A DNA stretch of 56,720 nucleotides, taken from IMG/VR virus record IMGVR_UViG_3300045911_000181, positions 1 through 56,720 of that record; one strand, given 5' to 3'. This DNA comes from a virus. Lineage: Duplodnaviria; Caudoviricetes. A model generated the notes under the pieces. That model saw only the letters and a list, made by a program, of their open reading frames with translations, had not been told where the DNA came from and searched no databases. Positions 1 to 56,720 of the stretch are shown here, one piece after another (position 1 is the stretch's first letter; each line of letters opens with the position of its first letter). The translations under genes and the position numbers were made by a program.

Positions 1-79
1 GGAAACAGGCAAAGTGGGCGAACCCACGTTTGCTCAGTGTGCCGGGACCGCCCAATTCGTAAACCACATGGTAGCTCAT
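1..79 (-). CDS. hypothetical protein, 5' part only (runs off window)
   Basis: ATG at 79, 6 nt after the -10 box of the promoter at 86-114; reads MSYHVVYELGGPG... Confidence 0.5.
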   Translation of the reverse strand, partial: MSYHVVYELGGPGTLSKRGFAHFACF

Positions 80-85
80 GACTCC

Positions 86-114
86 ATCATACCGGAGCAC
101 GACCTATATGTCAA
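86..114 (-). promoter_or_regulatory. sigma70-type early promoter
   Basis: TTGACA-tataggtcgtgctccgg(17)-TATGAT on the minus strand. Confidence 0.8.
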
Positions 115-347
115 CCCCCATTTTGGCTGTTGGTGTCGAACTTGATGCCGATGAGAACTTCGATGCTTTCAATCTTGTGCTTGATGGTTTGAAGCTGTGT
201 CGCCAAGGACTCAGCATCCATCTTCGTCCACATTCGACGTAACAGCCGAAACTGTTTGTCAATGTCGGTGAATAGTTGATCTGCGACTACTCGATTTTCT
301 TCAACGATGTTCAGAAACTTGTTGTGGTCAAGCGGCATTAGCATCAA
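111..347 (-). CDS. hypothetical coiled-coil protein
   Basis: 78-aa ORF overlapping the end of the upstream gene; heptad-like pattern. Confidence 0.6.
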   Translation of the reverse strand: MMLMPLDHNKFLNIVEENRVVADQLFTDIDKQFRLLRRMWTKMDAESLATQLQTIKHKIESIEVLIGIKFDTNSQNGG

Positions 348-1104
348 TCCTCAAATGCTTCCTCAGAATGTAGCGGGCCAGATCCCGGATCGCTTGCTTG
401 TCAGGTTCGTCCGGGAGAGAACTAGCCGCCGCTGCCTCTTTAGATGCTTCCAAGAGCCGCAAGATTTCGGCGCGGCCTTGTTCATATGTCCACGCGCCTT
501 CGCGAATGGCCTTCAGTTCCTCAGCATCAATGCCGCGCCGGTCAACCAACAGCGCCGCCCCGTTGCATGAGAAGAACTCCCCGATCATACGCGCAAGGCG
601 GACGGCATGATACATGTACTTCGTATCGAACCCGAACTTGTCGCGGATGGCTTTGCGCTTGGCACCCATCCGGCCCGTCGCCGGGTTGTCAACTCCCATC
701 TTCTCAAGCTGACGGAAAGCATATCCAGCGAAGCTGTCAATGGCCCTCTTCGAGTTGAAAAGATGACGGTTGTCAATGAGTACCTGACCCAACGGGTCAA
801 CATACTCATAGTTGCTCACCCACAAAAGCGGGATCACATTCGGATTGAAATTCTGGCAAAGCCGCATGAATTTGGTGAGTTCATACGACGTTTCTTCGGA
901 CAGCAAATTGCCATCCTCATCCTTCTCTTTTTTCTCCATCGTGCCTTGCGATCCGAACCAGTCGAGTGACAGGTACACTTGATCGGACGCGGCGACGACT
1001 TCCATGAAATCTGTGTCAGATTCCGGCGTCGATGTGCCATAGGCATGGCTTCCGACTTGCGCTCTGAGTAGGGTCTTTTCTGGAATTAGCGGTGGAACTT
1101 GCAT
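328..1104 (-). CDS. Pol-beta superfamily nucleotidyltransferase (RlaP/YcgL-like)
   Basis: GSHAYGTSTPESDTD motif, NPNVIPLLW, KYMYHAVRL, LKAIREG, SSLPDEPD; start placed at MQVPP. Confidence 0.85.
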   Translation of the reverse strand: MQVPPLIPEKTLLRAQVGSHAYGTSTPESDTDFMEVVAASDQVYLSLDWFGSQGTMEKKEKDEDGNLLSEETSYELTKFMRLCQNFNPNVIPLLWVSNYEYVDPLGQVLIDNRHLFNSKRAIDSFAGYAFRQLEKMGVDNPATGRMGAKRKAIRDKFGFDTKYMYHAVRLARMIGEFFSCNGAALLVDRRGIDAEELKAIREGAWTYEQGRAEILRLLEASKEAAAASSLPDEPDKQAIRDLARYILRKHLRIDANAA

Positions 1105-1125
1105 GGGAATATCGGAACAGGTCCG

Positions 1126-1133
1126 TATAAACA
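1126..1133 (+). promoter_or_regulatory. T4-type late promoter
   Basis: TATAAACA 8 nt upstream of the dUTPase ATG. Confidence 0.55.
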
Positions 1134-1141
1134 ATCATCAC

Positions 1142-1651
1142 ATGGCAAAGAAAACGCAACTTTCCTTTTTCAAGGTCAATCCCAACGCCGAACCGCCCGC
1201 CTACGGCACGCAGGATTCCGCATGCTTCGATTTCAAGGCTTGCCTCATCGGGGAACGAGTTCGAGGATTCGACCGCAACAACAAAGAGTTCGTCACGCCG
1301 CTGAGCGACAAGATCGTCATCAATCCCGGTGAACGTGTTCTTGTTCCCACCGGCCTGATTCTTGACATCCCCGAAGGATATTCCGTCCGGCTCCATGCCC
1401 GCTCCGGTTTGAGCCTGAAGCAAGGTCTGGTGTTAGCGAATGCTGAAGGTGTCATCGACAGCGACTATGTTGATCCCACCTACATCATGATGTCCAATAT
1501 CTCCACTGTCATGGCAACCATCAAACACGGCGACCGCATCGCCCAAGGTGAACTGGTCCCTGTGTACCCGGCTGACTTCAAAGAACTCAAGCAAGCACCC
1601 GGCAAGAAAACGGATCGTCAAGGCGGTCTTGGATCAACAGGAGTGAAGTAG
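1142..1651 (+). CDS. dut: trimeric dUTPase
   Basis: Motifs ACFDF, ARSGLS, GVIDSDY, GDRIAQ, RQGGLGSTG. Confidence 0.95.
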   Translation: MAKKTQLSFFKVNPNAEPPAYGTQDSACFDFKACLIGERVRGFDRNNKEFVTPLSDKIVINPGERVLVPTGLILDIPEGYSVRLHARSGLSLKQGLVLANAEGVIDSDYVDPTYIMMSNISTVMATIKHGDRIAQGELVPVYPADFKELKQAPGKKTDRQGGLGSTGVK

Positions 1652-1924
1652 ATGAAGACCTTGAAGCGCGGCGCGACAAGACAAGAAGTCTTTGCAGCCA
1701 TCGATTCCGAACGCGAATATCAAACGAAGCTGAAACGGAACAAAGTCAAACGGCAAACACAGATGGAACACCTTGCCATCATTCGCCGGATTTGTCGCGA
1801 TTTGGAAGATGCATGGTATGACACTGCCGGTCAACCGCCATTAGACTACATGCGGAAAATCGCAGGAGTGGCTGTGCGCTGTATGGAAGAACATGGCGCT
1901 CCACACCGGCAACTTGACATATAA
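1652..1924 (+). CDS. hypothetical protein, possibly all-alpha NTP pyrophosphatase (MazG-like)
   Basis: AIDSEREYQ...MRKIAGVAVRCME helical pattern; directly follows dut. Confidence 0.5.
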   Translation: MKTLKRGATRQEVFAAIDSEREYQTKLKRNKVKRQTQMEHLAIIRRICRDLEDAWYDTAGQPPLDYMRKIAGVAVRCMEEHGAPHRQLDI

Positions 1925-1942
1925 GTCATTTCGTGCTATAAT
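1914..1942 (+). promoter_or_regulatory. consensus sigma70 early promoter
   Basis: TTGACA-N17-TATAAT with extended TG. Confidence 0.9.
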
Positions 1943-1947
1943 GAGAA

Positions 1948-2265
1948 ATGCGCCATCTCATACAGCCCAATTCTAGGACGTGCGGGCAAACATGCGTTGC
2001 GATGGCGGCTGGTATTGACATAGAAGCCGCCATCAAGCTGTTTGGACACAAGCACGGCACCAGCACACGAAGCATGGTTCGTGTGTTGCGTCACCTTGGC
2101 TTCAAACCGGCACCATGTCTTCAGCGAATCACTCCCGACCGGCCCGCGCCGAAACGATGCATCTGCAAAATGCGTTTCCGTCGCCGGGATGGTCGCGGGT
2201 GGCGATCCGGCTGGCATTGGGTCCTGATATGGGACGGCAAGCTATACGACCCGCTTTGGTCCTGA
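1948..2265 (+). CDS. peptidase C39-like cysteine protease domain protein
   Basis: QPNSRTCGQTCVAM (catalytic Cys) and HWVLIWDG...YDP (His/Asp). Confidence 0.75.
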   Translation: MRHLIQPNSRTCGQTCVAMAAGIDIEAAIKLFGHKHGTSTRSMVRVLRHLGFKPAPCLQRITPDRPAPKRCICKMRFRRRDGRGWRSGWHWVLIWDGKLYDPLWS

Positions 2266-2331
2266 CTTCCAGCACAAAGTACAGTTCCAACTATCCTCAT
2301 TCTTGGATTTGACCTGTCGTACAATAGAACC

Positions 2332-2538
2332 ATGAAACGCAATTGGGTCCGGGGCGTACAAATCATCTTCCGGGAAAAGACCCTAGCTCAACAGCTTCTT
2401 CTTTTCCTCTTCGGGTACTTCATGTATTGTGTTGCCGAACACATCAGCCAACCTTTCGCAATCATCATGACCATCGGCCTTTTCGGGTTCATCTTCCCGT
2501 GGTTCTTCGGGATTGTAGACGATCTGGAAAGGTCATAA
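2332..2538 (+). CDS. small membrane protein
   Basis: Two hydrophobic segments; TACAAT -10 box 6 nt upstream. Confidence 0.6.
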   Translation: MKRNWVRGVQIIFREKTLAQQLLLFLFGYFMYCVAEHISQPFAIIMTIGLFGFIFPWFFGIVDDLERS

Positions 2539-2542
2539 CCCA

Positions 2543-2731
2543 ATGAACTGGAACACCACAAACCTGTGGAAAGCCACCTTCGCGACCATCGGCATTGGTA
2601 TCTTCCTGAACGCAATGCATTGGCCGAAAATCGGTGAGTTCATCGGCATCGTCGGTGGGATCGCGTTCATCATCATGTGTTGCGCCCGGTTCGAAGACGT
2701 GCAAAAATTTTTGGACAAAAACGGCAGATAG
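2543..2731 (+). CDS. small membrane protein
   Basis: Two predicted TM helices. Confidence 0.6.
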   Translation: MNWNTTNLWKATFATIGIGIFLNAMHWPKIGEFIGIVGGIAFIIMCCARFEDVQKFLDKNGR

Positions 2732-2781
2732 CGTCTATATACCTTTTGGATGCCGCATGGCGGGTCCATAGGAGATAGATC

Positions 2782-3213
2782 ATGTTCAATAGCTTAGTGA
2801 CGTTCCCTGCCTCTTCTTCTCAGTGGGGCACCTTCCAGAAAGAAATCTTCGACGCCTTCCGGGACTTCGGTTTCGAGATCATCGGCGGCGATCAGAAGTT
2901 CCCGATCTACAACTGTCGGTACAACGAAGCCAAGGAACTCATCCTTGACTTGGCCGTCGCCGGGTACAGCAAAGAACGCTTGTCCGTCGAACTGGTAGAT
3001 CGCGACACGTTGGTGGTCAAGGGAGAAGGTGACGCCAAAATCTCTTCCGACTTCTTCACCATTCGCAACATCAGCAACAAGAGCTTCACCAAGAGCTTCC
3101 GTCTCTCCCGCGAAGTGGACATCAAGTCCGTCACGCTGGAAAACGGCATTCTCAGTGTGACGATGAGTGTGCTTGGTGAAAAATATAATCGGAAGGTGTT
3201 CAAGCCCGAATAA
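2782..3213 (+). CDS. hsp20: small heat shock protein (Hsp20/IbpA family)
   Basis: FPIYN, LAVAGY, RNISNKSFTKSF, LENGILSV; AGGAG RBS. Confidence 0.9.
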   Translation: MFNSLVTFPASSSQWGTFQKEIFDAFRDFGFEIIGGDQKFPIYNCRYNEAKELILDLAVAGYSKERLSVELVDRDTLVVKGEGDAKISSDFFTIRNISNKSFTKSFRLSREVDIKSVTLENGILSVTMSVLGEKYNRKVFKPE

Positions 3214-3216
3214 CCC

Positions 3217-3261
3217 CGCGCGGGCGTGCTCACGCGGGTGCGCCCGCGCAACCCATAAATA
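3217..3261 (+). promoter_or_regulatory. GC-rich hairpin followed by late promoter
   Basis: GCGCGGGCG...CGCCCGCGC stem, then CATAAATA at 3254-3261, 6 nt before ATG 3268. Confidence 0.55.
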
Positions 3262-3267
3262 CGTTCG

Positions 3268-3869
3268 ATGCTCAGCTTTCAATCTTTTCTAGCCGAAGTG
3301 TCGAACGCGGAAGCGACCGTCATCAATCTTCTTCGTCTGGCAGATCGCCCCGGAACCCCACACGAAGGGGAAATCGCCTTGGCGCAAGCCAAGAAGCTGG
3401 CCGCTTGCGCGCCAAGATGAACGACCAACCGGCACGCCCGTCGTCTTCCAGTGGCGGCTACGATCCGCGCAAGAGTGAAGGCGAAGAAGCTGTCTTCGCT
3501 ATGTGGGAAGCATCCATCCGCGATGCCGACGACCATCACCACGGCTTCCAGTTCGTCAAAGAAGCCCGTCAAGGTTCGGACAAATACCGGATCTACAAGA
3601 GTTCCAAGTACCCCGAATTCGAACTTCGCATCTTCCTCTATCACTTCGAACTGTGGAAGAAAGACGTGGAGATCGCCGCCGGAACCGGCAGTGGCCGTTT
3701 CGGTCCTTTCCGATTGGTCCTCATCATGATGGACTACATCAAACGGATCACGGCATGGGTCGAACAAGTCCGGGACATCGCAGAGAAGGCCGGGTACGTC
3801 GTCTTCAAGGAACCCGCCGGGCACAACGGACTTCCTTCCGGCCTTTGGGTTTCTCTTCAGCTTCGTTGA
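3268..3869 (+). pseudogene. frameshifted putative internal head protein with DUF2786-like N-terminus
   Basis: 3268-3420 reads MLSFQSFLAE...LLRLADRPGTPHEGEIALAQAKKLA and continues in another frame (3405-3869); the paralog at 3888-5298 is continuous here. Confidence 0.6.
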
Positions 3870-3887
3870 AGTCTTGAAACGATTTCA

Positions 3888-5298
3888 TCACTCATCCTTC
3901 GGTTCGTTGAATTTGGCCTTGAACTGGTTCAACGCTTTGAGAAGTTCTTCGGCGGTGTGGCCGTCCTTCAGCGTCAATGTGCTGGCACTTCCCATGCCCA
4001 TGTTCCAATGCTTCTGAAGCGACCAGCGGCCCGTTTTCGGGTCCACCACGGCGAAGTACTTGCCTCCCTTACTGCTGAAGTATTCCTTCGTCGGGTCGGG
4101 ACGATCCACCACTTTATCATTCGGACGGAATTCAAACTGGCTCAGCATATTGACGATCTTGTCGAAGCCCATCTCAGCCTTTTTCATCAAGACCGACAAA
4201 GACCGCTCAAGCGATTCCGAATCCTTACCGTGGGATTTGTCACCCAACAACGCCTTGATGTCGTGAGCGGGCCGCATACCGCCGCCAGCGCTATCTTTAC
4301 GGACAAACTCAGCCGTAATCATCCACCAGACTTCATCATCCTTTTTCATTGCGCCGCGCATCTTGTTCGGGCCGAATGTAACGCGGAGCATTTCCACGGT
4401 GTTCGACCAGATGTGCTGATTGCCTTGCTTGTCGAAAGGACGGAATCCGAAACTGGTCAGAACCTTGACCATCTTGTTGATTTCGTCGTGAACCGAGAAC
4501 GCGGCTTCACCACTCTTACGCTTGGTGGTCACCCACTTCTCAAAGGCTTGGGGTCCCTTGTTCTTCTGGTCGAAGCGCTTGGTGTCCAGTTTCCACTTGT
4601 TCGAAACGCTGCCACCCTGACGGGTTTCGTGCCACCATGCGCCATCCGGCCCGACGATCAGCCGGTAGGGGTCACTGACCATTTCCCGGTACGACTCACC
4701 GGTGCTGGCGGGCTTGAGGACGTATCCGTGCTTCTCAGCTACCCGGACAACCGCTTCAGCTTCAGGTGTCAGCTTTTGAGCGTTGTTGTATGCTTTCTGT
4801 TCCTTCTCCCGTTGTTCGGCGTCCCGCTTGACCTTCAAGCCCTTCCAATCCACGGAACGAAGCGCACCGATCAGGTCTTGAGCGTTTGTGCTCTTCGCCA
4901 GCACGTCATCCTTCGAATAGCCGCCGGGACGACCGGTCGGGTCCGCATGAACCAGATACCACATGATCGGGCGTTCCTTCTCACCTTGGATCGGGAGCAC
5001 CACCAAAACAAACGTACCGTCATGTGAGACACCCCACACAACGACTTCCGACCCGAACTGAGCATAGGTGGTGCCGGAACGCATCCGGTCACCCTTCCCG
5101 TTATGCCGCGCGCCGGGCACGTGGCTCATGATGGTATTGATTTCGACGAACAGCCGGTCAGCGGGATGAGTGGATGATGAATTCGACGGTGCCCGGCGAA
5201 CACTCTGTTGTTTCATCATCGAACGGGCAACTTCAAGATCGATGTTGCTCTTCTTCGCAAGGGCGGTGGCTTGTGCCAAAGCAACTTCGCCTTCGTGG
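3888..5298 (-). CDS. large hypothetical protein, paralog of 3268-3869, native N-terminus apparently lost
   Basis: HEGEVALAQATALAKK matches HEGEIALAQAKKLA of the convergent gene; upstream sequence belongs to another ORF. Confidence 0.6.
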
Positions 5299-5439
5299 CA
5301 CCCGAAACTTGCGCCGAACGAAATTTCCGTATCCCCGGTCAAACTTTCCAAGGTAGACAGTCGCGTAGGGATCGGTCGGTAGTGCAAAGGCCGGGATCGC
5401 CGCGACGATTGGCAGAGCGAACATTTGCCGTCGTGTCAT
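5233..5439 (-). CDS. protein with Tat-like signal peptide, probably truncated
   Basis: MTRRQMFALPIVAAIPAFA: twin-arginine, hydrophobic core, AFA cleavage motif. Confidence 0.5.
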   Translation of the reverse strand: MTRRQMFALPIVAAIPAFALPTDPYATVYLGKFDRGYGNFVRRKFRVPRRRSCFGTSHRPCEEEQHRS

Positions 5440-5461
5440 ATTTCTACTTAGGTAAACGTTT

Positions 5462-5577
5462 CCACCCGGCTTAACGTACCGGGTGATGAGGACTGCCACC
5501 GCGCGTTAGGCAATCCAACGTCGGACTGTTAATGGAATGTCCGCGCACCGATTGATCGATCACTCAATCAACCATCT
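5462..5577 (-). ncRNA. candidate structured small RNA downstream of Ro60 (possible Y-RNA analogue or leader RNA)
   Basis: TGnTAGACT -10 at 5584-5589; UUGAUUGA-GUGA-UCGAUCAA hairpin; CGGAC/GUCCG and CGUUGG/CUAACG stems; CACCCGG/CCGGGUG hairpin; G-U pairs favour the minus strand. Confidence 0.5.
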
Positions 5578-5614
5578 GAAATCAGTCTATCATGCAAAGG
5601 GAAGACTGAAAAAC

Positions 5615-5641
5615 AAAAAGGCCGGACCCGAAGGCCCGGCC
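5615..5641 (-). terminator. Rho-independent terminator after Ro60 (repeated element, copy 1)
   Basis: GGCCGGGCC-TTCG-GGTCCGGCC-TTTTT. Confidence 0.9.
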
Positions 5642-5660
5642 AGTTTGGTTCCCCGCCTGA

Positions 5661-7322
5661 TTAGGCGGTAGTGGCTTCCGTTTCGTCTTCCGATCCCGCC
5701 CGGCGGCTGGTGCCACCGCGCATGAAATCGGCCAACAGAACCGGCACGTTGGCGTCGAAACCAACGAAGTCCATCATACCCATATCCTTCGGATCGGCGA
5801 TGGAGAACGGCGTCGCAGCCGTGGCGATGACCGCCAGCTTCGCGTTCGGCTTGTTCCGTTCCTTGCGGTACTTCACAAGCGCTTGCGACGGCTGGATGTT
5901 TCCGGCCCAAGTTTCGCTGTCCGTGATTACCGTGAAACAATCGACGTTCAACTTGTTCTGGATGCCATAGATCATCGGCAAGGAGCAATTCGTACCGCCG
6001 CCAAGATTACGATTCGCCTTCTTCGTTGCCGTTTCCAGCGTATCCTTGGCAGTGATCTTGAGATCGACGAATTGCGTGTCGAACCCACGGATGTCGTAGT
6101 TCTTCTCCGTGCGGATGAAGACCATCGCTTGTGCGGCGGCAATCATCGCATGGGTCAGAGCCGTTCCGTTCCAACTCATCGTCATCGAACCGGACAGATC
6201 GATACCGACCAAGAGGTTCTGACCGGTCGGCTCCACGTTGGCGAAGGTTCCGTAGAACGCATCCATCAACGCATCGACAACCGCCGGAACCACCGGCCAC
6301 GAACCGTTACCGCGCTGACCGTGCCCGGCACCGTAGGCACCGTAGGCCAACAACACCTGAAGCGGGTGTACCCGCGACCGGCGCAAGTATTCGGCATCGC
6401 GCAAACGGCTGGTGACCAGCTTCGACGCATCCGACAGCGGGACCAACAGGCCAGACTTCGACATGTTGCCCAAGTTGCGGATCATGGCCGTCAGCGGCAT
6501 CTTTTGCAAGAGCGCTTCCTGAACCGTCGCGTCGTTGAGGAACTGAGTCGGAATCATCTCCCGCGTCAAACCGTAGTCCGACACGATCTTGATGACTTCC
6601 TTGGCCGAAGTCGCCTTCTTAGCCAACTCAACGCCGTCGATCACACGGGACACATCCGGCTTGTACTCACCCTTGGCCGCGTAACGATAGATCGCGGAGC
6701 GAACTTCGTCTTCCGGCTTCGGGTGAGCCAAACGGAGAATGTCGCGCTGTGCCCATCCCTCACGCTGCTGGTACTTCGCCAACTGGTAGGCCAGATCGCG
6801 CGGCGACTTGACCGCGTACCAGTCCTTCACGGCGCGGGCCAGAACAGCGCCCCAACCGCGAAGCGAAGTCGCGTAGGAAATGAACGAGAACAGATGCGTG
6901 CCCGTGCGCGCGACCACCGGCAACTTCGACGCCGCGTACTGGCGCGTCTCAATGACCGGGGAGTCGGTCGGGGACATGGCAAGTGCCAGCGCAAACAACG
7001 CCGGATCATTCTTCGGTGCCCGGCCCGCGTCGCTGATGCCAGCGATCACATCGACCGTGCGCTTGCCGTCTTCCTTCAAGCACGCAATCACGTTCTTGGC
7101 GTGCTCACGGGTCAGCTTTTCCGCCGATCCACCACTGGCGTAGTAGGCCGGGTTCTCAGACCCAAGGATCAGGAAGCGCTCCAAGAGCGTCCACTTGTCA
7201 ACGGTGAAGACATATCCACCGTGGGCGTTTTGCGCCATTTCATTCTCACGACCCGGAATCGGCTGATTCTGCGGGGTCGTCTTCCGGCTTGCGCCGTGCA
7301 AGCTATAGATGTTCTTTGCCAT
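5661..7322 (-). CDS. Ro60/Rsr TROVE-domain RNA-binding protein with C-terminal VWA domain
   Basis: NAHGGYVF, LERFLILGSE, RTGTHLF, KYQQREGW..RDILRLAHPK, MPLTAMIRNLG, VHPLQVL, DLSGSM, GGGTNCSLP, TDSETWAG, GFDA. Confidence 0.95.
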   Translation of the reverse strand: MAKNIYSLHGASRKTTPQNQPIPGRENEMAQNAHGGYVFTVDKWTLLERFLILGSENPAYYASGGSAEKLTREHAKNVIACLKEDGKRTVDVIAGISDAGRAPKNDPALFALALAMSPTDSPVIETRQYAASKLPVVARTGTHLFSFISYATSLRGWGAVLARAVKDWYAVKSPRDLAYQLAKYQQREGWAQRDILRLAHPKPEDEVRSAIYRYAAKGEYKPDVSRVIDGVELAKKATSAKEVIKIVSDYGLTREMIPTQFLNDATVQEALLQKMPLTAMIRNLGNMSKSGLLVPLSDASKLVTSRLRDAEYLRRSRVHPLQVLLAYGAYGAGHGQRGNGSWPVVPAVVDALMDAFYGTFANVEPTGQNLLVGIDLSGSMTMSWNGTALTHAMIAAAQAMVFIRTEKNYDIRGFDTQFVDLKITAKDTLETATKKANRNLGGGTNCSLPMIYGIQNKLNVDCFTVITDSETWAGNIQPSQALVKYRKERNKPNAKLAVIATAATPFSIADPKDMGMMDFVGFDANVPVLLADFMRGGTSRRAGSEDETEATTA

Positions 7323-7361
7323 GTTATTGACCTCTTTTCCGCACGAACTACATCGTGTTTA

Positions 7362-8033
7362 CTACTCCTGTTCTTCTTCCAAACTACGCATCACATCTTC
7401 GAAAGGAACCAATTCGGCCCGCCCTTCTTCGACTTCTTTGATGCGCTCTTTCATTTCTGCCAGAAATTCTTCGTTCTGTTCGGGACCGCCGTGAAAGCTG
7501 ATGTCCCAATAGATCGCGTCAAGAAACTCCAACAGACTGAAAACTCTTTTTCCCGTCAGCACTTCTTCGGTCCAGTTCCGGCGGATCGTAAACTTCTCAT
7601 CGATCACCACCGGGATATGCGCCAACTGGTACATGGGTGAATACGAAACGGCCCATCTTTCCCCATTGGCATCCACTCCGATGAAGTCCGTACACAGGTT
7701 GAAATCTTTCTCTTCCTTGTGATCGAACACTTCACCGTAGGAACTCACGACCAGCTTCACTAACGGTTCATCCAGATCCTTACGCGGCTCACGGGCCTGT
7801 GCATGGAATTCATCGATTGCCCCACACCATGCATAATGTGCAACAACTTCCTTCAGAGTCGGATGTTGATCCACAATCGCAAAAATCTGGCCCAACGTCA
7901 CGCCGTCGTCGATTTGCACGCGACACCGAAGGTCGGTCAATCGAAACGGCTTTTCAACATAATCCTTCTTCTCCTTCCCGTCCCACTCATACGCCGCCAA
8001 GCGGTCGTGGTGGAACACAACGTAATCGCTCAT
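7362..8033 (-). CDS. hypothetical protein
   Basis: 223-aa ORF coupled to its neighbours, genome-typical codon usage. Confidence 0.7.
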   Translation of the reverse strand: MSDYVVFHHDRLAAYEWDGKEKKDYVEKPFRLTDLRCRVQIDDGVTLGQIFAIVDQHPTLKEVVAHYAWCGAIDEFHAQAREPRKDLDEPLVKLVVSSYGEVFDHKEEKDFNLCTDFIGVDANGERWAVSYSPMYQLAHIPVVIDEKFTIRRNWTEEVLTGKRVFSLLEFLDAIYWDISFHGGPEQNEEFLAEMKERIKEVEEGRAELVPFEDVMRSLEEEQE

Positions 8034-8470
8034 GTTGGTTCGTATATCTCCAACCCCGGCATGAAGCCAAGGGAATCCACAATCATGGGTCTAACGACAG
8101 ACCATTGAAGTCCGCCTAAGCCACAACCGATTGCCGGAATTGCAAGACTGGAAATCTCATGATCCTTGCACCAATCAGCAAGGGCCACCAGACCAGTTTC
8201 AATCCACTCTATCTGAGAGGGGTTTCGCCAGTGATCCTTGGTCGCAAAGCATGCGACCCATTTTGGCGGTGGGGTGGTGTCATGCTGAGGCAACACAAGG
8301 ATGTTGCCCGGAAAAAGCGTTTTTGGTTCAGCACAAGCATGACGATATGAATTTAGCACACCCGGAAACCGATTTGCAAACTTTTTTGCTAATCCGGCTC
8401 CCATTACACCAAAACAGTTCACCGGATTCACCCAAACTTGAGCTTGGGACCGGAACATGTCTCCCGGCAT
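8030..8470 (-). CDS. macrodomain ADP-ribose hydrolase (DarG/TARG1-like)
   Basis: GDMF, VNPVNCFGVMGAGLA, FATKDHWR, SLAIPAIGCGLGGL.W. Confidence 0.9.
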   Translation of the reverse strand: MPGDMFRSQAQVWVNPVNCFGVMGAGLAKKFANRFPGVLNSYRHACAEPKTLFPGNILVLPQHDTTPPPKWVACFATKDHWRNPSQIEWIETGLVALADWCKDHEISSLAIPAIGCGLGGLQWSVVRPMIVDSLGFMPGLEIYEPT

Positions 8471-8889
8471 CACTCTAACGCCTTCAACTGTTTCAACAAC
8501 TCTTGCCGCTTCCGTTCCTTGTCGTCCGCCGGGCGCACCGGCACCGTGAGCACGCGGAAGTCCGTGACCCACACACCGGCGTCGCCACTACACAAGCCAC
8601 TGAAGTTCGACTTGGTGTAGGTGACTTCAATTTCCTGCTGGCCTTCCATCACTTCCAGCAACCGCTTATACAACGCTTCATCTTTCACGCTGAAGTGAAA
8701 TGCCGTTCCGTTGACACCACTGCCGCCATTGAAGCCGCCCCGGACCAGTTCACCTTCGTAGGTGTCACAGATCATTCCGTACTGGCCCATCTTGACGACT
8801 TGACCGATCTTCTTTCCATCACCGCTCTTGATGCCGTATCCACAGCCGACCAAGAACAATCCCATCACCGCAACAATGAAGTATCGCAT
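8470..8889 (-). CDS. lipoprotein
   Basis: Lipobox LVGC after a hydrophobic signal. Confidence 0.75.
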   Translation of the reverse strand: MRYFIVAVMGLFLVGCGYGIKSGDGKKIGQVVKMGQYGMICDTYEGELVRGGFNGGSGVNGTAFHFSVKDEALYKRLLEVMEGQQEIEVTYTKSNFSGLCSGDAGVWVTDFRVLTVPVRPADDKERKRQELLKQLKALE

Positions 8890-8918
8890 ACCTCATTGTC
8901 CATCCACTACCATACACG

Positions 8919-8962
8919 CAAAAACAGAAACGCCCCGGCGGAACTCACCGGGGCGTTCGTTT
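8919..8962 (-). terminator. Rho-independent terminator
   Basis: AACGCCCCGG...CCGGGGCGTT stem followed by a T-rich tail on the minus strand. Confidence 0.75.
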
Positions 8963-8985
8963 GCCGGGAACCAGTCCCGACCGCT

Positions 8986-9348
8986 TCACTTCGTTGTCGT
9001 CGTTGTGATGAAACCCGAAGTGGCTGGAGTATTTGTGCCAGTCGTCGTACCAATGATTTGGTTCGGCTCACACAAAGTCCAACGCTCCCATTTGTTCCAA
9101 GGGAAATATGGCTTCCACGGAATCGGCTGAACCGGCACCGGCACAGCGACCGGCGGCACCGGCACAGCGACCGGCGGCACCGGCACAAACTGTACTTTGT
9201 TTTTCCCCTTGACTTCCACGATCTTGATCTTCTCAACAACCTTCTGTTTGACTTGCACCTTGACGGTGTTCGTCTCTTGGTCGAAGAAAACCTGTGCGTC
9301 GCTTGCGCCTTCGATCTGAATCTTCAATCCGTTGATGGTGACTTCCAT
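8986..9348 (-). CDS. hypothetical protein with Pro/Val-rich repeats
   Basis: 120-aa ORF abutting the VWA gene stop; GGAGG RBS. Confidence 0.7.
   Translation of the reverse strand: MEVTINGLKIQIEGASDAQVFFDQETNTVKVQVKQKVVEKIKIVEVKGKNKVQFVPVPPVAVPVPPVAVPVPVQPIPWKPYFPWNKWERWTLCEPNQIIGTTTGTNTPATSGFITTTTTK
9130..9187. repeat. 21-bp coding tandem repeat (VPVPPVA)
   Basis: ACCGGCGGCACCGGCACAGCG repeated about 2.7 times. Confidence 0.85.
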
Positions 9349-10026
9349 TTACTTCCTCCGACCATTGACACCGCCGCCGGTAGTCGTCGTGAACGACACG
9401 TTATTCAATGCAGCTTCGTCCACGTCCGCCGTCAGATTCACCGAACGCTCGAACCCGGACAGGCCCTTTGACACATTCGACGTATAGGTCCCACGGATCG
9501 CACTGGTCGCATACATCGCGCCCGCCGTGTTCGCCGATGCATAGTTCACCGAATTCGCGATGTTGATGCTGGATGCAGCCGCCGCCGCGTCCATATCCGC
9601 GCCGAAATAGGTGAAGCCCCATCCTTGCTTCTGCCGGATGTCAATCAATGCCTTGATCGCTTCATGGCTGAAATTCTTCGAAGAGTTCTCCGCGCCGTCC
9701 GTGAAAATGTACACAAGGACATTCTGTTCGCCCTCTTCCGCCGTGTCAATCCGCATGCCGACCGCATCGTACAGCGCGGTCATGCCATTCGGCTTATAGT
9801 CGGCTGTCCCGATTTCCTTGACTTCACTTAGCGGCTTGTTGGCGAACACCACCGTTGCTTCGGAAGAAAACTTGGTGAGACTGACCGTGTACTCAACGTC
9901 CTTGGTCTTCTCTTCCTTCCGCATTTCCTGAATCTGTTCGTTGAATCCATTGATGACAGTCTTCTGTTGACCTTCCATCGAACCGGACTCATCCAAGATA
10001 AACTCAACTCTGATCTTGTTCTTCAT
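9349..10026 (-). CDS. VWA domain protein
   Basis: MIDAS ILDESGSM, GMTALYDA, FTDGAENSS, WGFTYFGA; AGGAG RBS before ATG 10026. Confidence 0.9.
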   Translation of the reverse strand: MKNKIRVEFILDESGSMEGQQKTVINGFNEQIQEMRKEEKTKDVEYTVSLTKFSSEATVVFANKPLSEVKEIGTADYKPNGMTALYDAVGMRIDTAEEGEQNVLVYIFTDGAENSSKNFSHEAIKALIDIRQKQGWGFTYFGADMDAAAAASSINIANSVNYASANTAGAMYATSAIRGTYTSNVSKGLSGFERSVNLTADVDEAALNNVSFTTTTGGGVNGRRK

Positions 10027-10058
10027 TCTCCTTCCTTGGGTGCCCATGCCACCCTATG

Positions 10059-10244
10059 TTATGTAGACTGTCCACCGGCGGTCTTCGTGCGCAAAGTGGG
10101 ATTATTTTCCAACTTTTCACGCAGCCGCCGGGCGGCGTCCAACTTGAGGAAGGCAATTTCATAGTTGCCGTTCTTCTTGGCGGACTCCGCTTCGAGTTCA
10201 CACCGGTCAATTTCAGCTTGAATCAAATCACGATCCATGACCAT
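10059..10244 (-). CDS. small helical protein (UVR-like coiled coil)
   Basis: AKKNGNYEIA...ARRLREKL pattern. Confidence 0.5.
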   Translation of the reverse strand: MVMDRDLIQAEIDRCELEAESAKKNGNYEIAFLKLDAARRLREKLENNPTLRTKTAGGQST

Positions 10245-10267
10245 CTCCCAAACCCCTGAAATGAACT

Positions 10268-10672
10268 TTAACTACTGGTGGTGCTGACTTCGGAAAACGA
10301 GTTCGGCGGTGTGTGATCGAAGTCGTAGTCCGTAACCTCATCATGCGCAAACATCGCCATCCGGTAGTGGTGACGATCCTTGTGCATGATGATGCGAATG
10401 ATGATATTGTCGTCGCTGAAATTCGGCAAACAGTCTACAAGGAACCCGTCCACAATTTCCTTTTGCTTCGCCAGATTCAATACCGACGTGAGCGGTGTCT
10501 TGAGATCAGAGCATGAAAAGGAATTGGTGAACCAACCAAGTTGAGCCGCCCGTTGAACCACTCCGAAGAGAGTGTCCCGCAATCCGTTTAAGTCATTGAA
10601 CTCTGACGGAATTGACCACAACTCTTCGGGATCAGCACCCACAACAACATCATTTGATAATCGAAAAGCCAT
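10268..10672 (-). CDS. hypothetical protein
   Basis: 134-aa ORF with GGAG RBS. Confidence 0.6.
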   Translation of the reverse strand: MAFRLSNDVVVGADPEELWSIPSEFNDLNGLRDTLFGVVQRAAQLGWFTNSFSCSDLKTPLTSVLNLAKQKEIVDGFLVDCLPNFSDDNIIIRIIMHKDRHHYRMAMFAHDEVTDYDFDHTPPNSFSEVSTTSS

Positions 10673-10696
10673 TGACTCCCTTCATCGTAGCGTGGC

Positions 10697-10903
10697 CTAT
10701 CCCACGCGAAAACTGATAACCTTTCCCTCTTGTACCGTGAAGGTCACACGGTTTTGTTTCACATCATTGGTTAGCGGGACCGGCATACCGGGTTGCACCA
10801 CGCGCACTTCCATTCCTAGTTGTGTCGCTTTTGCGGTGGCTTCCGTGATCGGCTGGCCCATGAAATTCTGTTTGACGGCAATCGCCAAGGCTTCATTCAG
10901 CAT
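10697..10903 (-). CDS. serine protease inhibitor, potato inhibitor I / I78-like
   Basis: GQPITEA...VRVVQPG...LTNDVKQNRVTFTV..GKV...VG. Confidence 0.7.
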   Translation of the reverse strand: MLNEALAIAVKQNFMGQPITEATAKATQLGMEVRVVQPGMPVPLTNDVKQNRVTFTVQEGKVISFRVG

Positions 10904-11141
10904 TTTCTTCCTCTTCGTTTTCTTCTTCTGGTTCCCGGCTGAGCCAAAGAACTACCACCACACTGATGAATACGAATGATCCTGACCATGCTGCAATCAC
11001 CACAACAGGATTCAATGCGAACGTGTGGAACGACCAGCGGACAGCAACAAAGAGTCCGGTGAGTAGCAGGATCAGTAGATTGATGCCACCAAAGACGGCA
11101 ACGTATTCAGCAATGCGTGAACGGATTTTTTCGGCTTGCAC
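10893..11141 (-). CDS. small membrane protein
   Basis: Two TM segments and an acidic tail. Confidence 0.65.
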   Translation of the reverse strand: MQAEKIRSRIAEYVAVFGGINLLILLLTGLFVAVRWSFHTFALNPVVVIAAWSGSFVFISVVVVLWLSREPEEENEEEENAE

Positions 11142-11214
11142 GTGATGAATTTAGACACGCCAGAAGACGGCATCCCAATCATATTCAGTCTGTTGTGCAA
11201 TGCTCGGTTCGGTG

Positions 11215-11575
11215 GATATGGAATCTACCTAGCGCGGGCTACTCCGCTAAGTCGATTCCCTATCGCGTCTGTCGTGCTTCGGACAGGCGGTCGCCCTTGA
11301 TCTTGGTGGTCGCTACCAGTGGTTCTCTATCGGTGGCTCCGGGGTCATACCGCATTTTTCCAAGCATCCCCATTGAAGGGGTCAGGTATGGGTCCGGTGA
11401 CTGACGACACTCCACACGCCGCTCTACATGGTCTGTCACGGGTATTCCCGTCGTTTGCCAAAAGCCATGCAGCCGGGTCAATTCCCGACGAACTGCGGTC
11501 CTACGTGCCGGGCACCTTTCGGTGCCGATATCCTGATTAGGCTTGGGGTGACTGAGAACGTCTTGATCGCCTGAT
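11215..11575 (+). ncRNA. candidate large structured non-coding RNA (~360 nt)
   Basis: Four nested long-range helices and about 8 local hairpins in a ~480-nt region without a credible ORF; G-U pairs favour the plus strand. Confidence 0.7.
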
Positions 11576-11625
11576 ACCTATATAGCATAGAGGTTCGATG
11601 TTCAGAACCTAAAACGGCGAAGTCC

Positions 11626-11957
11626 ATGAAAACATTCCAAAGATTCCTTCGAGAGTCCTACGAACTCTTGCCCGGCACCCTCTTGCTGATCGTTCAAGGT
11701 GGCGGGTTCAACCGTCGTATCCAGTATGGCGTAACGACGGGGCGGGTGGTTTCGTCAAGCCCGGCGACATCATCCAAAACCATTTGCAATTGGATGGTCT
11801 GCCCGGCGGCTCAGTGATTGAATCCACGTTGTCGGGTGCGGACGGCCAGTACAAAAAGACGGATTCGTTCAAATGGACCAAGGTCGGATCACCGACCGGC
11901 ACGAAATTTGACTCGTTTCACTTTGACACATCGCTTAAATACAAGTGGGTCAAATAA
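11626..11957 (+). pseudogene. frameshifted putative internal head protein
   Basis: MKTFQRFLRE start; near 11745 the plausible protein continues in another frame (FVKPGDIIQNHLQLDGLPGGSVIES...YKWVK*). Confidence 0.55.
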
Positions 11958-11960
11958 TCT

Positions 11961-12515
11961 ATGCCAATGGACAGCACCGCCGAACAACTGATCGGCATCA
12001 TCAAGCGTCAGCCGTCGAATCCGAATTTCCTGAACGCGCACCGGTTCCGCATGGTGCTTCATCGCACGCCGTCGATGATCTATTTCATGCAAGAAGTCAA
12101 TCTGCCGGGGATCAGCACTGGCGCGCCGATTCAGCCTACACCGTTCGTTGATATCCCTCATCATGGCGATAAGTTGGTGTTCGAAGATTTGACGGTCAGT
12201 TTCGCGGTGGATGAGGACATGAAGAACTACCGGGAAATCCAACAGTGGTTGTACGGATTGACTTTCCCGCAAAGTTTCGAACAGCACGCCAATTTGGTGC
12301 AAGGCATGCATAACCGGTATTCCGACATTTTGCTGGTGATTCTCAACAGCAACTATAATCCGCAACACTATGTCATGTTTCGGCAAGCGTGGCCGTCTTC
12401 GCTTGGATCAATCCAGTTCAACAGCAAGGATCAGGATGTGGTGGTCCAGCCGGTGTCGGTGACGTTCAAGTATGCGTTTTATGAATTTTTGGATATCGGT
12501 GACGTGTCATCATAG
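11961..12515 (+). CDS. 3: tail completion and sheath stabilizer (T4 gp3-like)
   Basis: NPNFL...F, QEVNLPGI, GDKLVFEDL.V.F.VDEDM.NY.EI..WL, AWPSSL, VTFKY; gp3-uvsY-uvsW synteny. Confidence 0.9.
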   Translation: MPMDSTAEQLIGIIKRQPSNPNFLNAHRFRMVLHRTPSMIYFMQEVNLPGISTGAPIQPTPFVDIPHHGDKLVFEDLTVSFAVDEDMKNYREIQQWLYGLTFPQSFEQHANLVQGMHNRYSDILLVILNSNYNPQHYVMFRQAWPSSLGSIQFNSKDQDVVVQPVSVTFKYAFYEFLDIGDVSS

Positions 12516-12548
12516 CTCCTAAGTGATTCACTCACGAAAGGACAACTC

Positions 12549-13127
12549 ATGCTCGAAACAATGCTGGCTCTAACGGGCCTTGCGTTCTGGACGGTTGCGA
12601 TTGGCACCGTCATCTTCTGTCTCATCATCATGGCCTTGGTGGAATTCAATCGGCCATTTTGGGCGACATTTCTGGTGATTTTGACGACTACCGTATTCGT
12701 CTATGCGACGAAATATCCGTTGTGGGATGAAGTGCGGAACAACCCGCTCCTACTGTTCTACTGGACAGCCGGGTTCTTGTTAGCCGGGGCCGGGTGGTCA
12801 CTGTTCAAGTGGTGGCGTCATGTGGATCGCGTTGTGAAAAGTTGGGCGAAGCGCGGCTACACAGATGACCTCCGCAAGCTCGAAAAGATCAAGGCCGCTT
12901 CTTCGGATTCGTCTGTTGATCTGCCATATGAGATTGATCCGGGACATAACAAGGATCGGTTCTTCGGCTGGATTGTCTACTGGCCCTTTTCTCTGGTCTG
13001 GACTCTGTTAGATGATCCGCTTCGGGCGGCGTTCGAGTTCATGTACGACCAGTTTGGTCAGTTCTACACGAAGATCGCGCAGCGGGTGGCCCGCCGGATC
13101 GCTTCGACCGTGAAGATCCCATCCTAA
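12549..13127 (+). CDS. multi-pass membrane protein
   Basis: 3-4 hydrophobic segments; WIVYWPFS. Confidence 0.75.
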   Translation: MLETMLALTGLAFWTVAIGTVIFCLIIMALVEFNRPFWATFLVILTTTVFVYATKYPLWDEVRNNPLLLFYWTAGFLLAGAGWSLFKWWRHVDRVVKSWAKRGYTDDLRKLEKIKAASSDSSVDLPYEIDPGHNKDRFFGWIVYWPFSLVWTLLDDPLRAAFEFMYDQFGQFYTKIAQRVARRIASTVKIPS

Positions 13128-13135
13128 ACAGCATC

Positions 13136-13606
13136 ATGGTACTGGAAGACTACGCGGCTCTGGCAGACAAAGAGCTTCGGATCGATGTGACGCGGCTGGT
13201 CGAAGAGGCCGCGTCCATCGCTTATCTCCACGGTCGGTGGATGAAGTTCTACGAAGAAGAGAGGAGGCAGTTCCGCCGCATGAAGCGCGAAGTCGCCAAG
13301 ATGTACACGAAGCGCTTCAACTTCTATCGCGGCACCGGCGACCCGGATGACTTCCCGAATGAACGTCCGCCCGATCTGATCCTTGACACTTCGATGAAAA
13401 CCGGTACGAAGAAACGTAGTCACACGCCGGTCAATGTCGTCGAAATGTACATGGAATCCGACGATTTGTATCAGGACATGAAAGACAAACTGGACGATCA
13501 GGAAATCCTTCTGGACTATCTCGAACAATGTCTGAAGGGCATCGCTTTCCGCCGGAACCAGATCGACACCATCAACGAAACCCGCAAGTTCGAGTTTGGA
13601 AGGTGA
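13136..13606 (+). CDS. uvsY: recombination mediator UvsY
   Basis: Helical protein, FYRG.GDP, YMESD, I..RKFE.G C-terminus; position between gp3 and uvsW. Confidence 0.8.
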   Translation: MVLEDYAALADKELRIDVTRLVEEAASIAYLHGRWMKFYEEERRQFRRMKREVAKMYTKRFNFYRGTGDPDDFPNERPPDLILDTSMKTGTKKRSHTPVNVVEMYMESDDLYQDMKDKLDDQEILLDYLEQCLKGIAFRRNQIDTINETRKFEFGR

Positions 13607-13607
13607 C

Positions 13608-13862
13608 ATGGACAAGATCGTGTTGAAAATGCATGATGGCACCGAATATACAGCCGAACAAGCCATCGCATTTCTGGACCCGGAAAAGGTCTATCGGATG
13701 GGTATTTTCGGCAATCAGCAAGTCGTGATCGAAATGAAAGACGGCACACGTTACTTCCCGATCAGCGGCCTGATGCATGAAATTTTGCTCGAAGAGATCA
13801 TGGCCGAAATCGAAACGGAAGCGCTCAATTCCGCGCCGCCAATTACTCCGGTGATCCAATGA
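13608..13862 (+). CDS. hypothetical protein
   Basis: ORF with duplicated M(H/K)DGT.Y motif. Confidence 0.6.
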   Translation: MDKIVLKMHDGTEYTAEQAIAFLDPEKVYRMGIFGNQQVVIEMKDGTRYFPISGLMHEILLEEIMAEIETEALNSAPPITPVIQ

Positions 13863-14032
13863 GTGCGTTCTACTTCCATTACAACAAACCGGCGTCGCAG
13901 AAAGCTGGCAAGGTTCAAGTGAGCCTTCACTACAAAGACACTTGCCATGTGATCGATAACATTGATGCCCGCGCACGGGCACACGACAGAGGAACGCCCA
14001 CATGTCCCGGCGGGTCATCTTATCGAAATTGA
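13859..14032 (+). CDS. small hypothetical protein, possibly disrupted
   Basis: MSAFYFHYNKPASQKAGK...HYKDTCHVIDNI; ATGA overlap with the upstream stop. Confidence 0.5.
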   Translation: MSAFYFHYNKPASQKAGKVQVSLHYKDTCHVIDNIDARARAHDRGTPTCPGGSSYRN

Positions 14033-14058
14033 ACCGGTAGACCGGATCTTGGTAGCTT

Positions 14059-14325
14059 ATGAAGAAACTCTTGATCGTTCCTTTTCTGTTGTTGGCTGGA
14101 TGTTCGCAAACTGAGCCGGAAAAAACACTGGCTACGTCCAATCCACAGTTCGAAGTGGATGTCATCGGTAAGGTGGATGGATGCACAATCTACCGGTTCC
14201 GCGATTCGGGTAGACCGCATTACTTTGTGAAGTGCGCTGACGGGGCGGCACAGACGATGACGAATCAGAATTGTGGGAAGAACTGTCAGTATCAGGATCA
14301 CATTCCGACCGTAACCACGCGCTAG
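14059..14325 (+). CDS. lipoprotein (DUF4884-like)
   Basis: Lipobox LAGC; FEVD...VDGCTIYRFRD.G..HYF. Confidence 0.75.
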   Translation: MKKLLIVPFLLLAGCSQTEPEKTLATSNPQFEVDVIGKVDGCTIYRFRDSGRPHYFVKCADGAAQTMTNQNCGKNCQYQDHIPTVTTR

Positions 14326-14369
14326 ATCCGCGCATCTAGTGCTCAAAATGGCCGCGTATAAACACATGC

Positions 14370-15902
14370 GTGGTCGTAATCCGCAAAGTCAACGAATCCT
14401 ATCTTCAGGTTGACGCCGATCCCGGAATCGTTCGAGAGATCAGCGAAGTTCTAACCTTCGAAGTCCCGAACGCACATCACATGCGCCGCATGATGGAGAA
14501 GCGCGGACGCAAGATGTACAACAATTGGGATGGTCGCATCAAGCTGTTGGACTATCGCAATGGCGCGGCCTACCTTGGTCTTCACAGATTCATCCGGCAA
14601 TACTGCGAAGAGAACAATTACGAAGTTCAGTACGAAGACAACTTCGATTCTGAAAATCCGTTTTCCTTGTGGGAAGCGCGAAAGTTCTTCGAGTCTCTGA
14701 AGCTGTCTGTACAGGGAAAGCCGCTGGATGTGCGCGACTATCAAGAGCGCGCGTTTGTGCATGGCGTTCAGCGCCGCCGGGCTATCCTCGTTTCCCCAAC
14801 AGCGTCCGGCAAGTCCCTCATCATCTATTTGCTCTTGCGGTATCTCCAAACGTACAAGATGGGAGATCCCGCGCGCGGGGACGCGGGGAAGATTCTTGTC
14901 ATTGTTCCGACTACATCGCTGGTCGAACAGATGTACTCCGACTTCGCCGATTACAGCGCGGCTGACCCGGATTGGAACGTCGAAGAGAATGTCCACCGGG
15001 TTCACTCCGGGGCCGAACGAAACACGGATCTTCCGATCACGGTGACGACGTGGCAGTCCATCTATCGCATGGATGAAGAGTGGTTCTTACAGTTTCACGG
15101 AGTCGTCGGTGATGAAGCCCATCAGTTCGATTCCAAGTCGCTCAGCAAGATCATGTCTTCGCTGACGAACGCGGCCTATCGTTTCGCCACGACCGGCACA
15201 CTGAAGGGTTCGATGGTCAATGAAATGGTGCTGGAAGGTCTGTTTGGTCAGGTATACAACGTCACCACGACGCGCGAACTCATGGACGCCGGGACGGTCG
15301 CGGATCTGACGATCAAAGCACTGGTGCTTCGGTACTCCGATGAGGATTGCCAGATCATCAAGGGTGCCGACTTCCATGCGGAGCGGGACTACATTTCCGC
15401 CCACACGACCCGCCGCAACTTCGTCCGCAATTTGGTTCTCAGCCTGAAAGGAAACACGCTGGTCCTTTTTGCGCTGGTGGACAAACAGGGAAAACCGCTG
15501 TATGAGTCGATCATGGAGCGGGTGGAACCGGGCCGGAAGGTCTTCTACGTTTCCGGGGAAACCGAAGCTGACGACCGGGAACAGGTGCGCCAGATCACCG
15601 AACAGGAAGAGAATGCCATCATCATCGCCAGCTATGGCGTCTTTTCGACCGGCGTCAATATCCGCAATCTGGACAATCTGGTATTCGCCGCCGGGACCAA
15701 ATCCAAGATTCGGACCCTTCAGTCCATCGGGCGCGGTCTTCGCAAGAGCGACCGGAAATCGACTGTTACGGTGTTCGACATCGTGGACGATTTGAGCGTT
15801 AAGTCCAAGAAAAACTTCGCTTTACTGCATTTCGCCGAACGTCTGGCGTTCTACGCGGCGGAACAGTTCCGGTACAAGATTTACCGGATTGACCTGTCGT
15901 GA
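14370..15902 (+). CDS. uvsW: DNA helicase UvsW
   Basis: RDYQ, SPTASGKS, VPTTSLVEQM, DEAH, STGVNI, QSIGRGLR; TATAAACA at 14357-14364. Confidence 0.95.
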   Translation: MVVIRKVNESYLQVDADPGIVREISEVLTFEVPNAHHMRRMMEKRGRKMYNNWDGRIKLLDYRNGAAYLGLHRFIRQYCEENNYEVQYEDNFDSENPFSLWEARKFFESLKLSVQGKPLDVRDYQERAFVHGVQRRRAILVSPTASGKSLIIYLLLRYLQTYKMGDPARGDAGKILVIVPTTSLVEQMYSDFADYSAADPDWNVEENVHRVHSGAERNTDLPITVTTWQSIYRMDEEWFLQFHGVVGDEAHQFDSKSLSKIMSSLTNAAYRFATTGTLKGSMVNEMVLEGLFGQVYNVTTTRELMDAGTVADLTIKALVLRYSDEDCQIIKGADFHAERDYISAHTTRRNFVRNLVLSLKGNTLVLFALVDKQGKPLYESIMERVEPGRKVFYVSGETEADDREQVRQITEQEENAIIIASYGVFSTGVNIRNLDNLVFAAGTKSKIRTLQSIGRGLRKSDRKSTVTVFDIVDDLSVKSKKNFALLHFAERLAFYAAEQFRYKIYRIDLS

Positions 15903-15903
15903 G

Positions 15904-15911
15904 TATAAATA
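15904..15911 (+). promoter_or_regulatory. perfect T4 late promoter upstream of gp55
   Basis: TATAAATA. Confidence 0.7.
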
Positions 15912-16011
15912 CGGGGATTGTCGTCACATTTGAAAAGTGTGGCGATTTCTCTTGGTGAAACGAGTTTTTGGTGTGCCGGTGCGCACCGATAATGGAAGGG
16001 TAGTCGGTGTG

Positions 16012-16143
16012 TCAGTATCCGAAGTGAGACTTGATGAGATTCATCACCAAGATGAACCACGCAATTCCTACGACGGATAGAAAGATCCATCCGACGAACA
16101 ATGCCATCGCGATCTTCACAACGAATCGCAGAAAGGACAACAT
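16012..16143 (-). CDS. 43-aa membrane peptide (not in ORF track)
   Basis: MLSFLRFVVKIAMALFVGWIFLSVVGIAWFILVMNLIKSHFGY; preceded by TTGACT-N17-TATGCT. Confidence 0.6.
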   Translation of the reverse strand: MLSFLRFVVKIAMALFVGWIFLSVVGIAWFILVMNLIKSHFGY

Positions 16144-16179
16144 ATGCCTTGAGCATAACAGGGATGGACATATAAGTCA

Positions 16180-16764
16180 ATGGAGCGCAAGAAAAATCAG
16201 TACGTGGACAACAAAAAGCTATACGACGCCCTTGTCGAATGGCTGAAGGACCGAAAGACGGCACAGAAGAACAAGGCGGCGCAAATGCCACCGCTTCCCG
16301 ATTACATCGGTGAGTGTATCTTGTTGATGGCTAACCGGTTAGCTCAAAAGGCCAACTTCGTCAACTACACTTTCAAGGACGATATGATCGGCGACGCGAT
16401 GGAAAACTGTCTCCGGTATCTTCACAATTTCAATCCGACCCGGAGCACGAACGCCTTTGCGTATGTGACACAGATCCTTCGCAACGCTTTCGTTCGCCGG
16501 ATTACGCGGGAACGTCGGAACTCCTACACTAAGGCCGTGCTCATCAGCCACGGCATGCCGGGCTACACCGTTCAGGATGGCGATGAGAACGACTACACGA
16601 ACACCTACGTGGACTTCCTTCAGGAGAATGTCACGGATGTGATTGAGAAGTTCGAGTCCGCCAAACAGCGGAAGAAAGCCCGCCAACAGAAGAAGGTCGG
16701 TCTGGAAAACTTCTTCGTGGAAGAAGCGGCGGCTACCGAAGTCGTCGGGGCCGGGACGCGATAA
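16180..16764 (+). CDS. 55: late-transcription sigma factor gp55
   Basis: YVDNK, PDYIGEC, NFVNYTFKDDMIGD..ENCLRY.HNFNP..S.NAFAY.TQI..NAF.RRI. Confidence 0.95.
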   Translation: MERKKNQYVDNKKLYDALVEWLKDRKTAQKNKAAQMPPLPDYIGECILLMANRLAQKANFVNYTFKDDMIGDAMENCLRYLHNFNPTRSTNAFAYVTQILRNAFVRRITRERRNSYTKAVLISHGMPGYTVQDGDENDYTNTYVDFLQENVTDVIEKFESAKQRKKARQQKKVGLENFFVEEAAATEVVGAGTR

Positions 16765-16765
16765 A

Positions 16766-17194
16766 ATGTCGGCGGGGTGTGCGCTCCATCCCGCCTACAG
16801 TTCGCTCTTCGTCCAGACCACCAGCATCCCCGGTCTTCAGGATGCGTCGAAGATCGGCCCGTTGGTCAAGCAAACAGTCATCCCCGGCGGCGGTCGTGGG
16901 AAGTCCAACACCATCGCCTATGAAGACCTGTTCGTAAAGATCCAAGAGACGGCGGATCTGACCATCGTCAAGTTCCTTAGCTGGCTTCAGAAGTCTTCCG
17001 GTGACCTTGCCACGGCGACTATCATCGTGCAAGACGCGAACAATAAGGATGTGTTGAAGGTCGAATTGGAAGGGCTGGAAATCACGAATGTGAGTAGCCT
17101 TTCTCTTTCGATGAGCGACTACATCGGAAGTGACGGCGCGTTGGATTATGACGTGACGTTTCGCGTCGGTCGCGTGAAGTACGTCGTCCTCTAA
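16766..17194 (+). CDS. divergent gp3/tail-tube-fold protein
   Basis: SIPGL, IAYEDLFV, SWL, ATIIVQDANN and VTF align in order with gp3 at 11961. Confidence 0.55.
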   Translation: MSAGCALHPAYSSLFVQTTSIPGLQDASKIGPLVKQTVIPGGGRGKSNTIAYEDLFVKIQETADLTIVKFLSWLQKSSGDLATATIIVQDANNKDVLKVELEGLEITNVSSLSLSMSDYIGSDGALDYDVTFRVGRVKYVVL

Positions 17195-17210
17195 CCATCC
17201 ACTCCCCTCA

Positions 17211-17243
17211 ATGGCCGCGTTTCCGCGCGGCCATTTTTGTTTT
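17211..17243 (+). terminator. Rho-independent terminator
   Basis: ATGGCCGCG...CGCGGCCAT followed by TTTTGTTTT. Confidence 0.8.
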
Positions 17244-17276
17244 CACTTTATCCCCGGAATACGACAATAGAAAAGG

Positions 17277-17417
17277 ATGTCGGACCCACACTCGATCCAT
17301 TTTGCCTTTGTTTTTGGCCTGATCGTACTCGTTTCGCATGGTCCGGCGGTGATGGAGTTCACTTCCAAACTTTGCCGCAAGGTGAAGGGAAAGGCCCGAC
17401 TATCGAGGTTTGAATGA
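17277..17417 (+). CDS. small membrane protein (46 aa)
   Basis: Hydrophobic segment then basic tail; ATGA overlap with gp47. Confidence 0.45.
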   Translation: MSDPHSIHFAFVFGLIVLVSHGPAVMEFTSKLCRKVKGKARLSRFE

Positions 17418-18583
17418 AGATTGCTTTGCTTGCGGATACCCATTTCGGTGTCCGAAACGACACAGCGGCGTTCTACGACACGTTCGACAATTTCTACACC
17501 AACACATTCTTCCCGACGTTAGACAAACGCCGCATCAAGCACATCTTGCATGTCGGCGACGTGTTCGACCGGCGGAAGTACATCAACTTTCAGACCCTAG
17601 AGTGGACCCGTAAGATGTTCTTCGAACCCATGCGCGCGCGGGGTATCGACATGAAGGTCATCTTGGGCAATCACGATGTCTACTACAAGTCCACCAACCG
17701 GCTCAATGCTGTGTCTTTACTGTTAGGCGAATACCTGTCCGGCGGACGGGCCAGACTTGGTTCCGGGGACCGGGTGGAAGCGGATAGTGCGATGGCGCTA
17801 TCGAACGTGGAAAACGTTTCGATCTATGACCAGCCGTGCGAAACCAACATCTTCGGTATGGACTGTGTGGTGATGCCGTGGATCAATGCTGAGAACTATG
17901 ACGCCGCGATGACCATTGCGAAGAGCGCACGCGGTTCGAAGCCGGTGTTTGGTCATCTGGAACTGACCGGGTTCAACATGTACCGGAACAGTGTATGCGA
18001 TCACGGGCTGGACCCGAAGATTTTCACACGCTTCGACATGGTACTCACCGGGCATTTCCATCATCAGTCACAGAAGGGCGGCATCAAGTATCTTGGCGCT
18101 CCCTACGAAATGATCTGGTCGGATTATGACGATGCGCGCGGTTTCCACATCCTAGACACCGAAACATTGGAACTGGAGTTCATCAAGAACCCCGACCAGA
18201 TGTTCTACAAGGTTCGTTACGACGATTCCAACGACGTACCGGGCCGCTCCGCGCCGGGGCCGGATATTGAGCCGTCGCCGAACTGGAAAGGCAAATACAT
18301 CAAGATCATCGTCATGCGGAAGAAAGATCCGTATGCCTTCGATCAGTTCATGGATGCGGTGTGGGCGACACAGCCGCATGATGTGACCCTTGTCGAAGAC
18401 GAAACCCTTGACATCGACAAGGTGCTTGAAGGCAAGGATGAAACGCTCATCATTGATGACACGCCGACCGTATTGAATGCCTATGTGGACGCTATCAATT
18501 CACAGGACGTGAATAAGCCCGCATTGAAGAAACTGATGTTGGAACTGTACACAGAAGCCGTGGCCGCTAGCGGGCGCGACTAG
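17414..18583 (+). CDS. 47: recombination endonuclease subunit gp47 (Mre11-like)
   Basis: DTHFG, GDVFDRRK, GNHD, GHLE, GHFH, YLGAPY. Confidence 0.95.
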   Translation: MKIALLADTHFGVRNDTAAFYDTFDNFYTNTFFPTLDKRRIKHILHVGDVFDRRKYINFQTLEWTRKMFFEPMRARGIDMKVILGNHDVYYKSTNRLNAVSLLLGEYLSGGRARLGSGDRVEADSAMALSNVENVSIYDQPCETNIFGMDCVVMPWINAENYDAAMTIAKSARGSKPVFGHLELTGFNMYRNSVCDHGLDPKIFTRFDMVLTGHFHHQSQKGGIKYLGAPYEMIWSDYDDARGFHILDTETLELEFIKNPDQMFYKVRYDDSNDVPGRSAPGPDIEPSPNWKGKYIKIIVMRKKDPYAFDQFMDAVWATQPHDVTLVEDETLDIDKVLEGKDETLIIDDTPTVLNAYVDAINSQDVNKPALKKLMLELYTEAVAASGRD

Positions 18584-18592
18584 GAAGGAAGG

Positions 18593-20305
18593 ATGCTAGA
18601 GTTTGAATCCCTTCGATACAAAAATTTTCTGAGCACCGGCAACAATGAGACGGTCATTCAGATCAACACATCCCCGACGACGCTCATCTTAGGCGACAAC
18701 GGAAGCGGTAAGTCCACGATGCTGGACGCGCTGTGCTTTGTTCTCTTCGGCAAGCCGTACCGGAAGATCAAGAAAGAACAGCTTATCAATTCCATCAATC
18801 AACGTGATTGTTTGGTGGAGATTGAATTCAGGACGCGCGGCGATCACTACAAGATCCGGCGCGGCATCAAGCCGAACTTTCTCAACATCCTCAAGAACGG
18901 TCAGTTGCTCGAAGAGAACGCGGCGGTGAAGGATCAGCAAGAGTATCTTGAGAATCACATCCTCAAGCTGAGCATGAAGTCGTTTACTCAGTTGGTCATT
19001 CTCGGTTCTGCAAGTTTCGTTCCGTTCATGCAATTGAGTGCCGCTGACCGGCGGGCGCTGGTCGAAGACATCCTTGAGATTCAAGTCTTGTCTGAAATGA
19101 ACGAAGTTCTGAAGGGCCGGGTGTCGAAGATCAAGCAAGAAATCGCCTTGGTCGAACAGCAAGTTGTCAGCACGAACGAAGCGATCCGGCTGGTGGAAGA
19201 CTCCATCAGTTCAATGAAACAACAGGCCGATCAAGAGCGGCAACGGAAGTTGGACCGTATCGCGGAAATCGAAACGCAGATCCAATCCATCACGGATGAC
19301 ATACAGGTCAAAACGGAAGAAGTCGAAGCGGTGCTGGCCCGGATTGCGGATGAACCTACTGTCAATGAGAAGCTGATCGACTATAGCGAAAGAAAGACGA
19401 AGATCAAGTCGAAGGCACAGGAGTTGACGACGGAGATTCGATTCTTCCAAGACAACGAAACATGTCCGACCTGTACCCAACCGATCCAAACCGATTTTCG
19501 CGACAAAGCGGTTGCTGACAAAAAGACCTTTTTGGCGAAGCTGAAGGATGGTCATACCGCGCTGACAGAGAAGGAGAAGACATTTTTACAGCGTCGGGAA
19601 GAAATTTTGGAGTGCCGGGCACAGATCCAGACGATCCGTCAGGAGATCGCCGCGCGCCGGGCGGAATCAAACACGCTCAATATCGAATCCCGGCGGCTGA
19701 GTCTTGACATACAGAAGACGGACAGCACACTGATCGCCAAGGAAGAAGGGAAGCTGGAAGAGTTACATCGCCGGGAAGAAGAACTGGAGGTCATGCGGAA
19801 GCATCTGGCGGAAACCAAACAACTTCAAGACTTGGCCGCTATCATGTTGAAAGATGGAGGGATAAAGACTTCGATCATCCGTCAATATCTGCCCGTCATC
19901 AACAAAGTTGTGAATCGGTTCCTTTCCGCGCTGAATTTTCCGGTACAATTTAGCTTAGACGAAACATTCAACGAAACGATCAAGGCGCGACATAGGGATG
20001 AGTTCAGCTATCCATCCTTCTCCGAAGGGGAAAAGTTGCGCATCGATTTGGCAATCTTGTTCTGTTGGAGGGAAGTTTCCCGGCTGAAGAACAGTATGGC
20101 AACGAACTTGCTCATTCTCGATGAAGTTGTAGATTCCAGTCTGGATGTGACAGGTATCGATGCTTTCATGACGGTGTTGGCGGAACTGGCAGAGACAACC
20201 CACGTGTTCGTTATCTCACACAAGTCCGATGCGCTGGCCGAAAAGTTTGATCGAACGATCAAATTCGTGAAACGGGCGAACTTCTCACAGATCCAACTGG
20301 TGTAA
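18593..20305 (+). CDS. 46: recombination endonuclease subunit gp46 (Rad50-like)
   Basis: KNFLSTGN, GDNGSGKST, CPTC zinc hook, FSEGEK, LILDEV, VISH. Confidence 0.97.
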   Translation: MLEFESLRYKNFLSTGNNETVIQINTSPTTLILGDNGSGKSTMLDALCFVLFGKPYRKIKKEQLINSINQRDCLVEIEFRTRGDHYKIRRGIKPNFLNILKNGQLLEENAAVKDQQEYLENHILKLSMKSFTQLVILGSASFVPFMQLSAADRRALVEDILEIQVLSEMNEVLKGRVSKIKQEIALVEQQVVSTNEAIRLVEDSISSMKQQADQERQRKLDRIAEIETQIQSITDDIQVKTEEVEAVLARIADEPTVNEKLIDYSERKTKIKSKAQELTTEIRFFQDNETCPTCTQPIQTDFRDKAVADKKTFLAKLKDGHTALTEKEKTFLQRREEILECRAQIQTIRQEIAARRAESNTLNIESRRLSLDIQKTDSTLIAKEEGKLEELHRREEELEVMRKHLAETKQLQDLAAIMLKDGGIKTSIIRQYLPVINKVVNRFLSALNFPVQFSLDETFNETIKARHRDEFSYPSFSEGEKLRIDLAILFCWREVSRLKNSMATNLLILDEVVDSSLDVTGIDAFMTVLAELAETTHVFVISHKSDALAEKFDRTIKFVKRANFSQIQLV

Positions 20306-20413
20306 GAATGGATTTGACTTTTTCATCGTTATCTGGTAGGCTCTGGTACGACGGAGAGTCGTGTGTTTACACTTGCGACATTACGTTGTGAAACGTAAAG
20401 AAATGGAGTTTGT

Positions 20414-20632
20414 ATGGCCCGAAACAGTGTGGTTGAGGTTAGACCACCAAAGGATTCGAGCTTGGATTCGGTCTTGGTAGCGTTGCATGGCCTTCAAGAA
20501 CAACAGTCCGACTTGCGGGAAGGTATCACGAACCTTCGGATGCAACTGAATCGTTTGCGGCGACCGCCGCGCAAAACTGTCGGACGCATCCGCCCGATTG
20601 TTTCGTCCGGCATCCATGCGATTACCGGTTAA
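20414..20632 (+). CDS. small coiled-coil protein
   Basis: GGAG RBS; leucine heptads; TTGACT/TAGGCT promoter-like pair near 20314-20342. Confidence 0.55.
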   Translation: MARNSVVEVRPPKDSSLDSVLVALHGLQEQQSDLREGITNLRMQLNRLRRPPRKTVGRIRPIVSSGIHAITG

Positions 20633-20641
20633 GCTCAGCAC

Positions 20642-20671
20642 TTGACATATAGGTCCGCATCATGCTACTCT
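20642..20671 (+). promoter_or_regulatory. early promoter
   Basis: TTGACA-tataggtc...(18)-TACTCT with extended TG. Confidence 0.75.
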
Positions 20672-20678
20672 AGGTGTG

Positions 20679-22925
20679 ATGCGGATCGAAGTTAACGAAA
20701 CACTAGCCCGGATGCTGGCAACGGAAAACCTGCACATCCGTTACAGCCATACTGCGAAGACTGCCCACTTCGATGTCAAGACCCGCCTCTTGACCCTTCC
20801 GCTCTATTCCCGCCTCGAACAAATCATTCACTTGCTGTTGGCCGGGCACGAAGCATTTCATGCTTTGTGGACCAAGATGGATCGCGTACAGGCTTCGCGT
20901 CTGATTGATGCTGACCCGAAGAATGAGAAGCGCGCCGCCCGGTACGTCAACATTTGTGAAGACGTGCGCATCGAAAATTTGGGCAAAGAACTCTATCCCG
21001 GCATGCGCAAAGTATTCCGCGACGGATACAAGATTTTGGTCAAGGCCGGGTTCTTCGGCAATATGTCCAAGATCAGCAAGATGAGCTTGATCGACCGGGT
21101 GAACATCTATTTCAAGGCCGGTGCGACGATTGATGTCTCGTTTTCCGAACAGGAAACCCCGCTGGTCCAAGCGATCAATAAGGCCCGGTCGTTTGACGAA
21201 ATGATCGCGGCGTGCCGGGCGATCTACGAATTCGCCAAACAGCAACAGCAACCGGAAGATGAGCCGGATCAGGACCAAGATCAGGATCAGGACGATCAGC
21301 AGCAACAGAAGTCGAAGTCCAAATCGAAGTCGAAGAAGGATCGCGAAGAGTCCGAAGAGGACGAATCCGAAGACGGTGAAGAGTCGGAAGAAGACGAAGA
21401 TTCGGAATCTGAACAATCGGAAGACGGCGACGAATCCGAAGATGGCGATGAAGAGTCGGATGCCGGTGATGACGAAGGCGACGACGGGGACGATGAACAG
21501 GAATCCGAAGGCGAAGATGGCGACGGCGATGAAGATTCGGATGCCGGTGATGACGACGCTGATGGTGATACTGATGATGGCGACGACAGTGAAGGCGATG
21601 GTGACGAAGATTCTGACGCTGACGCTGATGACGACGACGGCGGCAAGGAAACCACTCAAACCAAGCCACAAGACAAGCTGGAAGAGGGAAGCACCCAAGA
21701 CGAATTCGACAAACATCTTGCCGATCACTGCGACCCGCAAGAGTCGTATATCTATGCGACCTTGCCGAAAGTCAAGACCGTGGCCGCTGTTGTGGATTAC
21801 AAGATCGTGTTGGACGAACTGACGAAGGCATGTGCGAAGGCGGCGGCGAAGGATTCCAGCACGCCGGGCATCAAGAAGTATGTGCCGAAGAAAAGCTGGT
21901 TCGATCAGATCATGCGATCACTTGACCCGGACGTGCTCTACATGGTTCAGCAGTTCATGATGATGCGCCGGGCCGATCAGCACGCGCGCACGCGCACGGC
22001 TTCGACTGGTGATATCGATATGACGAAGTTGTGGTCACACCGCGTCAATGACAACATTTTCGCGACTACGGAAATCGTACCGGACGACAAGAATCATGGA
22101 TTGATATTGGTGGTGGACTGGTCCGCTTCGATGAAAAGTCCGTTGTTCGATGTTATGGTTCAGCTTCTTGCTCTGATGCTGTTTTGCCGGAAGGCGGGCA
22201 TTCCGTTCGAAGTTTACGTGTTCATCACCCGCGATTCCACGAAGGGTAGTAGTTTCATCCCGGCGAAAGATTCAGTGAACGTGGAAGGTTCCACGCGGCT
22301 GTACAACATCTTCTCTAGCCGTATGCCGCAAGCGCATTTCTACCAGATGTGTTTGATGATGTTCAGTTCGTTCGACGGGCGGGAGTTCAAGTCGCCGCTG
22401 GACTATCTGAATCTTCGGTACGGCACGCCATTGGGCGAAGCGATGTTGATTGCCAGTGAGATTGTCCCGGTATTCCAAAAGAACAACCGGCTTCAGTTCG
22501 TCCACACTATCTTCCTGACAGACGGGGACGGAAATAGCTCCATGACGGTATGCGCGAATCAGCTTGAAGATCAGATCACGCGCCGGACGTATAGCCCGAA
22601 ACCGGAAGAACATCAGATTGAAGTTCTTCATCTGTTGCCCCGGATCGTCCGGGAGCGGACGCGGGCGAAAATGATCGGGTTCTATGTCGGTGGTCCTACA
22701 CAACGGATGCTTCAGGACTCGAAGATGACGTACAGGGAAGCGAATGATTTGCTGTCGAAAGAGGGATTCATGAAGGTCGGTGGGACCAACTATGATGCTT
22801 TCTTCGTGCTGAATCCGGCCATGAGTGTGCCACAAGCCGCCACGAATGGCGACCCGACAGCACAGATTCAGATGCGCCGGAAGTCGCGGGTGATGTTGCA
22901 ACAATTCATCAAGATGATTGCTTGA
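20679..22925 (+). CDS. CobT-like protein: metallopeptidase-like N-terminus, long acidic linker, VWA domain
   Basis: TAHFD, GHEAFHALWT, VNICEDVRIE, ~140-aa D/E-rich tract, DWSASM, GTPL, LTDGD. Confidence 0.85.
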   Translation: MRIEVNETLARMLATENLHIRYSHTAKTAHFDVKTRLLTLPLYSRLEQIIHLLLAGHEAFHALWTKMDRVQASRLIDADPKNEKRAARYVNICEDVRIENLGKELYPGMRKVFRDGYKILVKAGFFGNMSKISKMSLIDRVNIYFKAGATIDVSFSEQETPLVQAINKARSFDEMIAACRAIYEFAKQQQQPEDEPDQDQDQDQDDQQQQKSKSKSKSKKDREESEEDESEDGEESEEDEDSESEQSEDGDESEDGDEESDAGDDEGDDGDDEQESEGEDGDGDEDSDAGDDDADGDTDDGDDSEGDGDEDSDADADDDDGGKETTQTKPQDKLEEGSTQDEFDKHLADHCDPQESYIYATLPKVKTVAAVVDYKIVLDELTKACAKAAAKDSSTPGIKKYVPKKSWFDQIMRSLDPDVLYMVQQFMMMRRADQHARTRTASTGDIDMTKLWSHRVNDNIFATTEIVPDDKNHGLILVVDWSASMKSPLFDVMVQLLALMLFCRKAGIPFEVYVFITRDSTKGSSFIPAKDSVNVEGSTRLYNIFSSRMPQAHFYQMCLMMFSSFDGREFKSPLDYLNLRYGTPLGEAMLIASEIVPVFQKNNRLQFVHTIFLTDGDGNSSMTVCANQLEDQITRRTYSPKPEEHQIEVLHLLPRIVRERTRAKMIGFYVGGPTQRMLQDSKMTYREANDLLSKEGFMKVGGTNYDAFFVLNPAMSVPQAATNGDPTAQIQMRRKSRVMLQQFIKMIA

Positions 22926-22950
22926 CATGTATGTTATTTCAGGGTAGAAT
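22922..22950 (+). promoter_or_regulatory. early promoter
   Basis: TTGACA-N17-TAGAAT, 7 nt before ATG 22958. Confidence 0.75.
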
Positions 22951-22957
22951 GGAACTG

Positions 22958-24115
22958 ATGACAACTTCACGTACCGGCAAACTGACAAACGAACAGAAAA
23001 AGTTCTTGGCGGCGGTGGCGGCGGAATTCAGCACGAACGGCGAATTGCCTTCGTCGATCACGGTTTCTCAAATTTCCCTGTTAGTGGGTCGCGGATACAA
23101 GCGTCCGAATTGGCTCATGACGCGGGACAACCAAATGTCCAAGGACCGCTTCATGCTGGCCGAAGCGTTGTGGCAAGCGGCGGATTTACAAGCACCGGAC
23201 ACGATGTCTTCTCCGGGTAAACTGGATGAAGACACCGTGCAACCTCTTACCGAATTTGTTCCCGACCGCGACCCGCTTTATGTCCCGGAAGGGTCCTACT
23301 TCAAACTGGTGAAGCTGTTCAAGTCGAAGCGATGGGTGCCCATGTGGATCACCGGTCCCACTGGCGTCGCGAAGACTATGAGCATCGAACAGGCGTGCGC
23401 CGTCGCCGGGCGTGAATTTTTCCGCATCCAGATTACGAAAGAATCGGACGAAGCGGCGCTATTGGGAACGTTTCACCTTCGTAATGGGGAAACCGAGTTT
23501 GTTCAGTCGCGTGTTATCACGGCGATGGAACGCGGCGGCGTTCTTCTTCTGGACGAATGCGATTTGGCTTCGGATAAGGCCATGTGCCTTCAGCCGGTGC
23601 TCGAAGGCAAGTCGGTCTATCTGACCCGCGCCAATCGCACCGTGACGCCCGCGCCCGGCTTCCAGTGCGTCGCGACGGCAAACACGAAAGGGCGCGGCGA
23701 CGATACCGGGATGTACTTCGGGACCAACATGGTCAACGAAGCGTTTCTGGACCGCATTGCGGCCATGACAATCGATCACGGTTACCCGCTGCCAGCCAAT
23801 GAGCGCACGATTCTGAAACGGATCATGCAAGCGGCTGGCATCATGGACGAACAGTTCATCGTTCAGCTTGTCGCATGGGCCGGGAAGTGCCGTGAGAACT
23901 ATGACCAAGGGGTCATTTCGCACACGATTTCCCCGCGCCGGTTGTGCCGCATTGTCGAAGCCTATGCCGTATTTGAGGACAAAGAGGATGTGGTGGATAT
24001 GGCTCTGGCCCGCTTCAATTCGGTGGATCGCGCCGCGATGAAGGGCTACTACACGATGTTCAACGGCACGACGGTACCGCCGGATCGCTCATCGAATCAG
24101 TCTCCGACTTGGTAA
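22958..24115 (+). CDS. MoxR/CobS-like AAA+ ATPase
   Basis: GPTGVAKT, LLLDECD, ATANTKGRG, NEAFLDR, ISPRRL. Confidence 0.9.
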   Translation: MTTSRTGKLTNEQKKFLAAVAAEFSTNGELPSSITVSQISLLVGRGYKRPNWLMTRDNQMSKDRFMLAEALWQAADLQAPDTMSSPGKLDEDTVQPLTEFVPDRDPLYVPEGSYFKLVKLFKSKRWVPMWITGPTGVAKTMSIEQACAVAGREFFRIQITKESDEAALLGTFHLRNGETEFVQSRVITAMERGGVLLLDECDLASDKAMCLQPVLEGKSVYLTRANRTVTPAPGFQCVATANTKGRGDDTGMYFGTNMVNEAFLDRIAAMTIDHGYPLPANERTILKRIMQAAGIMDEQFIVQLVAWAGKCRENYDQGVISHTISPRRLCRIVEAYAVFEDKEDVVDMALARFNSVDRAAMKGYYTMFNGTTVPPDRSSNQSPTW

Positions 24116-24200
24116 GTCGGATTTCAAATTTCACTCTCCAAACCCCGTGATAGCTTGGTCTAAGAGCCACCGATCACGGGGTTCTACTTTTTGGAGAGCA

Positions 24201-24926
24201 ATGTCAATCAAACTCACACCAGACACCATCGCGATTCTCGAAAACTATGCTGCCATTGCGAAGGGCGTCATCCTCAAGCCGGGCCGGGAACTCAAGACAC
24301 TGAGCAAGTCCGGGGCATCGGCGGCGGTGGCAACGATCACGGAAGAGTTTCCCCATCAGGTTCCGATCCACGACATTCTGAACTTCCTGAATGTCTTGGG
24401 TCTGTTCAACGAACCGCTCATCGACTTCAATCAAGAGAAGAACTACATGACCATCACCGACGCGACCGACCCGTCGCGGAGCACCCGGTTCATGTACAGT
24501 GCGCCGGAACTCATGCGTTCTCCGTCCGGGCGCATCAAGCCGTCCGGCCCGGAAGTTCGTTTCAAGCTGACCGAATCACAGTTGGCGGTTTTGGTCAAGG
24601 CGACGGCGGTGCTGAAGAAGCCCGAATGGGCGGTCATCAGCAACGGCAAGACCATCAAGCTGGTCACCTACAACAGCAAGGAACCGAACAGCAACGACTT
24701 CTCATTGGTCGTCGAAGGCGAACCGAACGGCGTGGAATGCACTTCGGTGTTCAGCTTCGAAAACATCCGGTTGCTCAAGGGCAACTACGAAGTGATCGTG
24801 ACTGAGCAACTGGCGCAATTCACCAACACGGATCGCGCTTCGAACGGCGGCGAACTGGTTTACTGGATCGGCGTCGAAGCCAGCACGAAGTTCAATCAGA
24901 AGCGCGGCGAAGCCGCCGGGAACTAA
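24201..24926 (+). CDS. 45: sliding clamp gp45
   Basis: MSIKLT..T..ILENYA.I, IHDILNFL..L.LF..P, ENIRLL.G.Y.V, YWI..E; synteny with gp44. Confidence 0.9.
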   Translation: MSIKLTPDTIAILENYAAIAKGVILKPGRELKTLSKSGASAAVATITEEFPHQVPIHDILNFLNVLGLFNEPLIDFNQEKNYMTITDATDPSRSTRFMYSAPELMRSPSGRIKPSGPEVRFKLTESQLAVLVKATAVLKKPEWAVISNGKTIKLVTYNSKEPNSNDFSLVVEGEPNGVECTSVFSFENIRLLKGNYEVIVTEQLAQFTNTDRASNGGELVYWIGVEASTKFNQKRGEAAGN

Positions 24927-24935
24927 ACAACCACA

Positions 24936-25877
24936 ATGGAAACGAACGACCGCCAATTCTTGTGGGTGGAAAAATACCGCCCCACTAAGATCGCGGAATG
25001 CATTTTGCCGGAAGCAATGAAGAAGACCTTCACGGATATCGTTGCTTCCGGCTCAATGCCGAACATGATCTTCTCTGGTCGTCCGGGCATCGGAAAGACT
25101 ACCGTCGCCCGTGCGATGTGTGAAGAGATGGACCGCGATTATCTTTTCGTCCCGGCCAGCGAACAAGGCAACATCGAAACGCTCCGCTACACGGTGCGCC
25201 AATATGCCGGTACGATGGCTTTCAACGGCAAACCGAAGGCGGTGATCTTCGACGAAGGCGACGGCATGACCAAGGCCGCACAAGACGCTTTGCGGTCGTT
25301 CATCGAAGAGTTCTCCGTCAACTGCAACTTCATCTTCACGGCCAACAACAAGGGCAAGATTGCAGAAGCCATTCGAGAATCCCGATTGGTTCCGGTTGAC
25401 TTCACTATCCCGAAGGTGGAAAAGGCAACGCTGGCCCGGCAATTCTTCGAACGGGCGAAAGAGATTCTGGATCTGGAGAAGATTGTGTATGATCCGAAAA
25501 CGGTCACACAAATTGTTCTTCGGAACTTCCCGGATTTCCGCAAGATCCTGAACCAGCTTCAGTACCATAGCAAGTCTGGTACTTTGGTCTTCGAAGAAGG
25601 TGTTGGTACCGCACAGATCAAAGAGGTCATTGACAAGCTGGCAGAAAAGGACATGTCGTTCGTCCGTCAGTGGGTCGCACAGAACGCTGAGAACGACACT
25701 CAGCATATCTACCGGCGGATCTATGACGTTCTCTATGAAAGGCTGGTACCTTCGACCATTCCCGATGCGATTGTCGCTCTGGCAAAATATCAGCATTGGG
25801 CAATCACGGCGGCAAATCAAGAAATCAACCTCATGGCTTGTCTAGTTGAGATTGCGGTGGTGTGTCAATTCAAGTAA
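24936..25877 (+). CDS. 44: clamp loader large subunit gp44
   Basis: FLWVEKYRP, GRPGIGKTT, DEGD, ALRSFIEEFS.NC.FI, FPDFRK. Confidence 0.95.
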   Translation: METNDRQFLWVEKYRPTKIAECILPEAMKKTFTDIVASGSMPNMIFSGRPGIGKTTVARAMCEEMDRDYLFVPASEQGNIETLRYTVRQYAGTMAFNGKPKAVIFDEGDGMTKAAQDALRSFIEEFSVNCNFIFTANNKGKIAEAIRESRLVPVDFTIPKVEKATLARQFFERAKEILDLEKIVYDPKTVTQIVLRNFPDFRKILNQLQYHSKSGTLVFEEGVGTAQIKEVIDKLAEKDMSFVRQWVAQNAENDTQHIYRRIYDVLYERLVPSTIPDAIVALAKYQHWAITAANQEINLMACLVEIAVVCQFK

Positions 25878-25978
25878 AGGAACAGTCATGCAAGAGAACC
25901 AACAACCCGATTCAGACGATGTGCTGGCGGACGTGATCCGCGCGTTCGCCCCGCACTTCATTCGCTACATGGAAGAAC

Positions 25979-26398
25979 ATGGAACTGAAGGAAGTACTGA
26001 ATAGCCTCTTCAAAACCAAAGAGGATCTGGCGACAGAGATTGACGGCCAGCGGGAGTTGGTGGAAGCACCCGGCCCGTGGGTCATCAATCGCATGATTTC
26101 ATTGTTCCCGGATTGCGTTGGCGATGTCAACGAAATCAATACGGTCCAAGGGATCGATGCGCTCATGCAATATGATTTCCTTCGGTTCCGGCTGAAGCCG
26201 CGCACTAAGACGTTTACGCCTTGGCTCAAAGCTGAGAAGCCGTCCGAAGATGTGAAGTTGGTCATGGAGTATTACAAGTACTCCGAAGAGAAGGCGCGGG
26301 AAGCGCTAGAACTTCTGACCGACGATCAGTTGGAGTTGATCCGGGATTCGTTTTTTGAAGGTGGTGTGGTGAAGAAACGGGGCAAGAGCAAAGACTAG
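25979..26398 (+). CDS. 62: clamp loader small subunit gp62
   Basis: PWVINR..S.F.D, QYDFL, F.PW.K, VMEYY.YS.EKA. Confidence 0.9.
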   Translation: MELKEVLNSLFKTKEDLATEIDGQRELVEAPGPWVINRMISLFPDCVGDVNEINTVQGIDALMQYDFLRFRLKPRTKTFTPWLKAEKPSEDVKLVMEYYKYSEEKAREALELLTDDQLELIRDSFFEGGVVKKRGKSKD

Positions 26399-26622
26399 CT
26401 CTTCGGCGGCGACGGCGGAATCAATTTCGCAATACGCGGCTTGAAGATTTTCTGATCGCCTTTGTTCGTATGCGCGACGGGCTGACCGTGTTCGTCGCGC
26501 GAAAACCCTTTGATCGTGGCGCGGCGGTTCTTGAATTTTCCCACCAACAATTCGTCACCGACTTCCAGCTTCGGAAGTTCCAGTTCGGCGATGAATTCAG
26601 CGAAAGATTTCACGGGCACCAT
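26395..26622 (-). CDS. small putative internal head protein
   Basis: KSFAEFIAE N-terminus; TAAATA 5 nt upstream; VGD.LL.GKFKN. Confidence 0.7.
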   Translation of the reverse strand: MVPVKSFAEFIAELELPKLEVGDELLVGKFKNRRATIKGFSRDEHGQPVAHTNKGDQKIFKPRIAKLIPPSPPKS

Positions 26623-26636
26623 GATAGTATTTAGCT

Positions 26637-27128
26637 ATGGCCTTCTACATCGAACTTCCGCCCCGTGGTCCGCTGAAAACCCATGAGTTCAAAACGCCGG
26701 AACAGGCGGATCGAATTCTGTCTCAGATTTTCAAGGAGCGTCGGTGGGAAGAAGGTGAGCACTTCGGCGGGGTGTGGATCTGTGCCGACAGCAATTGCTA
26801 CTCTGAAACGGAATGGCCGATGAACCAGTACATTGCCGGGGTGCCCGGCACGGTTGTCCTGACCAATCGGGGACCCGGTTTCACTTCCGGGGAAATCTCC
26901 CGCGCGTGCGCGAATGTGTCCCGGAATTGGATGACCATTGACGAAGCGGAGAAGCATCGCCCGCCGGTCATTCAGATGGAGATTCAATCCAAACATTGCC
27001 GGGTGACAATCATTGGTGACTCCACGCCGGAAGGCATGTTCTCTATTGATCCGTTCATCGACCACGTTCGTTCGATGGCAATGCGGAACAATGCCACTGT
27101 GGAAGTGGAACGGGTAGCTGTTGACTGA
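26637..27128 (+). CDS. hypothetical protein
   Basis: 163-aa ORF coupled to the next gene (TGATG). Confidence 0.65.
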   Translation: MAFYIELPPRGPLKTHEFKTPEQADRILSQIFKERRWEEGEHFGGVWICADSNCYSETEWPMNQYIAGVPGTVVLTNRGPGFTSGEISRACANVSRNWMTIDEAEKHRPPVIQMEIQSKHCRVTIIGDSTPEGMFSIDPFIDHVRSMAMRNNATVEVERVAVD

Positions 27129-27454
27129 TGCCGGGGCGGGTCGTCCATTGCCGGAAGGAACCCTACGACATTTACATCGGGCGCGGGAAATGTCCCACGA
27201 CCGGCCAATCATCAATTTGGGGCAACCCGTATTCCCATAAACCCGATACAACCGCCCGCTTTCGCGTAGAAACCCGTGCTGACGCCATCGCTGCCTATGA
27301 AGGGTACATCCGATCCCGCCCGGATTTGATCGCTGCCTTGGCTGATCTACGCGGCAAGACGCTAGGGTGCTGGTGTCATCCGAAGCCCTGCCACGGTTGG
27401 GTGCTCATCCGGTTGGCCGAAGAATATCACGGGCTGGCTTCTCTTTTCTCTTGA
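27128..27454 (+). CDS. DUF4326 family protein
   Basis: VVHC, DIYIGR, S.WGNP, LRGKTLGCWC.P.PCHG.VL. Confidence 0.9.
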   Translation: MPGRVVHCRKEPYDIYIGRGKCPTTGQSSIWGNPYSHKPDTTARFRVETRADAIAAYEGYIRSRPDLIAALADLRGKTLGCWCHPKPCHGWVLIRLAEEYHGLASLFS

Positions 27455-27479
27455 CATATAGGTCGCTTCTTGCTATTCT
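27451..27479 (+). promoter_or_regulatory. early promoter
   Basis: TTGACA-tataggtcgcttcttgc(17)-TATTCT. Confidence 0.8.
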
Positions 27480-27499
27480 GTCAATGGAGAGAACGACCA

Positions 27500-28744
27500 A
27501 TGACGAATTCCCCCGCTGTCAAAGAAACGATGCCCGCGATTGCGCTGGCTTACTACCAGATTCCCGATGTGAACTTCACTTCGCTCGAAGAGAAGATCGC
27601 CAAGCTGTCGCGCCGTTCCAAGCGCTTCGGTATGGGTGAGATCACCCTGAACGTCACCGGCGTGACGCCCCACGAATCCGGCAAGTACAATATGCTGACC
27701 GTCGAACTCAAGGGTGCTGAGCCGGTCGTCACCGGTTGGTACTTCGTCGCCAGCATCAGCCACGATCACGAAACCGGCAACATTATCCGCTACACGCCGC
27801 CCTTCACCGCTGCCAGCGTCGATGAGAAATACCGCACGACCGCCGCGATCTGCGAACACTGCAAGCTGAACCGTCAGCGCAAAGACACCTACGTCGTCCG
27901 CAATCAGAACACGAACGAAGAGCGTCAGGTGGGCCGCACGTGCCTTGGGGAATTCTTCAACGGTGCGAATCCCCACCACATCGCGGAGTACAGCGAAATG
28001 TTGGGCAACATCGGCATCCTGATGGACGAAGCGACCAACCCGCCCGTCGCCACTGGTTCGCTGATGCGCAAGCCGCTCTTCTACAGCCTGAAGAACCTCT
28101 TGACGATCGCCGCCGCTGTGATCCGCGTCACAGGCCGCTTCGTGTCGGGTGGTCAGGCTTACAATGACCGGAGTCTGACTTCGACCGCCAGCATCGTCAA
28201 GGACATCCTGTGGTACGGTGACGGCGAAATGAAGTATGCTCCGACCCCGGCGGACGAAGCGATGGCCGAAGCCGCGATTGAGTGGGGCGCGAATGTCGCC
28301 GCCGATGCCAGCAATGATTACCTCTGGAACGTCCGGGTGCTCTGCACTTCGGAAATGCTGACGACACAGCAGATCGGTCTGGCGGTGAGCATCGTGGGTG
28401 TCTACCTCCGGGAAAGCGCTCCGAAGCCCGCTGGCAACGCCTACGTCGGCACCAAGGGTGAACGGCTGACCTTCACCGGGACGCTGTTGGAAGTCCGCCC
28501 GACTCAGTTCTCCACGCTCTACAAGTTCGTGGATGACGCCGGGAACATCCTGAAGTGCTTCTCCAACTCCCTCGAAGTCGAAGTCGGTGCCAAGGGAATG
28601 TTCACCGGCACGGTGGTCGAACACAAGGAATGGAAGGGTGCCAAGGAAACGGTCCTGACCCGCATGATGGTGGGCGCGCCGAAGTCCAAGGCCGCGAAGC
28701 CGGTCAACACCAAGGAATTCGAGAATGTGGAAGTGCCCTTCTAA
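27500..28744 (+). CDS. conserved large-phage protein with Zn site and C-terminal OB-like domain
   Basis: CEHC...RKDTY...QVGRTCL; YVGTKGER...HKEWKG.KETVLTR; acidic-PF C-terminal tip. Confidence 0.7.
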   Translation: MTNSPAVKETMPAIALAYYQIPDVNFTSLEEKIAKLSRRSKRFGMGEITLNVTGVTPHESGKYNMLTVELKGAEPVVTGWYFVASISHDHETGNIIRYTPPFTAASVDEKYRTTAAICEHCKLNRQRKDTYVVRNQNTNEERQVGRTCLGEFFNGANPHHIAEYSEMLGNIGILMDEATNPPVATGSLMRKPLFYSLKNLLTIAAAVIRVTGRFVSGGQAYNDRSLTSTASIVKDILWYGDGEMKYAPTPADEAMAEAAIEWGANVAADASNDYLWNVRVLCTSEMLTTQQIGLAVSIVGVYLRESAPKPAGNAYVGTKGERLTFTGTLLEVRPTQFSTLYKFVDDAGNILKCFSNSLEVEVGAKGMFTGTVVEHKEWKGAKETVLTRMMVGAPKSKAAKPVNTKEFENVEVPF

Positions 28745-28784
28745 GGGGCACTTCGACATATGAATCGGATGGTATACTGATTTC

Positions 28785-29768
28785 GTGAGCACAGAATCGG
28801 TCGCGGTAATCATCGGGAGATTCCAAATCCCGTCAATGGATGATGAGTTCAAGAGCATGGTGCGCCGGGTGAAAGACAATCACCAGTTCACCATTCTTTT
28901 GCTGTCTACCAACCCGGTGCCCGGAAACCGAGAAGAGCCGCTGAGCTACGTCATGCGCCGCCTGATGATTCATGAAGCCTTCCCGGAACTGTTCATCGCA
29001 CCGCTCATGGACATGGCAAGCACGAAGAAATGGGTTTCCATGCTGGAAGGTAAGATCCGGGAATCCTTTCCGCTGATGTCCGCGCGGATCTATGCTGCCC
29101 CGGAAATCGTCGCCATGTACAAAGATGCCGGTGGCGTATTGCAGACGACGGAATTGGCCGGGCCAAACGTCACCCGCCTCTTGCCGGAAGTTCGGTTGAA
29201 AGTCATCAACACAACCGATTTTCGCAAAGGCGTGATTTACGCCGCGAACCACACCTACAAGAAAGTCATTTCGACTGTGGATGGTGCGATCATCCGGGGC
29301 AATGAAACTTTGCTAGGACGTAAACACAATGAAACCGCATGGCGGTTCATGGGCGGTTTCACCGAAGTCACCAGCGAATCTGATGAAGAGGATCTGAGCC
29401 GCGAAGCGATGGAAGAAATGCACCTGAAGATCCGGCCTGACGATTGGTACTATCTTGGCCGGGTCCGGGTGCTTGACTGGCGGTACCACAACAGTGGGGA
29501 TGTGATCCGTACCGGGTTTTATGTCACATTCGAGTTCGAAGGCACACCGGAAGCCGGTGATGATCTGGCGGATGTGCGGTGGGTGAGTTTGGATGCCACC
29601 CCGGATGAGATTCCGCTTGTCCCGGAACATCGCCATTTGTGGGACAGGCTTCAGGCGGCAAGGAATATGGTGTACGAACAGTACACGACGGCGAAACGTG
29701 CGGCGGAAGCCCGGCGGAAGCTGGCATCTGTCGTCACGGCAATACCAGACGAAGACGTACCATTCTGA
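28785..29768 (+). CDS. NadM-Nudix bifunctional protein with degenerate NMN adenylyltransferase domain
   Basis: IIGRFQ, PLSY..R, DFRKGVIYA, Nudix box GG.....E.......RE..EE, AGDDLA.VRW; HxGH absent. Confidence 0.8.
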   Translation: MSTESVAVIIGRFQIPSMDDEFKSMVRRVKDNHQFTILLLSTNPVPGNREEPLSYVMRRLMIHEAFPELFIAPLMDMASTKKWVSMLEGKIRESFPLMSARIYAAPEIVAMYKDAGGVLQTTELAGPNVTRLLPEVRLKVINTTDFRKGVIYAANHTYKKVISTVDGAIIRGNETLLGRKHNETAWRFMGGFTEVTSESDEEDLSREAMEEMHLKIRPDDWYYLGRVRVLDWRYHNSGDVIRTGFYVTFEFEGTPEAGDDLADVRWVSLDATPDEIPLVPEHRHLWDRLQAARNMVYEQYTTAKRAAEARRKLASVVTAIPDEDVPF

Positions 29769-29788
29769 AAGGACGGAAAGAAACACGC

Positions 29789-30914
29789 ATGATTTTACGA
29801 CGGACGGATTCCTACAAGGTAGGACACTTCGGTCAGTATCCACCGGGAACGAAGATGATTCATTCCTAACGGGTACCATTCCCGCATGAGCATCGTTTCG
29901 ACGTAGTTGGTCAACCACGGAACAGCCTCATCCGTGTTTTCGATGGTCATGGTGGCGTCGCTCAGCCGCTACTGTCGCGACATCATTCTCAAGTACCTGA
30001 TCGAAACCGGAACCCCGGAAGAGATTTGGTTCAAGCTGCACGACTTCGGCGCGCGCGGCGCATCGTCCACCGAAACCGCTGAGATCGGCGGGGCCGCACA
30101 CTTGGTCAATTTCAAAGGCACCGACACGCTCGAAGCCATTGACTTCCTGTTCCAGTGGTACGACGCGAACTTCGAAGACTACCCGGCATTCAGTGTGGCC
30201 GCGTCGGAACACAGCACGATGACCACGTGGGGACAGAAAGGCGAACGCGATGCCTACGCCAATATGCTGGAGAAGTATCCCACCGGCATCGTCAGCGTCG
30301 TCAGCGATTCGTGGGACATCTTCAACGCCGTGGACAAGATTTGGGGACAGGAACTCAAGGACAAGGTGCTGAACCGTAACGGACGTGTTGTGATCCGGCC
30401 CGACTCCGGGGAAGTCATCCCGACCCTGATTGCCATTTTCCGGTCGCTGGAAGCCCGCTACGGCATGGAAACGAACGCGAAGGGGTACAAGGTCCTCCCG
30501 CCGCAAATCCGCGTCCTGCAAGGCGACGGCATCACTTCACTGACCATCGAACCGATCCTTCAGGCACTCAAGGCCGAAGGCTGGTCCGCTGACAACATCG
30601 TGTTCGGCATGGGCGGCGGTCTTCTTCAGAAGGTGGATCGCGATACGATGTCGATGGCTCTGAAATGCTCCCGTGCTTTGATCGGCGATGAAGAGATCGA
30701 TGTCTTCAAGGCCGCACGCGGCAAGGGATCGAAGCGCGGACGGCTGGCGCTGATCGCCAACGGCGACAGTTTCAGCACGGTGCGCATCGGCGAAGCGGAA
30801 ATCCCCGGCAACGTCATCAAGCCCATCTTCCTTGACGGCGACAGTCTGAACAAGCCGTCGATCTATGACATCCGCAAGCGTTCCACCCCGGCGCTACTTC
30901 GGGAAGCCGCGTGA
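29789..30914 (+). pseudogene. nadV: nicotinamide phosphoribosyltransferase (NAMPT/NadV) disrupted by inversion plus deletion
   Basis: TDSYK.GH..QYP at 29789-29869; the reverse strand of 29870-29950 encodes TIENTD..PWLTNYVET....WYP; then LHDFGARG, GGAAHLVNFKGTD, ASEHS, SVVSDS, IRPDSG, QGDG, FGMGG. Confidence 0.85.
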
Positions 30915-31093
30915 ACAAGCGGGTCGTCGTCGGAGAGATTGCGGGTCTGTCGTGGGTCTGTGCGGATGCGGCATGGGCCATCGGTGGATCATCTGAAGAT
31001 CGACAACACCGTTCTCATGACAGGGTTGTTTCTGACCGCGATTGTCTTCGGGGCCATCTTCGTCTACATGCAACTGAAGGACAAATCAAGTTG
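30911..31093 (+). pseudogene. frameshifted small membrane protein
   Basis: After ...AAWAIG another frame gives DHLKIDNTVLMTGLFLTAIVFGAIFVYMQLKDKSS*. Confidence 0.45.
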
Positions 31094-31570
31094 AGAAACA
31101 AACTCATCGATGTCGTTCGATTCGTGCGGCACTGCTTACCAAAGCGGTGCCGTCCGTTTTTTCAATGGATCGTATACCGGCTCCGTCGTCTTCATGAGAT
31201 TCGGTGCTACGGACTGGAACCCGGCTACCATGACGCCCGCGAACGTATATTGTACGGGTCGTTCGCGGCGCTGGTCGATTTCGTCGAACACGATTGCGCA
31301 TGGGAACATCAGCGGTCGGAAAATATGCCCGGTCGCCGGTCGGCAAAAGACGGATTGATCTATCTGGATTGGTGTGCCGGTCTGATGAATGATGGACCGC
31401 CGCATCAAGTTGAATGTGGCCGTATTGCCAAAGAACTGTACCTATGGTGGACCGTCACCCGCCCGGCCCGGCCTGATATCGAAACGGCGGAACAGGAAGT
31501 CGCTTACGACATGGAAGACGAAGCGATGTTGAATCGACTGATGAGTATCCGCATGGATCTATGGACTTGA
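31091..31570 (+). CDS. hypothetical protein
   Basis: GYHD..ERILY..F..LVDFVE...ELYLWW...RP...L..IR..LWT; probable TTG start overlapping the upstream TGA. Confidence 0.65.
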   Translation: MRNKLIDVVRFVRHCLPKRCRPFFQWIVYRLRRLHEIRCYGLEPGYHDARERILYGSFAALVDFVEHDCAWEHQRSENMPGRRSAKDGLIYLDWCAGLMNDGPPHQVECGRIAKELYLWWTVTRPARPDIETAEQEVAYDMEDEAMLNRLMSIRMDLWT

Positions 31571-31588
31571 GTGGTGTCTAACTAGTTT

Positions 31589-31828
31589 GTGATGTCGCAC
31601 AACCTAGAGCAAGAAATCGATTCCACACTCAAGAATTTCAAATTCCACATCGGTACGGTGGACTTCCAAGACGGGGCCGGTTATCAAGTAGTTGTATACT
31701 TGGCCGAAAAGAATCTGGCATTGTGTTTGTCGCCGGAAGGTGCGCGCGACATGGCCTATGCGCTGACGCGCTGTGCGGATGAATTGCAGCCGCCGATGAT
31801 TGAACTGGATGATACGGACGTGGACTGA
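31589..31828 (+). CDS. hypothetical protein
   Basis: 79-aa ORF coupled to the Nudix gene. Confidence 0.6.
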   Translation: MMSHNLEQEIDSTLKNFKFHIGTVDFQDGAGYQVVVYLAEKNLALCLSPEGARDMAYALTRCADELQPPMIELDDTDVD

Positions 31829-32301
31829 TGCCGTCTTTCAGCACCATTACGAAACAGCCGAATGAAGCCGCTGGCGTTCTTCCCATTTGCGTGAAGACAC
31901 AGCGGATGTGTTTTCTTTGGCGCGCGCCGGGATCTGACTTTGGAAACGTTTGGGGACTGCCCGGCGGCGGTATGGATGAGGGTGAGACACCGGAGCAATC
32001 AGCGCGCCGGGAGTTGGTCGAAGAGACGGGCTACGAAGGGCCGGTCAAACTGATCCCTTCTTACGTCTACGAATCCGAAAAACTCATCTTTCACAACTTC
32101 ATTGGATTGGTGCCAGAAGAATTCTCGTTTCATCCAAAGGACTTCGAGTTCGCGCAAGAACACACGCGAATGGAGTGGATGTCATGGATTCAGTTCTGTG
32201 CCCGGCTGGACGCGAACATCAAGAACTTCCATCCCGGCATCGTTGAGTTCTTCTTCCATCATCAGGACGACATCAAGAAGCACATCCGTTATCAAGGTTG
32301 A
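31828..32301 (+). CDS. Nudix hydrolase
   Basis: WGLPGGGMDEGETPEQSARRELVEETG. Confidence 0.92.
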   Translation: MPSFSTITKQPNEAAGVLPICVKTQRMCFLWRAPGSDFGNVWGLPGGGMDEGETPEQSARRELVEETGYEGPVKLIPSYVYESEKLIFHNFIGLVPEEFSFHPKDFEFAQEHTRMEWMSWIQFCARLDANIKNFHPGIVEFFFHHQDDIKKHIRYQG

Positions 32302-32327
32302 CATATAGGTGACGGGTGTGTCATCAT
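32298..32327 (+). promoter_or_regulatory. early promoter (weak -10)
   Basis: TTGACATATAGGT motif; possible TGtCATCAT -10. Confidence 0.55.
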
Positions 32328-32336
32328 GGTAGTTCT

Positions 32337-32585
32337 ATGAAGGAATTCTGGCTCAATGGGCGCAAAGTCGCCTTTACCACGTCGTATACACCCGGCTTCG
32401 GATTCGCCAAGGTCGGAGACGTACAAGTCATGGAAGAGCATTCCATTGGCGTTGGTGATGATGATCCGCCCACTGCGATCCGATATAAACACACGGCGTC
32501 GTTCATCATCATGGGCGATGCTGTTTCGTATTTGCGCGGGAAGTATCCGGCGGCGGATGAACGGCTGGCGGGAAAGGCCGCGTAA
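32337..32585 (+). CDS. hypothetical protein
   Basis: MKEFWLNG... downstream of the promoter; coupled by TAATG. Confidence 0.6.
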   Translation: MKEFWLNGRKVAFTTSYTPGFGFAKVGDVQVMEEHSIGVGDDDPPTAIRYKHTASFIIMGDAVSYLRGKYPAADERLAGKAA

Positions 32586-32761
32586 TGGCGAAACGGCTGG
32601 AAGAGCAGTTAGCTATTTGTGAGCGGGACATGTCCCGGCTCTTGTCAATGGAAGATCGCCGGTGGGTGCGGACCACGTTCGCGCTCATTGACGGAAAGAT
32701 CACGTCGCTGAAGAAAAGAATCGCGGCGCGGGAGAGAAGGAAACATGGCAAAGTCGCGTAG
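32585..32761 (+). CDS. small basic helical protein (58 aa)
   Basis: MAKRLEEQLAIC... fills the gap between coupled genes. Confidence 0.5.
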   Translation: MAKRLEEQLAICERDMSRLLSMEDRRWVRTTFALIDGKITSLKKRIAARERRKHGKVA

Positions 32762-33410
32762 CCAGTCGAACGGCAAGCTGATCGATACATGGTGGTACGA
32801 ATACAGCGGCATCCCGGCACATCAAAGCGACGACCCGGAAGCGGAACCTGAAGTCAAGCCGATCAAGGTTCCGATCAAGGTCTACATCCTCAAGAAGTTC
32901 AAAGGGGACACGCCGCCGCTGGCGACGAAGGAAGTCTGGTTCGAAGTGACGTGTGAGAACCCGGAGTTCTCTTTCACCGGCCCGGACATCGAATCGCTCC
33001 GGGCGACGATGTGGGGCGAACTGGACGATCACTATAAGGTCGGGTGGGAAGAGTACTACCTTGTCAGTATCGATCACCGCGCGCCCTATGAAGGCATGGG
33101 GACTGGACTGTCGTTCGGTTATGAGACGGTGTGGAAGGGCACCGCGTTCGACGGCACCCTGTTGCTGAAGCAATATCGCTACGGTCGTGGAGAAGTGATT
33201 GAACCGTGGCCGGGTGAGTTCAAAGACAAACGGGGAAATGTGACAGCATGCATTCCGGCGAACAAGGTCAACCGGGCGGCGCTCGAAGAGTTCACGAAGC
33301 GGATTGACATTCTCCGGGAGAAGCTGGTCGATCTGGTCCGCCCGGAGAAAATCGACCAGACGTTGCTAACGCTGTCCACCAACAAGCTGTTGCCGTCCGG
33401 CGACGACTAG
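32745..33410 (+). CDS. hypothetical protein
   Basis: 221-aa ORF with AGGA RBS. Confidence 0.7.
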   Translation: MAKSRSQSNGKLIDTWWYEYSGIPAHQSDDPEAEPEVKPIKVPIKVYILKKFKGDTPPLATKEVWFEVTCENPEFSFTGPDIESLRATMWGELDDHYKVGWEEYYLVSIDHRAPYEGMGTGLSFGYETVWKGTAFDGTLLLKQYRYGRGEVIEPWPGEFKDKRGNVTACIPANKVNRAALEEFTKRIDILREKLVDLVRPEKIDQTLLTLSTNKLLPSGDD

Positions 33411-33955
33411 GCCGGAAGCGTTCCAATCTCACTCCAAACAGCGGCATATTCCATTGAGATTTTGCCTTCTTTGATGGAATTCATGATGTGAATGGTCGCT
33501 TCGGGGTTGTTTTTGTGATAGACAGCAACCCCGCCCGCGCGCGACCATTCACGCACGTTGTTTTGATTGTCGTCGATCAGGATGTTCCGCGTTCCGTCCA
33601 GATTGCGGGCGAAGTGGAATTTGTCTTCCCGCATACAGACTTTGACCTTCCAGTCAGGAATTTGCAATTCCCGCCGGACCCATTCGAGTTTGCCGATGAT
33701 AGTGGATTGCATGACCTCTTTGTTGTAGGCGCTTAAGATCCACGGATTCATCGAACTGATCGCGTCCCACAGTTCTTTCCCGCCGGGTTGCCATTCCATG
33801 TGCGCCCAAAAATCGGTGTCGTATTCGATCATCTTCCAGTGGTGGTCTTCAATGTCGTACCATCCCGAACCGTCCGGTTTGAACCCCCACTTGTCGCATG
33901 CTCGTTTATCGAAGTAGCAAAGCACTCCGTCCATGTCGCAGTAAATTCGTGTCAT
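33407..33955 (-). CDS. HAD-family 5'(3')-deoxyribonucleotidase
   Basis: IYCDMDGVL, ILS, GK..W, ILIDD, W..AGG. Confidence 0.88.
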   Translation of the reverse strand: MTRIYCDMDGVLCYFDKRACDKWGFKPDGSGWYDIEDHHWKMIEYDTDFWAHMEWQPGGKELWDAISSMNPWILSAYNKEVMQSTIIGKLEWVRRELQIPDWKVKVCMREDKFHFARNLDGTRNILIDDNQNNVREWSRAGGVAVYHKNNPEATIHIMNSIKEGKISMEYAAVWSEIGTLPA

Positions 33956-34000
33956 CTGTTTCTAGTTTATGAGTGGTCAGGCTCACGGTAAATTGGAAAC

Positions 34001-36589
34001 GTGCAACCTTTCTATACATGGGTCGGACGGCATCGCGACGAAATTTTGGTGCGGGAAGTGAGGGATGGAGAGCGAAAGAATTTTCGAGTCAACCACAAGC
34101 CAACGCTCTATACACCCGCCCCGCCCGGCGAACCTTACGAACTGACCACGCTGGAAGGTCGCGGCGTCGTCCCTCTTCATTTTGACTCCATGAGTGCCGC
34201 CCGGCGACACATTCAGGAGTCAACGGGCGTTGATGGATACACGTTGTACGGCAACGACATGTATCAGTATGTTCACATCGCCGAAAACTATCCCGGTCAT
34301 GTTGAATACGATCCAAAACAGATCGTCATCGCCAACGTCGATATCGAAGTCGGGGCAAAGAATGGATTCCTGTCGGCTCTGAACACCGTGGATACACCGG
34401 AAGAAGTGACGGCTATCGTGTTGAAGCTGTCCAATGAGAACAAGTTCCGGGTGTTTGGTGTGAAAGAATTCATGCCGACCGAAGAGATCAATTACATTCA
34501 ATGTGATGACGAAGGCGACTTGCTCGAACAGTTCTTGGCCGCGTGGATTGAAACCTACCCGGACGGCATGACCGGCTGGAACATCACCGGCTACGATATC
34601 CCTTATCTGGTAAACCGGATCACCAAGCGACTCGATAAGAAACGCGCCGCCAAGCTGTCGCCTTTCGGTCAGATCCGTCAGATCACGTTGCGCCGGTTTG
34701 ATTCGGAGTACATCAGCTATTCCATCGCCGGTGTGAACAACCTTGACTACCGGGAACTGTATCGGAAGAATGTGCTGGAACCGCTGGAATCCTACCGGCT
34801 GGACTACGTGGCGGAAATTGAGTTGGGCGAACGCAAACTCGACTACTCCGAATACCGCAACCTGTGGCAGATGTACCAGAAGAACCACCAGAAGTTCATC
34901 GAATACAACGTGCATGACGTTCGCTTGGTGGATCGGCTGGAAGCGAAGAAGCGCATCATCGATCTGCAAATGCTGGTCGCCTATCGCTCGAAGGTCAACA
35001 TGGAAGACGTGATGAGCCAAGTCCGTACATGGGATGCTGCCATCTACAACCACCTTCGCGACAGGAACATTGTGGTGCCCTTCCGGGAAGTGGACGACAA
35101 GGATACACAGTACGAAGGGGCCTTCGTCAAAGAGCCGGTGCCCAAGCTGTACAAGTGGGTGGTCAGCTTCGACGTGAACTCCCTGTACCCGTCGTTGATC
35201 GCGGCATTGAACATCGGTGTCGAAACCAAGATTGACCGGGACATGTGGGAACCCGCGCAACGGAAAATCGTGGACAGCATGAACGCGCATCGCATGTTGC
35301 AAGGCCCGCCGGATTGGTCATTGTTCGAAGGATTGAACATTTCGATGGGATCGAACGGGGCGACCTATGACAAGGGCAAGAACTCCATTTTCACCACGAT
35401 GATTATTGAGTTGCTTGCGGCCCGTAAGGAATTCCGCAAGATCGCCGAATCGTCGGAAAAGGAACTCGAAGAGATCAAGCGCAAGCTGAAAGAGACGCCG
35501 GACGACCCGGAGTTGAAGCGGCGCTACACCGAACTGGACTACACGAAGAGTGAGTTCGACTTGAAACAGAAGATGACGAAGGTCCTGAACAACAGTCTCT
35601 ATGGATGTGTGGGAAACGAGTTTTTCCGGTTCTATGACACGGAGAACGCGGAAGCCATCACGGTCACCGGTCAGTTCGTGATTCAGTACGTGGAGCAGTC
35701 GTTGAATCGCTTCCTGAACAAGAGTTTCGGGACGGTGGATTTCAACTATGTCATCGCGGCGGACACGGACTCGAATTACATCAACCTTGAACCGATGGTC
35801 CAAAAGTATCTTCCGAATGAGAAGGACCCGAAGAAGATCGTTGACTACATTGACAAGGTTTGCAAGAAGATCATCGAACCGGAGATTGACCGGATCTTCG
35901 CGGAGATCCGCGACGTGTTCATCCACGGAAACGGCAACTACCTTGCCATGAAGAGGGAAGTCATCGCGGAGAAGGGCATCTGGACGAAGAAGAAGCGCTA
36001 TGTGCTGTCCATTTGGGACAAGGAAGGCATTCGGTACGACAAGCCCAAGCTGAAGTACACCGGACTGGAAATGAAGCGGTCGGACACGCCGAAGACGTGC
36101 CGGATCGCGATGATGAAGTGCTGTGAGTACATCATGCATGGGACGCAAGAGGAACTGTATGAGTACGTTCAGAAGTACTATCAGGAGTTCATGTCATTGC
36201 CGATTGAGGATATTGCAAAGCCCAAAGGCGTGAAAGAATTCAAAGAGAAGTACATGGACCCGCGCTCAGTGACGGCCCACGGTTGTCCGCAACATGTCCG
36301 CGCGGCACTGTGGCACAACCACTTGATTCAGGAAAAGGGACTGGAATCCATCTACCCGCCGATCCTCGAAGGGGACAAGATCAAGTTGGCCTATCTCAAG
36401 ATGCCCAATCCCACGGATCAGAATGTGATTGGGTTCGTTGGTAATCTCCCGCCCGAATTCGGGCTGGACAAGTATGTGGATCGGGAAGCCTTGTATGAGA
36501 AGAATTTCCTTGAACCCATGTCCCGGATCGCGGACGCGGCGGAATGGAAATTGGTCAAAAAAGCCAATATAGCTGACCTTTTTTCGTAG
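34001..36589 (+). CDS. 43: family B DNA polymerase gp43
   Basis: Exo DIEV, GWN...YDIPY, YN..DV; Pol SFDVNSLYPS, K...NSLYG, DTDS, KKRY. Confidence 0.98.
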   Translation: MQPFYTWVGRHRDEILVREVRDGERKNFRVNHKPTLYTPAPPGEPYELTTLEGRGVVPLHFDSMSAARRHIQESTGVDGYTLYGNDMYQYVHIAENYPGHVEYDPKQIVIANVDIEVGAKNGFLSALNTVDTPEEVTAIVLKLSNENKFRVFGVKEFMPTEEINYIQCDDEGDLLEQFLAAWIETYPDGMTGWNITGYDIPYLVNRITKRLDKKRAAKLSPFGQIRQITLRRFDSEYISYSIAGVNNLDYRELYRKNVLEPLESYRLDYVAEIELGERKLDYSEYRNLWQMYQKNHQKFIEYNVHDVRLVDRLEAKKRIIDLQMLVAYRSKVNMEDVMSQVRTWDAAIYNHLRDRNIVVPFREVDDKDTQYEGAFVKEPVPKLYKWVVSFDVNSLYPSLIAALNIGVETKIDRDMWEPAQRKIVDSMNAHRMLQGPPDWSLFEGLNISMGSNGATYDKGKNSIFTTMIIELLAARKEFRKIAESSEKELEEIKRKLKETPDDPELKRRYTELDYTKSEFDLKQKMTKVLNNSLYGCVGNEFFRFYDTENAEAITVTGQFVIQYVEQSLNRFLNKSFGTVDFNYVIAADTDSNYINLEPMVQKYLPNEKDPKKIVDYIDKVCKKIIEPEIDRIFAEIRDVFIHGNGNYLAMKREVIAEKGIWTKKKRYVLSIWDKEGIRYDKPKLKYTGLEMKRSDTPKTCRIAMMKCCEYIMHGTQEELYEYVQKYYQEFMSLPIEDIAKPKGVKEFKEKYMDPRSVTAHGCPQHVRAALWHNHLIQEKGLESIYPPILEGDKIKLAYLKMPNPTDQNVIGFVGNLPPEFGLDKYVDREALYEKNFLEPMSRIADAAEWKLVKKANIADLFS

Positions 36590-36688
36590 GGCGGTTATAT
36601 AGCGACCCGCTGATTTTTGAGGGTTCGGATGCTAAATGATTCCGAATTCCGATCAGCCGATTCAAGGCTACACTAGGAGACAAATCAC

Positions 36689-37912
36689 ATGGCAAAGAAG
36701 AAAGGAACTGAAGAAAACGAGCAACGCAAAGCCGACAAGAAAGCCAAGGCGAAGAAAGCCGCCGGGCTGTTTTCCAAGCTAGGCGAAATCATGAAGAACC
36801 CGCTTGCTGCCCCGGCAAGTGCTGAACATCACTCCGGGTTGACCAATGGGTTCATTGATACCGGATGCTATCTCTTGAACGCACTCATCAGCGGTTCGAT
36901 GCGTGGTGGCTTCCCCGGCAACCACATCACCGCGCTGGCGGGCGCGCCGTCCACCGGCAAGACCTATTTCGCATTGACAGCAGTCAAGCGCTTCCTCGAC
37001 AAGAACCCGGACGGCTACGTCCTGTATGTCGAAACGGAAGGCGCGGTCTACAAGGAAATGCTCGAAGAGTGGGACATCGACACGGAACGCTGTATCATCG
37101 TTCCGCTGAACACTGTCGAAGAACTCAAGCATCAGCTTTCCAACTTCATCGCGGCCTATCGCAAGGAAGACAACGCTGTGCCCTGTTTCGTCGTGCTCGA
37201 CTCCGCTGGCATGCTTTCGACGACTAAGGAAGTCACGGACGCCTTGGAAGGCAAACAGGCCCGTGACATGACCCGCGCACAACTCTTGCGCGGCGCTATG
37301 CGCATCCTGACCTATCCCTTGCGTCAGGCTCAAGTGCCTTTCCTGTTCACGAACCACACCTACGACGTGCCGGGCGCATACGTGCCGACGAAGAACATGG
37401 CGGGCGGCGATGGTCTGGTCTACGCCGCTTCGGTGGTGATCGAACTGGACAACCGGCGGCTGAAAGAAGGTCACAAGGACGTAGCGACCAAGGAATTCAC
37501 TGCGAAGGATGCGGTGGGTGGAGCGGCTGAAAAGAAGGCTAAGGATGTGGTCGCCAACATCGTCAAGGTGAAACTGAAGAAGGGCCGGTTCACGCGCGAC
37601 GGCAAGGAGATCGAAGTCTATCTGGATCACCGGCGCGGACTGTTGCCGTATTTCGGTTTGGTGGAGTTTGGTCTGAAGCACGGCATTTTGAAGAAGGAAG
37701 GCAACTATGTGCATTTCCCGACTGGTGCCAAGGGTTTTGTCAGCGCCATCAACACAAATCCCGAACAGTATTTCACCGATGAAGTGATGGCTAAACTGGA
37801 AGAAGCCTGTATCGCGGAGTTCACTTTCAAGGGTCGGCTGGCAAGGCCGGACGAAGTGGAAATCGAAGCGGTTGTGGGTGAAGAAGAAGAGGAAGCACCT
37901 GAAAATGAGTAA
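36689..37912 (+). CDS. uvsX: RecA-like recombinase UvsX
   Basis: IDTG, GAPSTGKT, LDSAGMLST.KE, DMTRAQ, TNHTY, YAAS. Confidence 0.95.
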   Translation: MAKKKGTEENEQRKADKKAKAKKAAGLFSKLGEIMKNPLAAPASAEHHSGLTNGFIDTGCYLLNALISGSMRGGFPGNHITALAGAPSTGKTYFALTAVKRFLDKNPDGYVLYVETEGAVYKEMLEEWDIDTERCIIVPLNTVEELKHQLSNFIAAYRKEDNAVPCFVVLDSAGMLSTTKEVTDALEGKQARDMTRAQLLRGAMRILTYPLRQAQVPFLFTNHTYDVPGAYVPTKNMAGGDGLVYAASVVIELDNRRLKEGHKDVATKEFTAKDAVGGAAEKKAKDVVANIVKVKLKKGRFTRDGKEIEVYLDHRRGLLPYFGLVEFGLKHGILKKEGNYVHFPTGAKGFVSAINTNPEQYFTDEVMAKLEEACIAEFTFKGRLARPDEVEIEAVVGEEEEEAPENE

Positions 37913-38303
37913 CGACCGCGCCTTTGAGAATTACGACGACGCTTACGAAGTCGTCGAACATCCTTCAATGGCGGCGGGTAACTACTGCATCCGGTTCCGG
38001 CAAGCACCATTTGCCGGAACCGTGATTGCACCAAAGACCTTCCATTTGACGGGTGTTGAAGGGACCGAAGAGATGAAGATGGATTTCGAATACGACATCC
38101 TCGAATCACCTACCGGCCCATCGGATGAATTGGAGAAAGACCAGACCTTCCAGCTACATGTTGGCCGGATCATTCTCAACCTGTACGAACGCACGATGGC
38201 AAATGTGCTAGAGCCGGGCGAAACAATCACGCATGATGATGGAACCGTCGAAGTCCAGTACGAAATCGGGGACGCGCGTCCGCATGGAGAAGTAGTTGAA
38301 TGA
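37905..38303 (+). CDS. putative head vertex assembly chaperone (gp40-like)
   Basis: Position between uvsX and gp41 as in T4; FEYDILE.P...F...VG.I pattern. Confidence 0.5.
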   Translation: MSNDRAFENYDDAYEVVEHPSMAAGNYCIRFRQAPFAGTVIAPKTFHLTGVEGTEEMKMDFEYDILESPTGPSDELEKDQTFQLHVGRIILNLYERTMANVLEPGETITHDDGTVEVQYEIGDARPHGEVVE

Positions 38304-38602
38304 CCCTCGAAGAATATCTGGAACGGCAACAAGTCTGGTCTGAAGCAACATTTGGTCCCGGCCAGCGCACGGGCGGGATCACCAAGCACATCGAAAAAGA
38401 GATCAATGAAGTGCGGGAGAATCCGCGCGACTTGTCCGAATGGATCGATGTGATGATTCTTGCTATGGATGGCTACTGGCGACATGGTGGAACCCCGGAA
38501 ACCCTGATGCGGGACCTGATCGCCAAGCAAGCGAAAAATATGAGTCGCCGATATGCGCCGCCCACATCGGAAGACGAACCATCGGAGCACATTCGCACAT
38601 GA
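38300..38602 (+). CDS. DUF550 dATP/dGTP pyrophosphohydrolase
   Basis: WS..TFGPG.R..G..KHIEKE..EV...P.DL.EWIDV.ILA.DG.WR...KQ.KN..R. Confidence 0.85.
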   Translation: MTLEEYLERQQVWSEATFGPGQRTGGITKHIEKEINEVRENPRDLSEWIDVMILAMDGYWRHGGTPETLMRDLIAKQAKNMSRRYAPPTSEDEPSEHIRT

Positions 38603-38970
38603 TTCGCCAAGAGACAATTGATCGGGCTATTGAAATTTCCAAGAAAAGTTTCCCCGACCGTACCTTCGACAAAGATTCGTTGGCCCGTTTGATGGGTCTT
38701 CTTTTGGAAGAGAGCGGTGAATTGTCCGGGGCCATTCGATCCTACTTCGGACGGAAATACCGTCCTGACGTGGCGACGGGCAATATCGAAAATGTGAAGG
38801 GTGAAGTAGGCGATATCCTGACAGTGATGAATGGCGTTTGCACGCTATTCGGAATCACGATGGACGAATGTCTTTCGATGGCAAACGATAAGCTACAGCG
38901 GCGATACGATCAGGAACAAATGCGTGTCGCCGCCGCCGGGCTTCCTCCGTTTGAGCGGATCGATCACTAA
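38599..38970 (+). CDS. MazG-like nucleotide pyrophosphohydrolase
   Basis: LLEESGEL...EVGDIL...N..KL..RY. Confidence 0.85.
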   Translation: MIRQETIDRAIEISKKSFPDRTFDKDSLARLMGLLLEESGELSGAIRSYFGRKYRPDVATGNIENVKGEVGDILTVMNGVCTLFGITMDECLSMANDKLQRRYDQEQMRVAAAGLPPFERIDH

Positions 38971-39006
38971 GAAGCCACCGGCAAAAACATCCCATAGAAG
39001 AGGCCA

Positions 39007-40482
39007 ATGAGCATTAGCCCTACACGTGTGGAACCACTCATTTTGCGTGAACTCTTTAGAAATGAAGAGTTTATGCGGAAAGTGACTCCGTTTCTTCGAC
39101 CCGACTACTTCGACGACAAGGCCGAACGGTTGGTATATGAAACCGCGTCGAAACACATTCAAGAGTACAACCATTCCCCTTCCACGGAAGTCATTCGCCT
39201 GAATTTCAGTCAGCGCGGGATGGATGGGAAAGAGTTCGCCGATTGCATGGAAGTCGTTGGCGAATTGGAAAACGAGATTCCGAAGGCGGAACCTGTCCAA
39301 CTGAAATGGATGCTGGACACCACTGAAAAATGGTGTAAGGATCAGGCCATCGCGAATGCTGTTCTCAAGGCGGTGGAGATTCTGGAAGACAAAGCCGGGC
39401 ATGATCGTGGCAAGATTCCCGGCATGCTATCCGAAGCGCTGGCTATCAGTTTCGACAATAAAATCGGTCACCGTTACTTCGATGAAGCGGCTGATCGGTA
39501 TGACAGCTACCACCTGAAAGAAGCTAAGCTGCCTTTCAATATCGGAAACTTCAATCGAGTGACGGATGGTGGTGTGCCGTCCAAGACACTCAACATCGTC
39601 ATGGCGGGCACCGGTGTCGGTAAGTCGCTGTTCCTCTGCCACCATGCCGCGCATTGCCTGAAGATGGGCAAAAACGTCTTGTACATCACGCTGGAACTTT
39701 CGGAGAAGGCAGTTGGTGAACGTATCGACGAAAACCTGTTGCGGATGACCCGTGAAGATTTGCGGGAGATGTCAAAAGACGATTACCTTGCTGAACTTGC
39801 CAAGATGCAAGAACAGTACAAGAGTCATCTGGTCATTCGGGAATTTCCGACATCATCGGCCCATGTGGGTCATTTCCGCGCGCTGTTGAATGAGTTGCTG
39901 TTGAAGCAAAAGTTCAAGCCGGATGTCATCATGGTTGACTATCTGAACATCTGTGCCAGTCAGCGCTATAAGAGCATTGAATCGTCGTATAGCTACGTCA
40001 AGGCTATTGCGGAAGAGGTTCGCGGACTGGCCGTGGAATTCGACGTGCCGATTTTCTCCGCGACTCAGGTGAACCGGGGTGGCTTCAACGATGTGGATGT
40101 GGATCTGACTGATACGTCCGAATCGTTCGGCCTTCCGTTCACGGCGGATTTCTTCTTCGCTCTGATCGAAACCGAAGAGTACAAGACGATGAAGAAACTG
40201 AAGGTCAAGGTTTTGAAGAATCGCTACGGTACCCTTGGCAATCCGTTCATCATCGGCGTGGACAAGGCCCGGATGATGCTCTTTGAAGCGGAAGACGAAG
40301 CGCAAGCCGACATCCATAACAGTGACGTATCCATCGCCAAGTATGAGCAAAAGAAGGCGACCTTGCGCATGAATCCCGAAGATGCCGAAACGGATTCTGA
40401 GCAAAAATTTCAAGCCCGGTTCACACGCGGAATGCAGATCATTTCCAAATTGACGGGCGGCAAGGATGATATGAAATGGTAG
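39007..40482 (+). CDS. 41: replicative helicase gp41
   Basis: AGTGVGKS, YITLE, EFPT, VDYLNIC, IAEEVRGLAVE, SATQ.NR, SESFGLP.TAD, LKNRY. Confidence 0.97.
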   Translation: MSISPTRVEPLILRELFRNEEFMRKVTPFLRPDYFDDKAERLVYETASKHIQEYNHSPSTEVIRLNFSQRGMDGKEFADCMEVVGELENEIPKAEPVQLKWMLDTTEKWCKDQAIANAVLKAVEILEDKAGHDRGKIPGMLSEALAISFDNKIGHRYFDEAADRYDSYHLKEAKLPFNIGNFNRVTDGGVPSKTLNIVMAGTGVGKSLFLCHHAAHCLKMGKNVLYITLELSEKAVGERIDENLLRMTREDLREMSKDDYLAELAKMQEQYKSHLVIREFPTSSAHVGHFRALLNELLLKQKFKPDVIMVDYLNICASQRYKSIESSYSYVKAIAEEVRGLAVEFDVPIFSATQVNRGGFNDVDVDLTDTSESFGLPFTADFFFALIETEEYKTMKKLKVKVLKNRYGTLGNPFIIGVDKARMMLFEAEDEAQADIHNSDVSIAKYEQKKATLRMNPEDAETDSEQKFQARFTRGMQIISKLTGGKDDMKW

Positions 40483-40492
40483 AGGGCACACT

Positions 40493-41065
40493 ATGAGTTT
40501 CACCAGCGATTACATTCGCGTCTATCACAATGTCCTTCCCCTGAATCTCTGTCAGGATTTGATCGTCAAGTTTGACGACCATCCGGCAGTGATCGAAGGG
40601 GCACTCAACACAGAGCACGGAGAACACAAAGATGAGATCCGGCGCTGTACCGAACTGAACATCAGCCGTCAGGACGATCTGAAAAATCATCACGACGCAC
40701 TAACAAAGATCGGGCAAGTCGCTCTGGCGAAGTACCAGTCAGACATCAAGCATGCGATCTTTCCGGCGCAATACGGCTTTGAAGCCTTCCGCATGAAAAA
40801 GTATGCGCCGGAACGCGGCGACCATTTTGCGCTGCATGTGGATGTGGCGGACTATGCCAGTGCGCGGCGGTTCTTGGCATTTTTCTGGTATCTCAACGAC
40901 GTGGAGAAGGGTGGGGAGACGTATTTCCCGGATATGAACATTCAGGTGCGCCCGCGCGCGGGAAGTCTTTTGATGTTCCCGCCGCTGTGGTTATACCCGC
41001 ATGTGGGACAGAAACCGATCAGCAACAACAAGTACATCGTGGGTAGCTACGCTCACTATCTATAG
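40493..41065 (+). CDS. 2OG-Fe(II) oxygenase (prolyl-hydroxylase-like)
   Basis: HVD, YLNDV..GGET.F, FPP.W.YPH, K.I. Confidence 0.9.
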   Translation: MSFTSDYIRVYHNVLPLNLCQDLIVKFDDHPAVIEGALNTEHGEHKDEIRRCTELNISRQDDLKNHHDALTKIGQVALAKYQSDIKHAIFPAQYGFEAFRMKKYAPERGDHFALHVDVADYASARRFLAFFWYLNDVEKGGETYFPDMNIQVRPRAGSLLMFPPLWLYPHVGQKPISNNKYIVGSYAHYL

Positions 41066-41080
41066 ACGAAAGGAACGGGA

Positions 41081-41389
41081 ATGATTACTCCCAAACTACT
41101 GTCCGACTTGCGGGCAATCATGGATCTGCTTAAGGAACAGGCGACCAAGTATGTCGGAGAGACGACCGGCAAGACGGCGTTTGGCCGGTTCATGTTGGCG
41201 CGGCTGGATACTCTGAATAGGATCGATGTGTACATCACCGCTGCGTCGCCGGGCGAATCTATCGGAGAGCTTCGTGATTCCATCGGTATGATCCGGGATG
41301 AGAAATTGGCGGAAATTGACGGCGATGAAACAGTCGAAACACTTGCCGTCTATATGACTGCCAAAGAGTTTTGGGACTACTTGGGTTAG
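41081..41389 (+). CDS. hypothetical protein
   Basis: 102-aa ORF with RBS, followed by a terminator. Confidence 0.65.
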   Translation: MITPKLLSDLRAIMDLLKEQATKYVGETTGKTAFGRFMLARLDTLNRIDVYITAASPGESIGELRDSIGMIRDEKLAEIDGDETVETLAVYMTAKEFWDYLG

Positions 41390-41407
41390 GCAAAACATCA
41401 GGAGTTC

Positions 41408-41447
41408 CAAAGGGCGCTCGACAGAAATGTCGGGCGCTTTCTCTTTG
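41408..41447 (+). terminator. Rho-independent terminator
   Basis: AAAGGGCGCTCGACA-GAAA-TGTCGGGCGCTTTCTCTTT. Confidence 0.8.
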
Positions 41448-41461
41448 TTAGGATATCTTTA

Positions 41462-41929
41462 GTGCAAGTTACAGCTTTCTATACACGCCGCTTGGTCGAT
41501 CCGAAATCGGCGGCACACCTTCAACAATGGTTTGATGAGAATGCGATTCCGAACACGATTCCGCCGGATCAATTGCATTGTTCCGTCATCACTGCGACGG
41601 AAGAGATTCCGTCCTACCGGCCAGACCCGGTTCCGGTGCTGATCCGCCCGAAGGAATACCGGTTGACTTTCTTGAAGGAAGCGCTGGTTATCGCGTTTGA
41701 TTCTCCGATGCTGAAGCGGGCGTGGGATCGGGCGGTACAGATGGGTGTGGGATTGAAGTATCCAAAATACGTGGGGCACGTGAGTGTGTCCTACTCCGTG
41801 CCCCTTGAGTTTGAATTGTCTGAAGTGAAACCACCGACGTTTCCGATTCGGTTGTTATCCGAAGAGTCCGCGCCGGTCACCCCGCTGTGGTTTAGTGCAA
41901 GCCCAACTTCTGAACCTGTAGCGGCGTGA
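41462..41929 (+). CDS. 2H phosphoesterase, Acb1/T4 gp57B-like
   Basis: W..EN.IPN.I..DQLHCSV and YPKYVGHVSVSY (two HxS motifs). Confidence 0.75.
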   Translation: MQVTAFYTRRLVDPKSAAHLQQWFDENAIPNTIPPDQLHCSVITATEEIPSYRPDPVPVLIRPKEYRLTFLKEALVIAFDSPMLKRAWDRAVQMGVGLKYPKYVGHVSVSYSVPLEFELSEVKPPTFPIRLLSEESAPVTPLWFSASPTSEPVAA

Positions 41930-42674
41930 GTGCCCATTTGGTATCCGTGTCTAGTTCGCCGTTGTTGCGGACCAGTTCGTGATACCACTTGCCCTTTTTG
42001 GTCTTGTAGGCATACATGCCTTTGTAGCCATGCGCCCGGTCTTTCTTGCCTAGTGCCGCTGCCCACTGTGATGTGGAGAAATACTTGTAGTCCGCGTATT
42101 CGTCGCCGTACTTCTTGAAGTGCTCATCGGCGTCGATGCCTTCAGACAAAGCATTTCCTTTCGGCTGGTAGGAGTTCGAGAAAGCCGAAATCGGCGACCG
42201 GCTACCGCGACCCTTGTTATAGTCGGACGGCCACGGCATGCGTTCATTCCACTTTGCGTCCTTTTCAGCCTTGCTCAGCGGCTTCTTTTCGACGGCCTTG
42301 AATCCTTTGTGGTCCGGGTTGGGTTGCGGTGTCACGATCCCGCCGATGCTTTTTGCATAGTGATTTGCGGCATTCTTGTCGGCAAATTCACGCGCTCCAA
42401 CCCACACATGCTGTGGAGCTTCTTTCAGCTTCGCGGCGTTGGTCCATTCATCGACTTTCTGTTGCTTGGCGGCTGAGAACAGATCGATGTCCGGGTTGAT
42501 AATGATGTCTTCCTTCTCACCGGAAGGTTCTGACAGTTCTTCTTCGTAGTCTTCGTTCACTTCCGCACAGCCACATGTGTCAGCGTCGCCGCCGCATACT
42601 TCACACACCGGCACGTTGTCGATCACTTCGCGGATTGACTTGAGAACGGCTTCGTCAACTTGCATGAGGTTCAT
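41892..42674 (-). CDS. late hypothetical protein, possibly virion-associated
   Basis: TAAATA 6 nt before ATG; repeated (L/V)xE motifs; CxxC. Confidence 0.6.
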   Translation of the reverse strand: MNLMQVDEAVLKSIREVIDNVPVCEVCGGDADTCGCAEVNEDYEEELSEPSGEKEDIIINPDIDLFSAAKQQKVDEWTNAAKLKEAPQHVWVGAREFADKNAANHYAKSIGGIVTPQPNPDHKGFKAVEKKPLSKAEKDAKWNERMPWPSDYNKGRGSRSPISAFSNSYQPKGNALSEGIDADEHFKKYGDEYADYKYFSTSQWAAALGKKDRAHGYKGMYAYKTKKGKWYHELVRNNGELDTDTKWALTPLQVQKLGLH

Positions 42675-42791
42675 GTTCTTTATTTATCGCCAGACATTGA
42701 TATGCAAGAACATAGGCGACTCAACACCCCCACCCCTACCCCTCTAAAACCCGGTGCCTCTAAATAGCATTGGAGGTTTCCTCAAAGAGAC

Positions 42792-45053
42792 ATGTCTTGG
42801 ACACTTACACAACCACCCAATTGGGTACCTGATGCAATCGCAACTGACCGTGGATGGGTTGATCCTGCCACTGGTGAGTTGATCGTTGCAATTCGCGGTC
42901 TGAACGTCAAGAACGCTGGCCCCGCTGTCGTAAAGGTTTCGCGCATCGGCAACATCACGAAGTATGGCCGGACGACGACGCTTTCGTTCCGTGTCAAGTT
43001 TAACGAAGTTGTCGTGGTCACGGGTACGCCGCGTATTCCGTTGACGATTGGTGCGAACAGCGGCCTGTTTGCGACTTACACGTCGGGCACCGGCACTTCG
43101 AGCTTGGTTTTCAGCTACGCCATCCAGAACGTTGATTCGGGTGCGATTTCGATTGCTAGCCCGATTGCCTTGAACGGCGGTACGATCAAAGATGCGACGG
43201 ATACCGCTGCGACGTTGACCTTCACCCCGCCGAATACGGCTGGTATGACGGTAGACACCACCTTGCCGACTGCTAACGATTCAGCCGACATCACTCCGCT
43301 CAATTTTGTGACTGGCGATAACCTTGATGTGGTCGTCAATTTCAGTGAGCCGGTAGAAGTGACCGGTACGCCGCGCGTTGAATTGGATCTGGACGGCGCA
43401 CAAGCATTTGCCAACTATGCTTCTGGTTCCGGCACCAGCGCATTGACTTTCCGTTACGTTGTCCAGTCGGCTGATTCGGTTGACGCCGGTACGTTCGACG
43501 TGGTGAACACGACGGGCAATGCGACCATCGATTTGAACGGCGGTACGATCAAGGACTTGGCTGGTAACTCGACCGGTACGCCGGACTTCACCATCCCGAC
43601 CAACTTGGCGAACGTGACGTTGAATTCGACCGCCGCTCCGACCATTTCGAGCGTGACTTTCAATTCCGGCAACGGCCCGCACAGTTTGGCGAAGACCAGT
43701 GTTCTCAGCTTCACTGTGAATTTCAACAAGGATGTGGTCGTGACTGGTTCGCCACGCATGACTCTTTCGGTCAATGGCAACGCAAAGAACGCCACCTATG
43801 TGAGCGGATCTGGCTCGAAGGCATTGGTCTTCCAGTATGCTGTCGTGTCCGGTGACAATGCGACGGCTGGTCAGTTCACAGTGTCTAGCCCGTTGACGTT
43901 GAATGGTGGAACGATCAAGGACATCTATGGCACCAACGCCACGTTGACCTTCACCCCGCCCACCGTTTCGAGCGTCGTTATCAACAATACGGCCCCCGCC
44001 GCCCCGACTGTTGCATTCGTTCAGGGTGCTGGCAACTACAATACCGGTGATGTGTTCGAGTTCACGGCAACCTACGTCGGCAACATCGCCGTGGTTGGTT
44101 CGCCGCGCATTCCGTTTACGATCAATGGAGTTCAGCGCTATGCGATGTTCTCCAGCGTCGCTTCCAACATCCTAACCTTCTCCTACACGGTTCAGGCATC
44201 GGATGCGGCTACCAGTGGTCAGATCGTCCTGACTTCTCCCATCGATTTGAACGGTGGAACGATTAAGGACTTGGCGGATAACGTTGCTGTTGTAACGTTC
44301 ACCCCGCCGTCGATGGCTGGCGTTGTGATTGACAACGTTGCTCCGACGATCAGCACGGTGACCGGCCCGTCCGGTGGTCCGAACTACAAGTTGGGCGATA
44401 CATTGACACTGACGGCGACCTTCAGCGAAGCCGTGACGGTTACGGGCACCCCGCGCATTGCTATGGATGTGAACTTCACGACCAAGTATGCGACCTACGT
44501 TTCGGGCACTGGCACCACGACTTTGACGTTCACCTACACGGTTGCGTCGAACGACAATGCCAACTTGCCGGGAACGTTCGCTCTGATTTCGCCGATGCAG
44601 TTGAACGGTGGAACCATTGTAGATGCGGCTGGTAACCCGATCACGAACCTCAACTTCAACTTGCCGGACAATTCGGCGAAGCGGGTTGACGGTGTGGCAC
44701 CGGCTTCCCCGGTTGTTACAATCAGCGGCGACACGTCCAATGCATTTGTCACTGGCAACGTGTTGACACTGACGGCGACCTTCAACGAAGCTGTTGTTGT
44801 GACCAACACGCCGCGCATCGCTGTGACCATCGGTGGCAACACCCGTCAGGCGAACTACGTTTCGGGTTCTGGAACCAATGCGTTGGTCTTCCAGTACACC
44901 ATCGTGGGTGGCGACAGCGCAACGGCGGGCAACGTGACGACGGGTGCGGTGATCGACCTGAACACGACTGGAACGGTCAAGGACGTGGTTGGCAACAACG
45001 CAACGTTGACCTTCTTGCAGCCGAACTTCATCGTGACAAAGACCGTCAACTAA
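42792..45053 (+). CDS. putative capsid decoration (Hoc-like) protein with six Ig-like repeats
   Basis: N-terminal AIATDRGW motif; six ~120-aa repeats F.E.V.VTG.PR...Y.SG.G...L.F.Y...LNGGTI.D; TAAATA at 42761. Confidence 0.75.
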   Translation: MSWTLTQPPNWVPDAIATDRGWVDPATGELIVAIRGLNVKNAGPAVVKVSRIGNITKYGRTTTLSFRVKFNEVVVVTGTPRIPLTIGANSGLFATYTSGTGTSSLVFSYAIQNVDSGAISIASPIALNGGTIKDATDTAATLTFTPPNTAGMTVDTTLPTANDSADITPLNFVTGDNLDVVVNFSEPVEVTGTPRVELDLDGAQAFANYASGSGTSALTFRYVVQSADSVDAGTFDVVNTTGNATIDLNGGTIKDLAGNSTGTPDFTIPTNLANVTLNSTAAPTISSVTFNSGNGPHSLAKTSVLSFTVNFNKDVVVTGSPRMTLSVNGNAKNATYVSGSGSKALVFQYAVVSGDNATAGQFTVSSPLTLNGGTIKDIYGTNATLTFTPPTVSSVVINNTAPAAPTVAFVQGAGNYNTGDVFEFTATYVGNIAVVGSPRIPFTINGVQRYAMFSSVASNILTFSYTVQASDAATSGQIVLTSPIDLNGGTIKDLADNVAVVTFTPPSMAGVVIDNVAPTISTVTGPSGGPNYKLGDTLTLTATFSEAVTVTGTPRIAMDVNFTTKYATYVSGTGTTTLTFTYTVASNDNANLPGTFALISPMQLNGGTIVDAAGNPITNLNFNLPDNSAKRVDGVAPASPVVTISGDTSNAFVTGNVLTLTATFNEAVVVTNTPRIAVTIGGNTRQANYVSGSGTNALVFQYTIVGGDSATAGNVTTGAVIDLNTTGTVKDVVGNNATLTFLQPNFIVTKTVN

Positions 45054-45074
45054 GGGTAATTTTCTCCCTCTTCA

Positions 45075-45101
45075 GGCCGGGCCTTCGGGTCCGGCCTTTT
45101 T
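45075..45101 (+). terminator. Rho-independent terminator (repeated element, copy 2)
   Basis: GGCCGGGCC-TTCG-GGTCCGGCC-TTTTT. Confidence 0.9.
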
Positions 45102-45140
45102 CTTTTCAACAGTCTCGTTTCACGAAGAGTAAATATCGGT

Positions 45141-46361
45141 GTGAAACGGACAATCTACGAAGCCCCGACGTGTGACCCCAACCATGTCGTTACGCAATCT
45201 GATTTGAATGCTCTGGAACGGCATTTGGACCAAGTATGGAACAAGTTGGGGATAGATATTGCATTCACGCGGCATTTCTTGGACCGTGTGAACGATGCCC
45301 GGAACGGAAAACAGATCACGCTCTGTGAACTGGCCCGAATTTTTCTGGAGACATTCCGTCAACACGGCAAGAAATTGACCGGCATCAGCGCCCGCGAATG
45401 GGAAGCAGTGTTGTCGGACAAACTGACAAATGTGAACGTGCCGTTCGTTCTGAAGCATAACGGCAAAGAAGTGGAAATCGTGGCAAAGACAGTCATGCGG
45501 AAGCCGAACTTCCACACGCCTGATCCGAAGTTGGTGGTGGCACATTTCCGACAGGGAGAGAAGAAGATGTCAAAAACGTTGCGTGAGTGGACCGGTTTCG
45601 GTCTTCCTCAAAATGATCCTGTGGCCGGTGTCTACGCCGTCGATGATGTCGATGTCAACCCGTCCCAAATCGATGACCCGGAAGTGTTGACCATGCTGAA
45701 TGGTTTCCTTGCGTCTCTGACCAAGAAGACCTTCATCAATCCGTACTATCCTGTCCAACAGGCGTTTTCTAAGCTGAGTGCGGTTGGCCTGTCTTTCCCG
45801 CTACGTGGGTTGGATTTGGGTGGTGATACGGGTGTTGTCCTTGTGCCGGTGTCTCATTTTGGTGGCCGTTTGGGGCGAAACCTTGATGGATCGTGGGCAG
45901 ACAACGACGGTATTTCAGAGAAGATCCCCGGCGGCATCTTCCTCAAGATCACCTACACACAGTCCAATGGTGAGTTTGTAGTGAACATGCAATTGGTCCC
46001 GGCGGAAGATGGGATTCAGTTGGACCCGGACGCTGACGATGAAATGGAACTGGACACCACGGATATCGAAGAGGATGTGACGACCGGAACGTCAGATGCG
46101 ACGACCGATGAGTATCCGTTCGACTCTGACTTCCAACCGACTCAAGACGGTGAGACTATCTTTGACGCCGTGAGCTTCGAATCTTTCGTTGCCAAGGGCC
46201 GGAAGATCGCGGAAGCGGCGAACAGCATCACTGTGAAGCCTTCGACGCGGAAAAAGGGCATGTATGATGTCATCGTCGGAAGCATTCCCCGGATCACCAA
46301 GCCGACCTTGAGGGGTGCCAATGGTTATGCAAGTCGCATCGCCAAGGAAAACCGCACATGA
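45141..46361 (+). CDS. late hypothetical protein, probably two genes fused in frame (second start 45567)
   Basis: FTRHFLDRVNDARN...KTVMRKPNF domain; internal GGAGA RBS and ATG (MSKTLREW). Confidence 0.65.
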   Translation: MKRTIYEAPTCDPNHVVTQSDLNALERHLDQVWNKLGIDIAFTRHFLDRVNDARNGKQITLCELARIFLETFRQHGKKLTGISAREWEAVLSDKLTNVNVPFVLKHNGKEVEIVAKTVMRKPNFHTPDPKLVVAHFRQGEKKMSKTLREWTGFGLPQNDPVAGVYAVDDVDVNPSQIDDPEVLTMLNGFLASLTKKTFINPYYPVQQAFSKLSAVGLSFPLRGLDLGGDTGVVLVPVSHFGGRLGRNLDGSWADNDGISEKIPGGIFLKITYTQSNGEFVVNMQLVPAEDGIQLDPDADDEMELDTTDIEEDVTTGTSDATTDEYPFDSDFQPTQDGETIFDAVSFESFVAKGRKIAEAANSITVKPSTRKKGMYDVIVGSIPRITKPTLRGANGYASRIAKENRT

Positions 46362-46657
46362 CTTTCACCCCGCTCAAGGAAGATCAGTTGCAAGAAGCGG
46401 ATGCGAAGGTAATCCTGAACATCCCCGGCGTTCCCTCGAACTATGCGACTTTGCCGCTTGGTCGGAAGATGGATCACCATGCAGCCATCAAGAAGTTCAA
46501 GGATGAAGCTAAGCGGACCCATTTCGGAGCGAAGGGCAAGCCAATCATGAAGGCGTTCGGTGAATTCAAGCGGCTAAACAATGTTAGCCAATGGTACTTC
46601 TTGGATCGCGGGCCGCAAGGGATGAAGGACGATTCCGTGGAGATTTGGTACAAGTAA
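46358..46657 (+). CDS. hypothetical protein
   Basis: 99-aa coupled ORF. Confidence 0.65.
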   Translation: MTFTPLKEDQLQEADAKVILNIPGVPSNYATLPLGRKMDHHAAIKKFKDEAKRTHFGAKGKPIMKAFGEFKRLNNVSQWYFLDRGPQGMKDDSVEIWYK

Positions 46658-46664
46658 GTTTCGC

Positions 46665-47072
46665 ATGGACTTCGCTAACCTGACAAATGATAACGTGTTG
46701 CTCTACGCGATACGCGCCTATGACAACCCTTCGGCACACGGGTCGAAAGAGTTTGAAGAAGACTTCGAGCGCTTCAAGTATGTCAAACGACTCTTGAAGC
46801 GCTATGTCAAGAAAGGCGTTATCAAAGAGCGGCTGGTGCTGAATCACATCACGATTCTGTACAACGTTTTCGGGCTGGCATCTACGCGAATCTTGTTTCT
46901 GAAAATGGAGCCGGAACTGTATCCGGCTCTGAAGACTTTCTTGATCGCGATCAGTTTTATGCCGGATCTGGTGACGGGAATCAACGGGAAGACGATTCGG
47001 TCCAGCGACATTATGCCGGACCCGATTTTGGTGAATCTCATCCGAAACAGCACGCGGGCAATTGCAGCATGA
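46665..47072 (+). CDS. conserved T4-like phage hypothetical protein
   Basis: LT..N..LYA...Y.NP...EF.ED..RFKY.KRL..RY...ERL.LNHI..LYNVFG. Confidence 0.8.
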   Translation: MDFANLTNDNVLLYAIRAYDNPSAHGSKEFEEDFERFKYVKRLLKRYVKKGVIKERLVLNHITILYNVFGLASTRILFLKMEPELYPALKTFLIAISFMPDLVTGINGKTIRSSDIMPDPILVNLIRNSTRAIAA

Positions 47073-47635
47073 GCATCATAGACACATGGATCGTATATCG
47101 CGTACTTCGAATCCTTTCAACGTCATGGGACGAAATGGATGCGTTCAAGTATGGGATCATCGACGCCAGTGGTCATGTGTTGCGAAAGCAAAAGGAACTT
47201 CGGAAGCCGGAAGAGAAAGCCGCTTACACGCTCTTGCATCGGCTGGTTTTCAATTTGAAGCGGATTCTGGAGAAGTTGCCATTCGGTAAAACCAAGCTGG
47301 CCCGGTACGCGACCGCGCTCTTCTTGTTGAAGGAACATGTGAATACTCGAAGGGGAAAATGGATGTTGGAAGAAGGATTCAAAACATTTCTGGCAAAGCA
47401 TGCCAATGAAGCGGTGGTCATCAAGGAATCCGCGCCCGTTGGCCTTCCGGCTGGCCGGTACAAGATCCTGAACCACATGCTTGATACGGACTCCCGGATT
47501 GTCAAGGCTGGATCGATCATCAATGTCCGCAAACCGGTCAAGGGTCAGTTTGTGATGGGTGTGGAAGTGTTTCCGGTCATGACGACGACCGGACAAGAGT
47601 TGGCCGTCAGCCACGACGATATTGAGGCAGTGTGA
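47069..47635 (+). CDS. conserved T4-like phage protein upstream of primase
   Basis: AFKYGIID..G, AYT.LHRLVFNLKR, LA.YA.AL.LLKE. Confidence 0.8.
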   Translation: MSIIDTWIVYRVLRILSTSWDEMDAFKYGIIDASGHVLRKQKELRKPEEKAAYTLLHRLVFNLKRILEKLPFGKTKLARYATALFLLKEHVNTRRGKWMLEEGFKTFLAKHANEAVVIKESAPVGLPAGRYKILNHMLDTDSRIVKAGSIINVRKPVKGQFVMGVEVFPVMTTTGQELAVSHDDIEAV

Positions 47636-48318
47636 TGAAGACCTATCGACAATTCAAAGAAGAAATTGGAAACACCGCCGGTAGTGGTGCTATCGCCGGT
47701 ATCGGTGTCGGGCCGCAAGGCGAACCCGGCGTGAACGTCAAAGACGATGAATTGCGGTCTAGTTCATTGGCGGCGAAGACTCCGGTCTGGCCGATGATGA
47801 AGCGCAAGAAACCGACCGGTCTGGATGAGGACGTGAAGCTGAATCCAGCCGAACTCAACATTCTGGATCTGTTTGTCACGGAAACCCTGTTCTTGAAAGG
47901 GGCAAACGTTGGGAAGGTGAAACGACGGATCAGCGGCGAACAGGTCAAATGGCGCGCACTCGAATCCTTGCTGGACAAAAAGATGATTGACCATCAGGTC
48001 AATACCAACCTTGGTGACGGTTACGCGGCAACCCCATTGGGGTTCGCGTATTGGAAGAAGAGCAAGCAACTCAAAGAGGATCTATTTGCCGGTGCTGAAG
48101 TGTTTGACGTGTCGCCGGAAGTGTTTTCGAACTGCCGTCTTGGAAAGCTACGCTACCACCGGTGGGCACGATACGTGGGCGACGACATGATCGGTCAAAA
48201 GATCCGCGCTTATGGCGTCGCCAATCCGAACAAGAGCATTGTGATCCGGGACAAACGTACCGGCGCAATGATGTTTCTACGTCACGCTACTCTTCCGTCG
48301 TTTGCGTCGTTCTGTTAG
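47632..48318 (+). CDS. putative head-associated protein
   Basis: MKTYRQFKEE; N..GSG.IAG; FAG..VF.V...CR.GK..Y.RW..YV. Confidence 0.7.
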   Translation: MMKTYRQFKEEIGNTAGSGAIAGIGVGPQGEPGVNVKDDELRSSSLAAKTPVWPMMKRKKPTGLDEDVKLNPAELNILDLFVTETLFLKGANVGKVKRRISGEQVKWRALESLLDKKMIDHQVNTNLGDGYAATPLGFAYWKKSKQLKEDLFAGAEVFDVSPEVFSNCRLGKLRYHRWARYVGDDMIGQKIRAYGVANPNKSIVIRDKRTGAMMFLRHATLPSFASFC

Positions 48319-49151
48319 ATCAGACCGCAATCTTTCAACAGATCAAGATCCTTGCCGGTGCTGGTTAGGAGCGCAATGTTCTTCTTTTCGATGGCGTCCA
48401 GCATCGCTAATCCAAGCTGGTCTTGGGGCACCATCTTCTGATAGATTTCCTCAAACGCTGCGAAGTCTTTGATGAAACAGTGACCGCCCGCGCCTCGACC
48501 GCTCTTGTGCATTGGGTCCAAGTGCGTCGCCCCCAAGCGGGGATCGGCGGCGATGGCTTCTTTGATCTGTTTCCAATCCAGCGTCAATGACTGAGAGAGA
48601 TCGTACAGCACATTCGTGAATATCACTTTCAGATAGAGCAGACAGTTGCCCGCGTACTTGACCAGTTCGGCGGCGGAACTGTCCATGATCGTGTTGAATG
48701 GTGCTTTTGGCAACACGCTGAGCACCGCTTCCGCACGCTCTCGGTAGGCTTCAGTGTCCACGGGAATCCCGACGATGTTCCGCATGGGGTTGGCCGCGTC
48801 ATATTTGGCCGTCGCTTCCACCAGAAATTCAGGCGAATGAAAGACGAAGAGATCCGGGAATCGGGCCTGAAGATCCTTGGTGGTGCCGGGGATCATCGTG
48901 GATTTGATGACAGCAGTGGTGCCGGGGCTAAGAAGTTTCAGGCATGCGGCGACGATGGAAGAGTCAAATCCTTCGGATGTCGTGGGTGTCGGCACTGCGA
49001 TAAACACGATGTCGCATTCCTTGATGGCTTCTCGATTTGCGTTGTAGGGTGGTTCGAGTGCGTAGCGGGTGACCGGGAAGCCTCTGCTTTCAAGGTCGTC
49101 TGAGTAGTTTTTTCCAATCCAGCCTTGGCCGATGAAACCGATTTTGTGCAT
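48315..49151 (-). CDS. UDP-glucose/GDP-mannose dehydrogenase family protein lacking the C-terminal domain
   Basis: GFIGQGWIG, FIAVPTP, IKST..PG, SPEFL, AELVKY..N, GAGGHCFIKD. Confidence 0.88.
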   Translation of the reverse strand: MHKIGFIGQGWIGKNYSDDLESRGFPVTRYALEPPYNANREAIKECDIVFIAVPTPTTSEGFDSSIVAACLKLLSPGTTAVIKSTMIPGTTKDLQARFPDLFVFHSPEFLVEATAKYDAANPMRNIVGIPVDTEAYRERAEAVLSVLPKAPFNTIMDSSAAELVKYAGNCLLYLKVIFTNVLYDLSQSLTLDWKQIKEAIAADPRLGATHLDPMHKSGRGAGGHCFIKDFAAFEEIYQKMVPQDQLGLAMLDAIEKKNIALLTSTGKDLDLLKDCGLI

Positions 49152-49184
49152 AGCTGAAGGTATCTATCATAAAGAGAGTCTTCA

Positions 49185-50276
49185 ATGAGCCTTCTGACCG
49201 ATATCCAATTTGCGGGCCGGGTGTCAGTCTACGTCCGTAACTTCAAGCAAAAAGGGGACTTCATCTGGAATTTCTCTTGTCCGATCTGTGGGGATTCCAA
49301 GAAGAAGCGGGGCAAGGCGCGCGGATATCTTTACCGGGTTGAAGACCGGCTGTTGTTCAAATGTCACAATTGTGAGTTGCCGCCCATGTCATTGGGCCGC
49401 TTCTTCCAACAGCTTGACGAAACCCTTTACAAAGAGTACATCGTCGCATCGGCCATAGAACGCAATAAGGGCCGCGCCGGGCGTCCGAAGAAGGATTGGA
49501 AGGAAGAGATCCGGGACATGGACTTCAGTCGTCCTGTGGTCGTTGTAGACCCCTTTGCGGGCCTTCCTACACTGGCGTCGCTCCCGGACGATCACCCGGC
49601 GAAGGCATACATCGTCAACCGTAAGATACCAAACTCGTTTCTCGATGTGTTGCTGTACGCCGAAGACTTCGCAGCGGTGGTGGACAAATGGAAGCCGAAT
49701 GGCCCGGCGTTGGTTCACGAACCGCGCATCATCATTCCGTTTCGGAACCGAAAGCGGATCTTGGCGATTCAGGGTCGTAGTTTAGAGCCTGATGCCGCAT
49801 TGCGGTACATCACGATCAAAGCGGATGATGACACACCCAAGATTTTCGGCTTGGATCGAATTGATCTGAACGCGGATCGAATCTATGTTCTCGAAGGACC
49901 GTTCGACAGCATGTTCTTACCGAATGCTCTGGCGATGGCGGGTGCTGATCTGCCGAAGATTCTTCCCAAGCACAAAACGATTGTGGTATATGACGACGAA
50001 CCACACAATGCGGAAATCGTTGCCAAGATGGACGCGGCAATCCGATATGGATACCGGGTGTGCATCTGGCCGCGCCGCCAACAGAACACAAGACGTAAGG
50101 ACATCAATCAGATGGTCTTGGACGGGCAGACACCAGAAGAGATCCGCCAGATCATCGAAGAAAACAGCTATTCCGGCACGGCGGCTAAGATGTGGCTGAC
50201 TAAATGGAGAAGAGACGATTATGAACGACGAACTCAGCAAAATCGAAGCAAGCGAAACCGAATTGCCGGGAACTGA
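49185..50276 (+). CDS. 61: DNA primase gp61
   Basis: CPICGDS...FKCHNC, RIIIPF, QGRSL, RYITIK, EGPFDS, DDEP.N, KDINQM. Confidence 0.95.
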   Translation: MSLLTDIQFAGRVSVYVRNFKQKGDFIWNFSCPICGDSKKKRGKARGYLYRVEDRLLFKCHNCELPPMSLGRFFQQLDETLYKEYIVASAIERNKGRAGRPKKDWKEEIRDMDFSRPVVVVDPFAGLPTLASLPDDHPAKAYIVNRKIPNSFLDVLLYAEDFAAVVDKWKPNGPALVHEPRIIIPFRNRKRILAIQGRSLEPDAALRYITIKADDDTPKIFGLDRIDLNADRIYVLEGPFDSMFLPNALAMAGADLPKILPKHKTIVVYDDEPHNAEIVAKMDAAIRYGYRVCIWPRRQQNTRRKDINQMVLDGQTPEEIRQIIEENSYSGTAAKMWLTKWRRDDYERRTQQNRSKRNRIAGN

Positions 50277-50529
50277 AGCGCTGGACGCGGATGGTCTGGA
50301 AGAATTTGAACTGACGCTGAACAATATGGACGGCGTGGAAGAATACGACACTCTTATGGAGAGTGAGTACGAAGAGCGGACCATTTACACGAAGGCCCGG
50401 AGTCTCGAAGAGGCGACAGAGAAATTCACGGAGTACTTCGACCGGCTGGTCGAAACGCACGGATACAATGGCGTGCGTCCGATGACGCTGTGGTTGTTCC
50501 ATCGCATTCAAGACGGAACCCGAATTTAA
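50221..50529 (+). CDS. acidic hypothetical protein
   Basis: 102-aa ORF with RBS-like GGAG upstream. Confidence 0.6.
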   Translation: MNDELSKIEASETELPGTEALDADGLEEFELTLNNMDGVEEYDTLMESEYEERTIYTKARSLEEATEKFTEYFDRLVETHGYNGVRPMTLWLFHRIQDGTRI

Positions 50530-50547
50530 CCGCCCGGAGATCAGGGT

Positions 50548-50781
50548 ATGTTGGATCTAGTGCAAGTACCTGATGAGTTGATCGCACAGATGACTATTCG
50601 CCAACGCGAAGAGTATCTGACCATCCTCGAACAGCAAAAGACACTGGTCGGACAGGCTATTTCTTTGCTCGAACGGATCGCGAACAATCGGGTGATAACA
50701 CATACTCCCCGTCGTTGCCGACACAAATCCAAATATGAATCTACGCATTCTCAAGAAAGAGGCCACACTCGAAACAGGTGA
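50548..50781 (+). CDS. small coiled-coil protein
   Basis: 77-aa ORF. Confidence 0.5.
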   Translation: MLDLVQVPDELIAQMTIRQREEYLTILEQQKTLVGQAISLLERIANNRVITHTPRRCRHKSKYESTHSQERGHTRNR

Positions 50782-52027
50782 TCTGAGCCGGGTCCTGTTT
50801 CTACTCCCATCAGAAAATGAACCGACCGCTGAAGACCTTGCAATGTTGCAAGCTCTTTACTCCCGCGATCCAAGGCCAATCGACGCGGCTGTGAAGTTGC
50901 TGAAGACATCCAAGTCCGGCGACTTCATGAACAAGTTCTATGTCGGCTACGGACACGAATCCATCGCCGAACTTGGCGATGTCGTGATCGCCGTGGAGAA
51001 CGTACCGATGCCGGTGGCAAAGCTGATTCAGCACTACCAGCTTTACAAGGGTCAGGAGTGCTCCACCCGGTACATCGACTTCAGCAATCAACCCTTCATC
51101 GCGCGCACGGGCGCGGGGAAGACATACCAAGAGAAGTTGCGGGCCTTCTATCTGAAGGCGTTAGAGCCGACGACCGAACACTTGATCGCCCGGTTTGGTA
51201 TTGATCGCAACGACGCCAACGAAATGCGTGGCGCGAAAGCGGCGGCATTTGATGTGCTCCGGGGATTCCTGCCCAATGGTGCTGTCACCAATCTGGCGTG
51301 GAAGACCGATCTTCGCTACCTCAACAACCGTTTGCACGCGCTGAGTGACCACATCGAAGAGTTCCCGGAACTCAAAGTGGTCATCGACAAGATCCGCGCG
51401 CTTGCGATGGAAGCCTTCCCCAATTCAATCCGTGAACAGCGGAACGTGAATACCGATCCACTCGAATGGCCGTTCGGTGCGGGAATGTCGGAGTTTTGGA
51501 TGTCTGATGTCAAGTACATCCCGTTGCGCCCTGTCAACGGAGAACAGCGCGGCATCATTGAATGGACTGATACCATTGACTTCGCTTCGTGGCGCGATTT
51601 GGCCCGGCACCGGAGCGTTTATCAGACTTTCCCGGTGATCGGCACCGACTATGGATTTGAATGGTGGTATCACGACCAGTTGCCGGAAAGTCTTCAAGAT
51701 GAAGCCTATGCGTTGGTCCAAGAAGCTCATACCGTCAAAGACGATGTGTACGCCATTCCGATGGGATTCAAAGTCCCGTTCGTTGTGTCCGGCCCATTGG
51801 AGAAGTTCCGCTACATCATCCGGCTTCGTTCTGGTCTGACGGTACATCCGACGCTTCGCCACGCGATTTACTTTTTGGCGGGGCGGTTGACGGCACAATT
51901 CGGATTGACGTTCTCCCGTCTCAATAGCTTGACGTGGGTCGTCGGTGGTAAGCGCGGAACGCAAGACATCGTTCAGAAGGAAGAGACTCCGCGCAATCCC
52001 GTGCTGCTACAGGAGAACGAAAAATGA
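50735..52027 (+). CDS. thyX: FAD-dependent thymidylate synthase, tandem ThyX-type
   Basis: ALYSR, YVGYGHESIA, QECSTRYIDF, FDVLRGFLP, RDLARHRS, LRS..TVHP. Confidence 0.8.
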   Translation: MNLRILKKEATLETGDLSRVLFLLPSENEPTAEDLAMLQALYSRDPRPIDAAVKLLKTSKSGDFMNKFYVGYGHESIAELGDVVIAVENVPMPVAKLIQHYQLYKGQECSTRYIDFSNQPFIARTGAGKTYQEKLRAFYLKALEPTTEHLIARFGIDRNDANEMRGAKAAAFDVLRGFLPNGAVTNLAWKTDLRYLNNRLHALSDHIEEFPELKVVIDKIRALAMEAFPNSIREQRNVNTDPLEWPFGAGMSEFWMSDVKYIPLRPVNGEQRGIIEWTDTIDFASWRDLARHRSVYQTFPVIGTDYGFEWWYHDQLPESLQDEAYALVQEAHTVKDDVYAIPMGFKVPFVVSGPLEKFRYIIRLRSGLTVHPTLRHAIYFLAGRLTAQFGLTFSRLNSLTWVVGGKRGTQDIVQKEETPRNPVLLQENEK

Positions 52028-52845
52028 ACGGAACCGGAACCGCAAAGACACTTGAAGCGGCGGTGGAGAACATCACGCCGCCCAAGGCCCGCGAATATCT
52101 CAAGCTGAACAAGCCCAACAATCGGAACATGAGCAACACGATTGTTCGTGGCTACCGGGCAGACATGCTCAGCTATAATTTCAAACTGACCGGCGAACCG
52201 ATTCAGTTCGATGTGAATGGTGTTCTGGTCAATGGACAACACCGCATGGAAGCGCTGGCGGGAATCCCTGACGATACATTCTCGGTTCCCATGTTGGTCG
52301 TGCGGAATGTCCCGGAAGATGCTTTTCGCTACATGGACAATGGTCTACGCCGGTCCACGTCACAGGTCGCACAGATGGAAAACATTCCCTATGCGTCAAT
52401 CGTGGCGTCGGTTGGTCGCATTCTCTACATCATGGAGAACTACGGCCCGCAATACCTGAAGGGCGGAAAGAACCCGACACGGATTCAGATCCTCGATTAC
52501 GTGCGGAACAACTTCGAACTGATGCAACGTGCTTCGCAGATCGCGGACGGTTGCCGGGATCTGGTCATGCAGAGCGTCACCGGTGCGTGCTTCTGTCTCT
52601 TCTACAAACAGAGCGGACCTTCGGCGGAAACATTCTTCGAACGTTTGCGCACCGGCGTGAACCTGACGGAAACCGATCCCGTGTATCACCTTCGCCAGCG
52701 GTTGATTACCAATCGTGCCCGGCGCGGAAAGCTGGCACAGGTAGACCTCATGGCGCTGTTCATTCTGGCGTGGAAGGCTTTCTTGAATGGAAAGCCGATG
52801 CGTAAACTATACTGGAAAGAGGGAACAGAGTTCCCGATCCTCTAA
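52024..52845 (+). CDS. ParB-like N-terminal domain protein
   Basis: ITP..A.EYL, NNR, GEPI.F...G.L.NGQHR..A, D.G..RS. Confidence 0.75.
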   Translation: MNGTGTAKTLEAAVENITPPKAREYLKLNKPNNRNMSNTIVRGYRADMLSYNFKLTGEPIQFDVNGVLVNGQHRMEALAGIPDDTFSVPMLVVRNVPEDAFRYMDNGLRRSTSQVAQMENIPYASIVASVGRILYIMENYGPQYLKGGKNPTRIQILDYVRNNFELMQRASQIADGCRDLVMQSVTGACFCLFYKQSGPSAETFFERLRTGVNLTETDPVYHLRQRLITNRARRGKLAQVDLMALFILAWKAFLNGKPMRKLYWKEGTEFPIL

Positions 52846-52847
52846 CT

Positions 52848-53344
52848 ATGCGTTTACTCATCACATCACTACTTTTCGTCGCGTCGATGTTCGGCCAGAC
52901 GAAAAACGATTTGTTCGTCATGGCCGGGTCCAGCTTCTTCAGACCCGGCCTTGCGGCGAAATCCTCTTTCAACATCGGATACGGCTACTTGCCGGACAAG
53001 TTGAAGGGCAACAAATTCATCAACGAACTCACGGTCGGCTACACCTATGAGAACTGTGGTTCCGGTTTCTGGCCCACGGGTAACGGTGGATGTCACACCC
53101 CGGCGGTGGGCGTCATGCGGAACTTCGACGTGCATCCGAAACTCACCATCTATGGGTGCAAGCCGGTACGACGGGCATCACAGGCGGAAAAGATGTGGCG
53201 TGGCGATTCTATTCTGGCTACAGCGCCGGAACGATATATAAGCTACCACACAACTATTCCATCTGGACGCAAGTGACTCTAAACAAAGTAGTTACGGCCC
53301 CGGTGTATCCGAACGTAATGACGGGATTGACGAAGAGTTGGTAG
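52848..53344 (+). pseudogene. outer-membrane beta-barrel protein with a frameshift near 53155
   Basis: Signal peptide; alternating strands (FNIGYGY, VGYTY); second frame WVQAG...VMTGLTKSW* ends in an aromatic residue. Confidence 0.65.
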
Positions 53345-53357
53345 TGGTCTGATCTTC

Positions 53358-53485
53358 TAAATACCCGACAGCTTTTAAGATTCACTAGCTGTTCCAAACC
53401 GACAGAATCTCATTGGCGGGCGCGTCAGCATCGCTGCCTGACGCGCCATTTTTGTCGCCAAAAATACGTGGCGAAGGAAGGAGTA
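53358..53485 (+). promoter_or_regulatory. late promoter and structured leader of the RNR gene
   Basis: TAAATA 53358-53363; ACAGCT/AGCTGT stem; GGCGCGTCAG/CTGACGCGCC stem plus ATTTTT. Confidence 0.55.
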
Positions 53486-55351
53486 ATGAACAAAGACTGG
53501 TCTAATCTTGCGAAAATTGTTTATCGCAGAACGTATGCCCGGCGTGATAACGGCGTTTTAGAGGGATGGAAGGATACGGTTGATCGTGTGATTGCCGGGA
53601 ACACCCGACATGTCCCGGTGACAGAGCAAGAGAAGGAACGTTTGCGGTATTTCATGATGAACCGCAAAGCGATTCCGGCGGGACGTGGCCTATGGTTTTC
53701 CGGCGCACCGTCGCATGAACGAATTGGTGGTTGTGCTCTGAACAACTGCTACTACTTCAACACAGCCGATTGGAACAATTTCGTCATTGCCCAAGACATG
53801 TTGATGCTTGGCGGCGGTGTTGGGATGAGTGTGGAGAATCGATTCGTTTCGAAGTTGCCCAAGGTGAAGCGCGATGTGACCATCGTCCACAAGGGATCGA
53901 ACGACGCGGACTTCATCGTGCCGGACTCCCGTGAAGGTTGGTGTGAACTCACCCGTCGTGTGCTCGAATCGTTTTTCGTGACTGGAAGATCCTTTTCGTA
54001 TTCCACGGTCTGCATTCGTGGCTACGGTCAGCAGATCAAAGGTTTTGGTGGTGTGGCGTCTGGCCCGATTCCGTTGATTGCCTTTGTGGAAAAGCTGTGC
54101 AAGATCCTTCAGGAACGTGAAGGCAAGCACATCCGTCCTTTGGACGCGGCGGACATCATCTGTGTCACCGGCGAAATGGTCGTGGCTGGCAACGTCCGGC
54201 GCTCCGCGATCATCGTCCTTGGCGATCCCTATGACAAGGTGTATCTGGCCGCGAAGCGGTGGTCCCTTGGCAACATCCCGACGTACCGGGCATTCGCCAA
54301 TTTCAGCGTCGTTGTAGACGACGTGGAAGACCTTCACCCGGCCTTCTGGAAGACCTATGAAGACGGAGAGCCGTTCGGCATCGTCAATCGCAGCAACATC
54401 CAGAAGTATGGCCGCATGGGTGAATTGAAGCCCGACACCGCTGAAGGTGTGAATCCTTGTGCGGAAGCGACGCTGGAATCTGGTGAGAACTGCAACCTTC
54501 AGGAAATTCCGTTGATGAATCTGGAAGACGAAGGAGAATTCATCGAAGCGGCCCGGCTCATGCATCGCTACGGCAAGCGTGTTGCGATGGAAACGTACCA
54601 CCAGCCGACGATTCAATCCGTTGTTCATCGGAACATGCGCATCGGCACGGGCATCACTGGATGCTTGGCAAGCCCGCTGTTCAATCCGAAGACCTTGGAT
54701 AAGGTGTATGCCGCGATCCAAGAAGAGAACATGCGGTATTCGAAGGAACTCAAGGTGCCGGAATCCATCCGCACCACCGTGGTGAAGCCTTCCGGTACGG
54801 TTAGCAAGTTGCTTGACCAGCACGGTTACGAAGGCATTCACCCGGCGTTCTCCCGGTACATCATTCAGCGTGTTCGTTTCGCGACTGACGATCCGTTGAT
54901 CCCGATCCTCCGTGCTGCCAAGCACCAGATGGAACCGGTGATCCGGTTTGACGGCACCTACGACAACAACACAACGGTGGTGGATTTCTACGTGGAAGCA
55001 CCGGAAGGCATGCCGGTCGCGGACGAAGATTGGGACACGTGGAAGCAATTGGATGTCGTCAAGATGGCCCAACAGCATTGGGCGGATCAGTCGGTGTCCG
55101 TAACGGTCTACTACAAGAAGGAAGAGATTCCCGAACTGAAGGCGTGGTTGGCTGAGAATCTTCAGTACATCAAGACCATCAGCTTCTTGTGTCATTCGGA
55201 TCATGGTTTCAAGCAAGCCCCGAAAGAGAAGATCAGCAAGGAACAGTTCCAGCGCTTGTCTTCGCGGGTCAAACCTATCGATTTCGATCAGATCGCCGAA
55301 GGTGATCTGGAGTCACAAGAATGTGTGTCGGGTGCTTGCCCGATTCGCTAA
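53486..55351 (+). CDS. nrdJ: class II (B12-dependent) ribonucleotide reductase
   Basis: RRTYAR, PAGRGLW, LNNC, GGGVG, VVAGNVRRSA, NPCAE, CNL.E, TVVKPSGTVS, C-terminal C..GACPIR. Confidence 0.95.
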   Translation: MNKDWSNLAKIVYRRTYARRDNGVLEGWKDTVDRVIAGNTRHVPVTEQEKERLRYFMMNRKAIPAGRGLWFSGAPSHERIGGCALNNCYYFNTADWNNFVIAQDMLMLGGGVGMSVENRFVSKLPKVKRDVTIVHKGSNDADFIVPDSREGWCELTRRVLESFFVTGRSFSYSTVCIRGYGQQIKGFGGVASGPIPLIAFVEKLCKILQEREGKHIRPLDAADIICVTGEMVVAGNVRRSAIIVLGDPYDKVYLAAKRWSLGNIPTYRAFANFSVVVDDVEDLHPAFWKTYEDGEPFGIVNRSNIQKYGRMGELKPDTAEGVNPCAEATLESGENCNLQEIPLMNLEDEGEFIEAARLMHRYGKRVAMETYHQPTIQSVVHRNMRIGTGITGCLASPLFNPKTLDKVYAAIQEENMRYSKELKVPESIRTTVVKPSGTVSKLLDQHGYEGIHPAFSRYIIQRVRFATDDPLIPILRAAKHQMEPVIRFDGTYDNNTTVVDFYVEAPEGMPVADEDWDTWKQLDVVKMAQQHWADQSVSVTVYYKKEEIPELKAWLAENLQYIKTISFLCHSDHGFKQAPKEKISKEQFQRLSSRVKPIDFDQIAEGDLESQECVSGACPIR

Positions 55352-55374
55352 ACTGAAGAGCAATTCGTCAATGT

Positions 55375-55401
55375 GGCCGGGCCTTCGGGTCCGGCCTTTT
55401 T
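55375..55401 (+). terminator. Rho-independent terminator (repeated element, copy 3)
   Basis: GGCCGGGCC-TTCG-GGTCCGGCC-TTTTT. Confidence 0.9.
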
Positions 55402-55434
55402 CTTGAACAACGGGGTTCCTGTAAATATCAACCG

Positions 55435-55716
55435 ATGGCAGAATCGATCAGCATTTCCGTGGAGTTTGCTTCGTACAGCCGCACCAAGGACAACGAATAT
55501 CTTGGCGAAGAAAAGTTCACGGGTACTCGTTTGACCCAACTGGCACACAGCATCGCGGCGCACATGCTCCCCCTCGAACGATTTCATTCCGGGGTCGAAT
55601 TTGAGATCGTGTCCTACCATCGGCAAGACGTGTCTTTTGACTCCCGGTGCAAGCGGCAATTGGAAGGCATGACTGAAATTTTCCGGGTCCTTGTAGATCA
55701 AGTACTTAAGCGATAA
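55435..55716 (+). CDS. hypothetical protein
   Basis: TAAATA 7 nt upstream of the ATG. Confidence 0.6.
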   Translation: MAESISISVEFASYSRTKDNEYLGEEKFTGTRLTQLAHSIAAHMLPLERFHSGVEFEIVSYHRQDVSFDSRCKRQLEGMTEIFRVLVDQVLKR

Positions 55717-55762
55717 CAGCACTTGTATGTCAAAAAAATGCGGACGCCTAAACAGTGTCAGC

Positions 55763-55939
55763 ATGAGTGACTTTCGGAAACTTAGCATCATTTGCCAATA
55801 CTGCGAATCGACGTTTGTTCTTCGATTTGATGAAGCCTTTGACGGGCCGCAATTTTGCCCTTTTTGCGGAGAGCCATTGGACCTAGAAGATGATGACGAT
55901 GAAGACCTAGAACCAGCGGATGAGGACGATGACGACTAA
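55763..55939 (+). CDS. small zinc-ribbon protein with acidic tail
   Basis: CQYC...CPFCG. Confidence 0.8.
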   Translation: MSDFRKLSIICQYCESTFVLRFDEAFDGPQFCPFCGEPLDLEDDDDEDLEPADEDDDD

Positions 55940-56510
55940 ACCGCGTTACGTGGTCGGCATCGACTATTCGATGACTTGTCCGGCGGGTGTTTGCATCGAT
56001 ATGAGCGCGCCAGCCGATTTCGCGTCTACGAAGTTCATCTATGTGATGGACTCGAAGAAAAAGTCCCCGTTGAAAAATATCGAAGCGGTTCCGTACCCGG
56101 AGACGGATTCACAGGAAGCCCGGTTCGATTTCCTTGCACAAACTTTTGTTGGTTGGATTGACATGGAAACCGGCGGCGATGTTGAAGTGTGGTTGGAAGA
56201 CTACGCCTTCAATGCGCGCGGAAAGGTGTTCCACATTGGTGAGAATACCGGTCTGTTGAAGCACTATCTGTGGACGAAGGGCATGAAATTTCATGTCATC
56301 GCGCCCACGGTTGCGAAGAAGCACGGAACCGGCAAAGGGACAGCCGACAAGCCCGCGATGTATGAGTCGTTTTCCAAGAGCATAAACATGGATTTGAAGA
56401 GCGTGTATGGGTCGAAAATGAAAGGTACGGGTAGTCCTTTCGCTGACCTTGCGGACGCCTACTTCATCGCACAGTATGGTGCGACCCAAGTTTTATGCCC
56501 AAAACCTTAA
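55920..56510 (+). CDS. RuvC-like (RNase H fold) nuclease
   Basis: GIDYSMTCP, LEDYAF, IGENTGLLK, TGKG.ADK, DLADAY. Confidence 0.85.
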   Translation: MRTMTTKPRYVVGIDYSMTCPAGVCIDMSAPADFASTKFIYVMDSKKKSPLKNIEAVPYPETDSQEARFDFLAQTFVGWIDMETGGDVEVWLEDYAFNARGKVFHIGENTGLLKHYLWTKGMKFHVIAPTVAKKHGTGKGTADKPAMYESFSKSINMDLKSVYGSKMKGTGSPFADLADAYFIAQYGATQVLCPKP

Positions 56511-56720
56511 TCGTTGCCGACATTCACGAAGACGCCATCTATCTTCAACAAGCCGAAGAGCGCGCCGCGCAAGCGGATGCGGTTGTGTGCCTTGGTGACT
56601 ATTGGGATTCTTGGAATGGAGTGACCGAAGTCACTCATACGATCACCGAATGGGTCAAAAAGAAGTTGTACGACCCGAAGTGGACGTTGTTGTGGGGCAA
56701 CCATGATCTGCACTATGCGT
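56495..56720 (+). CDS. metallophosphoesterase, partial (runs off window)
   Basis: ADIHE, LGDYWDS, WGNHD. Confidence 0.85.
   Translation, partial: MPKTLIVADIHEDAIYLQQAEERAAQADAVVCLGDYWDSWNGVTEVTHTITEWVKKKLYDPKWTLLWGNHDLHYA

What the first reader, a model, noticed from the sequence alone, without database searches (positions are those of the whole stretch)
11215..11575. Large nested multi-branch RNA structure (~360 nt) in the longest ORF-free gap
Seen: four long-range helices nest in order: GGCGGUCG 11286-93/UGAUCGCC 11564-71; GUUCUC 11322-27/GAGAAC 11554-59; CCAAGC 11360-65/GCUUGG 11541-46; GUCAGG 11381-86/CCUGAU 11532-37. Inside are GUGACUGAC 11397-405/GUCUGUCAC 11431-39, ACGGG-UAUU-CCCGU, GCAG/CUGC around CGGG/CCCG, GGCACC-UUUC-GGUGCC and CCCC/GGGG. 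A long 5' hairpin spans 11215-11264. Wobble pairs read as G-U on the plus strand, as expected for selection on RNA. I found no RNase P, tmRNA, tRNA, SRP or intron signature. A local hairpin (11266-89) competes with the outermost helix. Inference: a possibly undescribed large phage ncRNA or ribozyme.
Basis: partly seen in the sequence, partly recalled or inferred. Interest (0 to 1): 0.85.

Follow-up and report, generated by a model that had tools for sequence, protein, structure and literature searches.

The report
Conserved structured non-coding element in phage
A roughly 420-base non-coding stretch between two diverging gene blocks of an uncultured T4-like phage is better conserved than its neighbouring genes and keeps its hairpins through paired mutations, so it is probably an undescribed structured RNA whose strand and job are still open.

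Summary

- **Setting:** the 484-nt gap 11142-11625 separates leftward and rightward genes of a T4-like phage.
- **Homologues:** two lineages were found, at 95% and 77% identity. The flanking coding DNA is only 84-86% and 63-66% identical.
- **Not coding:** single-base indels and an even spread of changes over codon positions rule out a conserved ORF.
- **Structure:** consensus folds on either strand keep 15-16 pairs through changes on both sides, against 5-6 in shuffles (0 of 500). Local hairpins carry the signal.
the four nested long-range helices show no covariation and are broken in relatives. A different closing helix (11165-69/11559-63) has two compensated pairs.
- **Weak points:** single-sequence folding z-scores are weak (-1.4 plus, -2.0 minus). 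The strand is unresolved, with a slight lean to minus.
- **Known families:** no match to Rfam, tRNA/tmRNA, YrlA or a phage YrlA model built here.
- **Context:** the site is the genome-wide GC-skew minimum. It heads a leftward gene block that ends with a phage Ro60 gene and a terminator.

Best reading: a new structured RNA, probably a leader. Rivals: an origin-associated transcript, a plus-strand RNA, or a DNA-level element.

The parts
11156..11573 (.). Whole conserved structured element (about 418 nt); the strand is unresolved, with a slight lean to minus
   Evidence: Homologous over the whole gap in L002/L003 (95%) and L082/L083 (77%). Identity peaks here against the flanks. There are 15-16 compensated pairs against 5-6 in shuffles.
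11156..11169 (.). 5' (plus) strand of the candidate closing helices (11156-60 and 11164-69)
   Evidence: Pairs with 11559-73. The stretch 11165-69/11559-63 changes AGACG/CGUCU to AGGCA/UGCCU in L083, giving 2 compensated pairs. Long-range stems with 2 compensations arise by chance about 0.5 times per shuffled alignment, so this helix is tentative.
11559..11573 (.). 3' (plus) strand of the candidate closing helices
   Evidence: See the partner entry.
11215..11264 (.). Long hairpin H1
   Evidence: z -3.6 (plus) and -4.2 (minus) in the window. In L083 it folds much better on the minus strand, -20.3 against -14.7 kcal/mol. The U-A pair becomes A-U in L002 and C-G becomes U-A in L083.
11266..11289 (.). 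Hairpin 2 (CGUCUGUC/GACAGGCG)
Evidence: 8 pairs kept in all three sequences apart from one gap cell.
11303..11319 (.). Hairpin 3 (UUGGU/ACCAG)
   Evidence: Changes to UUGCC/GGCAG in L083, giving 2 compensated pairs.
11339..11397 (.). Branched hairpin domain with inner stems 11352-53/11364-65 and 11368-71/11378-81
   Evidence: The outer stem is invariant. Each inner stem has 1 compensated pair: G-C to A-U in L002 and C-G to U-A in L083.
11427..11469 (.). Hairpin domain with inner hairpin 11438-42/11447-51
   Evidence: 4 compensated pairs in L083 in the outer stem and 2 in L002 in the inner stem. The inner-stem changes recur in a contig of RNA library X18. One X18 contig joins 11398 to 11468, skipping this arm.
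11468..11500 (.). Invariant 33-nt block including hairpin CGGG-UCAAUU-CCCG (11474-87)
   Evidence: Identical in all three lineages. A 21-mer from it occurs only in the two relatives' contigs in viral contigs and nowhere in genome contigs.
11511..11526 (.). Hairpin GGCACC-UUUC-GGUGCC (the loop reads GAAA on the minus strand)
   Evidence: 1 compensated pair. L083 has one A.C cell on plus, which is G.U on minus. The change 11522 G>A in X17 and X18 gives C.A on plus and G.U on minus.
11578..11585 (.). Conserved palindromic box CTATATAG
   Evidence: Unique in the window and conserved in all three lineages. Read on the minus strand it is TGnTATATA, and L083 adds TTGAAA 17 nt upstream (my reading). 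The promoter scanner calls no promoter in any of the three homologues.
11148..11160 (.). Conserved left box AATTTAGACACGC (minus strand: GCGTGTCTAAATT, ending 6 nt before the GTG of the 82-aa ORF)
   Evidence: Invariant in the three lineages and not repeated in the window. It resembles the TCTAAATA motifs found upstream of other genes.
10893..11141 (-). First leftward gene (82 aa, hydrophobic with an acidic tail)
   Evidence: ORF conserved in L002 (89 aa) and L083 (85 aa). No Pfam or PHROG family matched.
11626..11817 (+). First rightward gene, cut short in the window (63 aa against 144 aa in L002)
   Evidence: Only synonymous changes at its start. L002 has 103 extra bases after the position matching 11752 and a 144-aa ORF. 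L083 also has the long form.
5661..7322 (-). Phage Ro60/Rsr orthologue, the last gene before the leftward terminator
   Evidence: TROVE 4.9e-38 and Ro60 vWA 3.2e-52; phrog_850. It sits at the same relative place in G001 and G002.
5608..5642 (-). Terminator-like hairpin followed by a U-run just after the Ro60 stop codon
   Evidence: Read from the sequence and from the alignments. The scanner was not run on this stretch.

Best explanation
The gap holds one conserved, single-copy, non-coding structured element of about 420 nt (about 11156-11573). It is built from seven to eight hairpin domains and may be closed by pairing of its two ends.

The most likely form is a structured RNA of a family not yet described. 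My preferred reading has it transcribed leftward on the minus strand from the conserved TGnTATATA box at 11579-87. It would then be the long untranslated head of the leftward gene block: the 82-aa protein, further small proteins, vWA, macro domain and Ro60, ending at the terminator-like hairpin near 5.6 kb.

As a leader it would act in cis on elongation, stability or translation of that block. Alternatively it could be cut out as a stable RNA.

- **Shown:** conservation above the neighbouring genes, absence of coding signal, compensated hairpins, single copy, and position.
- **Inferred:** that it acts as RNA, its strand, its start, and its function.
For: **Conservation**
- Identity is 95% to L002/L003 and 77% to L082/L083. 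The flanking coding DNA is 84-86% and 63-66% identical.
- Per-100-nt identity to L083 is 0.75-0.87 at 11200-11499, against 0.34-0.75 outside the gap.
- Against G002, the element (0.94-0.97) and the Ro60 gene (0.91-0.97) are the best-kept parts of the leftward block.

**Not coding**
- There are 16 indel sites of 1-2 nt within 11164-11596. Changes fall 9/8/7 over the codon positions.
- The synonymous to non-synonymous count in the one open frame (4/14) matches the other frames.

**Structure**
- Minus fold: 97.4% of cells paired and 15 pairs changed on both sides, against 5.1 +/- 1.9 in shuffles (0 of 500). Slid controls give 0-2.
- Plus fold: 16 such pairs against 5.9 +/- 1.9 (0 of 500), with slid controls at 0.
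- Column shuffles give alifold z -4.12 (minus) and -2.73 (plus).
- Six stems of at least 5 bp carry at least 2 compensations, against 0.61 on average (maximum 3) in 200 shuffles. Four of them are local, against 0.085.

**Lean to the minus strand**
- Single-sequence z is -2.2, -1.3 and -3.2 on minus, against -0.75, -1.4 and -1.15 on plus. The structure conservation index is 0.88 against 0.82.
- H1 is more stable on minus in all three sequences.
- One invariant loop reads GAAA on the minus strand.
- The A.C cells at 11514/23 (L083) and 11515/22 (X17, X18) become G.U on minus.
- The first closing pair lies where a start 6-7 nt after the TATATA box would fall (my reading).

**Copy number and expression**
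- One copy is found in the 86%-complete relative and one in the 96%-complete relative.
- Contigs from RNA libraries of two studies (X15 and X17; X18) lie on 11188-11718. This is a weak hint only.
Against: - Only three distinct full-length sequences exist, so each helix rests on one or two events. Many compensations come as adjacent doublets, which templated mutation in DNA quasi-palindromes could also produce.
- Single-sequence folding is barely better than shuffles.
- The strand is not resolved. Shared helices show 1 G-U against 3 A-C cells. Hairpin 2 and the 11339-97 stem hold U.G pairs that favour plus. Covariation is equal on both strands.
- The promoter scanner finds no sigma-70-type promoter and no terminator in the gap in any of the three homologues. 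TATATA lacks the conserved final T.
- No end of a transcript is shown. Contigs cannot give strand, ends or level. The runs were chosen because they hold this stretch, and DNA can be present in RNA libraries.
- No regulatory switch, such as a terminator/antiterminator pair or start-site masking, was identified.
Confidence: 0.4

Rival explanations
1. The element belongs to a replication origin. A transcript started in the gap, or single-stranded DNA hairpins, would prime or organise initiation. This would resemble the RNA-primed T4 origins or the structured ColE1 RNA II primer (the ColE1 comparison is from recall).
For: - In the 96%-complete relative G002 the genome-wide minimum of cumulative GC skew is at 76-78 kb. 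The element lies at about 77.4-77.8 kb (the core, model R1, at 77,564-77,758). In the window the minimum is at about 10-11 kb.
- The element sits where transcription diverges, 1.5 kb from uvsY and 2.8 kb from a UvsW-like helicase.
- The T4 review (PMC3016281, passages read) makes three relevant points. oriE, oriF = ori(uvsY) and oriG lie near transcription-divergence points that coincide with compositional shifts. T4 origins are thought to form RNA primers. UvsW unwinds origin R-loops.
- Equal constraint on both strands fits a DNA-level or two-strand role.
Against: - The T4 minimal origins are about 100 bp, made of a promoter plus an A+T-rich unwinding element without specific sequence.
- Here the core is G+C-rich, 0.59 at 11335-11530, and no A+T-rich tract stands out.
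- No iterons or direct repeats were found, and no promoter was called.
- GC skew in such phages also follows gene orientation, so the minimum may only mark the strand switch.
Confidence: 0.2
2. The element is a plus-strand RNA. It would be either a stand-alone non-coding RNA or the leader of the rightward baseplate-type genes.
For: - Covariation is as strong on plus as on minus.
- U.G pairs in hairpin 2 and in the 11339-97 stem are tolerated only on plus.
- Two plus-only alternative stems keep pairing in all three sequences with 2 compensations each: 11210-15/11448-53 and 11552-56/11601-05.
- RNA-library contigs bridge from the element into the downstream ORF: X16 over 11517-11667 and X18 over 11547-11718.
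- The invariant hairpin CGGG-UCAAUU-CCCG resembles a T-arm one base short (compare the sequences).
Against: - Plus-strand z-scores and structure conservation index are poorer.
- The plus fold has more broken cells: 21 against 13.
- No promoter-like sequence is conserved left of 11156. That stretch lies inside or beside the start of the 82-aa gene.
- No terminator lies before 11626.
- X16 is flagged as probably DNA.
Confidence: 0.2
3. There is no functional folded nucleic acid. The gap would be a conserved double-stranded regulatory region of promoters and protein-binding sites for both gene blocks. Its inverted repeats would be binding sites, kept complementary by templated mutation.
For: - The position is a divergent intergenic region with conserved boxes at both ends.
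- Folding energy is near the shuffles.
- Compensations occur in adjacent doublets.
- Neither strand is favoured.
Against: - Conservation spans about 420 nt without a break, far more than promoters and operators need.
- Compensations occur in seven separate helices with loops of 3-40 nt and in a stem 390 nt apart. Dimer-binding palindromes do not explain that.
- Pieces of the element occur in RNA libraries.
Confidence: 0.1

Closest known systems
Bacterial/phage Y RNAs (YrlA, Rfam RF02553), partners of Ro60/Rsr
   Same: - The phage encodes a Ro60 orthologue 3.8 kb from the element (4.1 kb in G001 and G002). If the element is on the minus strand, both lie on the same strand in one gene block.
- Y RNAs lie within 4 kb of rsr on the same strand and can be upstream and co-transcribed. 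Their 5' and 3' ends pair (PMC4201824, passages).
- The element may also be closed by its two ends.
- No ordinary YrlA is detectable in these three phage records.
   Different: - The element is about 418 nt; Y RNAs are 80-130 nt.
- No match to RF02553 was found.
- No match was found to model R2, built from 14 YrlA-like RNAs that lie beside Ro60 in other viral contigs.
- It has no D-arm, and its T-arm-like loop is one base short.
- The GNCGAA motif is not conserved.
- Nine ORFs lie between the element and Ro60.
- The strand is unresolved.
Large structured RNAs of unknown function found in phages and metagenomes (GOLLD, ROOL)
   Same: The element is large, multi-domain, phage-borne and supported by covariation, with no function assigned. 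The family names and their phage association are from recall and from the abstract listing.
   Different: There is no sequence or structure match to these Rfam families. The element is known from only three lineages of one T4-like clade, and it is not next to tRNA genes.
RNA-primed replication origins (T4 oriF/oriG; ColE1 RNA II)
   Same: The element lies at a transcription-divergence and compositional-shift point near uvsY and uvsW. ColE1 RNA II is a structured primer transcript of several hundred nucleotides (recalled).
   Different: The T4 minimal origins need only a promoter and an A+T-rich unwinding element. The element is G+C-rich and structured, and neither a promoter nor an unwinding element was identified.
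Cis-acting structured leaders at the head of phage operons (for example HK022 put antiterminator RNA; recalled)
   Same: On the minus-strand reading, the position is directly after a candidate promoter at the head of a 5.5-kb gene block that ends in a terminator-like hairpin.
   Different: put RNAs are about 70 nt with two hairpins (recalled). No similarity was tested or seen, and antitermination is untested.

Membership tests
Any Rfam 15 family (4227 models) | Match to the family's covariance model | tested here: not met
   There were 0 matches at gathering score in the whole window. Only chance-level hits appeared at E up to 10 in 11000-11800 (E 1.4-9, snoRNA-type) and at E up to 5 in 1-12000.
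tRNA / tmRNA | Cloverleaf or tmRNA detected by ARAGORN | tested here: not met
   0 genes were found in the window.
YrlA / Y RNA | Match to the YrlA covariance model (RF02553) | tested here: not met
   No hit over the 69-bit cut-off in G000, G001 or G002. The best hits (23 bits) lie at 130-137 kb in G002 and 156-164 kb in G001, far from the element. There was no hit in G000 at E up to 10. The model is weak: 0 of 14 control genomes and 0 of 50 Ro60-bearing viral records pass the cut-off.
YrlA / Y RNA | tRNA-like domain (T-arm GGUUCGAAUCC and D-arm GUAGCUCAGUUGGUAGAGC) | tested here: not met
   Model R2, built from 14 YrlA-like RNAs beside viral Ro60 genes, finds nothing in the element or within 7 kb of Ro60 in the window, L195, L196, L082 or L083.
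YrlA / Y RNA | Encoded within 4 kb of Ro60 on the same strand | tested here: inconclusive
   The distance is 3.8 kb in the window and 4.1 kb in G001 and G002. The strand of the element is unresolved.
YrlA / Y RNA | Length 80-130 nt | tested here: not met
   The conserved element spans about 418 nt. The size range comes from PMC4201824.
YrlA / Y RNA | Binds Ro60 | not testable with these tools
   This needs co-purification or a gel-shift assay with the phage Ro60.
T4-type R-loop origin (oriF/oriG) | Located at a transcription-divergence and compositional-shift point | tested here: met
   The cumulative GC-skew minimum is at the element in the window and in G002. Genes diverge there.
T4-type R-loop origin (oriF/oriG) | Promoter followed by an A+T-rich unwinding element | tested here: not met
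   No promoter was called. The core G+C content is 0.59. No A+T-rich tract or repeats were found.
T4-type R-loop origin (oriF/oriG) | Drives replication on infection | not testable with these tools
   This needs a plasmid replication assay or depth profiling of replicating phage DNA.
Protein-coding gene | Conserved open frame with an excess of synonymous change | tested here: not met
   There are 16 small indel sites. No frame is favoured, and changes are even over codon positions.

The most novel reading that the evidence does not exclude
The element is a giant, multi-domain RNA partner of the phage's own Ro60 protein. In this phage clade it would functionally replace the small tRNA-like Y RNA. 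It would be made from the same leftward block as Ro60, a macro-domain protein and vWA proteins, with an RlaP nucleotidyltransferase further left beyond the terminator. It would act as the scaffold or gate of an RNA-repair or counter-defence particle.
Probability: 0.12. Interest if true: 0.85.

Novelty: new variant of a known kind. Interest (0 to 1): 0.6.

Why it matters
Large structured RNAs with covariation support and no known family are rare, and several of the known ones are phage-borne and still unexplained. This element sits at the main strand-switch and GC-skew minimum of a roughly 200-kb T4-like genome. It heads a gene block that encodes Ro60, a protein whose usual small RNA partner cannot be found in this phage.

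Three outcomes would each be useful:
- A leader RNA would point to a new way of controlling an early or counter-defence operon.
- An origin transcript would be the first structured origin RNA in a T4-like phage.
- Binding to Ro60 would widen what a Y RNA can be.

All three can be tested with a short list of experiments. The claim stays modest because only three lineages were available and no function is shown.

Tried and rejected
**Searches for more homologues: only two further lineages found**
- blastn and nhmmer, with a single sequence and with a profile, over 160 related loci found only L002/L003 and L082/L083.
- Model R1 (196 positions) over 159 sources found only the three known sequences, plus noise at E 0.09-0.86.
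- R1 over 78 viral Ro60 loci gave one hit at E 0.28. R1 on G007 gave none.
- Exact patterns in viral contigs found only the two known contigs. The pattern found none in genome contigs.
- The protein-guided scan of genome contigs found none.
- The distant DNA search of cultured phages found none.
- Contigs encoding the 66-87% Ro60 relatives could not be fetched.

**Ideas tested and dropped**
- Conserved ORF.
- Iterons.
- A repeated promoter motif made of the two end boxes.
- A canonical sigma-70 promoter or terminator in the gap.
- YrlA membership.
- A Y RNA in the 270 nt after Ro60. That stretch holds only the terminator-like hairpin and is conserved at just 0.82-0.86.

**RNA-library contigs**
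- No contig of the four runs was laid on 10722-11148. Depth was higher on core contigs of X18 (14.6-24) than on the X18 contigs that run out of the core into the flanks or lie on flanking genes (4.2-6.5).
- I draw no conclusion from either point. The runs were picked for holding this stretch, the flanks are less conserved, and conserved cores collapse strains.
- The habitat labels of the runs were not used.

**Tools and papers not available**
- One review (PMC10870794) is not held.
- Supplementary tables of PMC4201824 and of the survey PMC10690425 (seen only in the listing) were not seen. They may list this phage clade or this motif.
Full report
**Setting**

The window is a 56.7-kb viral metagenome record, estimated 31% complete. 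It comes from a distant T4-like phage.
- It carries a gp19-family tail-tube/baseplate-type protein (11961-12515), UvsY (13136-13606) and a UvsW-like helicase (14370-15902).
- The helicase is at most 46% identical to those of cultured phages: Methylophilales phage Melnitz, Pelagibacter phage HTVC008M and cyanophages.
- The finding lies in the 484-nt gap 11142-11625. Genes to the left run leftward, starting with an 82-aa ORF at 11141. Genes to the right run rightward, starting at 11626.
- The cumulative GC skew of the window has its minimum there.

**Checking the observation**

The 361-nt stretch as a whole folds little better than dinucleotide shuffles.
- Plus strand: -138 kcal/mol, z -1.44, with 8 of 100 shuffles as good.
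- Minus strand: -128.5 kcal/mol, z -2.02, with 3 of 100 as good.

Rfam finds nothing at gathering score in the window and only chance-level hits at E up to 10. ARAGORN finds no tRNA or tmRNA.

**Homologues**

A protein-guided scan of viral contigs with the neighbouring tail-tube-like gene gave two close relatives, L002 and L003. Their contigs are 184.6 kb and 224.5 kb. A partial locus, L004, was also found. All other kept loci were at most 42% identical.
- The same scan of metagenome contigs added L082 and L083, whose protein is 64% identical.
- blastn and nhmmer find the whole gap in these four loci and in no other of the 160 loci.
- L002 equals L003, and L082 equals L083, in this region. There are therefore three distinct sequences.
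- Identity in the gap is 95% and 77%. The flanking coding DNA is 84-86% and 63-66% identical.
- Per-100-nt identity to L083 is 0.75, 0.84, 0.87 and 0.71 across 11200-11599. The rest of the 1.8 kb compared is at 0.34-0.75.
- A 33-nt block (11468-11500) is invariant.
- The element is single-copy in the 86%- and 96%-complete relatives.

**Not a gene**

Mechanical ORFs overlap the gap, but none behaves like a gene.
- The alignment has 16 indel sites of 1-2 nt between 11164 and 11596.
- In the one ungapped 166-nt block, one frame is open in all three sequences. Its synonymous to non-synonymous count against L083 (4/14) is like that of the other five frames.
- Changes fall 9/8/7 over the three codon positions.

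**Structure**

RNAalifold on the plus alignment predicts 133 pairs, 16 of them kept through changes on both sides. On the minus alignment it predicts 118 pairs, 15 of them kept that way.

| Measure | Plus | Minus |
|---|---|---|
| Cells paired | 95.7% | 97.4% |
| Compensated pairs, observed | 16 | 15 |
| Compensated pairs, partner shuffles | 5.9 +/- 1.9 (0 of 500) | 5.1 +/- 1.9 (0 of 500) |
| Compensated pairs, slid partners | 0 | 0-2 |
| Alifold z from 100 column shuffles | -2.73 | -4.12 |
| Compensated pairs in those shuffles | mean 6.0, max 10 | mean 6.5, max 11 |

An exhaustive list of stems of at least 5 bp paired in all three sequences holds six with two or more compensations. The mean over 200 shuffles is 0.61 and the maximum is 3. 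Four of the six are local, against 0.085 in shuffles.

The supported helices, in window coordinates, are:
- 11215-38/11242-64
- 11266-73/11282-89
- 11304-07/11315-18 (2 compensations)
- 11339-51/11385-97, with inner stems 11352-53/64-65 and 11368-71/78-81 (1 each)
- 11427-34/11463-69 (4 compensations), enclosing 11438-42/47-51 (2)
- 11474-77/84-87 (invariant)
- 11511-16/21-26 (1 compensation and 1 mismatch)
- the long-range 11165-69/11559-63 (2 compensations), next to 11156-60/11569-73

Long-range stems of this quality turn up by chance about once in two shuffled alignments, so the closing helix is tentative.

Its helix e competes with the better-supported 11427-34/11463-69.

Three observations remain unexplained. 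Two plus-only stems (11210-15/11448-53 and 11552-56/11601-05) and helix e each show two compensations while overlapping other supported helices. They may be chance, or they may be alternative pairings.

**Strand**

The strand is not settled.

*Lean to minus:*
- The z-scores of the three sequences are -2.2, -1.3 and -3.2 on minus, against -0.75, -1.4 and -1.15 on plus. The structure conservation index is 0.88 against 0.82.
- Fewer cells are broken on minus: 13 against 21.
- H1 is more stable on minus in all three sequences, markedly so in L083.
- The invariant loop of the 11511-26 hairpin reads GAAA on minus.
- Two A.C-type cells in that hairpin become G.U on minus. One is in L083 and one (11522 G>A) is in contigs of X17 and X18.

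*Lean to plus:*
- U.G pairs in hairpin 2 and in the 11339-97 stem.
- The plus-only alternative stems.

In the 80 pairs common to both folds there is 1 G-U cell and 3 A-C cells.

**Ends and signals**

Two boxes are conserved at the edges.
- AATTTAGACACGC (11148-60) ends, when read on minus, 6 nt before the GTG of the 82-aa gene.
- The palindrome CTATATAG (11578-85) is unique in the window.

Read on minus, the right box is TGnTATATA. L083 adds TTGAAA 17 nt upstream. A start 6-7 nt further on would fall at the first pair of the closing helix. This is my reading of the sequence.

The promoter and terminator scanner finds no promoter in the gap in any of the three homologues. It finds no terminator in the window or L002, and in L083 three terminator-like sites against 0.7 expected, one of them inside the element. 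There are no iterons.

**Expression**

One search for sequencing runs found the stretch in DNA runs and parts of it in RNA libraries. Four runs were laid on 10600-12400.
- X15 and X17 are metatranscriptomes from one study. Each gave one short contig inside the element: 11188-11415 and 11381-11546.
- X18 is a metatranscriptome from another study. It gave several contigs over 11200-11718 and some on the right-hand gene.
- X16 is probably DNA.
- X18 repeats the compensated changes at 11438/39 and 11450/51.
- One X18 contig joins 11398 to 11468, that is, it lacks the 11427-69 arm.

Contigs show no strand, ends or level, and the runs were selected for holding this stretch. This is only a weak hint of transcription.

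**Context found on the way**

- The leftward block runs from the element through small proteins, a vWA protein, a macro-domain protein and a 553-aa Ro60/Rsr orthologue (TROVE 4.9e-38, Ro60 vWA 3.2e-52). A strong terminator-like hairpin with a U-run follows the Ro60 stop codon.
- An RlaP RNA-repair nucleotidyltransferase lies further left.
- Ro60 sits at the same relative place in G001 and G002, 4.1 kb from the element.
- Against G002, Ro60 and the element are the two best-conserved parts of the block.
- In G002 the global minimum of cumulative GC skew is at 76-78 kb, where the element lies.

**Testing the Ro60 lead**

Y RNAs, the partners of Ro60, are 80-130 nt. They pair their ends and lie within 4 kb of rsr on the same strand. 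They were reported in 22 phages (PMC4201824, passages). A jumbo-phage survey also notes phage TROVE proteins with a tRNA-like partner (PMC7824862, passages).
- Rfam's YrlA model finds nothing over its cut-off in the three records, and nothing at all near Ro60 or the element.
- That model is insensitive. In the first 50 of 78 other Ro60-bearing viral loci searched, 18 records have YrlA-like hits at E up to 1e-5, yet none passes the cut-off.
- From 14 such hits lying in the fetched loci around Ro60, on its strand and mostly within 3 kb of it, I built model R2. It shows the conserved T-arm and D-arm clearly.
- R2 finds nothing in the element or within 7 kb of Ro60 in the window, L195, L196, L082 or L083. 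There is only a weak hit at 34757-34865.
- R1 finds no relative of the element beside other viral Ro60 genes.
- Of 16 other T4-like records, 1 (G007) has a TROVE protein. It lacks the element.

The element is therefore not a YrlA. A Ro60-partner role remains only a possibility, suggested by position and by the missing Y RNA.

**Testing the origin lead**

The T4 review (PMC3016281, passages) says that oriE, oriF = ori(uvsY) and oriG lie near transcription-divergence points with compositional shifts. It also says that T4 origins are thought to make RNA primers, and that UvsW removes origin R-loops.
- The position of the element fits this picture.
- The defined minimal origins, however, are a promoter plus an A+T-rich unwinding element.
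- The element is G+C-rich (0.59 in its core), structured and without a called promoter.

**Verdict**

This is a real, conserved, non-coding, structured element of about 420 nt with no known family. It is most likely an RNA.

I commit to a leftward structured leader or processed RNA at the head of the Ro60-containing block (0.4). The rivals are an origin-associated element (0.2), a plus-strand RNA (0.2) and a DNA-level regulatory region (0.1).

Whether the motif is already listed in large surveys of viral structured RNAs (PMC10690425, seen only in the search listing) could not be checked. Supplements are closed and no sequence look-up exists for them.

Noticed in passing
window 5661-7322 (-), 328-1134 (-), 8030-8572 (-), 9349-10047 (-): The phage encodes a Ro60/Rsr orthologue, an RlaP RNA-repair nucleotidyltransferase, a macro-domain protein and a vWA protein. 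Together they look like an RNA-repair or counter-defence set. No canonical Y RNA is detectable.
   Followed up: yes
window about 5608-5642 (-): A strong terminator-like hairpin with a U-run lies right after the Ro60 stop codon. Near-identical copies of about 30 nt occur at three other places in G002: about 112.3, 122.6 and 169.9 kb.
   Followed up: partly
window 11626-11960 (+): The first rightward gene is 144 aa in L002 and is also long in L083. In the window it stops after 63 aa, because 103 bases present in L002 are missing after 11752, which shifts the frame. This is either a broken gene or an assembly fault.
   Followed up: partly
L197-L246 (viral Ro60 loci), e.g. L228 6796-6922, L200 9225-9537: YrlA-like RNAs with clear T- and D-arms lie beside Ro60 genes in many viral contigs. 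They score only 29-47 bits against Rfam's 69-bit cut-off: 18 of 50 records at E up to 1e-5, and 0 over the cut-off. Rfam's threshold therefore misses phage YrlA.
   Followed up: partly
window 1914-1942 (+): A perfect sigma-70-type promoter (TTGACA, 17 nt, TGCTATAAT) ends just before the ORF at 1948-2265. It is the only such match in the window.
   Followed up: no
window 14357, 15904, 42759, 53356 (+); 5439, 42681 (-): Near matches to the T4 late-promoter box TATAAATA, often as TCTAAATA or TATAAACA, lie shortly upstream of several ORF starts. The total count (11) is not above chance (8.5 +/- 2.75).
   Followed up: no
window 16180-16764, 17414-18583, 18593-20305 (+): A small sigma-70 region-2 protein lies here, followed by a metallophosphoesterase and an SMC_N/AAA_23 ATPase. 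My reading from recall is that these may be a late sigma-like factor and an Mre11/Rad50-type pair (gp47/gp46-like), as in T4-like replication and recombination modules.
   Followed up: no
window 11398/11468: One contig of RNA library X18 joins 11398 to 11468, skipping 69 nt. A relative may therefore lack the 11427-69 arm of the element. What lies between the two points in that contig is not known.
   Followed up: no
window 34757-34865 (-): A weak match (17.2 bits, E 0.04) to my phage-YrlA model R2 lies inside a long plus-strand ORF. It is probably chance.
   Followed up: no
L191 2787-2934 (+) (G007): The one other T4-like record with a TROVE protein has a weak R2 match with a T-arm-like hairpin just downstream of that gene (14.8 bits, E 0.17).
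   Followed up: no
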